This document shows, one piece after another, positions 1 to 32,259 of a stretch of DNA of 32,259 nucleotides (the first letter of the stretch is position 1; each line of letters begins with the position of its first letter). The notes below the pieces were generated by a model. It searched no databases, was not told where the DNA came from, and saw only the letters and a program-made list of their open reading frames with translations. Source of the stretch: a virus (lineage: Duplodnaviria; Caudoviricetes); the IMG/VR virus record IMGVR_UViG_3300032218_001494, positions 1 to 32,259 of that record. One strand, written 5' to 3'. The position numbers and the translations under genes were made by a program.

Positions 1-135
1 ACCAGTTGTACCAGTCGTACCCTGTGAACCAGTTGTACCAGTCGTACCCTGTGAACCAGTTGTACCAGTCGTACCCTGTGAACCAGTTGTACCAGTCGTA
101 CCCTGTGAACCAGTTGTACCAGTTGCGCCCTGTGC
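1..135. repeat. 27-bp coding tandem repeat (ACCAGTTGTACCAGTCGTACCCTGTGA x4 plus one diverged unit)
   Basis: Units at 1, 28, 55, 82, 109; encodes collagen triplets. Confidence 0.95.
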
Positions 136-312
136 ACCTGTGCTTGTGTTAATCCAAGCAGTGCCATTCCATGAACGTAAATATCCTAAGTTTGTGTCAA
201 AGTAAATTTGACCAACAACTGGACTCGTTGGTGCAGTTGATAAATTTTGAATTCTTGCATTTAATAGCTCATTTTTGTTGAGATCTATTCCTACTACATA
301 TTTTCTTGCCAT
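1..312 (-). CDS. Collagen-like tail fibre protein, N-terminal part (runs off window edge)
   Basis: ATG at 312 with AGGAG upstream; [24 protein letters not shown]...GQIYFDT...WNGTAW followed by G-X-Y repeats (GTTGSQGTT). Confidence 0.8.
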
Positions 313-324
313 CTTCTTATCTCC

Positions 325-780
325 TTAAGACAGGTACGCTGTCCCTGAAAATGGTTGAGCCATTGTCAGCGTTATTTGGTTAATACTATTATAATCTATT
401 CCTGTTTCCAATACATTTCCTGCGCTATCCTTAATTGTTACATTGGGATAGAATCCTAAATTGTGTGTTATTGTTTTTGAATATACATTATCTACTGGAC
501 CTGTTATTGATCCGACTTCCCATGAGGACCAGTATGCATAATCTCCACCTGTTCCACCTGCTAAAAGTGCTGTTTGTGCACCAACCCAAGTTATATCTGA
601 TAACTTTGGGCCATAGAATGTGTAAGTATCTACATCATAATAATAATCATCTTTTAATCCATTATTATTTGAGGGAGCACCATTGCCATTTAATATTGTT
701 TTACCTCTTGGCCCTTGTGGTCCAGGAACGGTAACTGTGACTTGATTTCTAGATGATATGGAACTTACTATGTCTGCCAT
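325..780 (-). CDS. Virion/tail-associated protein with short collagen motif
   Basis: PGPQGPRG, G.GAP..G..DYY.D...YGPK and ITHNLG.YP.VT motifs typical of phage tail accessory proteins; coupled to neighbours. Confidence 0.65.
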   Translation of the reverse strand: MADIVSSISSRNQVTVTVPGPQGPRGKTILNGNGAPSNNNGLKDDYYYDVDTYTFYGPKLSDITWVGAQTALLAGGTGGDYAYWSSWEVGSITGPVDNVYSKTITHNLGFYPNVTIKDSAGNVLETGIDYNSINQITLTMAQPFSGTAYLS

Positions 781-1127
781 TATATTGTCACCGATCTTGA
801 TAAGGTTATAAATCCTTCTAGAATCTTAGTCTTATTTAGATTGGAATCAGTAAGCATAATATCGTAAGAGGATTTTGGGTAAAACAATTTATTAGTTTGA
901 GTAGGAGTCATTTTTATTGTAAGATTTCCAGCAAGTTGGTCCAAAGTAATTCCACCGCTTGGTGATGTTAATGTAAATGCTAATTTGCTTCCGCCTTTTG
1001 TATCACGGACCTGCATTTTAGCAGACGCACCAGTAAGATCGATGGGTACTCCATCTGGATCTTTATAATCAACGATGAAAGAGAAAGTGGCATTTTGATC
1101 CACTTCCCAATTTTTTTGTCCTGCCAT
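780..1127 (-). CDS. Tail/baseplate-associated structural protein (BppU N-terminal-like)
   Basis: DQ.ATF...PIDLTG..A.MQVR...YDI.L...ILEG.I pattern common in phage tail modules. Confidence 0.6.
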   Translation of the reverse strand: MAGQKNWEVDQNATFSFIVDYKDPDGVPIDLTGASAKMQVRDTKGGSKLAFTLTSPSGGITLDQLAGNLTIKMTPTQTNKLFYPKSSYDIMLTDSNLNKTKILEGFITLSRSVTI

Positions 1128-1153
1128 TTGCTAGTACTCCCTAAATAGGAAAA

Positions 1154-1181
1154 ACTCCTATGCTTATTTTAGCATAGGAGT
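1154..1181. terminator. Intergenic hairpin (terminator or operator)
   Basis: ACTCCTATGCT-N6-AGCATAGGAGT perfect 11-bp inverted repeat. Confidence 0.5.
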
Positions 1182-1200
1182 AATCCTAATCATACACTAA

Positions 1201-1440
1201 TTACTTAGTAGATTTGAAACCAAATTCTTGGTTTGATGGGCTTAAAGCCTTTAAAATAACTGGCGCAATAGCTGCTATGCCACCCATTAGTAAATCCTTT
1301 GGATTTGTATTTCCTGTCATGTACAGGGCAATTGCTGCTGAAAGAAATGCTCTTGCATAAGTTCCTAGAGCTGCTAGAAGTTCTTCTGTCATTGTAACCT
1401 TTCCATCATTATTTAGATCTTTTTTCATTTGATCCTCCAT
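1201..1440 (-). CDS. Small two-TM membrane protein, holin-like
   Basis: Hydrophobic segments, Y.RAFL.A...L..P....FG pattern seen in actinophage holin-like proteins. Confidence 0.55.
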   Translation of the reverse strand: MEDQMKKDLNNDGKVTMTEELLAALGTYARAFLSAAIALYMTGNTNPKDLLMGGIAAIAPVILKALSPSNQEFGFKSTK

Positions 1441-1496
1441 TTTGGGCGGTATGCCCAGAATTTTGGGAGCTGCCTCCCAATAGTATTATTCTACCA

Positions 1497-3431
1497 TTAA
1501 GCAGAAATATCTACAAGCTCGCAGTTACCGTCTGAACTACAGGCCAAAGTAGCATTTGTAGATGTGCCGTCTTCTGTTTCGTAGAAAGATAAATCTTCCC
1601 AACGAATTTCTTTTGGCATCTTAGAAACAACGGCATCGTACTCTTCTTTTGAAACTTCTGTATATGGGGCTTGGCGATATGAATGATCTGAATGCGGCAA
1701 AAATGAGATACCAGACACTTCATCAAAATGCTTATATACCCAAGCACCTACTTCCATCCATTCATCTTCTTTTACTGAAACTGTAATAGATGGCTTATGT
1801 TCACACCAAGCACGTTGATATACTAACCAAATATTTAAATGTTCAATTGCAGTTAAATCATTTCTGACAATTGCACCTTCTGGTGCTTTTACTGGAAATG
1901 AAAATACATAAGTATCATTTGGTTTCATTACATCATCTTCTACTGGAATCCCCACTTCTTTTAAGAAAACAGAAATTGGATCTCCTTTAGAACCACGAAC
2001 TGTTCTAATATAATATGGAGAATGCCATGCATGCATTCCTGAAGACACCCCGACCAATTGGGATACTGTTCCTGAAGGCTTTACACAAGTAATGGCTGCA
2101 GATTCTGGAATCCCAATTTTCTCAGATTCTGCTTTATTTACCTCTCTTGCTTTTTCTCTTAGTGACATTAAAAATGCTTCTAATGAAATTAAATCTTCTT
2201 TGCCAGACATAAATTTATGTCCAAATTGTCCAGTTAAAGATACACCTAGCAGACGTTCTTCTTCTGTATTATCTTTCCATATTTTACGAAGATATTTAAA
2301 ATCTGTTAATGTTGATTGCCATGTTCCTAGTATTGTTGCTAACTCTACTTTTCGCTCAATATCCTTTTTTGTATCTTTTTCACGTAATACAACTTCTGAC
2401 AGGTTACAAAACTGATATGGACGAAGAATAATTTCTGAGCATGGGTTAGTTCCATAGTGTATATTTGGATCTCTTCTTCCAAACTTTGCTGCCTGGGCCT
2501 GGGCTGCTGCAACGTTGTAGATTCCACGCTCTCCTGATTTTGAATCATAAAGAGATTTCCATTCTGCAATAAATTGTTCCATTTCTGGTTTGCGAGAATA
2601 TGCAACAGAATTATTAGATAGAGCTCTCTGTGGACTTGCTTCCCACCAGTTACCAGATTTAGCTTGAGCCATTTCAATGTCATTAATATTTGAAAGGGAA
2701 ATCATTGCAGAACGACGAACTCCGCCAACTACAACAACTTCGCCGATCTTGCACATAATGTCATGACATTCAATTGGTTTTAGATTTCTGCCAGTAGCAT
2801 TTTTAAATTTTGCAATTGTAAAATCAAATAGGTTAACTAGTGGTTGTGGCCCAGAAGATCTTCCACCCATTGTTTTAAGTCTTGCACCAGATGGTCTTAC
2901 TTTAGAAACATCTATTGCTGGAATCTGACCAGACCAAAGCAATGCGAGAAGTTCACGATATGCTTTTGCCCAACCCTGCTTAGAATCTTCTACAGTAATT
3001 ACTGTTGTTGATTTTTCTAATGATTCTGGGACGGCAGGAAGTTTATTAATATACTTGTACTCAACAGAAAACCCTACACCAGTTCCGCACATAAGGATAT
3101 ACATTGTTTCGTCAAATGAGCGGGGAGAATCAACTGGTAGGAATGCACAATTATATCCAGCAACATTATCTCTTTCTAATGCTGCTCCTGAAGTCATAAC
3201 AGATCTCATTGAAGGCATTACATTTCTATTGAAAACAAAATCTTTTAGCTCTGCAACTAATTTTTCATCTGGAGTATATCCATGTTGCTTATCTAGTGAA
3301 TTTAACATAAAGTCAAAATATCTATCTACTGTTTCCCCCCATGTTTCACGACGATTATCTTCTGGTATCCATCTAGCATAACGAGATAATGCGATAAAAT
3401 TTTCATACGGGTTTTCAATAGTTCTTGACAT
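1497..3431 (-). CDS. nrdJ: Class II (adenosylcobalamin-dependent) ribonucleotide reductase
   Basis: RRETW.ETV.R, YNCAF, G.GVGFS, GGVRRSA, TNPCSEI, CNLSE, TCVKPSGTVSQL, C-terminal CxxxxxC; no beta-subunit gene adjacent. Confidence 0.93.
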   Translation of the reverse strand: MSRTIENPYENFIALSRYARWIPEDNRRETWGETVDRYFDFMLNSLDKQHGYTPDEKLVAELKDFVFNRNVMPSMRSVMTSGAALERDNVAGYNCAFLPVDSPRSFDETMYILMCGTGVGFSVEYKYINKLPAVPESLEKSTTVITVEDSKQGWAKAYRELLALLWSGQIPAIDVSKVRPSGARLKTMGGRSSGPQPLVNLFDFTIAKFKNATGRNLKPIECHDIMCKIGEVVVVGGVRRSAMISLSNINDIEMAQAKSGNWWEASPQRALSNNSVAYSRKPEMEQFIAEWKSLYDSKSGERGIYNVAAAQAQAAKFGRRDPNIHYGTNPCSEIILRPYQFCNLSEVVLREKDTKKDIERKVELATILGTWQSTLTDFKYLRKIWKDNTEEERLLGVSLTGQFGHKFMSGKEDLISLEAFLMSLREKAREVNKAESEKIGIPESAAITCVKPSGTVSQLVGVSSGMHAWHSPYYIRTVRGSKGDPISVFLKEVGIPVEDDVMKPNDTYVFSFPVKAPEGAIVRNDLTAIEHLNIWLVYQRAWCEHKPSITVSVKEDEWMEVGAWVYKHFDEVSGISFLPHSDHSYRQAPYTEVSKEEYDAVVSKMPKEIRWEDLSFYETEDGTSTNATLACSSDGNCELVDISA

Positions 3432-3517
3432 TTAGAGTCACCTTTTCTTCCGCCTAACGGATTGATTTTTTTATTAAGAATCTAATTCTACCAAAAGAAG
3501 TTTAGCGAGGGAAGGGG

Positions 3518-4507
3518 TTATGAAAACTTTTTAAATATAGGATCAAAAGCATTATTGGTCAACCGCAACCAATTGTATTCTTCAACAATCTTAGTTGACT
3601 GAGCAAAGTAATATCCTGAATATGCTTTAAAATTAAATGCAATGTCTCTCATAAGTTCAACTAGATGTTTATAGTCTGGCTCAAATACTTTTCCTGGATG
3701 TGGAAACTGCCATTCAGAATATATTAATTCTGATTTCAGTGCTAGTGGTCCTAAATAGTTTTTATAATTAGACCATGCAGATGTACAAATAACTGGCATT
3801 CCAGTTGCTAAAGATTGTAGAGGAATAAATCCAAATCCTTCACCATAACTAGGATATATCAAAACATCATGATCATAATGTAATTGTAAAAGCTCTTCGT
3901 CTGTCATTATAGAATTATTTATAGTTATATTACTATATATTTGATCTGGTAAACCAATTATGTTTTTATCTATATAATTATTAAATATGCGGGTTGTATT
4001 ATGACCATATGATTTAATAGTTAAAGAGTATCCAGGTTTATCTCCAAACAAATGTGCAAATGCGTCTACTACCATTTGTCCGCCTTTTCTTGGAGCTGGT
4101 TCTCCAATATGAAGAAACTTAATTACACCATCATCATCTCTTCTTTTTGGTCTCCACATGGGATCAATTCCATGAGGAAATACTTTAACATTTTTTAATC
4201 CATTATGTTCAAAAACATTTGCACACCAATCAGATGTTGTCCAGATTTCATCACATGCCTTCATGAATGGTTTCCATTCTTTAGGAATTTCTGTAGATTC
4301 CCATGGAGTGTAACTAATTTGATATTGATTTTTATGTAGCTTAAAATGTTCTGGTTGAGAAAAATTTAATTGAACTGGAGATTTAGGATCTTGAAATGGT
4401 GTCTTATGGCCCAACTCTTGTAATGAATTAACTATATATTTTGTGGCATAACCATATCCATTCTTGTTCCTTAGATTAGTTATTGGTGTTGATATAGATA
4501 TTTTCAT
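3518..4507 (-). CDS. Glycosyltransferase, GT-B fold (GT4-like)
   Basis: PWES, PHGID, RKGG, PSYGEGFGFIPLQSLATGMPVI signature. Confidence 0.88.
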   Translation of the reverse strand: MKISISTPITNLRNKNGYGYATKYIVNSLQELGHKTPFQDPKSPVQLNFSQPEHFKLHKNQYQISYTPWESTEIPKEWKPFMKACDEIWTTSDWCANVFEHNGLKNVKVFPHGIDPMWRPKRRDDDGVIKFLHIGEPAPRKGGQMVVDAFAHLFGDKPGYSLTIKSYGHNTTRIFNNYIDKNIIGLPDQIYSNITINNSIMTDEELLQLHYDHDVLIYPSYGEGFGFIPLQSLATGMPVICTSAWSNYKNYLGPLALKSELIYSEWQFPHPGKVFEPDYKHLVELMRDIAFNFKAYSGYYFAQSTKIVEEYNWLRLTNNAFDPIFKKFS

Positions 4508-4586
4508 TATTTCTTTCTAGTTGACCAGCTTGACAGCTACTGTTAAGTAATGTTAAGATTATAGTTCGTTATCTCTAAAGGAGGAA

Positions 4587-5147
4587 ATGCCAATGGAGAA
4601 TATAAAACAAAAACTGAGCGATTTAGCTCATAGTACCACTGTAATAGTAATGATAACATTGTTTCTATTTACAAACAATACTATGATTCCCGCTCAAGCT
4701 TTGAAAGTACAACCAAAGACAGAAATACAACTGAAAAAAGAAACGCTGGAGAAATTCAGCAATACTGTTTATAAGCCTGGAGAGACTCTATCAGATGTAG
4801 AGTTAAAGCAACTGCTATCAGCGGTTGGGTTTACAGGTAAAGCCCTTAGAACGGCTTGGGCCATTGCTAAGAGGGAGTCTACTGGACGACCAATGGCATA
4901 TAATGGTAACAGAAAAACTGGAGACAGTTCGTACGGAATTTTTCAGATTAACATGTTGGGAAACCTAGGTGTTGCTCGTAAAGAAAAGTTCAACCTGAGA
5001 TCAAATGTACTATTATTTGATCCAGTAATAAACGCAGAGATAACGTATTATATGACTAACGGCGGCAAGGATTGGTCAGCGTGGAAGGGTCTTAATAAAC
5101 CCGCAAAGGTGTATTATATGAAATATACCACCGCTATTAAGCAGTAG
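4587..5147 (+). CDS. Membrane-anchored/secreted lysozyme-like (SLT-type) transglycosylase
   Basis: N-terminal hydrophobic helix; AIAKRES (catalytic Glu), YGIFQIN, G.DWSAW; GGAGG RBS. Confidence 0.85.
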   Translation: MPMENIKQKLSDLAHSTTVIVMITLFLFTNNTMIPAQALKVQPKTEIQLKKETLEKFSNTVYKPGETLSDVELKQLLSAVGFTGKALRTAWAIAKRESTGRPMAYNGNRKTGDSSYGIFQINMLGNLGVARKEKFNLRSNVLLFDPVINAEITYYMTNGGKDWSAWKGLNKPAKVYYMKYTTAIKQ

Positions 5148-5156
5148 GAGATTGAG

Positions 5157-5369
5157 TTGAGACAGATACAGTATGTATCTAAATATTTAGCTCTAGCAGA
5201 AGAGGGCCTTGTATCTAAATTGGAATGTCCAATGGATCAAGGTCCTCTTTTTGCTAATCAAAATATTGAAGATGAGATCTTTTTATATTGCCTATCGTGT
5301 GACTATATAAAATTTATAGGTAGTACCCTGTATAACCAAATAACGGAGGCGGTAAATAAAAATGGCTAG
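5157..5369 (+). CDS. Small zinc-ribbon protein
   Basis: CPMD...CLSC; AGGAG RBS before TTG. Confidence 0.65.
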   Translation: MRQIQYVSKYLALAEEGLVSKLECPMDQGPLFANQNIEDEIFLYCLSCDYIKFIGSTLYNQITEAVNKNG

Positions 5370-5435
5370 AGAATCAGAACAATCAACATATGAACACACT
5401 ATCAGAGATGGCCAAATAGACTATAAGGAGAAAGA

Positions 5436-5648
5436 ATGGACGAACAATTAAATGAAGCGCAAAATTTGGAAGAAAACCTTCCTATGGTTAATTATATTAT
5501 GCTTCATCGCATATATGATCTCCTTACCCTTATCGCTTCTAATATAGAGCCTGAAAAAACAGAGAAAATGGTTGAATATCATAATCAAGGATTTTTACTT
5601 GGGCCATCCCCCTCATTTACCCCGCAAGATTCTGAAGAAAACAGTTGA
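5436..5648 (+). CDS. Hypothetical protein
   Basis: AAGGAG RBS, 70 aa ORF. Confidence 0.7.
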   Translation: MDEQLNEAQNLEENLPMVNYIMLHRIYDLLTLIASNIEPEKTEKMVEYHNQGFLLGPSPSFTPQDSEENS

Positions 5649-5673
5649 CTTAAAACACTTAGTATTTTATACT
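5645..5673 (+). promoter_or_regulatory. Sigma-A-type promoter driving sRNA
   Basis: TTGACT-N17-TATACT. Confidence 0.75.
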
Positions 5674-5679
5674 AAGTAT

Positions 5680-5769
5680 GTACTGGTTGTAGCATCCCAC
5701 AATGTTCCCAGTATGTAGTTCGCAAGAACTAACAGACCCCAATCGGATCCGCCTCTGATTGGGGTTTTT
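5680..5769 (+). ncRNA. Candidate ~90-nt small RNA (three hairpins)
   Basis: Own promoter; stems GTACTGG/CCAGTAT, TAGTTC-GCAA-GAACTA (GNRA loop), terminator ACCCCAATCGGA-TCCGCC-TCTGATTGGGGT+T run; no ORF. Confidence 0.7.
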
Positions 5770-5860
5770 GCTTGCTTAAATAAATTACGTCAATAATAAA
5801 AAACTGATACAATTATAGTCTATATGGAGAGATTTTAAATCCTAAATTAGGGGGATAATT

Positions 5861-6133
5861 ATGATTAGAACAAAATTGGTGGGACTAGAAGGAACACCTA
5901 CAAAAATAGATTATACAGATAGTATGGATAGAGCAACTTCACTAGTTATACAAAACTTAGCTGATGAAGGATATGTTTATGTTGGTAATTCATCAGTAAG
6001 TACTTCAAATTTTGGAGTAAGAATACCACCTGAAGGTACATTTGATATTGAATTAGCTGCTGGCGAAGATTTTTATGCTGTAACAAACGGTGTGGACGAT
6101 ATAACAATTTCAGTAATGAGTATGGATCTCTAA
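5861..6133 (+). CDS. Small beta-rich protein, probable virion accessory
   Basis: IQN....YVYVG...V....G.R pattern; coupled to collagen gene. Confidence 0.6.
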   Translation: MIRTKLVGLEGTPTKIDYTDSMDRATSLVIQNLADEGYVYVGNSSVSTSNFGVRIPPEGTFDIELAAGEDFYAVTNGVDDITISVMSMDL

Positions 6134-6921
6134 TGTCAAAATTAAGACCAGGAACAGTATTAGGCGGAATACGTGGACCACAAGGATTACCAGGATCACA
6201 AGGAACATCTGGTTCTCAAGGATTAACAGGATCACAAGGTTTTACTGGATCACAAGGTGCGACTGGAACACAGGGTACAACTGGAACAACTGGAGCACAA
6301 GGAACTACTGGTGCACAAGGTGCGACTGGAACACAGGGTACAACAGGCACACAGGGTACAAACGGAACAACTGGAGCACAAGGAACTACTGGTGCACAAG
6401 GAACTAATGGTACAACTGGTGCACAAGGTGCGACTGGCGCTACTGGATTAACAGGACCTACAGGACCTACAGGTGCAGCGGGCGACTCTGGAGTAAGTGC
6501 GCCAGCATCATATACTCCAACACTATCTGGCACATCAATGACTTTTACATCTGGAAATGGATCAACAGGTCAAGTTGGAAACTATTTAACAGTTGGAAAA
6601 CTTTGTAATTTTTCTGCAACAATAACAATGGCAAGTGTTAATACTTCGTCTTTAGTAAATGCTGCTTCAGGCGCATCTAACTTTGCAATTACACTTCCAG
6701 TAAATGCTGCTAAAGCAGGGTTAATGACTGTTGGACATGTTGTAAAAAGTGACGGTAAGATTTATGCAATTTTGGGTAAGACTTCAGCCAACTCTAATCT
6801 TTTAACCTTGTGGTCAAATGAAAAAGAAATTAAAGCATTTGATAAAGATACGCCTCTTGGAGCAAATAGTTGGACCACTAGTCAAAGTTTTAGTTTAACT
6901 GGAACATATCAAACTGTTTAA
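6133..6921 (+). CDS. Collagen-like fibre protein with C-terminal beta domain
   Basis: About 35 G-X-Y triplets then YTPT...G.Y..VGKL...ITLPV...LTGTY tail-fibre-like head. Confidence 0.85.
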   Translation: MSKLRPGTVLGGIRGPQGLPGSQGTSGSQGLTGSQGFTGSQGATGTQGTTGTTGAQGTTGAQGATGTQGTTGTQGTNGTTGAQGTTGAQGTNGTTGAQGATGATGLTGPTGPTGAAGDSGVSAPASYTPTLSGTSMTFTSGNGSTGQVGNYLTVGKLCNFSATITMASVNTSSLVNAASGASNFAITLPVNAAKAGLMTVGHVVKSDGKIYAILGKTSANSNLLTLWSNEKEIKAFDKDTPLGANSWTTSQSFSLTGTYQTV

Positions 6922-7388
6922 GTATAAAAATTATTTAATTTATTAATATAAATAACATTAACCCCAGCTAACTTTACTAATACTGGTGCTTTTAATTAAT
7001 ATATAGTGCATTGCGAAAAAAATAAAGTGCGAAAAAAGTGCTTCGGCGAAAGAAGAACCCATTCCCCATCTGCAACCATTTGCTGACATATCCCTTACAG
7101 GGCCTCTGCAGGCTATCTAAGCCCTGAATAGCCATCTTCGGACCCTCTGGGTCACATAGGCTTTTAAAATGGCGGGATTTTAAGAAGCTTCCCATATCTT
7201 ATCTACATGATCTATACAGTAGTAGCTCTTAGACCCCTTAGAATCCATTTTAGAGGTATATCAATATTGGTCACAATAGCTACATCTTTGCATATTCTTA
7301 ATAGTCCTTTATAGAAGCAATTAGGGCGGGAATTAGGATAGCCAAAAAATATATAGAAGTAGCACCTATTACTATATTCCATATAAAA

Positions 7389-7679
7389 TCAAGCATTACC
7401 TAACCTCTTAGATTCTTTACGCATATGTGTTCTAATTCGATGACAATTTGAGCAGACTACTTCGCACTTTTTGATCTCATCATCAATCTTCTTCTTCGAA
7501 AGAGTAGGGATGAGTTCAGATACATTTTTGTGCTTAATTCCTCTGACATGGTCAAAATCCATCACATAATAGGGGAAGTTTATTTTACAATCAGCGCAAG
7601 GATGTTTTTCCTTATAGTCCTGCAAATATTTAGCAAGAATAGCCTTTTGTTTTGCAATTGAGAGCTTTTCACTCTTCAT
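7389..7679 (-). CDS. HNH endonuclease
   Basis: CADC...DFDH...CEVVCSNCHRIRT. Confidence 0.85.
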   Translation of the reverse strand: MKSEKLSIAKQKAILAKYLQDYKEKHPCADCKINFPYYVMDFDHVRGIKHKNVSELIPTLSKKKIDDEIKKCEVVCSNCHRIRTHMRKESKRLGNA

Positions 7680-7747
7680 GCTAGGATGCTTTCAGCATTC
7701 ATATGGCAAGTATAGCAAGAGAAATTTTCTAGCTCCCGCCGAAAATT

Positions 7748-7915
7748 TTATTCGTTAGTTAAAGATACAGAATCTAGTAGCTTAACAGTTCTATTTGAAA
7801 CATAACCACCTTTGTCATTTAAAAGCTTTAAGGCATCTGGCTCTGTTTCTGCTAATACTTGAATAATCATCTCAACTTTATATGTGAAGCAAGATGTGTC
7901 TAATTTTTCTGACAT
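7748..7915 (-). CDS. Hypothetical protein (start 7915 or 7942)
   Basis: ORF track; AGGA upstream of MSEKLD. Confidence 0.55.
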   Translation of the reverse strand: MSEKLDTSCFTYKVEMIIQVLAETEPDALKLLNDKGGYVSNRTVKLLDSVSLTNE

Positions 7916-8057
7916 ATTAATCCTAGTCGACTGCTTTATCATATTCTACTAAATGTTAATAAAATATTTTTTTAGACTTATAGCCTTTATATTTGTATTT
8001 ATTTTTTTAATGATAACTTCCAGAATTTAAGCATACAAACCCTATACCCTTTTATAG

Positions 8058-8222
8058 AAAAAATAAAAGGACCCCGAAATGGTCAGGTTATAAATCCGCC
8101 ATTCATCGGTTGAACCATATAGGCCGTAGCTATTATCTGAAAGATATTGTATAATTACAACTTCCGTCATCATCGCACTTGGAGTTTAAACCCTTGATAT
8201 TATCTCCTAAAACTGTCCAAGG
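8058..8222 (-). ncRNA. Candidate structured non-coding RNA/leader
   Basis: Follows promoter 8228-8257, no ORF, several stems, ends in GACC-N7-GGTC hairpin plus T-rich run. Confidence 0.4.
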
Positions 8223-8227
8223 AATTT

Positions 8228-8257
8228 AGTATAACATTATAGATTTTGTTAGGTCAA
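8228..8257 (-). promoter_or_regulatory. Sigma-A-type promoter
   Basis: TTGACC-N18-TATACT with extended TG. Confidence 0.6.
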
Positions 8258-8394
8258 GTCTTTTTACAAAGTTTCTTATGATTAGATAAAGTTATATGAG
8301 CAAATCCAGAACGGACTTCTATTTCCCGCCCACATTGATCACATATTACAATTCTGGATGATGCCATCCTCACATTGTATATGTTGATCAGATT

Positions 8395-8802
8395 CTAGTC
8401 AACTACTTTATTTAAATACTTAATAGCATTATTCATAATATCTATTTTGTCATTAAACTGTCCAAGTGACATATTACAGTCGTTGCACAATAAAGCCCTT
8501 ACCCTATTTGTATCATGACAATGATCTATATGGGTAAATTTTGTGCCTTTAAATTCAATACTACAAATTTTGCATTTATTGTTTTGATCAACAAGCATTT
8601 GATCAAATTGCTCTTGAGTAATTCCATATCTACGTTCTTTGGTACGCTCTCGCATTCTTGCTAAATTCCTTGCAGTATTTTCTGGATTATCTTTTCTCCA
8701 TTTTTTAGCTGCAGCATTTTTGCAATCCTTGCAATCTTTTCTACGTTCATAGAAATCAGAAATATTTTTTTCTATCCCGCACACCTTACATGTTTTTAAC
8801 AT
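8395..8802 (-). CDS. Endonuclease VII-family HNH nuclease with N-terminal zinc finger
   Basis: KTCKVC...CKDC; YGIT..Q...Q.N.CKIC...IDHCH...VRALLC..CN..LG.F.D; likely start 8802. Confidence 0.88.
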   Translation of the reverse strand: MLKTCKVCGIEKNISDFYERRKDCKDCKNAAAKKWRKDNPENTARNLARMRERTKERRYGITQEQFDQMLVDQNNKCKICSIEFKGTKFTHIDHCHDTNRVRALLCNDCNMSLGQFNDKIDIMNNAIKYLNKVVD

Positions 8803-9238
8803 AGGATATAGCCTTTCTAATTGTTTCAATATTGTCTTTAAATCCACCTAGACCAAGGTTACAGTTTCTACAAAGTAGTCCACGAATTTTATCTGTATTG
8901 TGACAATGATCTACTGCTGCTTCCCACCCAATTTGTTTTTTACAAATAGCACATTGATTATTCTGATCAACTAGCATTTGTGCATAGTCTTCACGAGATA
9001 TTCCATATTTTATTTTTCTAGATGTTGCAATAGTTGCAGACTTATACTTTTCTGGATTTTCCTTCTTCCACTTTTTATTTCGCTCCCTAAAACAAGGTAT
9101 GCAATATGCAGCAAGGCCATCCTGTCTGGACTTCCATTTATAATACTCTGATCTTTCTTTTAGTTCCCCGCAAATTGGACAAGTTTTGTGCGTTGCAGTA
9201 TTTGCCATGTAGAACTTGCCTTTTCCAATATTAGCCAT
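8786..9238 (-). CDS. Endonuclease VII-family HNH nuclease with N-terminal zinc finger
   Basis: KTCPIC...CIPC; YGIS...CAIC...VDHCH...IRGLLC..CN.GLG.FKD; TACAAT 6 nt before ATG (leaderless). Confidence 0.88.
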   Translation of the reverse strand: MANIGKGKFYMANTATHKTCPICGELKERSEYYKWKSRQDGLAAYCIPCFRERNKKWKKENPEKYKSATIATSRKIKYGISREDYAQMLVDQNNQCAICKKQIGWEAAVDHCHNTDKIRGLLCRNCNLGLGGFKDNIETIRKAISYVKNM

Positions 9239-9385
9239 TGTATTATTGTATCATACATATTAACATTTTTAAATCTCTCCGATGTTAGCGGAGCGAATTC
9301 TTGTATGATACGCACTATTCACACACACATATATTTAAGATACTGCGACCATAATGTCCGAATTGCCCTAGTTTATTAAGGCTAA

Positions 9386-9401
9386 TGTGATGCGTATCAC
9401 A
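9386..9401. promoter_or_regulatory. CRP/GlxR-type site
   Basis: TGTGA-TGCGTA-TCACA. Confidence 0.7.
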
Positions 9402-9438
9402 AAAGTTTTTTTAAAATCTTGCAGAATAAGGCTCTAAA

Positions 9439-9460
9439 TGTCAGTCCCCCCATGTATAGT
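9439..9460 (+). promoter_or_regulatory. PafBC/RecA-NDp-type promoter 1
   Basis: TGTCAG-N10-TATAGT. Confidence 0.8.
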
Positions 9461-9509
9461 TAATACTATAAGAAAGTTAATCAAGGTGATTAACAAGAAA
9501 GGAGTCAAA

Positions 9510-9680
9510 ATGACTCAACTTAATGAAACTCTATTTAGCACAATTGTGCATGAATATCACACTGGTGGCGTAAAGTCATCTTATGGATTATCTGCCTATG
9601 ATAGAAAGGCACTACTAAAGTTTTTATTCTCTAGTAAGGCTTGCTATTGCATTAACTGTCTAGATAAGGAGGTTAAGTAA
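9510..9680 (+). CDS. Small early protein with C-terminal CxCxxC
   Basis: AAGGAG RBS before MTQLNE; longer ORF-track start lies inside the promoter. Confidence 0.7.
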   Translation: MTQLNETLFSTIVHEYHTGGVKSSYGLSAYDRKALLKFLFSSKACYCINCLDKEVK

Positions 9681-9820
9681 TGACTAACTCAATCTTTGGT
9701 CAGCGTTTCGCTACCATACATGATTACCCTAAAGGGTTAATGAATCTCTGCCCATGCGGGCAGGTAGTGTTAGCACCCGCTACACACCATGACAGATGTG
9801 AGACAACTCACACTGCATAA
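9680..9820 (+). CDS. 46-aa Cys/His-containing protein
   Basis: AAGGAGG RBS, TAATG coupling; MTNSIFGQRF...LCPCGQ...HHDRC. Confidence 0.65.
   Translation: MTNSIFGQRFATIHDYPKGLMNLCPCGQVVLAPATHHDRCETTHTA
9797..9812. promoter_or_regulatory. CRP/GlxR-type site
   Basis: TGTGA-GACAAC-TCACA. Confidence 0.65.
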
Positions 9821-9840
9821 GTAGCGTGTTACCTTGTAAA

Positions 9841-9862
9841 TGTCAGACCTATCTGATACCTT
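9841..9862 (+). promoter_or_regulatory. PafBC-type promoter 2
   Basis: TGTCAG-N10-TACCTT. Confidence 0.75.
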
Positions 9863-9897
9863 AATCTTATTAAACAACTAGAGAAAGAACAAAGCAA

Positions 9898-10056
9898 ATG
9901 ATGAGTAAATGGGATACTATCCAATTAGATGTAAGCGATATGTATATCGGATTAGAAGAAAACCTAGAGTGGGAAAAGGCTATTGAAAACGGCGATATAT
10001 CGCTTGTTAAATATGATGAAGATGAACTAACACTAGATTGGGAGAGTGGCGAATAG
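9898..10056 (+). CDS. 52-aa acidic protein
   Basis: MMSKWDTIQ...DELTLDWESGE directly after promoter. Confidence 0.65.
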   Translation: MMSKWDTIQLDVSDMYIGLEENLEWEKAIENGDISLVKYDEDELTLDWESGE

Positions 10057-10208
10057 TGGAACTACAACTACTACACATACAGTTTACTAATTGGGGTATG
10101 GACTTTACCTCATATATGGGAGATGTGTATCTACCTTATCGCACCTTTATAGTAACCGCTTTACTAGTAACCGCCCGTATTGTATACAAGAGAAAGAAGA
10201 ATAAGTAA
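10056..10208 (+). CDS. 50-aa membrane-anchored protein
   Basis: GTG start overlapping upstream stop; hydrophobic segment then basic tail. Confidence 0.55.
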   Translation: MELQLLHIQFTNWGMDFTSYMGDVYLPYRTFIVTALLVTARIVYKRKKNK

Positions 10209-10297
10209 TGAAATTAGAGTGCTGTATATGTAGTAAGCCAATATATGGTGAGTCTTTTGATGATGTTGATACTGTTACATGTGAAGAGTGTTGGTAA
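10208..10297 (+). CDS. 29-aa zinc-finger miniprotein
   Basis: TAATG coupling on both sides; CCIC...CEEC. Confidence 0.55.
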   Translation: MKLECCICSKPIYGESFDDVDTVTCEECW

Positions 10298-10416
10298 TGA
10301 ATAGACTACTAACTACTCTAGTGCAATTAGCCCTTATCATTCCCGCCCTATACATGGGGCGCATGGTATGGCACATGATGATCGAAGACTTTAGAGAGTG
10401 GGATAAATCACACTAG
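10297..10416 (+). CDS. 39-aa single-TM protein
   Basis: TAATG coupling; hydrophobic N-half. Confidence 0.55.
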   Translation: MNRLLTTLVQLALIIPALYMGRMVWHMMIEDFREWDKSH

Positions 10417-10471
10417 CCTAACGGTGTGTCGCCTTGACAAAAGGCGATGCGCCCACAGCTTTTGTGGGGGC

Positions 10472-10522
10472 TGTGGATAACTTACGGTAAACTGTGGATA
10501 AATCCTGAAAATCTGTGGACGA
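10472..10522. promoter_or_regulatory. DnaA-box cluster
   Basis: TGTGGATAA at 10472 and 10493, TGTGGACGA at 10514 (21-bp spacing). Confidence 0.7.
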
Positions 10523-10536
10523 CACGCCCGAGATCT

Positions 10537-10552
10537 TGTGAGATTTATCACA
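10537..10552. promoter_or_regulatory. CRP/GlxR-type site
   Basis: TGTGA-GATTTA-TCACA. Confidence 0.7.
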
Positions 10553-10600
10553 TGGCTTGAGCGTCTCACATCTTGGAATTACTGGCTAGTAATTAGTTTA

Positions 10601-10622
10601 TGTCAGTGCGTTCGTGTATAAT
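10601..10622 (+). promoter_or_regulatory. PafBC-type promoter 3
   Basis: TGTCAG-N10-TATAAT. Confidence 0.8.
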
Positions 10623-10657
10623 TCCATTCATAACAACAAACGAAAGAAGGTCTGCCA

Positions 10658-10864
10658 ATGGCTACCAAACTCTACACAATCGAAAGCCTACTTGTAGGAA
10701 AAACCTATCGCTCAAACTCTCGCCACTTTTCAGGCGAAATCGTTTCTGCTGAACCTCGCCCAGAAATTTGGTATGGCGAAAAAACCGAAGCGTTTCTAAT
10801 CGAAGTAAATGCTGGCGGTCTGCGAAATAAATTCGCAACTATTGCGGTGAAGGTTGGTGAATAA
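10658..10864 (+). CDS. Small beta-barrel (SH3-like) hypothetical protein
   Basis: ORF after AACGAAAG leader; G..Y.S....SG.I pattern shared with 12644 ORF. Confidence 0.7.
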   Translation: MATKLYTIESLLVGKTYRSNSRHFSGEIVSAEPRPEIWYGEKTEAFLIEVNAGGLRNKFATIAVKVGE

Positions 10865-10866
10865 TA

Positions 10867-10992
10867 ATGGGATACATAGAAATTTTCCGTATGGACAATG
10901 AAGGTGCTGGCTGGGTAGATTTATCCGAAGCAACACCCGATGAATTATTCAATATCGAATTAGGATTATTAGAGGAAGGTGCGTTCGAATGA
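10867..10992 (+). CDS. 41-aa acidic protein
   Basis: MGYIEIFRMDNEGAGWVDL...; coupled. Confidence 0.6.
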   Translation: MGYIEIFRMDNEGAGWVDLSEATPDELFNIELGLLEEGAFE

Positions 10993-11114
10993 ACTTAGAC
11001 GAATTCAAAAAGCACGTGTTAGCAACACGGCAAGCAAGCAAGGCGGAAGCCTTGTCAGTGCTATCTGCTACAATTACAACTCAACCAAACGAAAGGGAAA
11101 ACCTAAATGGCTAA
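10989..11114 (+). CDS. 41-aa protein overlapping promoter 4
   Basis: ATGA coupling; MNLDEFKKHV... Confidence 0.5.
   Translation: MNLDEFKKHVLATRQASKAEALSVLSATITTQPNERENLNG
11053..11074 (+). promoter_or_regulatory. PafBC-type promoter 4
   Basis: TGTCAG-N10-TACAAT. Confidence 0.8.
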
Positions 11115-11271
11115 AATGAAAGAATACATAGAAATAATCGCAGCGAATTGCGATGAATGCGGCGGTGCTGGATTTGTATTTTTCGGAGACGAAAATAATT
11201 ATGATGTTGAGCCTTGCGATTGTATCGCTGATGTTGCTGATGAACTAACAGTAGATTGGGTAAATGAATAA
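11107..11271 (+). CDS. 54-aa zinc-finger protein
   Basis: CDECGGAG...PCDC; ends DELTVDWVNE. Confidence 0.7.
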   Translation: MAKMKEYIEIIAANCDECGGAGFVFFGDENNYDVEPCDCIADVADELTVDWVNE

Positions 11272-11480
11272 TGTATAAAATAACTGTAACCTATGATGAA
11301 AATCCAGTCCCTGATTTTACTTTTCAATACTCAGATGAATTGCAGGCACATAAAGAATTTGCTAAATATATTGACTGGGGATTTGCTAAAGAATATTCAA
11401 CAGTTAATTTATACACGCCATCGCTAAAATGCTATACAAAAATATTTTATCGTGAAGGACGAAAGGTCGTAACGAAATGA
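11271..11480 (+). CDS. Hypothetical protein
   Basis: Coupled ORF, 69 aa. Confidence 0.7.
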   Translation: MYKITVTYDENPVPDFTFQYSDELQAHKEFAKYIDWGFAKEYSTVNLYTPSLKCYTKIFYREGRKVVTK

Positions 11481-11668
11481 TGACACGCAAGGACTATGTC
11501 GCAACTGCAGAAATTCTAAAGTATATAAGCAACAAAACTCACCCTGCTGTATTTTCTAAAACTGTTCACGATTTCGCAGAAATGTTTGCGAAAGATAATC
11601 CGAGATTTGATGTAACAAGATTTCATGAAGCGAGTGGATATAATGTTCCAAACTTCACTTCGAGATAA
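11477..11668 (+). CDS. Conserved small phage protein (MTRKDY...DNPRFD..RF family)
   Basis: Recognisable motif; ATGA coupling. Confidence 0.75.
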   Translation: MMTRKDYVATAEILKYISNKTHPAVFSKTVHDFAEMFAKDNPRFDVTRFHEASGYNVPNFTSR

Positions 11669-11774
11669 AGTAAAACGAATTCAGGAATTGCGTCGCAGTA
11701 ATGCGGCGCAACCTGTACGCAATAAAAAAAAATACACACGCAAGATCAAACATAAAAATAAAAATGCAGAGTGA
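11643..11774 (+). CDS. 43-aa basic protein, ArfA-like C-terminal motif
   Basis: ELRRSNAAQPVRNKKKYTRKIKHKN. Confidence 0.55.
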   Translation: MFQTSLRDKVKRIQELRRSNAAQPVRNKKKYTRKIKHKNKNAE

Positions 11775-11848
11775 TGCATATCTATGCAGCCCCCAAATAT
11801 GTGGGGGCAAAACTTGCCTTACGTCAAGTTATGAAAACGCCTGGAATT

Positions 11849-11864
11849 TGTGAGATTAATCACA
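11849..11864. promoter_or_regulatory. CRP/GlxR-type site
   Basis: TGTGA-GATTAA-TCACA. Confidence 0.7.
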
Positions 11865-11901
11865 TAAATAAATTAAATAATCATCGGCGTGTTGCAATAA
11901 A

Positions 11902-11923
11902 TGTCGGTGAGTCATGCTATAAT
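11902..11923 (+). promoter_or_regulatory. PafBC-type promoter 5
   Basis: TGTCGG-N10-TATAAT. Confidence 0.8.
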
Positions 11924-11953
11924 TCTCATATTCCAACAACGAAAGGTAAAAAA

Positions 11954-12157
11954 ATGATAGTAGAACATAACTTAAAGTTTGTTACAGAGTTTAAGAAAGG
12001 CCACCCAGTAACTCAACAGGTCATGGCACTTGATGAAAACACCCGTATCTTTATGCTAGAGTCAATGCTAAAAGATTTAATCGCACCACGCCTGCAACCA
12101 ATCATTGATGAGATTAACGCTAACGGTTCCTATGCAATTCTGAAGGTTGCAGAATAA
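11954..12157 (+). CDS. Hypothetical protein
   Basis: Start MIVEHN after CAACGAAAGG. Confidence 0.7.
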   Translation: MIVEHNLKFVTEFKKGHPVTQQVMALDENTRIFMLESMLKDLIAPRLQPIIDEINANGSYAILKVAE

Positions 12158-12433
12158 ATGGGTCACACAACAGCACTAGCCCTTGCAGATGATTTATCAT
12201 TAGAGGCAGGATTAGCCTATCACTTGCAGGCTAATCATTACCCACCCGTTCCCGTTGCTATGGTGCAATCATGCATAGATGCTATTGATGCATACTATGA
12301 TGAGGACTATGGTCGTGAAGTATCTTTACCTGAAGGTATTTCATGGCGTGGTCAAGATAGCGCACCCGCACACGCAATCGTTGATGCACACCACCTAGAT
12401 GCTTGGCTAGTGCAAGAGGACTATGATGAGTAA
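12158..12433 (+). CDS. Hypothetical protein (HL..NHYPPVP family)
   Basis: ORF track, coupled. Confidence 0.75.
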   Translation: MGHTTALALADDLSLEAGLAYHLQANHYPPVPVAMVQSCIDAIDAYYDEDYGREVSLPEGISWRGQDSAPAHAIVDAHHLDAWLVQEDYDE

Positions 12434-12566
12434 TCTTTATTCTATCTTAGCAGAGTGGTATCCAGATGGTAATTACTCAGAGGAAGAGCTATGGGAAGCC
12501 ATAGCAGAGTCCCAGGGAGTAGACCTATACTCAATCATGGACGGCGATCTAACAGAGTACTTGTGA
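12426..12566 (+). CDS. 46-aa acidic protein
   Basis: GAGGA RBS; MSNLYSILAEWYPDG... Confidence 0.6.
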   Translation: MSNLYSILAEWYPDGNYSEEELWEAIAESQGVDLYSIMDGDLTEYL

Positions 12567-12577
12567 TTTTTATCACA
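12562..12577. promoter_or_regulatory. CRP/GlxR-type site
   Basis: TGTGA-TTTTTA-TCACA. Confidence 0.7.
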
Positions 12578-12595
12578 CCAAAATAGATAGAAAAT

Positions 12596-12617
12596 TGTCA
12601 GTAGCCTATGCTACAAT
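12596..12617 (+). promoter_or_regulatory. PafBC-type promoter 6
   Basis: TGTCAG-N10-TACAAT. Confidence 0.8.
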
Positions 12618-12643
12618 AACACCCTAAACGAAAGAAGGAAAAA

Positions 12644-12793
12644 ATGACAACACTAACAATCGGACAGAGTTACACAACTAGTAATAGCGGTGTAACAGGC
12701 ACAATCAAAGCAGTAGATAATCACCCAAGCGGTGTGAGTCGTGTTTTGCTTGATGTAAATGGAAAAGAACGCTGGACAAGCGTTCCTAACTAA
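12644..12793 (+). CDS. 49-aa SH3-like beta protein
   Basis: AAGGA RBS; LTIGQSYTT..SGVTGTI...RVLLDVNGKERWT. Confidence 0.7.
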   Translation: MTTLTIGQSYTTSNSGVTGTIKAVDNHPSGVSRVLLDVNGKERWTSVPN

Positions 12794-12809
12794 TTCCCCT
12801 CACGGGAAA

Positions 12810-12839
12810 TGTCCTGAGCATGACAGTTAAAACTGCTCA
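12810..12839 (+). ncRNA. Candidate H-type pseudoknot, copy 1
   Basis: TGTC/GACA stem 1, TGAGCA/TGCTCA stem 2. Confidence 0.5.
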
Positions 12840-12876
12840 CCCTTCCAACTAAACCCAACGAAAAGGAAACTAACAA

Positions 12877-13299
12877 ATGGCTAGAGGCAAAGCAATCTCA
12901 GTAAAAATCGCAACACCAAAGGTAATTAAGGCACTAGAAACTGCACTAAGAAAGTTAGAGGCAGATTACACTTCACAAGAAGCAAACGAAGCAAAGTATG
13001 AAAAGTTACGCAAGGCTTGGCAAAAAGAGGTTAGCGATTTTGCAGTTGCTAACATCAAGAAGGCTGAGAACTTCCGTACTAGTTATCGTTCTTGGAACAA
13101 CACACTTAACATTGACTACGATTTGACAGTATCCGAAAAGGAAATGCCAAAAGAACCTGAGAAGGACTTTGTAACAATGCACAAGCACTCATACTTAGAG
13201 CAGAAGCAGGAAATCGAAAACGCAATCCGTATTCTGAAAATGACAGATGAGGAAACAGTAAATACTTCAACCTACAATGCGGTTGCTCAGTATCTCTAA
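12877..13299 (+). CDS. Hypothetical coiled-coil protein
   Basis: 140 aa ORF, AAGGA RBS. Confidence 0.8.
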   Translation: MARGKAISVKIATPKVIKALETALRKLEADYTSQEANEAKYEKLRKAWQKEVSDFAVANIKKAENFRTSYRSWNNTLNIDYDLTVSEKEMPKEPEKDFVTMHKHSYLEQKQEIENAIRILKMTDEETVNTSTYNAVAQYL

Positions 13300-13374
13300 T
13301 TAAGTAATTGGGGGGCTAGACAAACTCTAGCCTCCCATGCTATAATTCTTATCCCTACTAACAAAGGAAATAAA

Positions 13375-13614
13375 ATGGCTAACCGATTTCGAGTAGAAAT
13401 CTATGACGAGAATAAATTAAATGATTTAACTATTTATTCTGAGCAAGGTATAGACAAAGAATACTTAAACGAATTGGTGTTTAGTAATCTGCGTAGATTT
13501 CAAGGAAACATTAAAGCATACGTGTTTGATAGCGTAAAGAAAAAGAAAACAACTGCTATGTATCTTCCTATGGAAATTGTTAATAACGTTAAGTCTAAAA
13601 TTAACTTAGCATAA
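13375..13614 (+). CDS. Hypothetical protein
   Basis: TAGACA-N18-TATAAT promoter and AAGGA RBS upstream. Confidence 0.75.
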   Translation: MANRFRVEIYDENKLNDLTIYSEQGIDKEYLNELVFSNLRRFQGNIKAYVFDSVKKKKTTAMYLPMEIVNNVKSKINLA

Positions 13615-13619
13615 GCTTG

Positions 13620-13645
13620 GGGCGGGATCTTTCCGAATCCCGCCC
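13620..13645 (+). terminator. GC-rich hairpin after operon
   Basis: GGGCGGGAT...ATCCCGCCC. Confidence 0.5.
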
Positions 13646-13689
13646 TAACTTCCCATCTCATTATGCGAGATGCCCCCAATACTGAGGGG

Positions 13690-13720
13690 TTATCCACAGG
13701 CTTACGGTACCTGTGGAAAA
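13690..13720. promoter_or_regulatory. Inverted DnaA-box pair
   Basis: TTATCCACA 13690 and TGTGGAAAA 13712. Confidence 0.65.
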
Positions 13721-13732
13721 CGCCCGAGATTT

Positions 13733-13748
13733 TGTGAGATTGATCACA
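13733..13748. promoter_or_regulatory. CRP/GlxR-type site
   Basis: TGTGA-GATTGA-TCACA. Confidence 0.7.
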
Positions 13749-13786
13749 CAACACAATTCGGACAAATGACTCTTTAGATTAGGTAA

Positions 13787-13808
13787 TGTCAGTCCCATAT
13801 GTTATACT
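13787..13808 (+). promoter_or_regulatory. PafBC-type promoter 7
   Basis: TGTCAG-N10-TATACT. Confidence 0.8.
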
Positions 13809-13839
13809 CAATTCATCAACCAATCGAAAGGAAATAAAA

Positions 13840-14844
13840 ATGGCTCATAATCTAGAAATGGAAAACGGCGAAATCGCATTCGCTCTTCGTGGTGCTCCTG
13901 CTTGGCATAACCTTGCCAATCGTATCTTCACACAAGATGAAGAAGTTACAACACAAACAATGCTCGAAGAGGCAAAGTTGGCTAAGTGGAATGTTCGCTT
14001 ATCTCCAATCACTGAACACGTACCAGAATCTTGGAATGATGTTTCTAATGCATCTCTCGTTATTCGTGACAACCCATTCAACGGTGGAACAGATATCCTT
14101 GCAACTGTTGGCAAGCGTTACAAGCCTGTACAGAATGAAGAACTATTTGCATTCGCTGATGCAATTCACGATGCCAATGCTGATTGCCGTTGGGAATCTG
14201 CTGGCTCATTAAAGCAGGGTAAAGTTGTGTTTGGAACTGTAGATATTCCACGCACAATGATATTAGACCCACAAGGCGCTAATGATGCTACAAAACTTTA
14301 TCTAATTGTTTGGACAAGCCATGATGGGTCTGTTGCTGTTCAAGCAGCCGTCACACCTGTTCGTGTTGTTTGCCAAAACACATTAAACTTAGCGATGAAA
14401 AGCGCAAAGCAATCTTTCAAGATTCGCCACACGCAATCTGTTGAGGGTCGCATTCAAGTTGCTCGTGAGACTCTTGGTCTTGCTCTTGGATATTTCGATG
14501 AATTCGAAAAAGAAGCGCAAGCACTTTATTCTCAATCTATTACAGATGCAGAATTCTCAAAGTTGATTCGCACAATTTATCCTAAGCCTGAAAAGGATAC
14601 TAAGGGTGCCCTAACTAAATGGGAAAATAAAGTTGTGTTGCTTGATGATTTATATCATAACTCACCAACCAATGCTAATATCAAAGGCACAAAGTGGGGT
14701 GCCTTTAATGCGCTAACTGAACGTTTAGATTACTACCGCACATCTCGTGGTAATTCTGAATCACTAATGGCTGGCGCATCTGGATTTGACCCTGTGCTAA
14801 CTGCAGAAAAAAACAAAATCAAAAAGTTAATTTTTGCTTTCTAA
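13840..14844 (+). CDS. DUF932 / TIGR03299 phage-plasmid protein
   Basis: MAH.L...PAWH.L; VG.RY.PVQN.E.F; ESAGSL..G; SHDGS; TPVRVVCQNTL; RHT; GT.WGAFNA.TE. Confidence 0.9.
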   Translation: MAHNLEMENGEIAFALRGAPAWHNLANRIFTQDEEVTTQTMLEEAKLAKWNVRLSPITEHVPESWNDVSNASLVIRDNPFNGGTDILATVGKRYKPVQNEELFAFADAIHDANADCRWESAGSLKQGKVVFGTVDIPRTMILDPQGANDATKLYLIVWTSHDGSVAVQAAVTPVRVVCQNTLNLAMKSAKQSFKIRHTQSVEGRIQVARETLGLALGYFDEFEKEAQALYSQSITDAEFSKLIRTIYPKPEKDTKGALTKWENKVVLLDDLYHNSPTNANIKGTKWGAFNALTERLDYYRTSRGNSESLMAGASGFDPVLTAEKNKIKKLIFAF

Positions 14845-14851
14845 AAAAATA

Positions 14852-14880
14852 AAATCCTGAGCACGATTTAAAACTGCTCA
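14852..14880 (+). ncRNA. Candidate H-type pseudoknot, copy 2
   Basis: AAATC/GATTT stem 1, TGAGCA/TGCTCA stem 2. Confidence 0.5.
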
Positions 14881-14989
14881 ACCCTTCGGGGCGTGGAAGC
14901 TTGACAGATCGTGGAAAATGCCCCCAAGCTTAAAAGCACAATTTTGATCATACGAGAGGCAAATAAATTTGCCTGAATCTATAGACATT

Positions 14990-15011
14990 TGTCAGTGGTA
15001 CCTGCTACAAT
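14990..15011 (+). promoter_or_regulatory. PafBC-type promoter 8
   Basis: TGTCAG-N10-TACAAT. Confidence 0.8.
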
Positions 15012-15042
15012 ACTACCTATCAACCAAACGAAAGAGGAAAAA

Positions 15043-15507
15043 ATGGAAGAAACATCAATGAACAATCTGCCACTGTCAGATGCAGAAAAGTACAATCCAA
15101 ATCAATTAGTTACATATAAGATTATCCACGGATACTCTGACCCTGAATATGCAACTACCAAGGTTGCATCTCTTGAATGGGATTTGCACAATGCACGTCA
15201 AACTCAAAAAACAAACGGCTCCTTGACTAACAAAATTAGTTTAGTTAAAGATATTATTACTGAAGCATATGCTGATTCAGATGACCAAGAAACACTTCGT
15301 TCAATTGCTGAAGCACTTGATATTGAATTAACTAGAACAGTTGAATGGTCTGCAACTATTGAAGTTAGCGGAACTATTGAATTAGATTTGCTTGCTGATT
15401 CAGATACAGATATTGAATCAGAAATCTACGACAATCTTTATGTTGAATCACAACACGGTAACATCCAAGTAGATGACACCGAAGTTACAAATGTAAGGGA
15501 GAACTAA
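15043..15507 (+). CDS. Hypothetical acidic protein
   Basis: Start MEETSM after GAGGA. Confidence 0.8.
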   Translation: MEETSMNNLPLSDAEKYNPNQLVTYKIIHGYSDPEYATTKVASLEWDLHNARQTQKTNGSLTNKISLVKDIITEAYADSDDQETLRSIAEALDIELTRTVEWSATIEVSGTIELDLLADSDTDIESEIYDNLYVESQHGNIQVDDTEVTNVREN

Positions 15508-15719
15508 TGTACTTTGAACTCACCGCTCCCGATAGGTTGTCCATGGAGATGGCCTATTGGGATGCACAAATCACAGGCCTGGACCCTGAGGCTATGACAC
15601 CATTGACATTCAACATTGGAACTGGTAGCATTGAGAAAGTAAGTAGGTTGCGAGATAAGTTTAAATTAACTGAATCTTATGTTGCAGACCATGAGCCTAC
15701 AGGATACCAAAGGAGCTAA
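15507..15719 (+). CDS. Hypothetical protein
   Basis: TAATG coupling, GGAG RBS. Confidence 0.75.
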   Translation: MYFELTAPDRLSMEMAYWDAQITGLDPEAMTPLTFNIGTGSIEKVSRLRDKFKLTESYVADHEPTGYQRS

Positions 15720-15720
15720 G

Positions 15721-15876
15721 GTGGATTACCAAGACGGTTTTGAAGACGGGGTTAAATTCTCTCGTGAAGTAATCATTGCTAACATTCGTAAATGGGCAGA
15801 AGACCATGATGAGGGTGGGACAGTTGATTGGGTCGCAGACCGTATTGAGTTTGGAACACTAGACAATGACCTATGA
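15721..15876 (+). CDS. Hypothetical protein
   Basis: AAGGAG then GTG; Y.DGFEDG motif. Confidence 0.7.
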   Translation: MDYQDGFEDGVKFSREVIIANIRKWAEDHDEGGTVDWVADRIEFGTLDNDL

Positions 15877-16078
15877 TGATCTAAATAAGTGGACCCCATG
15901 CGATAAGTGTGGAGAATCGGCCCAAGCTATGTATTTAATTAAACTAGTAGATGGTGAGTTAGCATTCTGTGGCCACCATTATAATAAGTTCAAAGAGGCC
16001 CTTGACAAAGTCTCATATGAAATTATACAATTGAATAAGGAAGAAGAAATACCACAACTAATAGAAATGGCGGAATAA
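15866..16078 (+). CDS. Zinc-binding protein (CD.CG...L.FCGHH, actinobacterial-type)
   Basis: CDKC and FCGHH motifs. Confidence 0.75.
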   Translation: MTYDDLNKWTPCDKCGESAQAMYLIKLVDGELAFCGHHYNKFKEALDKVSYEIIQLNKEEEIPQLIEMAE

Positions 16079-16079
16079 A

Positions 16080-16487
16080 ATGGGAGACAGAGCAAACTTT
16101 GTATTTGTAGACGAGAATGCAAATGCATTAGTACTATATGGACACTGGGCAGGGCACCAAATGCTTAGTAATTTGGCAGACGCAGTAATTAAGGCACGTC
16201 CACGTTGGAGTGATACATCATATGCAACACGTATTGCTATCAGTCAACTAGTGGGGGACCAATGGAATATGGAAACAGGTTGGGGATTAACTATTAATTC
16301 AATTAGTGACAACGAGCACAAGATTCCTGTTATTGATTGGAAGCAGCAAACGTTTAGTCTTCATGAAGAAGATAGTTTTGCTAACACTGATAATAAAGTA
16401 CGTGGCATGAAAAACGAAGCAATTTTTACACAGGACCTTTCGTCCTTCTGTGAGAAATATGCTTTGAATGAATTGCTTACAGTATAA
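16080..16487 (+). CDS. Hypothetical phage protein (MGDR...LY.HW.G family)
   Basis: 135 aa ORF with recognisable N-terminal motif. Confidence 0.8.
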   Translation: MGDRANFVFVDENANALVLYGHWAGHQMLSNLADAVIKARPRWSDTSYATRIAISQLVGDQWNMETGWGLTINSISDNEHKIPVIDWKQQTFSLHEEDSFANTDNKVRGMKNEAIFTQDLSSFCEKYALNELLTV

Positions 16488-16497
16488 CTAAATAAGT

Positions 16498-16613
16498 AAA
16501 GGTGCGGCTATGAGGCATTCGCCAAGTCGTTAAATAATGCAGGTTTTTACTTTCGTTGGTTATCCTAGCAGCCTTAATAAGAGATCCTCCAGGTAAGATC
16601 TGGGGGATTTTTT
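16498..16613 (+). ncRNA. Candidate structured antisense sRNA (3'UTR-derived or independent)
   Basis: Stems AAGGT/GCCTT, GCGGCT/AGTCGT, TGCAGG/CCT(A)GCA; loop CTTTCGTTGGTT; terminator 16584-16613; no ORF. Confidence 0.6.
16584..16613 (+). terminator. Intrinsic terminator
   Basis: ATCCTCCAGG...TCTGGGGGAT followed by T run. Confidence 0.7.
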
Positions 16614-16742
16614 ATATGCCCCCAAAGACATGAGGGTATCAAAATTTCCTTACGGTGTCAATATAAATTCGCCTGAAATTTGGTGATCTAGACCACAAAG
16701 CTGGGGAATGTGGTGTGTATCACACGATATACCCTATACAAA

Positions 16743-16764
16743 TGTCAGTGGTCCATTGTATAAT
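16743..16764 (+). promoter_or_regulatory. PafBC-type promoter 9 (degenerate CRP-like sites at 16682 and 16709)
   Basis: TGTCAG-N10-TATAAT; TGTGG-N6-TCACA upstream. Confidence 0.8.
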
Positions 16765-16791
16765 TGGAACATATCAACGAAAGGATATAAT

Positions 16792-17538
16792 ATGCCAAAT
16801 TGGGTGTATAACGGATTAACTATAGAAGGTAATCCTGAGCAAGTTAAATCTTTAATTAAACAGATGAATAAGCCATTTGTTCAATCTATTGAACCATTAG
16901 GTGATTTATCATTTGAGATTAAACAACGTAAGTATGTTAATCCTATCTTTGCTTTTCATAATATATATTCTTATCTAGACCATGGTGTTACTGAGAAGGA
17001 ATATCATTCTCAACCGCCGACCAAAAATCCTGACCAAACATTTGCTGATTATATAAAGTTTGAATCTAACGATTGGTATAACTTTAATAATCGTGAGTGG
17101 GGCACCAAATGGGATGTGGCTGTAGCCGAGGATGACAAGTATCCTAATACTAATATGGAGGAAGCCGAGAACGGTGAAAACTATGTAGTTCATTACAACT
17201 TTGAAACTGCTTGGAGCCGTCCTCTACCTGCTATTCAAAAACTGTCTGCACAATACCCAACATTACTCTTTACTTTATCATATGAAGAAGAGACAGGCTG
17301 GGGTGGGGAAATGGAATTCCTTCGTGGAGAAGTTATCTCAGAATCAGAATATGACAATATGTGTCGTGATTGTGATGCAACTGACCAAATGGAATACTGC
17401 GAAGAAGAAGACTGTGGCCAAATCTGTGGCAACTGCCACTGGCTTGGCGAGGCAGACCTAGAGGCTGTGGCTAAATGTCAGACCCATAGTATATACTTAG
17501 CAACAAAAGTTCCTGAATATAGAAAGGCGGAAGTATAA
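16792..17538 (+). CDS. DUF1281/YubB-like ferredoxin-fold protein with C-terminal Cys cluster
   Basis: MPNW..N.L.I.G; WY.....WGTKWD; F.TAWS.P; L.Y.EE. Confidence 0.8.
   Translation: MPNWVYNGLTIEGNPEQVKSLIKQMNKPFVQSIEPLGDLSFEIKQRKYVNPIFAFHNIYSYLDHGVTEKEYHSQPPTKNPDQTFADYIKFESNDWYNFNNREWGTKWDVAVAEDDKYPNTNMEEAENGENYVVHYNFETAWSRPLPAIQKLSAQYPTLLFTLSYEEETGWGGEMEFLRGEVISESEYDNMCRDCDATDQMEYCEEEDCGQICGNCHWLGEADLEAVAKCQTHSIYLATKVPEYRKAEV
17476..17497 (+). promoter_or_regulatory. PafBC-type promoter 10 (inside gene 3' end)
   Basis: TGTCAG-N10-TATACT. Confidence 0.7.
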
Positions 17539-17756
17539 TGGCAAGTTTCTTAGAAGATGTAAATCAAATGGTAATTGACGCTGTCTACCAAGATATAGCA
17601 GAACAATTACTAGAGGACTGGATTAATAATAATCTAGATGAGGGCCAGTACTATGCAGATAAACAATTTGCAGAAATGTCAGGAGATAAATTCATACAAG
17701 ATGAGTTTAATAAGTTCTATGATATCAAAGAAGGAGATGAGGATTACTTATGCTAG
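17538..17756 (+). CDS. Acidic hypothetical protein
   Basis: Coupled ORF. Confidence 0.75.
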   Translation: MASFLEDVNQMVIDAVYQDIAEQLLEDWINNNLDEGQYYADKQFAEMSGDKFIQDEFNKFYDIKEGDEDYLC

Positions 17757-17923
17757 GTTATACTGAATCCGATCTAAACAAGATGATTAATGCTGTACAT
17801 GACGCAAAGCTTTTTTATCTTCGGACCCCGTCCGATTTAATGGATAAAACAGAACTAAGGAATGATTTAGAAATGGCTGTTAGTTTTATGCAAGGCCTAT
17901 GGGCCGAGGGCTATTTTGACTAA
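17750..17923 (+). CDS. 57-aa hypothetical protein
   Basis: GAGGA RBS; MLGYT..DL...GLWAEGYFD. Confidence 0.65.
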   Translation: MLGYTESDLNKMINAVHDAKLFYLRTPSDLMDKTELRNDLEMAVSFMQGLWAEGYFD

Positions 17924-18092
17924 GTCATCTAAGTTCATAGAGTATATGAAGATACATCTAATTAGTCTTAACCAGGACTTAGATAAACATAGACCTGAAG
18001 ACACATTACTAGTTGAATATATAGAAGGACAAATTGTGGCAACCGAACATTTATTGTCAGTGGCTACTGATATAATGAACTCAAATGAATAA
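17916..18092 (+). CDS. 58-aa hypothetical protein (TTG start uncertain)
   Basis: GAGGG RBS; ends EHLLSVATDIMNSNE. Confidence 0.55.
   Translation: MTKSSKFIEYMKIHLISLNQDLDKHRPEDTLLVEYIEGQIVATEHLLSVATDIMNSNE
18055..18076 (+). promoter_or_regulatory. PafBC-type promoter 11
   Basis: TGTCAG-N10-TATAAT. Confidence 0.8.
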
Positions 18093-18345
18093 ATATGACC
18101 AAAGGCGTAAAGCCTATAATCTTAAAATGCTAGAAGAAAATGGTCAATTAGGTATATGGTCATTGGATAGATTGGGTAGGATTGCTTTCTGTGCCTTTTG
18201 TTCCACCGCCATAAAAGCGGGAGATATGAAAAAGCATAAAAAGCTTTATCATAAGAAGTGTCATGCACATCTGTATATGACATTTAAGTATGATAAGTTT
18301 AATATAGAAAATCCAGTATTAGCAGGAAATGTCAGTAGCGACTGA
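18085..18345 (+). CDS. Basic Cys/His protein flanked by duplicated promoter
   Basis: FCAFC...HKKLYHKKCH. Confidence 0.6.
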   Translation: MNKYDQRRKAYNLKMLEENGQLGIWSLDRLGRIAFCAFCSTAIKAGDMKKHKKLYHKKCHAHLYMTFKYDKFNIENPVLAGNVSSD

Positions 18346-18351
18346 TATAAT
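18330..18351 (+). promoter_or_regulatory. PafBC-type promoter 12
   Basis: TGTCAG-N10-TATAAT. Confidence 0.8.
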
Positions 18352-18371
18352 GAACTCTACTAACGAAAGGT

Positions 18372-18656
18372 ATGATAATGAATAATGAAGACATTGGGCT
18401 TCCGCCCCATTTACAACGTTTGGTTAATGCTGGAGTATCGGGCCTTGACATTATGCACGGGGAACTAAAAAACCTAATGCTAATTGCAGAGCAACAACTT
18501 GGTGACGCAATTGAACGGGAAGAAGAAACCGAAGAGGCAATGGATTCTATGGTCCGAACAGAATGTGAAGGAGCACTAGATACCTTGGTAGCCCTATATG
18601 AACTCACCTATCAATTATCATTTGCTATAGGAGAAAAGAAAGGGCAAAAAGTATGA
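18372..18656 (+). CDS. Hypothetical helical protein
   Basis: AACGAAAGG leader. Confidence 0.75.
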   Translation: MIMNNEDIGLPPHLQRLVNAGVSGLDIMHGELKNLMLIAEQQLGDAIEREEETEEAMDSMVRTECEGALDTLVALYELTYQLSFAIGEKKGQKV

Positions 18657-18880
18657 CATACGAGCCAAGCTTGGAAATCCTGGAAATGGAATACTCTTGC
18701 TCACCTGGAGGAATCGATCTATTTGAAGTCTATGATAAAACAGATATACCTTTATCTATCCCAATATATGAGACTGAATCTTTGACGGATGCTGTGCTCT
18801 ACTGTTATAATTTAGGGAAAGACTTTACTGTCAAGACATTAGCGGAATGGAATGAAAGAGAGTTAGCATATGAAGCCTGA
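18653..18880 (+). CDS. Hypothetical protein
   Basis: ATGA coupling. Confidence 0.7.
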   Translation: MTYEPSLEILEMEYSCSPGGIDLFEVYDKTDIPLSIPIYETESLTDAVLYCYNLGKDFTVKTLAEWNERELAYEA

Positions 18881-19208
18881 AGATAAAGATAAACTCAACG
18901 AATGTTTAAAGATTCTTGATACCACCGACCTTGGATTGTCAATGGTTTGGTTATGGACGTGGTCTACTATTCTTAATAACTTTGATGACGAGACAATGGT
19001 CATGAAGGCAACTAAGGATGAGATGTGGGACCACCTGTGCGAGGCTGTGGAGGCAGGCCAGGGCTTCTCCCTGGAGTATGGCGCAGAGCAACACTACGAG
19101 GATGTTCAACAGTGGATGTTGACTCGTGAATACATGGTCGACTCAATGTTTGAGGACGACGAGGATGAAGAGGAGACCGAAGATGCAAGCGACGCAGAGT
19201 TACATTAA
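18870..19208 (+). CDS. Acidic hypothetical protein
   Basis: Overlapping start; acidic tail. Confidence 0.75.
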   Translation: MKPEDKDKLNECLKILDTTDLGLSMVWLWTWSTILNNFDDETMVMKATKDEMWDHLCEAVEAGQGFSLEYGAEQHYEDVQQWMLTREYMVDSMFEDDEDEEETEDASDAELH

Positions 19209-19326
19209 TAATCAATTAAACATAGCCCAGCAGCTTTTATGGGGCGGTTCAGAAACAGAAAATATTGAGGCCCATAACCTCATTGCTAGTTTAATTAAAC
19301 ATCTTACTACAGAAAAAAATAACTAA
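19183..19326 (+). CDS. 47-aa hypothetical protein
   Basis: GAGGAG RBS before MQATQS. Confidence 0.55.
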   Translation: MQATQSYINNQLNIAQQLLWGGSETENIEAHNLIASLIKHLTTEKNN

Positions 19327-19343
19327 ATATAGGCGAAAAGCTA

Positions 19344-19372
19344 TTTACAGAATCGTAAATAGTTGATATAAT
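19344..19372 (+). promoter_or_regulatory. Sigma-A-type promoter
   Basis: TTTACA-N17-TATAAT with extended TG. Confidence 0.75.
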
Positions 19373-19405
19373 AAATAGAACAATTCTCTTGAAAGGGGAA
19401 ATCAA

Positions 19406-19549
19406 ATGGCAACAAAGCGTGAATATCTAAAGCAGCAAGGCATTACAGTGGGTGCTCGTGGTCGTTTCTCAGGTGCAGCAAAGGTCGCTCTAGCAGAGGC
19501 GGAAAAGAATGGTCTCAAGTTTGAGGCGGAGTCTAACAAGACTAAGTAA
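19406..19549 (+). CDS. Stand-alone Lsr2-like DNA-binding domain (47 aa)
   Basis: MATKREYLKQQGITVGARGRFSGAAK resembles Lsr2 C-terminal RE.....G..V..RGR; AAGGGG RBS; missed by ORF track. Confidence 0.75.
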   Translation: MATKREYLKQQGITVGARGRFSGAAKVALAEAEKNGLKFEAESNKTK

Positions 19550-19634
19550 ATAAATAGATCGGAGGGGTTGGCAGAGTAATTTGCCAATCTCTCCCCTATT
19601 TGATAGAATTACAACTTAACAGAAAGAGGCGGAA

Positions 19635-19901
19635 ATGGCTAAAAGAATTCCAGAAGAAAAGTTGGCGGAACAAATCGGAACGGCATTAGAAAATGTATGG
19701 TTTAACCCCCATATTGTAGCAAGTATCTTAGTTAATAACTATAGCCTCTATCACCAAGACAAATTAGTTGAACTAATGGCGGAAGTTATAAAGAAACAAT
19801 CAGAACGTTTTACTCATGAATGGGTAGAACATGAAGTAACATCAGAAGGCTTATTACTCTCATCTCATTTGGCTGAAATAGTTAAAGCACATAACAAATA
19901 G
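19635..19901 (+). CDS. Hypothetical protein
   Basis: TTGCCA-N17-TAGAAT promoter upstream. Confidence 0.75.
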   Translation: MAKRIPEEKLAEQIGTALENVWFNPHIVASILVNNYSLYHQDKLVELMAEVIKKQSERFTHEWVEHEVTSEGLLLSSHLAEIVKAHNK

Positions 19902-19928
19902 ATTTAATATACATATATAGCTCCCCAG

Positions 19929-19960
19929 ATATCCACAAGTTATCCACAGCTTGTGGATAT
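19929..19960. promoter_or_regulatory. DnaA-box cluster
   Basis: ATATCCACA 19929, TTATCCACA 19940, TGTGGATAT 19952. Confidence 0.7.
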
Positions 19961-20220
19961 TTTTGTGTGGTCATTAGGGGCAGAAAAAATGCTTTACGAT
20001 AGACATATAAAATCGCCTGAAATTCTAGATAATCTCACATAATGAGATCCTTTTAGGAGATTTCATCATCATTTTTAATCATTATTTAATTAAATATATA
20101 TGTTTTTTAGATCCAATTCTGTGGCAATTTTATGCCATTTGGGGGCAATTTTATCCATTTACGACATGTTGACAAAAATCCCTCAAAATGCATCTATTGA
20201 CAGAATGTCATATATATGCC

Positions 20221-20270
20221 ATGTGGAGAGATATGGGGCAAAGTGGAGCATTATGGGGAGTTTGGGGGAT
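20221..20270 (+). repeat. Five 10-bp-periodic (G/A)TGG(A/G)G repeats, MraZ-box-like
   Basis: atGTGGAGag atATGGGGca aaGTGGAGca ttATGGGGag ttTGGGGGat. Confidence 0.6.
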
Positions 20271-20423
20271 GCTCAATTACACATATATCTCAGTATATAA
20301 TATTTAGTAATAATTGATAGTAAATTAATAGTTATTCTTTCAGACAAATGCTATATCTATGCAGTCAAAAAGGGCTTCTAAGGGGGTTTTAAGACGTTTT
20401 AAAAGCGGGGGGATAGTAGGATC

Positions 20424-20669
20424 TTAGCCATACCTTGTCTCATCTTGCAGTATTTCTTGTAGCAAGTTGCTTGGCATATCATGACCTACTTTGGCATGTT
20501 CCTTTAAATGTCTAGCTAAATCTACATCATTGGTTATCTCTACATTGGCTGCAAATAATGAATATTCATCTTGTGGTTCATTTAACCAACATCCACAGCA
20601 TTCTATATATCCGCTTACATGAGGATAGATATATATATCACTATCTAGGAATCTACTATATGCCATCAT
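20424..20669 (-). CDS. Hypothetical Cys/His protein
   Basis: M.YSRF..SD.Y....CCGC...HL.EH...GH. Confidence 0.75.
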   Translation of the reverse strand: MMAYSRFLDSDIYIYPHVSGYIECCGCWLNEPQDEYSLFAANVEITNDVDLARHLKEHAKVGHDMPSNLLQEILQDETRYG

Positions 20670-20681
20670 TGTTCCCGCCTT

Positions 20682-20825
20682 TTATTCGAAATCTACTTGG
20701 TTTTCAAATAATTCTGTCTGAATTGGGTTGGGCATATCATCTCCCATAGCACCACAATTACTACATGTTATTTGACCATCAAGGTCTAGTTCATAATTAC
20801 ACCCATATTTTATGCAAATGCTCAT
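20682..20825 (-). CDS. 47-aa zinc-ribbon protein
   Basis: C....C...DGQITCSNCGA; ATGA coupling. Confidence 0.55.
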   Translation of the reverse strand: MSICIKYGCNYELDLDGQITCSNCGAMGDDMPNPIQTELFENQVDFE

Positions 20826-20980
20826 ATCGTCCTCGTATCTGAAGATTTTAAATAGAATATGAGATCCATTTTATTTCCGCAAGGACAACTAGGATCAACT
20901 TCTATTACGTTATTAAGCTCCATATCAATAGTTGAATGGCAAATATCACATTCATAGTTATAGGTATGCATATTACTCAT
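20822..20980 (-). CDS. 52-aa zinc-ribbon protein
   Basis: Y.YECDIC...P.CPCG..M. Confidence 0.6.
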   Translation of the reverse strand: MSNMHTYNYECDICHSTIDMELNNVIEVDPSCPCGNKMDLIFYLKSSDTRTI

Positions 20981-20990
20981 ATTCTCTCTA

Positions 20991-21134
20991 TCATTGAGCT
21001 AATTGTACAGGAATCATTATTAAGCATCTCGTACATACATCATAGGTTGATCCAGTATATGGGCAGGTTCCTGCTTCTATCAGGACATGGCTTCTTATTC
21101 TGCATATTAAACCATTTAGAAAATTTTTCAACAT
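20991..21134 (-). CDS. 47-aa Cys/His protein
   Basis: LICRIRSH...CPYTG...CTRC. Confidence 0.55.
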   Translation of the reverse strand: MLKNFLNGLICRIRSHVLIEAGTCPYTGSTYDVCTRCLIMIPVQLAQ

Positions 21135-21202
21135 GTGTTCTCTCTTCCGCCGCACTTTTTCGCTTCACTAATTGGGCTCAATATGGGTCCAATTTAATAT
21201 AA

Positions 21203-21418
21203 TTAAATAGATTCAGACTTAGTCCAGCTTCTATGATTTTTTACATATACGGCCATATAGGCAATAGATCCAAGATAAAATCCATACTGTTTAGTTTGTG
21301 TTGCATAGATTAACCATAGGGTTTCATTAAAGAATAAGACCACCCAGCCTAATTTGTTCTTAGTTCCAACAATAAAGGTTCCAGTAATACCACATAGGGC
21401 TAATATCCATGACCACAT
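21203..21418 (-). CDS. Small multi-TM membrane protein (PnuC-like fragment)
   Basis: Three hydrophobic segments, GW......LW..Y....QYG. Confidence 0.7.
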   Translation of the reverse strand: MWSWILALCGITGTFIVGTKNKLGWVVLFFNETLWLIYATQTKQYGFYLGSIAYMAVYVKNHRSWTKSESI

Positions 21419-21420
21419 AA

Positions 21421-21630
21421 TTAATCATCTTCCTGTTCTGTATCATCTTCTTGTTCCCCGCCCGATGGAAGCTTAATTATGCCTGGATTAGGCACATGTG
21501 TAGCAGTTACTATTTCTGGCTGAATGACTGGATCTTGACTAGTAGGAATATGACTAATTGAATGGTATATACCAACTGAAAACAATATCATGGCTATGGC
21601 TACAATAACAAAGATAGTTCTATCTTTCAT
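21421..21630 (-). CDS. Single-TM protein with acidic tail
   Basis: N-terminal TM; AAGGA RBS. Confidence 0.65.
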   Translation of the reverse strand: MKDRTIFVIVAIAMILFSVGIYHSISHIPTSQDPVIQPEIVTATHVPNPGIIKLPSGGEQEDDTEQEDD

Positions 21631-21751
21631 CTTTATCCTTTACTATTACTACTGCACTATTAAGAGAGTTCCAGTATTTTTCTTCTTCCGCCTTTTTTCT
21701 TTTCTTTTCAGCACCTGACTCTAGAGTATAAAATGCATTAAAGTTGCTCAT
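21620..21751 (-). CDS. 43-aa hypothetical protein
   Basis: GAGG RBS, fills gap between genes. Confidence 0.45.
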   Translation of the reverse strand: MSNFNAFYTLESGAEKKRKKAEEEKYWNSLNSAVVIVKDKDER

Positions 21752-22016
21752 TGATATTAGCCTCTCGTAGCCATTGTTCTGCCCATAAATCCATTAAAGA
21801 TTCATTTCCAATATCATCAAAATAATAACGCTTTAGTTTAGGGTTATATGTCCAGCCATACCACATATCTCCTTCAGCCCATGTTAGATTAGTTGGGCCT
21901 TGTTCTTTATATTCTTTTATACTCTTATCTACTTTATCATACATATGAACCTCAGCAAAGATCGCTTCTCTTAAGTTACCCCACCTAAAAAAGAAATGGA
22001 CTAGTCTATCAATCAT
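21738..22016 (-). CDS. Hypothetical Trp-rich protein
   Basis: ORF track, overlapping neighbours. Confidence 0.65.
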   Translation of the reverse strand: MIDRLVHFFFRWGNLREAIFAEVHMYDKVDKSIKEYKEQGPTNLTWAEGDMWYGWTYNPKLKRYYFDDIGNESLMDLWAEQWLREANINEQL

Positions 22017-22140
22017 TTTCTGACCCCTTCAAAGGTTCTTTATTTTCTTCAAATGCTTGCTTAATTGCGTCTTTTAGCTTTTTGTGTCTTAATCTACGTT
22101 CTAATTCATATTCTTCATCAAATTCTTCTGATTCTAGCAT
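22009..22140 (-). CDS. 43-aa charged protein
   Basis: MLESEEFDEEYELERR...; fills gap. Confidence 0.45.
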   Translation of the reverse strand: MLESEEFDEEYELERRLRHKKLKDAIKQAFEENKEPLKGSEND

Positions 22141-22141
22141 G

Positions 22142-22438
22142 CTAAGCCTTTATAGCTATTATGTTCTTATATGAAAGCAATATATACTTTTCGCCATCAT
22201 CTTCTACTTCAGTACCAGCATGTTGAGGGAATAGAATCTTTGTTCCCACTTCAATTAAATCTAGACTAACCAATTCTCCTGTATAATAATTTCTTTCGCC
22301 TGGTCCAATAGCAATTACTTCACCTTCTGATGGACCAGTATCACTTGTAAATCCCGCCAAAACAATTCCGCTTTTGGTTACCTTTTCTTCACTCTTAGCC
22401 TTTTTAACAAGTACCATGTCGCCAATTGGTTTAATCAT
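22142..22438 (-). CDS. groES: Co-chaperonin GroES
   Basis: IKP.GD.VLV...TKSGIVL...GEVIA.GPG...G.EV..DGEKY.LL...I.A. Confidence 0.9.
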   Translation of the reverse strand: MIKPIGDMVLVKKAKSEEKVTKSGIVLAGFTSDTGPSEGEVIAIGPGERNYYTGELVSLDLIEVGTKILFPQHAGTEVEDDGEKYILLSYKNIIAIKA

Positions 22439-22544
22439 ATATAATCTTTCTCTAGTTTTAATGCACTATGTCTATAATACTAAATATAATAAGTCCTGTC
22501 AATAGAAAACCCCACATTTCTGTGGGGTATCTATTTAATTAGTT

Positions 22545-22769
22545 TTAGACTTTTCGTCCTCTGCTAGTCTTTTTAGGAATAGCATTTGGATTTGTTTCTC
22601 TACGAATACCATGTTTATTGGTATCTATTTTTACCGCCGCTCTTTGATCTTGAACGCCAGACTTTAATCTACCTTGATAAGGTTTCTTTTTAGCTGGTTT
22701 ATCAGATGTTACTGCTCCTGACGGCTCTGGGTTTGGTGGAGGCGTCATGCCTGTTCCATCCATTGACAT
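22545..22769 (-). CDS. Disordered basic protein
   Basis: Pro/Lys/Arg-rich; terminator-like ACCCCACA/TGTGGGGT downstream. Confidence 0.65.
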   Translation of the reverse strand: MSMDGTGMTPPPNPEPSGAVTSDKPAKKKPYQGRLKSGVQDQRAAVKIDTNKHGIRRETNPNAIPKKTSRGRKV

Positions 22770-22978
22770 TAGTCTATGTCCTCTCCCATTGGGCCTTTCG
22801 GCTCTGCATTTTCATGCATTGGTCCTTCTTCAGTTTCTGTTCCGAGTGTGTTCATTGAATCTGTTCCAAACATTGCTGGCATTGAAACTAATCCAGTTGC
22901 ACCGACATCGTAAACATTCTGATTAGGCATTTCTACGCCCATGAATGCTTCTTTACCACATCCGCACATCGTGCACAT
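22769..22978 (-). CDS. Small protein with N-terminal MCxxCGC metal-binding motif
   Basis: MCTMCGCG then Met/Glu/Gly-rich. Confidence 0.65.
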   Translation of the reverse strand: MCTMCGCGKEAFMGVEMPNQNVYDVGATGLVSMPAMFGTDSMNTLGTETEEGPMHENAEPKGPMGEDID

Positions 22979-22980
22979 AT

Positions 22981-23145
22981 TTACTTACCGTTCTGTCCAA
23001 GGCCAGTTTTGCCTTGTGTTGACTTATCTGCAGCTGCAGGGAATGATCCCATTGCTGGTGAATAGTTTGCATCGATTGTGTTTGTTCCTGATTGTTCTCC
23101 AGTGTTACCGAATCCCTCAAGATTTACTCCATTTGAAGTTGTCAT
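22981..23145 (-). CDS. 54-aa Gly/Thr/Asn-rich protein
   Basis: AGGAG RBS; MTTSNGVNLEGFG...GQNGK. Confidence 0.65.
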   Translation of the reverse strand: MTTSNGVNLEGFGNTGEQSGTNTIDANYSPAMGSFPAAADKSTQGKTGLGQNGK

Positions 23146-23214
23146 TTTATTTCTCCTATAGGTTGTTTAATTTAGATGGGTCTAGAAGGCCATCTATCCT
23201 TCTATTATAGCATT

Positions 23215-23334
23215 TTAACTCTTATATAGCTTATTATAGCAATCTGTGCATAGGTCTATTATGCCGCTTTGAGGAGCACCAATATGGGTTGCTTTCTGAC
23301 TACAACCCGCTATTTCACAAATATCGTTAAACAT
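23215..23334 (-). CDS. 39-aa zinc-finger protein
   Basis: CEIAGC...LCTDC; TAATG coupling. Confidence 0.5.
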   Translation of the reverse strand: MFNDICEIAGCSQKATHIGAPQSGIIDLCTDCYNKLYKS

Positions 23335-23885
23335 TAACCATCCGAATTATCTGGCGTATCAGATTTAGTTACATACTTATTATAAGCTGCCACCCAATTT
23401 GTAGCAATCATTTTTTGTGCATTTGCAAGCTTTATTGTTCCATCACAAACCAAACGTTTTAGAGCTGTTTCTGCAACATCTTTCTTACGTGCACCATTTC
23501 CAAAATATGGTTCTGGCCATAGATTTTTTGAATCTGATGGGTCTCCACCCAATTGCAATGAAATTAAATGATCTTCTTCATATGCAGACATTTCTGGACC
23601 CCAAATTGCTATATAAGATTTATATGTAGTCTTTAATTGTTCTGCTTTAAGTTTATTTGTATAAGTTACTGTTGGACGAATTGTTGCAGTCCATCCAGAT
23701 TTACACACTGTTGTTTTAATATTGTCTTGTGTAACTGATTTATTTAATGCTCCTGGTGTTACTTTTTTATCTTGTATAACCCATTCTTTTGAAATAGCTT
23801 TTGTTTCTGCTAATGCATTAAATCCAGAAAATGTAGTAAATGCAATTACTAATCCAAGTAGTCCTGCTGTTAATTTATTATTCAT
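23334..23885 (-). CDS. Secreted protein with HNH-like domain
   Basis: Signal peptide; YEEDHLISLQLGG.....NLWPEP...K...E..L...VC.G. Confidence 0.75.
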   Translation of the reverse strand: MNNKLTAGLLGLVIAFTTFSGFNALAETKAISKEWVIQDKKVTPGALNKSVTQDNIKTTVCKSGWTATIRPTVTYTNKLKAEQLKTTYKSYIAIWGPEMSAYEEDHLISLQLGGDPSDSKNLWPEPYFGNGARKKDVAETALKRLVCDGTIKLANAQKMIATNWVAAYNKYVTKSDTPDNSDG

Positions 23886-24025
23886 TTATTCCCCTTAGCT
23901 TTTTGACCACGATATCCAGTTTTCTTTTTATTCATTGATCCTGGCTTTTTATATCCAGCACCATTTGGAGTTGTTGCAATTCTTTGCTCTAATGCTTTTT
24001 TAATTTTGTCGTGGTGCTTGGCCAT
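23882..24025 (-). CDS. 47-aa basic protein
   Basis: AAGGA RBS; G.GYKKPGS motif; ATGA coupling. Confidence 0.6.
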   Translation of the reverse strand: MAKHHDKIKKALEQRIATTPNGAGYKKPGSMNKKKTGYRGQKAKGNK

Positions 24026-24143
24026 GTTCTATTATCCTTACTATATATCTAATGACTTCGTATGGTCTCCAGTATGGAGGCAACTCTAAATATCTTATTT
24101 CGTCCGCTATTTCTTTTCTTATTTTTTCTTGTATGTATTCCAC
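24000..24143 (-). CDS. 47-aa hypothetical, leaderless GTG start
   Basis: TAGAAT 6 nt before GTG. Confidence 0.45.
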   Translation of the reverse strand: MEYIQEKIRKEIADEIRYLELPPYWRPYEVIRYIVRIIEHGQAPRQN

Positions 24144-24168
24144 TGTACTATTCTAGCATTTAAAAAAT

Positions 24169-24201
24169 AAAGGGGCAAGACCGTTAGATCCTGCCCCTTT
24201 A
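24169..24201 (-). terminator. Intrinsic terminator
   Basis: AAAGGGGCA...TGCCCCTTT with A/T tails. Confidence 0.7.
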
Positions 24202-24211
24202 AATTAAATAT

Positions 24212-25276
24212 TTACTTCTTTAGTGCAACCTTAGCCTTTGGATTAGCCTTGTTCCACTTTGTAGCTAGAGCATTAAACTCTGCCTTATATGCTGCTGCTG
24301 CAAGATCTGCAGAAGCTTTTGCCTGTGCAAGTTCAACTGCGGCCACAGCCTTTGAATCTGCAAGGGCTTTGTCTGCTGCTAACTTGTCTGCTGCACGTCC
24401 AGCTTTTTCTGTTGCTAGATCTGCTGCTGCTTTAGCTGCTGCATCTGCAAGAGCCTTGGCTGCTGCTGAAGCATCCGCTAGGCGTCCAGCTTTTTCTGTT
24501 GCTAGAGCAGTTGCAAGGTCAGAAACTGTTACAAACTTTGTAACAGACTTAACTGCTACTGGAAGTCCGTCAACATCTGTTGCCGTAATTGCAAAATTTA
24601 CTGCTGCATTCCCCGCTACTGCAGGATATGTAACTGTAACCTTTGAAATACCAGTTGTAGCATCTGATGCTGCTGATGCAACTGAAACTGTTGCGCCAAT
24701 TACTGTAACTACTGGTGTAGTTGCTGTTGGAATATTACCAAATACGTCTGTAACCTTTGTTGAATACTCAATAACGCTTGAAGTATTTGTAGAATCTGCA
24801 ACTGTTGTAGAAAGGTTATATGCAGGACCTGCGGTACCCTTTACATAATAAACATATGCATTACCAGCATTAATAATTGTTACTGTACCTGTAGCAGTTG
24901 ATTTTGTGTAAACATAAAATTCTGCTGTTGTTCCTGTTCCAGTGTTAACTGTATATGAGGTTAATCCTGAAGCAGATGTAACTGGGGAAGTTGATACCCA
25001 TAGTGCTGGAACAATAAATGCTCCTGATGTTGATATAGTAACTGCTGTTCCTGTATCAATACCTGTTAGGGCAAACTTTACTGCGTCTGCAGCGTCTACC
25101 TTATTATCAGATGGAACAGTTACAACTGCCGCACCTGCGAATGTATTTGCATCTGTATCTGCAACTGTGTTAACAGATACTGAAATAGTAGGTACTGCAT
25201 ATGCAGAAACCGTACTAAGAACTGTACCAGCCAAGGCTGCAGCGATGACTAGACTTACTTTCTTAAATGAGTTCAT
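24212..25276 (-). CDS. Secreted surface protein, Thr/Val-rich beta domains plus Ala-rich coiled coil
   Basis: Signal peptide ending AYA; AAGGAG RBS; repeated DLA...ATEKAGR. Confidence 0.8.
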   Translation of the reverse strand: MNSFKKVSLVIAAALAGTVLSTVSAYAVPTISVSVNTVADTDANTFAGAAVVTVPSDNKVDAADAVKFALTGIDTGTAVTISTSGAFIVPALWVSTSPVTSASGLTSYTVNTGTGTTAEFYVYTKSTATGTVTIINAGNAYVYYVKGTAGPAYNLSTTVADSTNTSSVIEYSTKVTDVFGNIPTATTPVVTVIGATVSVASAASDATTGISKVTVTYPAVAGNAAVNFAITATDVDGLPVAVKSVTKFVTVSDLATALATEKAGRLADASAAAKALADAAAKAAADLATEKAGRAADKLAADKALADSKAVAAVELAQAKASADLAAAAYKAEFNALATKWNKANPKAKVALKK

Positions 25277-25373
25277 TTAATTTATTCTCCTTATTTCCTC
25301 TGCCTCTTTTTGAGCACAGAAACTTGTGATAGTTCACACTATGTAAGACACTTATAAAATTAAAATGTTGTTA

Positions 25374-25562
25374 CTAGTGTAATTCAATTACTTTTACATG
25401 GAAAGAACACGGATCCCCGCCTTCTTCCCATTCTTGCATTTCTTCATCGTCCATTGGTGCAGCATCATGTGTATTACAAAATACATCTGATATCCACCCA
25501 CGATCATAACCGTTTTTAAGCCAGATTTCAAATTCTAAAAAATCTGCATCCTCTACAGCCAT
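25374..25562 (-). CDS. Hypothetical actinophage protein (C.THD...GGDPC)
   Basis: Motif; overlap with trx. Confidence 0.75.
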   Translation of the reverse strand: MAVEDADFLEFEIWLKNGYDRGWISDVFCNTHDAAPMDDEEMQEWEEGGDPCSFHVKVIELH

Positions 25563-25855
25563 TCTGAAAGCTCCTTTAGCATAATATGTTTGGGCTTTGC
25601 ACCAACTATACTATGAACTGTTTGACCACTTTTAAATAATACCATAGTTGGTATCGAAGAAACCCCATATTCAATAGTTTTTTCAGGATTCTCATCAACA
25701 TTTAACTTACCGACGAGTAGCCCTGTCTCATTTGATATCTCATCTAGAATAGGGGAAACTTTTTTACATGGCCCACACCATTCTGCCCAAAAATCAACTA
25801 AGACTAGTTGATTAGAATTGATAACTTCTTCAAAGGATTTATCTGTTACTATCAT
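25553..25855 (-). CDS. trxA: Thioredoxin
   Basis: LVDFWAEWCGPCK, SIPT, GAKPK. Confidence 0.95.
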   Translation of the reverse strand: MIVTDKSFEEVINSNQLVLVDFWAEWCGPCKKVSPILDEISNETGLLVGKLNVDENPEKTIEYGVSSIPTMVLFKSGQTVHSIVGAKPKHIMLKELSEWL

Positions 25856-26322
25856 AGTTTTTCAACATGGGTTGGCCAGTAGTAATTACATGATTCGCAA
25901 CAAGTATATCCCATTTCCTTATAATCTGCAAAATCACTATAGAAGTAATAGTGTTCAGGATTCTTTTCAAACAATCTTCCCTTATGAGTATAATGCAATT
26001 GATCGTTATTTAACCACCATGGTGCATCAGACTCTAATCCTAAGAAATTTTCTTGATATATCTCATCAAACTGGATGTGCGTGGTGTTTTTATAACCACG
26101 TAGGATAATCTCCTTAATGATGGCTTCGTTGTAGAGGAATAGAAAATCTTCGTGTCCCCTCCACATTTTGACTGCTGGGTGATTGCCCCAAGCTCCAGAC
26201 TCATACATCCCTGAAAGAGATTTAAGAATCTGTAAGTTTTCTACACTCTGTTTAATTAATCTTTTTCTATCAAGATTCTTTGCAGTATATTGAAAGTCCG
26301 CCTCTGGTAAGAATGTTTGCAT
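25852..26322 (-). CDS. Pyrimidine-dimer DNA glycosylase-like (MSMEG_6728 family)
   Basis: MQTFLP...LD.KRL.KQ.VE..Q...HPAV.MW.G...RGY...PWW...H...L; TTGACT-N17-TAGAAT-N7-ATG leaderless. Confidence 0.85.
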   Translation of the reverse strand: MQTFLPEADFQYTAKNLDRKRLIKQSVENLQILKSLSGMYESGAWGNHPAVKMWRGHEDFLFLYNEAIIKEIILRGYKNTTHIQFDEIYQENFLGLESDAPWWLNNDQLHYTHKGRLFEKNPEHYYFYSDFADYKEMGYTCCESCNYYWPTHVEKL

Positions 26323-26360
26323 GATACCTATTCTACTAAATAGATCAAGGCTAGTCAATA

Positions 26361-26573
26361 CTAGTCTTGGTTTTGAAGTTGTTCTGCTGCCTCATTAATT
26401 TTATCCATATACATTTGAATAACAAATATAGTTGTTTCTGCAGCATTTGCTGCTAATGGCGCTAATGATTCATCAGACTGTTGATCTTGTGGAACATTAT
26501 TTACCCATTTTTGAAATAAAGCTAACTTAATTTCATCAATGATTCCTTCAAGAATAGTTACTTGGCTAGCCAT
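26361..26573 (-). CDS. Hypothetical helical protein
   Basis: ORF track, overlap. Confidence 0.65.
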   Translation of the reverse strand: MASQVTILEGIIDEIKLALFQKWVNNVPQDQQSDESLAPLAANAAETTIFVIQMYMDKINEAAEQLQNQD

Positions 26574-27480
26574 TTAATGCGCCATCCAAATCAATTAGTT
26601 TACCTGAGCCATGTTTACCACTTCTAGCAGCAGTAGATGTTTTGCTCATTAATTCTAAAATTTGAGTCGAATTTAAATTAGGTTTTGCAATTTTAAGTGC
26701 AACATACTGGGCTGCAGCTACTTGAGTTGCAGTGGAAGTTCCTACTTTATTACCAACGGTTCCGTCTGGTGAAGTCAAGCGCATAGTTCCCATAGCAACA
26801 AAATCTAACAAAATTGGATCGTAGTTACTATATAAAGCCATTCCGTTTGTATTATCAATTGAACCAATTGAAATAGTTTCTGGAACACATGCTGGCCAGT
26901 TAATTTTTGTATAATTTGATTCATTACCTGCTGGAACAAATACTGGAATCTCATTACCTAACAACAATTTTACTGTGGCATTGAAATTAGATAATACTGG
27001 ACAATAATTTACTCCAGGCATTGAATATGAGTTACCCTGTGACATTGAAATTGCTTGAATGTTAAATTTAGATTTATTAGCATTTACCCAATTAAGTGCA
27101 TTTACTAGTCCAGCCTCACCAACTGATTGTCTAACTCCGCCTAAAGTACTTCCAATTATACGAACAAAAACAATTTTAATATTTGGGTTTGCCAAAATTG
27201 CTGCAGATGCCATTTGAGTTCCATGATCAAATCCATTATTGTTGATATATGGTGCTTGCATTACTGCGGATCCTGGCCCCCCCATAAAAGATTTGCCGTT
27301 AGGACAAGAGTTCCATTCAAGAACACATGCCTCATAAACTATCTTATCTTTAAAGATAGGAAGGGATGTATTGATTGCTGTATCTAAAATTGCCAACGTA
27401 GGTGGCACTGGATCTGCAGCTTTTGCAGAAATTGGTATTAGTAATGATATTGATATTAGTGTTATTAGTATTTTTTTCAT
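26566..27480 (-). CDS. Secreted subtilisin-like (S8) serine protease
   Basis: Signal peptide; ILDT, HGT, AGN, GTS motifs. Confidence 0.9.
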   Translation of the reverse strand: MKKILITLISISLLIPISAKAADPVPPTLAILDTAINTSLPIFKDKIVYEACVLEWNSCPNGKSFMGGPGSAVMQAPYINNNGFDHGTQMASAAILANPNIKIVFVRIIGSTLGGVRQSVGEAGLVNALNWVNANKSKFNIQAISMSQGNSYSMPGVNYCPVLSNFNATVKLLLGNEIPVFVPAGNESNYTKINWPACVPETISIGSIDNTNGMALYSNYDPILLDFVAMGTMRLTSPDGTVGNKVGTSTATQVAAAQYVALKIAKPNLNSTQILELMSKTSTAARSGKHGSGKLIDLDGALNG

Positions 27481-27511
27481 ACTTTAATAATACTAAAAGA
27501 GTCTAGATCTG

Positions 27512-27682
27512 TCAAGACTCTTTATTAAAACGGCGATCATACCACTTACCAGCATCTAATTCTGGTTCTGGTAGATTGTTGGCTTCAAGTAGTGTCTTGA
27601 GCATAGAGTTTAATATCTCTACTTCAAATTCTAATCTAAGTATCTGAAACTCAGCTAATCTAAGTCTTTCTGATTTTCTCAT
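27512..27682 (-). CDS. Hypothetical coiled-coil protein
   Basis: Likely start MRKSER via TAATG coupling. Confidence 0.65.
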   Translation of the reverse strand: MRKSERLRLAEFQILRLEFEVEILNSMLKTLLEANNLPEPELDAGKWYDRRFNKES

Positions 27683-27873
27683 TATTCCATACTCTCTCTG
27701 TCTAGTGGCGTTGGAGCGGTCAATAAAGTACCACAATTAACGCATTGCATATCTAAAAAATAAGTAGCTATCTCATAATCTTCAAAGATAGCTCTTATAA
27801 AAAATTGTTCTGAACCACAAGGGCATACGTGTGTTGGTGTGCCTCTTAAATCCATTGCTTGATCAAAGTTCAT
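27682..27873 (-). CDS. Zinc-ribbon protein
   Basis: DLRG.PTHVCPCG...C..CG...TAPTP; leaderless. Confidence 0.8.
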   Translation of the reverse strand: MNFDQAMDLRGTPTHVCPCGSEQFFIRAIFEDYEIATYFLDMQCVNCGTLLTAPTPLDRESME

Positions 27874-27888
27874 ATAATCAATTATACT

Positions 27889-28446
27889 CTAGACCTGAAT
27901 GTATGTAAAGGGTGCTGACACGCTCATTGAAAACTCTGCTGCAGCTTCAAGCGCAAGCTTCATTCTCATTTTAGGATTCTTTTGATGTTTTGTAGCATGT
28001 AGGGCGCCAAGCGCAAACATTCCGCCTGAACCTTCTGCCATATAATTAACTATATTTTCACCCACGTGAAAGTCTTCATCTATAGTAAAAATTCTGCCTT
28101 GAACACCTATTATAAATATTCCGCCCTCATCCTCTTGTCCAGCTTGAGACACGCTACCAAAACCTTCTGCCCTGAATACATCTTTAACTGAATCAATAAA
28201 CTTAGTTCTCATAAATTTATCTAATCCAGAATTTGTTTTTGTTGGCATATAAACTGGTGGTTTCCATGAATATTGTAAAATTTGTCCCATTCTAAATGAA
28301 TCTGTGAATGCGACTCCATATTGACCAACTTTAAAAACCTTGGGTTCTTTTCTTCTCATGATCCAACCGCTTTTTTCTTCAGATGCTGCATGATCGGAAC
28401 CCATATAAACAATACCGTTTTGGGCAATAGCTACTATACACGTCAT
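27889..28446 (-). CDS. Ntn-hydrolase, HslV/proteasome-beta-like protease
   Basis: N-terminal Thr (MTCIV), G.D, PKVF, GSG..FALGAL; leaderless. Confidence 0.85.
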   Translation of the reverse strand: MTCIVAIAQNGIVYMGSDHAASEEKSGWIMRRKEPKVFKVGQYGVAFTDSFRMGQILQYSWKPPVYMPTKTNSGLDKFMRTKFIDSVKDVFRAEGFGSVSQAGQEDEGGIFIIGVQGRIFTIDEDFHVGENIVNYMAEGSGGMFALGALHATKHQKNPKMRMKLALEAAAEFSMSVSAPFTYIQV

Positions 28447-28478
28447 ATTACTAGTATACTATTTATATATTTTGGGGT

Positions 28479-28793
28479 CTAGCCTTCTAATTCCCTGCAT
28501 TCCATGCTAATTAATGATAAGCTAATTAAAGTTTCTTCGAGCTCAGCCCTTACTGAAATTAATTGTTGAAGGGTATTATAATATTTTTCTTTCCAATTAT
28601 CTAAATCTTTTTCTAATTCAAATAATTGAATTTTAAGATCTTTTAAATCCATTTTTAATTGATCGTGATATCGTTCTTTTTGGCGAATTTTTTCTTTTTT
28701 ATTATCACCATATGAAGAAACTATTGCTGTTCCAGCTCCAGATAATACGGAGGCGGCAATAACTATGGCTACGCTATTAGCATCAATTAACAT
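28479..28793 (-). CDS. TM plus coiled-coil protein
   Basis: Hydrophobic N-terminus, heptads, W.EKYY. Confidence 0.7.
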   Translation of the reverse strand: MLIDANSVAIVIAASVLSGAGTAIVSSYGDNKKEKIRQKERYHDQLKMDLKDLKIQLFELEKDLDNWKEKYYNTLQQLISVRAELEETLISLSLISMECRELEG

Positions 28794-28825
28794 TATGTCT
28801 AATTATATCAGTGTATTGAGTCTAA

Positions 28826-29062
28826 TTAGATTAATAATTCAGAAGCTGATATCTCATTTCCAATATAGCGCTTTTTTAATACAAAATCTCTTACTGCCTC
28901 TGGTCCTAATTGACGGCCTGCCAAAATAATGATCCAGCGTGGTTCAAATCTAGATGTAATGCATGTTTCGCACATTAATAAATTGATCGGAAACAATGTA
29001 GATTTTCTTACATTTAACTTATTCTTAGTCTTATTGCAAGAATAACATAGTACGTTGTCCAT
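28826..29062 (-). CDS. Zinc-binding hypothetical protein
   Basis: CYSC...CETC...EPRW. Confidence 0.75.
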   Translation of the reverse strand: MDNVLCYSCNKTKNKLNVRKSTLFPINLLMCETCITSRFEPRWIIILAGRQLGPEAVRDFVLKKRYIGNEISASELLI

Positions 29063-29259
29063 TAGTCTTCTTCCTCTGTGTGTTCAAACACTATTTCATC
29101 AATAATAGAAAACTCTTCATTTTCTAAATTTACTTCATAGCTAATACCATTTTTTTGGTATTTAACCTTGGATGCAAATGCCCCCATTTTATCTATAGTT
29201 CCGTATACAGCCTCTTCATGAATAAATACAACAACTACACGATCATAATATTCTTTCAC
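29062..29259 (-). CDS. Hypothetical protein
   Basis: Coupled ORF. Confidence 0.65.
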   Translation of the reverse strand: MKEYYDRVVVVFIHEEAVYGTIDKMGAFASKVKYQKNGISYEVNLENEEFSIIDEIVFEHTEEED

Positions 29260-29560
29260 TTGGTTGACCTTCCAGTTCGCATCTTACTCCATAGGATTCT
29301 ATTAACTTCTTTACTTTTGTAACACAATCAATTACCATCTCTTTTTTGAGACCGTCAAATTGTATAAAGTTATCTTCGTATAATCTTATAGCTAAAAATT
29401 CTGGATATTGAACAATATCCATCTGCAAACTAGGAAAATCTTTTTTTAAAGCCCTGACTCCCAAGGCCATTTCTTTATTATAAAATACTGGCTTATTTGG
29501 TTCGCCATTCCATTGGTTAATCCCATATTTAAAATGATCTTTATCTTTATCAATGAACAT
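29243..29560 (-). CDS. Hypothetical protein
   Basis: Coupled ORF. Confidence 0.75.
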   Translation of the reverse strand: MFIDKDKDHFKYGINQWNGEPNKPVFYNKEMALGVRALKKDFPSLQMDIVQYPEFLAIRLYEDNFIQFDGLKKEMVIDCVTKVKKLIESYGVRCELEGQPSERIL

Positions 29561-29861
29561 TTTTTTGCTTTAACCTCTTCCATACATCTGGCTTTTTATG
29601 TAGATTTCTGATTTTATCTATTAGGCCAGCATTTAAATAAATGCCTCCCCAAACTCCATATTCATTATTTTCAACACCTGTATCGTAGCAAATTTTCATT
29701 ACTGGACAAGAAAGGCACATTTCATCAATATTCTTTGATGTATTAATATCTATCTCATATTTGTCAAAAAATAAATTGGTATCCATTCCTGCACAAATTG
29801 CAAGGTGCTGCCAATCAAAATCTTTTTCATCTACTCCGAGATCATTTAAAATATTTGACAT
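29550..29861 (-). CDS. whiB: WhiB-family Fe-S transcription regulator
   Basis: W...A.C...D..LFF...CLSCPV...C...GVWGG. Confidence 0.92.
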   Translation of the reverse strand: MSNILNDLGVDEKDFDWQHLAICAGMDTNLFFDKYEIDINTSKNIDEMCLSCPVMKICYDTGVENNEYGVWGGIYLNAGLIDKIRNLHKKPDVWKRLKQKNVH

Positions 29862-30075
29862 ATTTTTTTGGTAGAACCCAAGTTCCTCTATTATTAACTG
29901 AAATCTTTTCAGCTATTCCCCAGGCATTTTTTCTAAACATACCCTTTATATTGGTAAATCCTGTAGAGTCTTTTCGCCAAATAACTAAATCATAATTGTC
30001 CCAGTGTGGGTCTAAAATATTGGATTTTGATTTATTTATAAATATTTCTACACCTAGCGTATTTAAATGTAACAT
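29842..30075 (-). CDS. Hypothetical protein
   Basis: First gene after promoter; AGGA RBS. Confidence 0.75.
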   Translation of the reverse strand: MLHLNTLGVEIFINKSKSNILDPHWDNYDLVIWRKDSTGFTNIKGMFRKNAWGIAEKISVNNRGTWVLPKKYVKYFK

Positions 30076-30113
30076 TTTATCCTAAATAGTAAAGCGTAGC
30101 ATCCCTATGTATT

Positions 30114-30143
30114 ATTATACATGAAATGCTAAGCCCCTGTCAA
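30114..30143 (-). promoter_or_regulatory. Sigma-A-type promoter of WhiB operon
   Basis: TTGACA-N18-TATAAT. Confidence 0.7.
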
Positions 30144-30156
30144 CTATATTTAACTA

Positions 30157-31104
30157 TTATTTCCAATTATCTGGAAGCATATCTGTTGCTCCCAATGCTC
30201 TAGCACGACGCTTAATGTGCTCTTTTACTTTTGGATCTGCCCCGCCACGACCCCATGAACGAATTGCATTCATTAAATCTGTTTTATTTGCAATTGGATA
30301 TGATCCGTCTGGCATTGCTGCACCAGATTCAGCCATTTGCTTTCTTTGCTTTGAATTAAAATCACGCTTAGTAAGATCAAATGGATCTAATAAGCCTTTC
30401 CAAATACTATCATTATTTTCCATTTTTTCCATTTTCTTTACTGGAACACAATTTGGAACCATTCTTCCGTCTTTTTCCTTCATGCCATCTTGAGTATATC
30501 CAGTCCAACAGGCTTTTTGCATGTTGTCCCATTTGTCCATTTCTTCATTATCTGATTCATAAGACTTGCTCATGCACTTTTCGCATTGATTGCATGAAAT
30601 GCCTTGCTCTTTGCACATTGTGCAATCGCATGCTGCTTTTTCTGTTTCTAATTTAGCCTGACCATCCATTTTAATTAACTCACCTTCTTCTTCAAATATA
30701 ACTGTCTCTGTAATAGGATCAATTATTTCGTTAAGAATAGATTTAATTTCTTCTGATAATTCTTCAGAATCATCATACTTTTTAATATTTTTTTCATGAT
30801 TAACAATATTTCTGCTCCAAGAAAAACCTGAATCTCCACCCCATGCTAACCACATGATATATCCATTTGAAGGATTTGATTGGTTGCCCCAATCTTTTCC
30901 CTTCTTATCAACTTCATGACGTGAAAAGAACGAATACATTCTCTTAACTGTATCTAAAGACAAAGACTCTCCACTTACAATTTGATGTGCACGAGTCCAA
31001 CCTACTGCAGTTCCAGCTCCCTTTGCTTTTCCGTCTTCTTTAAACTTAATAGCCTTACGAGCTGCTGATTTCATGGCTGATGTTGGTGAATATCCAGTTG
31101 CCAT
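30157..31104 (-). CDS. Mosaic protein of head-associated modules
   Basis: GT.VGW.RA.Q...RM.SFF.RH...WGG domain; CW.GY...K.K.G..VPNCV motif; C-terminal DGSYPI...NAI...G...IK.RA..LG...P..W domain. Confidence 0.75.
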   Translation of the reverse strand: MATGYSPTSAMKSAARKAIKFKEDGKAKGAGTAVGWTRAHQIVSGESLSLDTVKRMYSFFSRHEVDKKGKDWGNQSNPSNGYIMWLAWGGDSGFSWSRNIVNHEKNIKKYDDSEELSEEIKSILNEIIDPITETVIFEEEGELIKMDGQAKLETEKAACDCTMCKEQGISCNQCEKCMSKSYESDNEEMDKWDNMQKACWTGYTQDGMKEKDGRMVPNCVPVKKMEKMENNDSIWKGLLDPFDLTKRDFNSKQRKQMAESGAAMPDGSYPIANKTDLMNAIRSWGRGGADPKVKEHIKRRARALGATDMLPDNWK

Positions 31105-31247
31105 TATTTTTCCTTAATCTTAGTAATATAAACATTTTTAATTTCTTCATCTACGCCAAATACGTCGCTAACGTAATCTTTAGCGTCTTCTTCGTTAAAG
31201 GCATTTATTTCCATATCTACCTTTAATTCAACTTTATAAGTGTTCAT
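31104..31247 (-). CDS. 47-aa hypothetical, leaderless
   Basis: TATACT 6 nt before ATG; Y.V...A.NEEDA motif. Confidence 0.6.
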   Translation of the reverse strand: MNTYKVELKVDMEINAFNEEDAKDYVSDVFGVDEEIKNVYITKIKEK

Positions 31248-31274
31248 AATACTAGTATAGCATTTTCTACGTCT

Positions 31275-31622
31275 TTAGTTGTAACTTGGGTCATCTTCTG
31301 GCTTAATTTCTGCCATCGCTGGATTTGCCTCTATAACAATAGGTGCTCCTGATTGACGTGCTTCTACCTGTAGATCTGCAACTGTTTTTGCCTTAGTATC
31401 TACTGAAGCAAATGCTGCGTTAATCTCATCTAATGTGAGCTTTCCATCATCCATAAATGCACGAGCTAATTTTTCAATAACTGCTGCTACTGCTGTTAGA
31501 CCAGCAACCATTACAGCCTTAATTACTGGAATACCAGCAACTGCACCAGCACCAATTACTCCTAGACCAGATGCTGCAAATACTGCAACAATACGCATTA
31601 AAACATTATTTAAACTTTTCAT
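31275..31622 (-). CDS. Membrane protein (holin-like)
   Basis: Two TM segments, DDGKLT.DEIN.AF. Confidence 0.65.
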   Translation of the reverse strand: MKSLNNVLMRIVAVFAASGLGVIGAGAVAGIPVIKAVMVAGLTAVAAVIEKLARAFMDDGKLTLDEINAAFASVDTKAKTVADLQVEARQSGAPIVIEANPAMAEIKPEDDPSYN

Positions 31623-31804
31623 TATTCCTCATTTCTATTTCTAATAGGATAGGTTATAGCCCATGCAATTAATGTACAAATAATTGCATAACCAACAATT
31701 GTTTTTGCACTTCCGTCCAAAACAACCCATGCTATAAACATTCCTAATAGAGTCCAAAGCTGATCGATCATATCTTGAATTACTTTTTTAATATAGTTAA
31801 TCAT
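31622..31804 (-). CDS. Small two-TM protein
   Basis: WTLLGMFIAWVVL.G.AK. Confidence 0.7.
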   Translation of the reverse strand: MINYIKKVIQDMIDQLWTLLGMFIAWVVLDGSAKTIVGYAIICTLIAWAITYPIRNRNEE

Positions 31805-32259
31805 TCTTTCTTCTCCTCATTCCTTTGGAGTCACCAGAGGCTCCTCCTCCACCTGAACCACCTGAGTTGCCCCCGCCTGAGCGAGAGCCTCCTGTAGATC
31901 CTCCAGTGGATACGCCTGCTACAGCACCCACAGCATTTAATGCTGCACCTGTTGCTACTACTGTAGCCACAACCATTTTTGTTGCTTCTTCTCTTTCACC
32001 TGGAGTCATATCTGCCCCAATGCTTCCAAGTGCTGACAATGCTGCTCCTGGATCATTAAATAATTCTGCTGCAAAAGCTGCTGGGTCTGACACTAACTCA
32101 ACTTGAACTGCAACTTCTGCTGTAATTACAACTGAATCACCATTTTCAGATGTGCGAACATCTACTGGTGTTTGTGGTGGCAAGTCTGCTAATTTAATTC
32201 CAGCATCTGCAACCTGTTCTTTAGTAAGATTTTCACCTGGTGCAACTGATTGAATTAAT
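31797..32259 (-). CDS. C-terminal part of large protein with hydrophobic anchor and Gly/Ser tail (starts beyond window)
   Basis: Frame open to window edge; ends GGSGGGG...RRRKND. Confidence 0.7.
   Translation of the reverse strand, partial: LIQSVAPGENLTKEQVADAGIKLADLPPQTPVDVRTSENGDSVVITAEVAVQVELVSDPAAFAAELFNDPGAALSALGSIGADMTPGEREEATKMVVATVVATGAALNAVGAVAGVSTGGSTGGSRSGGGNSGGSGGGGASGDSKGMRRRKND

Follow-up and report, generated by a model that had tools for sequence, protein, structure and literature searches.

A predicted early gene block of the uncultured lake phage IMGVR_UViG_3300032218_001494 carries twelve promoter-like sites of the PafBC type, seven of which are preceded by a helically phased CRP-type box. 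Since the sites match PafBC promoters and these seven have the phased box, the phage likely borrows two host activators; from sequence, we consider it probable that host PafBC and host Crp boost the block when single-stranded DNA (ssDNA) appears. The window, i.e. the whole stretch of DNA analysed, is 32,259 nucleotides long, and its features are presented in Table 1. Actinobacteria are the likely hosts, which is supported by the WhiB and Lsr2-like genes found in the window (Pfam on 84 ORFs; phrog_6269). Most small phage ORFs are without annotation or family.

The motif TGTCRG-N10-TANNNT occurs twelve times, all on the + strand and exactly at the coordinates given by an earlier sequence-only reading, with none elsewhere in the 32 kb; shuffled sequences contained 0.51 on average (maximum 4; twelve reached in 0/100). 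A scan of spacers from 6 to 15 nt gave twelve matches at 10 nt and 0–3 at each other length. A GTC-containing element is present at 12/12 sites, and loosening the first T, the A or the C gained no extra site. The published PafBC motif (PMC8635444) is tGTCgg(N10)tA(N3)T at −28 to −23, its GTC triplet being read by R46/R50 of PafB; the window sites fit it, which bears out the consensus match claimed earlier. The same reading held that each site heads a small-gene cassette: an ATG does lie 8–50 nt downstream of all twelve, but only eight are intergenic, and four (11053, 17476, 18055 and 18330) share sequence with the 3′ end of the ORF before them. Nearly the same sequence (82% over 39 nt) occurs at sites 18055 and 18330, on either side of ORF 18085–18345, whose two neighbours are adjacent in 40/60 relatives; this ORF is likely an insertion which duplicated the promoter. 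As the near-duplicates surround an ORF without a match in relatives, eleven positions are counted as independent.

Table 1. Promoter elements, genes and other features of the window. CRP box centres are relative to the predicted transcription start, assumed 7 nt past the −10.
Feature	Position	Strand	Remarks
PafBC-type site 1 (−26 box, N10, −10)	9439–9460	+	Precedes ORF 9510
PafBC-type site 2	9841–9862	+	
PafBC-type site 3	10601–10622	+	Precedes ORF 10658; box at 75/75 orthologous positions
PafBC-type site 4	11053–11074	+	In 3′ end of ORF 10989–11114; precedes ORF 11107
PafBC-type site 5	11902–11923	+	Sole TGTCGG; precedes ORF 11954; 59/59 relatives
PafBC-type site 6	12596–12617	+	Precedes ORF 12644
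PafBC-type site 7	13787–13808	+	Precedes DUF932 gene; box in 80/80 relatives
PafBC-type site 8	14990–15011	+	Hybrid with 5/6 −35 at 14982
PafBC-type site 9	16743–16764	+	Precedes DUF1281_C gene
PafBC-type site 10	17476–17497	+	In 3′ end of ORF 16792–17538; precedes ORF 17538; 52/52 relatives
PafBC-type site 11	18055–18076	+	Near-duplicate of site 12
PafBC-type site 12	18330–18351	+	Precedes ORF 18372
CRP palindrome, perfect	9386–9401		Centre −73.5; site 1
CRP palindrome, perfect	9797–9812		Centre −64.5; site 2
CRP palindrome, perfect	10537–10552		Centre −84.5; site 3
CRP palindrome, perfect	11849–11864		Centre −73.5; site 5
CRP palindrome, perfect	12562–12577		Centre −54.5; site 6
CRP palindrome, perfect	13733–13748		Centre −74.5; site 7
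CRP palindrome, one mismatch	16709–16724		Centre −54.5; site 9
Canonical −35/−10 promoter	13317–13346	+	11/12 matches; without −26 box; precedes ORF 13375
Canonical −35/−10 promoter	16002–16031	+	Precedes ORF 16080
Canonical −35/−10 promoter	18782–18811	+	Precedes ORF 18870
Canonical −35/−10 promoter, lsr2-like gene	19344–19372	+	−35 only in 52/52 relatives
Canonical promoter	19581–19609	+	Precedes ORF 19635; −35 and box both in 21/36 relatives
Hairpin-like element, 26 nt	12813–12838	+	Second copy at 14856–14879
DnaA-box-like 9-mers, two	10472–10480, 10493–10501	−	
DnaA-box-like 9-mers, facing pair	13690–13698, 13712–13720	+, −	
DUF932 gene, 334 aa	13840–14844	+	About 50% identity to terminal-repeat gene of Streptomyces cluster BE phages
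DUF1281_C (Api92-like) gene	16792–17538	+	Preceded by site 9
ORF, 86 aa	18085–18345	+	Without a tblastn match among 80 relatives
Lsr2-like DNA-bridging protein gene, 47 aa	19406–19549	+	phrog_6269, E 4e-8
Pyrimidine-dimer glycosylase gene	25852–26358		Carried by phage
WhiB-family gene	29550–29861	−	PF02467, E 1e-12; beyond block; actinobacterial-host marker

The array extends to related phages. Across 80 related loci, 1135 sites with the 10-nt spacer are found on the + strand, against 0–55 at the other spacers of 7–13 nt, and five on the − strand; the 10-nt spacing is fixed in 80/80 loci. Five near-complete relatives (112–120 kb) contain 14–19 sites each, on one strand and mostly in one cluster, compared with 2–3 for the reversed motif. 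Individual genes keep their class of promoter across relatives: the promoter at 16002, for instance, has only a −35 in 48/71 relatives and a −26 box in 0/71. At site 4 the box is at the same position in only 9/55 relatives, and the hairpin-like element at 12813 replaces a PafBC-type site which 77/79 relatives possess upstream of ORF 12877. The array was found in none of the 18 cultured actinophages tested; of the promoters of the cultured Streptomyces cluster BE phages, 20/85 have a GTC core at the position read by PafB, the full box being rare. We found no published description of such a PafBC/CRP promoter array in the literature.

A second layer, missed by the sequence-only reading, consists of CRP-consensus palindromes (TGTGA-N6-TCACA) upstream of 7/12 sites, their centres stepping by 10 bp (p about 1e-4 for the helical phasing); six are perfect (0.03 expected) and one has a single mismatch, and the box is absent at the other five sites. 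With the start assumed as in Table 1, the centres fall at −54.5, −64.5, −73.5/−74.5 and −84.5, with a minor class near −69.5/−70.5. In relatives, 479/715 site contexts (about two thirds) have a CRP-type box upstream, and the 134 kb upstream of PafBC-type sites contain 484 boxes, compared with 20 in the other 1.17 Mb. Among 267 unique viral CRP/PafBC composites, 227 have gaps of 18, 27–29, 37–39 or 47–48 and 32 are half a helix turn out of phase; the bacterial matches are flat. Class I CRP promoters (PMC2844151) share the perfect palindrome upstream, the single helix face and the 10-bp periodicity; the E. coli centres are at −61.5, −71.5, −81.5 and −91.5 and the mycobacterial whiB1 site is at −58.5. 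The phage series is shifted from the former by about 3 bp, does not coincide with the latter either, and is linked to a −26 box, not to a −35. CRP boxes with at most one mismatch are not enriched genome-wide in five candidate hosts (63 vs 73 in the control).

Concerning the candidate hosts, the expected pafBC is widespread: the PafC HTH is found in 237/251 Actinomycetes genomes and in 15/15 small ones. One genome (G241) encodes a PafB with 97% identity to a Ca. Planktophila record; aligned to PDB 7P5X, this PafB keeps E42/A43/R46/R50/K52, and R46 is retained at 90/94 PafB-like loci. A PafBC box precedes recA in 17/17 small genomes of lake actinobacteria (16 strict), solely at spacer 10, and further host sites precede carD and the genes of a LysM protein, an exonuclease, DnaE and a DNA methylase; 12/40 examined host sites sit exactly 6 nt ahead of the start codon. 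For the phage, the RNA data are at the level of whole contigs. Genome-wide, the motif is only slightly over the control (72 vs 53, five hosts). A Crp is encoded by 5/5 candidate hosts, and its TGTGA-reading helix is that seen in the structure of mycobacterial Crp. Class III adenylate cyclase (PF00211), the one class searched, was not found in these five genomes; mycobacterial Crp is able to bind without cAMP (PMC2844151). The phage thioredoxin is nearest to that of the small genome G063 (64%, vs 52–56% for Planktophila-like genomes), and all these hosts are candidates only.

The DUF932/lsr2 content and synteny agree, as judged by gene order, with a terminal-repeat early module of the cluster BE type (Stanwilliamsviridae: Jay2Jay, Coruscant, Mildred21). 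These phages share DUF932 and lsr2 among small co-oriented genes, a promoter of its own for each small gene, and the SLT-glycosyltransferase-RNR gene order which adjoins the block here as in Jay2Jay; their promoters are −35/−10 types without CRP boxes, unlike those of the window phage. The takeover regions of SPO1 and T5 are comparable as well. Because of the Jay2Jay-like synteny, and because cluster BE phages carry lsr2 in terminal repeats of 10–12 kb (PMC8612146), we infer that the block, which ends with ORF 19635, is an early, terminal-repeat-like takeover module. The window also contains five DnaA-box-like 9-mers (0.9 expected; at least five in 2/100 shuffles).

The sequence-only reading placed TTGACA-type promoters in the flanks, where they do occur (4530 on the + strand; 8402, 22502, 27515 and 30143 on the − strand), but they are found inside the block as well: of the five canonical promoters, 13317 and 16002 lie among the PafBC-type sites (9439–18351), and 18782, 19344 and 19581 just beyond. 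Furthermore, the phage PafBC-type sites match the −10 consensus at 5.17/6 positions on average, vs 3.62/6 for host sites, and 56% of them contain the extended −10 (TGn), vs 21% of host sites. A −35 of at least 5/6 is present at 17% of 513 sites in relatives (1.4% background) and accompanies the DUF932 promoter (site 7) in 66/80; in the window, one of the twelve sites has a −35 of 5/6 and three have 4/6, most being without one. Basal firing is plausible because of the near-consensus −10s and the frequent TGn, and with five canonical promoters also serving the block, the sequence-only reading went too far in giving PafBC charge of the early programme and in suggesting that firing may be restricted to stressed cells. 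The PafBC interpretation holds for the motif, the actinobacterial host, the host pafBC, the recA box and the lack of a phage copy; strict dependence is weakened by the ordinary promoters, the stronger −10/TGn and the −35 at about 17% of sites.

The likely reader of the twelve sites is host sigma-A polymerase assisted by host PafBC at the −26 box, and seven of the sites likely also bind host Crp, an integral number of helix turns further upstream. The ordinary −35 promoters, that of lsr2 and four more, would form a first tier that needs no activator. The second tier, with its strong −10 and TGn, would have a probable basal level that PafBC–ssDNA raises and does not gate. Crp would serve as a co-activator of the class I type and probably depend little on cAMP, as the search of five candidate hosts detected no class III cyclase. 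As for the ssDNA, its probable source is the infection, through nicks, nucleases or resection of the linear genome ends by the host, or else UV damage.

Because of the strong −10, the frequent TGn and the −35 at 17% of sites, PafBC may add little, and the sites could be activator-independent extended −10 sigma-A promoters whose −26 and CRP boxes are a PafBC/Crp decoy or a minor contribution; by soaking up both proteins, a decoy would blunt the host damage response. The 5–8 perfect CRP boxes per phage block, vs one in total across five 1.4-Mb hosts, suit a decoy, as do a host PafBC-type site heading a type II DNA methylase within a variable region and a Moraxellaceae WYL activator which induces restriction and CRISPR defences (PMC12392091). 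We hold this to be unlikely: the fixed 10-nt link to the −10 and the helical phasing would be needless for a decoy, individual genes keep their promoter class, and PafBC joins only polymerase already at such a promoter (PMC11804915).

A strict gate, in which second-tier genes stay silent unless PafBC is active and lysis takes place only in DNA-damaged (e.g. UV-stressed) cells, the phage otherwise waiting, seems to us quite improbable. It would accord with the missing −35 at most sites, with the phage pyrimidine-dimer glycosylase gene, and with the description, in PMC8635444, of sigma-A holoenzyme alone as not recognising PafBC promoters. However, the near-consensus −10 and TGn speak against silence, as does the good −35 at the DUF932 promoter of most relatives, and no integrase, repressor or partition gene was found among the 145 ORFs scanned in the complete relative G001.

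There is also a small chance that a phage-encoded non-WYL activator, expressed from first-tier promoters, reads the −26 box and bridges sigma-A, the PafBC likeness being ancestral or mimicry. T4 sigma appropriation by MotA/AsiA (PMC8635444) provides the precedent, and the two-tier layout, the many small ORFs without a family, and the WhiB and single HTH_17 protein encoded by G001 would fit. The window contains no WYL gene, as stated earlier (Pfam on 84 ORFs, local PafB/PafC profiles), and no WYL, sigma or Crp domain was found in the 145/167 ORFs scanned of G001. A search of 24,114 six-frame segments with local profiles of PafB, PafC and Crp had a best E of 2.0 or worse and revealed no PafB-like HTH, and no phage activator for the −26 box was found by Pfam, local profiles or Atlas, many ORFs being unannotated. 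Moreover, the phage profile agrees with that of the host even at the unconstrained positions −22 to −19 (T, G/C, G/C, C), site 8 is identical at 19/22 bases to the recA site of a host genome (G148), and host PafBC would bind any such site regardless.

It is very improbable that another host factor reads the promoters, either a different WYL paralogue or WhiA/WhiB near GACAC words (which we take to be the WhiA motif): relatives show an excess of GACAC around −60 (70/714 contexts) and the phage encodes WhiB, but the word is found within about 110 nt upstream of only one of the twelve window sites (10521), and each of the small candidate hosts yields just one PafC-HTH match.

Among known systems, LexA-repressed phage promoters are one case of phage expression coupled to the SOS response. 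Lambda CI cleavage (PMC12392091) likewise ties phage expression to the host ssDNA signal, as predicted here. Such phages are temperate and act by loss of a repressor, whereas the window phage would use positive control at about a dozen promoters. T4 middle promoters (PMC8635444) also replace the −35 with an activator box and redirect the housekeeping sigma; T4 encodes both factors, whereas in the window phage the box is that of the host and a phage factor was looked for without success. A close layout is that of the mycobacterial PafBC (RecA-NDp) promoters, which are read by sigma adaptation (PMC8635444, PMC11804915), with the same TGTCRG at −28 to −23, 10-nt spacer and sigma-A −10, mostly without a −35; the candidate-host recA sites have this layout too. 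The phage sites differ in heading small genes without a known role and not repair genes, in belonging to a genome without detected lysogeny genes, and in their much stronger −10/TGn and the CRP-type box in about two thirds of contexts in relatives. If activated as predicted, they would tie the predicted early genes of the phage to the host's single-stranded-DNA alarm through a LexA-independent activator.

A scan for TGTCRG (the −26 box) followed by 10 nt and TANNNT (the −10 element), together referred to as the PafBC-type site or box, gives 12 matches in the window, all on the + strand and at exactly the coordinates reported by the sequence-only reading. Shuffled versions of the window (n=100) give a mean of 0.51 matches and at most 4, and spacers of 6–9 and 11–15 nt give 0–3 matches each. 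The same reading equated the motif with the PafBC (RecA-NDp) consensus, in agreement with the published motif tGTCgg(N10)tA(N3)T, which is placed at −28 to −23 (PMC8635444). Four sites share sequence with the 3' end of the ORF before them, and the other eight are intergenic; an ATG is found 8–50 nt downstream of each of the 12. Over a length of 39 nt, sites 18055 and 18330 share 82% identity, the ORF between them has no match in the 80 relatives (IMG/VR loci matching the DUF932 protein of the window) and its neighbours adjoin in 40 of 60 relatives; we therefore count 11 independent positions. This ORF is Cys/His-rich, and the segment resembles an insertion with target duplication. Five canonical −35/−10 promoters are also located inside the block of co-oriented small genes, and site 14990 is a hybrid with both a canonical −35 and the box.

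Positions of the promoters, genes and repeated elements discussed in the text, with their occurrence in orthologues of the relatives where available
Feature	Sequence	Position	Remark
PafBC-type sites (+ strand)	window	9439, 9841, 10601, 11053, 11902, 12596, 13787, 14990, 16743, 17476, 18055, 18330	
Canonical promoters	window	13317, 16002, 18782, 19344, 19581	
ORF 10658	window	10658	box before orthologues, 75/75
ORF 11954	window	11954	box before orthologues, 59/59
ORF 13840 (DUF932)	window	13840–14844	box before orthologues, 80/80
ORF 17538	window	17538	box before orthologues, 52/52
ORF 16080	window	16080	−35 only in 48/71 orthologues, box in none
lsr2-like gene	window	19406–19549	−35 only before orthologues, 52/52
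Paired DnaA-box-like 9-mers	window	10472–10501	
Paired DnaA-box-like 9-mers	window	13690–13720	
Paired DnaA-box-like 9-mers	window	19929–19960	
Hairpin-like element	window	12813–12838	
Hairpin-like element	window	14856–14879	
Promoter copies with the 86-aa ORF between them	window	18055–18368	
HNH gene	window	7389–7679	
Two tandem endonuclease VII-type genes	window	8395–9238	− strand, directly before the block
354-aa protein	window	24212–25276	
Pyrimidine-dimer DNA glycosylase (PF03013)	window	25852–26358	
Single strict site	Marvin	36843 (L325 1844–1865)	6 nt before gene 62
Single strict site	Bongo	46567 (L326 1568–1589)	intergenic, before gene 71
Isolated strict sites	Dropshot	22785, 28294	

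The relatives, which the sequence-only reading had proposed to scan, contain the array in all 80 loci, with 7–18 sites each. On the coding strand 1135 sites have a spacer of 10 vs 0–55 at the other spacers within 7–13, and 5 sites are found on the opposite strand. Five near-complete relatives contain 14–19 matches, on one strand and mostly in one cluster, vs 2–3 in the reversed control. The promoter class follows the individual gene across orthologous positions; since the 80 loci are close kin, the counts reflect inheritance and not independent origins. Chance or mere repetition is ruled out as an account of the boxes, because the loci contain 345 different 22-mers, with widely varying spacers, at the same fixed positions. 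Also ruled out as the cause of the motif is a hairpin overlapping the promoter spacer, which is rare (57 of 626 contexts, one of 12 in the window). A hairpin-like element of 24–26 nt, without a match in Rfam, is found once or twice in 44 of the 80 relatives, and its copy at 12813 occupies the position of a PafBC-type site in 77 of 79 relatives. Rfam gives no match, and the parS consensus none, within the window; in the Atlas, ORFs 16080 and 19635 match unnamed clusters only.

The window, a virus record of 32 kb, has a GC content of 31–43% per kb, and its genes include WhiB, Lsr2-like, DUF932, RNR, GroES, thioredoxin and pyrimidine-dimer glycosylase, the last being consistent with UV exposure. 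The DUF932 protein is 91–95% identical to those of the 80 loci, whose contigs are up to 120 kb long, and ~50% identical to its counterparts in Streptomyces cluster BE phages. In one of these, Jay2Jay, the same order of SLT, glycosyltransferase and RNR lies beside a DUF932/lsr2 small-gene block, and lsr2 of BE phages is located within direct terminal repeats of 10–12 kb (PMC8612146). Based on this synteny, the genes of the block are presumed to be early. An HNH gene is present at the module edge in BE phages as in the window. The isolated Nanopelagicales phages described in PMC10202952 are 39 kb long and unlike this phage family. Three lake metatranscriptomes, from runs chosen using the window, contain 5–6% of its words, and contigs of relatives span the block; being contigs only, these data carry no level, strand or start information and are not counted as support.

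Concerning the host, GroES matches are uninformative. The phage RecA finds its matches solely in phage contigs that had been placed in unrelated MAGs; at E 1e-40, ten small genomes give none. Thioredoxin does not single out acI, and the 354-aa protein has no match in 40 genomes. The whiB gene of a phage predicts the host to phylum level only (PMC12143481).

According to PMC8635444, the GTC triplet is read by R46 and R50 of PafB, and PafC contacts domain 4 of sigma-A; PafBC is activated by ssDNA of at least 6 nt and associates with polymerase that occupies the promoter beforehand (PMC11804915). Of the 251 Actinomycetes genomes searched, 237 contain the PafC HTH family; seven genomes marked as unpublished are used in this tally and nowhere else. 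The family is also present in all 15 genomes of 1.3–1.7 Mb, with adjacent pafB and pafC ORFs. PafB of the candidate host G241 shares 97% identity with a Ca. Planktophila record and, compared with PDB 7P5X, keeps E42, A43, R46, R50 and K52; among 94 PafB-like loci, 90 have R46 (R50 itself was part of the search pattern). We found recA in 17 of 20 small genomes, and all 17 have a box within 450 nt upstream of it, at spacer 10 only (16 strict); a search depth of 260 nt missed the box in nine of them. The recA site of G148 shares 19 of 22 bases with site 14990. The check for pafBC in candidate hosts, suggested together with the motif, is hence positive, and extends to the same box at their recA.

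Over the whole genomes of five candidate hosts, the motif exceeds the control by little (72 vs 53). The 40 sites inspected, in 20 chosen stretches, precede carD, a LysM protein, an exonuclease, dnaE, DUF6504, a DNA methylase and clustered unknown genes; at 12 of them a start codon follows at a distance of exactly 6 nt, which fits leaderless transcripts and supports a +1 placed seven bases after the −10. The site before carD is seen in three small genomes (L287, L292, L299). PafBC-type sites also cluster over ~50 kb in G148 (L288–L289), G189 (L297–L298) and G241 (L305–L306), mostly at leaderless unknowns, TPR proteins, a trypsin-like protease and a type II DNA methylase; a damage-inducible island regulon is possible. 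That these are defence genes is not established: among 19 host proteins PADLOC gives one strong match (a type II methylase), one protease-domain match and one weak TPR match, and it gives none among five phage proteins.

A repeat search of the window finds palindromes of the form TGTGA-N6-TCACA, which is the CRP consensus and close to that of mycobacteria (PMC2844151). There are six perfect CRP boxes vs 0.03 expected, and a seventh with one mismatch. All seven lie upstream of box-type sites, with centres at −73.5, −64.5, −84.5, −73.5, −54.5, −74.5 and −54.5, a phasing with a chance probability of ~1e-4. The 80 loci contain 484 perfect CRP boxes in the 134 kb upstream of sites vs 20 in the remaining 1.17 Mb, and all 33 of those in five complete relatives are within the block. 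Composites (a CRP box upstream of a PafBC-type site) are estimated, from the matches listed, at ~1600 IMG/VR stretches and ~200 in a far larger genome collection. Among the matches listed, 227 of 267 unique viral composites have gaps of 18, 27–29, 37–39 or 47–48 and 32 have gaps of 33–34, whereas the 126 bacterial ones have a flat gap distribution; 227 of the 238 viral loci listed match the phage family of the window by blastn. The gaps which hold CRP boxes in the window also contain five DnaA-box-like 9-mers vs 0.9 expected; in relatives these are clustered 100–140 nt upstream of predicted starts.

Each of the five candidate hosts (G241, G225, G126, G148 and G189) has one Crp, with a recognition helix matching that of the mycobacterial structure and a nucleotide pocket that looks intact. 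No class III adenylate cyclase was found in these genomes, their CRP boxes are not enriched (63 vs 73 in the control), and the window series is shifted by ~3 bp from the class I CRP positions of E. coli (PMC2844151), all of which disfavours a simple cAMP story. The PafBC complex changes the path of upstream DNA by 44 degrees (PMC8635444), which, as a speculation, could account for the shift. In Nocardia (L340, L345, L353), a CRP box and a PafBC-type site 6 nt before an ORF are separated by variable gaps of 30–43 nt; this is a bacterial composite without fixed phase. The ORF presumably resembles dnaX, judged from its first residues.

Judged by sequence, the boxes are a real and conserved feature, well matched to a system which the candidate hosts own and appear to use at recA. 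The promoter class itself is known; its setting is new, as is the phased Crp-type site that accompanies it. Their core elements are strong: the match to TATAAT averages 5.17/6 at phage sites (n=345) vs 3.62 at 53 host sites (a set that includes chance matches), and TGn is found in 56% of phage vs 21% of host sites. A −35 of at least 5/6 is present in 17% of 513 phage contexts vs 1.4% in the background, and in 66 of 80 DUF932 promoters. The strong −10, the TGn and the frequency of the −35 favour promoters with a basal level that PafBC would raise over promoters silent without it. The proposal that the early programme is handed to PafBC holds in part: the published motif and the host recA box speak for it, but the canonical promoters in the block and the strong phage −10 and TGn speak against full control. 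The order of events is probably as follows. The canonical promoters would be fired first by sigma-A polymerase; box-type promoters would run at basal level, and be raised once ssDNA (from end resection, nicks, nucleases or UV) activates the host PafBC. At about half of the box-type promoters, host Crp would assist from a single face of the helix.

The same strong cores would suit box-type promoters that are activator-independent, with the boxes perhaps acting as a decoy; we consider this improbable. A strict damage gate sits poorly with the basal level suggested by the cores, and is less probable again. Equally unlikely is an activator encoded by the phage, for which the unannotated small phage proteins are the candidates. 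A WYL family search of five complete relatives gives 0/5 with no candidates scored, a result weak taken alone. Pfam, applied to 145 of 167 ORFs (at least 60 aa) of G001, a complete relative genome, finds WhiB and one HTH_17 protein and no WYL, sigma, Crp, integrase or repressor domain; antisense shadows, RNR, DUF932, one 79-aa ORF and a 3759-aa ORF were set aside. Local profiles built from 88 PafB, 56 PafC and 5 Crp segments give best E values of 2.8, 2.0 and 6.7, respectively, on 24,114 six-frame segments of the window, G001 and the 80 loci. Like the window, for which the lack of a WYL gene was noted first, the phages searched gave no copy of the activator. Another host factor acting at the boxes is very improbable. 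The sequence of canonical promoters, basal transcription and a PafBC–ssDNA boost aided by Crp remains our preferred reading.

Looking at cultured phages, arrays of the strict motif and of CRP boxes are both absent from 19 records, of which 18 are actinophages and one is an unrelated phage; these records contain 0–5 scattered strict matches. The M. smegmatis phages Marvin and Bongo have one site each, and Dropshot has isolated ones. In the terminal regions of five BE phages, GTC is found exactly at the PafB position in 20 of 85 −35/−10 promoters, which were picked by pattern and are related to each other (Jay2Jay 5/17, Coruscant 6/17, Mildred21 6/14, Tomas 2/21, Karimac 1/16). In the first three (L161, L699, L700) about a third of the terminal-repeat promoters carry it. 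GTC has another peak, with 18 occurrences, immediately upstream of the −10; at the remaining offsets it occurs 0–4 times. None of 23 promoters in Moab and Racecar has it at the PafB position. The −35 is weak in 16 of the 20 GTC-bearing promoters vs 33 of the other 65 (Fisher p 0.02). The full box is rare in BE promoters (Mildred21 has one). Going by an initial motif search, S. venezuelae seems not to share the M. smegmatis motif (PMC9380542). We regard the GTC core as a lead and not as support.

WYL regulators are host regulators of repair and defence. Neither PafBC-type promoters in a phage nor phage use of a WYL regulator is described in the titles and abstract openings retrieved from the openly readable literature. 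According to a 2025 paper cited by PMC12848934, PafBC regulates phage resistance in Mycobacterium, and the direction of that effect bears on the reading of the phage promoters. Tentatively, and with somewhat less confidence than in the order of events at the promoters, we suggest that a widespread lytic lake actinophage family may carry a takeover module on composite Crp and PafBC promoters, a double-activator layout that would be common in the family and sporadic in bacteria. Infection would trip the ssDNA alarm of the host, which there serves repair and island genes, and the phage would convert it to a transcription switch, with a weaker form in cultured Streptomyces BE phages. If true, hundreds of natural composite variants are available, in which a class I activator on a sigma-adapted complex, and the phase shift of ~3 bp, can be examined directly. 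A lytic phage would also be exploiting the LexA-independent ssDNA sensor of its host to switch its own genes on, and infection of abundant lake actinobacteria would be linked to DNA stress such as sunlight.

Follow-up and report, generated by a model that had tools for sequence, protein, structure and literature searches.

A conserved three-way-junction RNA of an uncultured phage with a loop complementary to a shared early-gene leader tag: a candidate anti-ribosome-binding-site sRNA

Genome setting of the element

The DNA analyzed here, referred to as the window, is a stretch of 32,259 nucleotides from a virus of the Caudoviricetes (IMG/VR record IMGVR_UViG_3300032218_001494, completeness 28%). 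Between 9.4 and 19.9 kb it carries a plus-strand block of small genes, including one for a DUF932 protein that is ∼50% identical to those which Streptomyces cluster BE phages carry in their terminal repeats, a gene (16080-16487) with homologs in cluster BE phages and in Actinomycetia phage DSL-LC01, and an Lsr2-like gene at 19406. From these homologies and the Lsr2-like gene, we infer that the uncultured phage probably infects actinobacteria and presume that the block consists of early genes. Just left of it, the minus strand (7389-9238) carries one HNH gene together with a pair of endonuclease VII-like genes that are adjacent and overlap.

The block contains 12 forward copies of a PafBC-type motif (TGTCRG-N10-TANNNT), with none in reverse and none of the motif written backwards as a control. 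All 12 match the consensus tGTCgg(N10)tA(N3)T, as given in an excerpt of PMC8635444, and may be read by host PafBC or by a phage-encoded activator. Ordinary -35/-10 promoters at 13317, 18782, 19344 and 19581 (plus strand) form a second class within the block. A degenerate long repeat (GCCCCCA..GAGGG..TTACG..TCAA..CGCCTG..GTGA..TCACA) lies upstream of several PafBC-type promoters, at 11789-11865, 13672-13750, 16618-16725 and about 10455-10555; it is an ESAS-like DNA element and is kept in relatives. An intergenic motif, CTGAGCA-N-TAAAACTGCTCA, is repeated at 12814-12840 and 14857-14882 (plus strand). Of 10 related 20-kb stretches, 6 contain it, as does one stretch of the seedless clade described below; an Rfam search gave no match to it.

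A structured RNA element behind gene 16080-16487

An initial annotation had described positions 16498-16613 as an ORF-free element of three stems and an intrinsic terminator, presenting a large loop antisense to the ribosome-binding leaders of the early mRNAs. This observation was confirmed overall: no ORF of at least 40 amino acids crosses the element, the loop text TTTTTACTTTCGTTGGTT lies at 16544-16561, and the predicted fold (z = -3.54) was equalled by 0 of 200 shuffles. The three helices and the terminator are present, with the refinement that an outer stem closes the first two into a three-way junction. The parts are as follows.

16498-16575, plus strand: three-way-junction RNA scaffold (72-sequence alignment, covariation)
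16498-16503/16571-16575, plus strand: helix P1 of the scaffold
16505-16509/16525-16529, plus strand: helix P2
16514-16523, plus strand: hairpin P3
16530-16538, plus strand: junction
16530-16534, plus strand: Y-UAA-R junction element, a predicted lone-pair triloop (covarying alignment columns 53/57)
16539-16569, plus strand: arm P4
16544-16563, plus strand: U-rich guide loop of P4 (fold, alignment)
16550-16557, plus strand: invariant seed CUUUCGUU, the complement of AACGAAAG
16580-16613, plus strand: intrinsic-terminator-like hairpin with a U run (fold; absent from the output of a simple terminator scan)

Across the 72 aligned sequences, 85.9% of the cells of the three-way junction are paired, compared to 74.5% after shuffling (0 of 500 shuffles as good). 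P2 is paired throughout (100%, with 36 and 32 double changes), P4 in 93.8%, P1 in 88.7% and the poorly aligned P3 in 37%; invariant columns set by the search pattern count as no evidence here, and kinship inflates the covariation counts. The columns closing the Y-UAA-R element are U-A in 36 sequences, C-G in 31 and U-C in 5, which is the pattern expected from the lone-pair UAA triloop of type C three-way junctions described in the part of PMC6689051 consulted. A covariance model of the scaffold, R1, scores the window element at 81 bits, and a terminator-like hairpin follows within 75 nt in 52 of 71 distinct cores.

The loop is less open than the initial annotation had it. In the energy model of the window, UUCGUU is 0.6 to 1.0 unpaired but the ACU/GGU flanks are predicted to be paired, and mean seed accessibility exceeds 0.7 in only 31 of 68 seed-bearing relatives. 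The seed is always within a hairpin loop.

Behind 44 homologs of the upstream gene (many of them near-copies), the scaffold was found in 42, a simple hairpin in one (L052) and nothing in one (L063). In the last of these (L063:6405-6430), the break falls inside the 5' strand of P1, as a natural deletion or an assembly artefact.

The RNA matched nothing catalogued. Rfam gave 0 matches at gathering score over the whole window; searches with the element and with its copies in the seedless clade and in Streptomyces phage Wofford yielded weak matches only, terminator-driven or unrelated. Short words in the element resemble the pistol ribozyme, yet a pistol or hatchet identity is unsupported; the pistol pseudoknot is not conserved by eye in the alignment, and the Rfam pistol, hatchet and twister models, in non-permuted form, did not match the window or the seedless-clade and Wofford copies. 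ARAGORN detected neither tRNA nor tmRNA in the window, and reading P4 as a tmRNA-like tag frame fails, the length of the arm not being a constant multiple of three. Comparison of the element with cultured phages (blastn) returned chance matches only, and the literature searched does not describe this RNA; none of six short motifs occurs in the checked part of the supplements of PMC10690425, among whose candidates the motif may still be. We conclude that the structured RNA element is real, conserved and uncatalogued.

The seed is constant while its surroundings vary

Loss of the seed in relatives had been named beforehand as a result that would speak against the proposal. A viral pattern search with no seed in the query found at least 119 loci with 71 distinct cores, and among the matches listed the arm contains CTTTCGTT in 115 of 119 loci and in 68 of the 71 cores. 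Metagenome matches gave the same picture, with CTTTCGT present in 68 of 69 distinct full-core matches (120 loci) and a single-base difference in the remaining one; this count leaves out 27 of 96 matches lacking the P1 core, 23 without the seed and 4 with it. The 68 seed-bearing viral cores display 59 forms of the P3 arm and 23 P4 stem bases around the constant seed, which is thus singled out by selection. The unrelated simple hairpin of L052 presents the same seed at the same locus, and the leaders of L052 are tagged. A search of 185,579 prokaryote genomes produced four pattern matches, two by chance in coding sequence and two on short MAG contigs with phage-type context, so that no cellular copy was found.

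The complement of the seed tags leaders of the early block

The tag AACGAAAG occurs in 7 exact plus-strand copies in the window, where 0.36 are expected per strand (maximum of 2 in 100 Markov samples). Its sole minus-strand copy is the CUUUCGUU of the element, with 0.0013 expected within 116 nt. All seven exact tags lie in leaders, each ∼40 nt or less after a PafBC-type motif. The nine leader matches of the initial annotation were recovered at the places given there to within 1 nt, seven of them exact and those at 13818 and 12855 imperfect.

10639-10646, plus strand: exact tag, leader of ORF 10658; predicted target
11088-11095, plus strand: exact tag, leader of ORF 11107; predicted target with the best duplex (-22.4 kcal/mol)
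11938-11945, plus strand: exact tag, leader of the ORF starting at 11954; predicted target
12627-12634, plus strand: exact tag, leader of ORF 12644; predicted target whose duplex is weak and ranks 21st among 78
12855-12866, plus strand: imperfect tag (extra A) of ORF 12877, internal to a transcript, with no promoter motif within 75 nt
13818-13830, plus strand: imperfect tag (one change) of the DUF932 gene starting at 13840
15027-15034, plus strand: exact tag, leader of the ORF starting at 15043 in the operon upstream of the RNA; predicted target
16776-16783, plus strand: exact tag, leader of the downstream Api92-like gene starting at 16792; predicted target
18362-18369, plus strand: exact tag, leader of ORF 18372/18378; predicted target

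A tagged leader follows only 8 of the 12 PafBC-type promoters, those at 9439, 9841, 17476 and 18055 having none, which narrows the earlier claim that the whole early regulon is addressed. The tag is also absent from the checked leaders of the ordinary -35/-10 promoters (13375, 18870, 19406 and 19635), a natural control group.

When the leaders of the window were ranked by predicted duplex with the RNA, the tagged ones were favored, as anticipated in the initial annotation: the seven best duplexes of 78 UTRs all belong to the nine leaders, and the mean was -14.3 kcal/mol for the 12 promoter-proximal UTRs compared to -9.3 kcal/mol for the 66 others, in a ranking that ignores accessibility, is partly circular and includes among its controls 15726, which is not a real start. 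Seed and tag would form a core duplex of 8 bp, made up largely of A-U pairs, and the energy model has some of the seed already paired.

The GAAAG half of the tag is presumably the Shine-Dalgarno (SD) sequence; GAAAGG pairs with the 16S tail. AAC stands before a GAAAGR SD in 84 of 122 promoter-proximal genes but in 9 of 60 others (ten 20-kb stretches plus the window). The initial annotation had read conservation of the AACG part, not needed for SD pairing, as a pointer to an sRNA. This argument was not borne out. Phage DSL-LC01 carries 22 copies of ACGAAAGG, every one of them before a start codon and all in the same orientation. On the strand of these leaders neither CCTTTCGT nor CTTTCGTC occurs, and the phage has neither an antisense copy nor a match to the scaffold. 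It follows that the tag also serves as a strong ribosome-binding site of a generic kind, for which the RNA is not required, and its conservation alone is no sign of an RNA regulator.

Seed and tag compared across clades

Seed and tag do occur together between clades. On one strand, 6 to 14 tags per record were counted in 12 of 12 seed-bearing records, as opposed to 0 to 1 in 8 of 8 records with a seedless scaffold; this is a single comparison of two clades, the seedless one being represented largely by fragments (six of the eight records). Promoter-proximal genes of the PafBC type are mostly leaderless in the seedless clade.

The guide comes in two flavors, in which pairing is extended either upstream by GG or downstream by UUC. 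Over 56 genomes (36 and 20, all with the seed and at least 5 leaders), the leader flanks follow the flavor of the guide in the predicted direction, with C at -5/-4 at 0.47 versus 0.29 and GA after GAAAG at 0.28 versus 0.65. On a DUF932 tree the flavor changes 8 times, giving 5 independent pairs on well-supported branches, of which 2.4 to 3.1 go the predicted way and 0.1 the opposite way (sign test, p = 0.25 to 0.5); a second marker tree yields 1 independent pair. The covariation of seed and leaders anticipated in the initial annotation was thus seen as a trend, which is non-significant once kinship is controlled because independent flavor switches are too few. A host-driven preference in ribosome-binding sites could produce the same trend.

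The scaffold without the seed

The same scaffold, with a short seedless loop, is present in a distant clade. Model R1 moreover matches positions 795-867 of Streptomyces phage Wofford (E = 0.009). In turn, 85 Streptomyces phage records match that stretch; of the 60 matches listed, 57 span 66% of it or more, and nearly all the listed copies are unannotated and lie at the end of the terminal repeat. R1 finds 9 of 11 cluster BE copies, weakly (E = 0.0025 to 0.58). Ten cluster BE copies recognizably share a -35/-10 promoter, the junction and the words of P2-P3, and their arm loop is A(A/U)GGUCGG. The cluster BE scaffold is probably homologous to that of the window, and judging from these sequences the scaffold is probably a conserved frame with a clade-specific loop, older than the present guide. 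Complements of the cluster BE and seedless-clade loops were not enriched in the early-region stretches counted.

All 10 cluster BE copies compared (e.g., L364:785-880 and L372:755-858, both minus strand) carry a tail, ACCUUUCAA, directly after P1. Compared by eye with leaders of phage Samisti12 that begin GACAUCGAAAGG, it pairs at 11 of 12 positions; the counts of CGAAAGG by strand over 12 kb are 9 versus 0 and 7 versus 0. The tail may be a second anti-leader guide or an extension of P1 with a UGU bulge. In Wofford (L185:8418-8697), a tmRNA lies behind the homolog of gene 16080-16487, where the window clade has the three-way-junction RNA; this tmRNA is a different element.

Presumed transcription of the RNA

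Two features of the window bear on the source of the transcript.

14990-15011, plus strand: promoter motif of the PafBC type for the operon that precedes the RNA, a possible source of read-through (motif match)
16483-16488, plus strand: degenerate -10-like hexamer TATAAC across the stop codon of gene 16080-16487, of putative activity (sequence)

Among cores with the P2 type of the window (GG-type), TAYAAT stands upstream in 34 of 35 and is joined by an extended TG in 32; for the other P2 types it is missing in 21 of 36. In the seedless clade, a complete -35/-10 promoter precedes the RNA. Given a promoter of its own in many relatives and the terminator-like hairpins, the RNA would usually be a free-standing gene. 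It had been proposed to be cut from the 3'UTR of the 14990 operon; with a -10 element in 34 of 35 relatives of the same P2 type and only the degenerate TATAAC in the window, this origin is unproven, and read-through from 14990 is a possible source in the window phage but not the rule. Most GG-type relatives (L066, L068, L072, L079, L136 and others) have a small GGCC/GGUCC hairpin between their -10 element and P1; the window lacks this hairpin.

Contigs of relatives make up small shares of four RNA runs, and the element is covered in two metatranscriptome runs, by one contig over 16492-16560 and by another over 16541-16628. These contigs give neither strand nor ends and cover the presumed silent DNA at 16709-16760 as well; since all the runs consist of contigs, parts cannot be ranked by depth and an uncovered stretch proves nothing.

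A proposed anti-leader sRNA and its alternatives

We favor, as somewhat probable, the reading of the element as a chaperone-free anti-RBS sRNA that damps the early mRNAs of its own phage. It draws on conservation, stem covariation, invariance of the seed, complementarity, and co-occurrence of seed and tag at the level of clades; transcription, chaperone-free pairing, repression and outcome are inferred. The RNA would accumulate from its own housekeeping-type promoter, as in many relatives, or by read-through from 14990. The three-way junction would hold out the loop, which would pair in trans with the AACGAAAG tags. An sRNA duplex over the SD usually blocks initiation, and the tag duplex would block ribosome loading on most tagged early leaders at once; as the tag overlaps the SD, initiation would fall on the first gene of most PafBC-type transcripts, and coupled downstream genes would follow. 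The outcome might be a threshold against leaky early expression or a later shut-down of PafBC-type transcripts, such as the delayed timer of the initial annotation, and a housekeeping-type promoter fits threshold and delayed shut-off alike. The scaffold would provide a compact, stable fold, probably with different loops in different clades. The regulatory interpretation of the initial annotation is thereby partly upheld: the conserved RNA, its seed and the target ranking speak for it, but its whole-regulon scope, the AACG argument and the 3'UTR cut are not supported. A broader proposal, which we advance only tentatively and hold to be rather doubtful, is an actinophage-wide class of RNAs, from freshwater clades to Streptomyces cluster BE, in which a fixed scaffold with a swappable guide turns off a gene class through an address tag in early leaders; in this proposal the scaffold may recruit a protein or cleave.

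Several other explanations have to be weighed. The loop might mainly pair with host mRNAs having the same strong ribosome-binding site, as an anti-SD competitor in host take-over, the phage match being a by-product because loop and leaders both follow the preference of the host. That the tag is a general actinophage RBS, in DSL-LC01 and Wofford alike, would agree with this, as would the CCUUUC flavor of the guide, which we take to resemble the 16S 3' tail; host differences could also yield the flank covariation. We nevertheless consider such a role unlikely: enrichment in the leaders of the phage itself extends past the SD to the whole 8-mer (84/122 versus 9/60), and these leaders would be hit too, and the clade without tagged leaders is also without the seed.

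The RNA could also pair with early leaders to an effect other than simple repression, namely stabilization of 5' ends, delivery of a nuclease or protein, or its own titration by the leaders. The scaffold has conserved unpaired positions and is kept without the seed in other clades, and therefore has a job of its own; leaders are moreover only ∼20 to 40 nt long. Against this, the SD half of the tag lies within the duplex, for which the b' loop of C4 offers a precedent (PMC5320573, in the part consulted), and L052 keeps the seed without the scaffold, so we assign such effects a low probability.

Conservation of the loop for protein binding or folding, as a decoy or U-turn loop, would make its complementarity to leaders incidental. 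Conserved loops differ from clade to clade, and for those in the seedless clade and in cluster BE no complement is enriched in the stretches counted, which would be compatible with that. An exact 8-nt complement of the most repeated leader word of the genome (0.0013 expected in the element), the same seed in two unrelated scaffolds, and two flank flavors that each extend pairing to leaders make this explanation improbable. Finally, it is very improbable that the locus is a DNA-level site or, as considered at the outset, an inverted leader remnant: the tag does lie at a fairly fixed, operator-like distance after promoters, but the stems covary, the seed is always in a hairpin loop, and a start codon with a 30-codon frame stands behind the inverted tag in only 2 of 68 cores, so that the element is not an inverted leader.

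Phage early-to-late switches are, to our knowledge, protein-driven. If the anti-leader sRNA reading is true, a single self-encoded sRNA addressing a tag common to early genes would constitute an RNA-only class switch. Through its probable homolog, the scaffold of cultured Streptomyces cluster BE phages, this uncatalogued RNA can be tested in laboratory strains.

Comparison with known systems

The comparisons below follow parts of the papers cited. The C4 antisense RNA of phages P1 and P7 (PMC5320573) resembles the window RNA in being phage-encoded and ∼80 nt long, with a three-stem scaffold and a variable target-specifying loop; in the occlusion of a ribosome-binding site by a loop; in possible processing from a longer transcript; and in a GGU in the 5' strand of P1. 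In C4, RNase P processes the RNA at a GGW at the 5' end of P1; the GGU of the window (16501-16503) was set by the search pattern, and covarying pairs of P1 continue further upstream. C4 (PMC5320573) has two loops, a' and b', whereas the window RNA has one conserved antisense loop and a varying P3 arm; C4 targets an immunity operon in a proteobacterial phage, whereas the window RNA has about nine predicted targets in the early block of an actinophage, and many of its relatives, unlike C4, have a promoter of their own. The Rfam C4 model had no match in the window at gathering score and none on 16400-16700 at E up to 10, and no antirepressor or immunity gene was found among the 41 proteins scanned from this 28%-complete record. 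The window RNA would work like C4, yet it is not a member of the C4 family.

The 6C sRNA of actinobacteria (PMC6486639) shares a loop-presented seed, many mRNA targets and chaperone-free action in the phylum, but it is host-encoded and pairs through C-rich loops and G-C pairs, whereas the window RNA has one U-rich loop and phage-internal targets. The lone-pair UAA triloops of 23S rRNA (U1082-A1086) and of HAV IRES domain V (PMC6689051) have the Y-UAA-R closing pair in a junction strand, a recurrent folding module only; there is no sign here of rRNA mimicry or ribosomal protein binding. As in a trans-acting multi-target sRNA, the seed of the window RNA is conserved and complementary to several RBS regions; in the energy model it is partly accessible. 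The phage or satellite sRNAs SviR and PreS (10.1101/2022.04.08.487710, 10.1101/2024.10.31.621285) base-pair and are active in lytic infection, as is proposed for the window RNA. They are described as acting across satellite and phage or on the host, and in the parts of these reports consulted neither is described as silencing the phage's own early block via a shared leader tag.

The closest parallel in the leaders is offered by the start-associated sequences (SAS) of cluster K mycobacteriophages (PMC3203893, PMC11373665), a short non-palindromic motif that overlaps the RBS in numerous non-structural genes, is conserved past the SD and has a single copy in opposite orientation that is not linked to a gene start. 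The window likewise has seven exact tags in one orientation before starts and a lone inverted copy in the RNA loop. SAS differ in sequence and phage group: the 13-bp cluster K consensus (PMC3203893) is absent from the window leaders, which carry AACGAAAG, and in the window phage the inverted copy lies within the loop of a covarying RNA. The function of SAS, open since 2011 (PMC3203893), was still called unknown in 2024 (in the part of PMC11373665 consulted). Our finding offers a direct test for the function of actinophage start-associated motifs. If the broader, tentative proposal of an actinophage-wide RNA class is true, the same logic would explain SAS and their lone inverted copy in cluster K.
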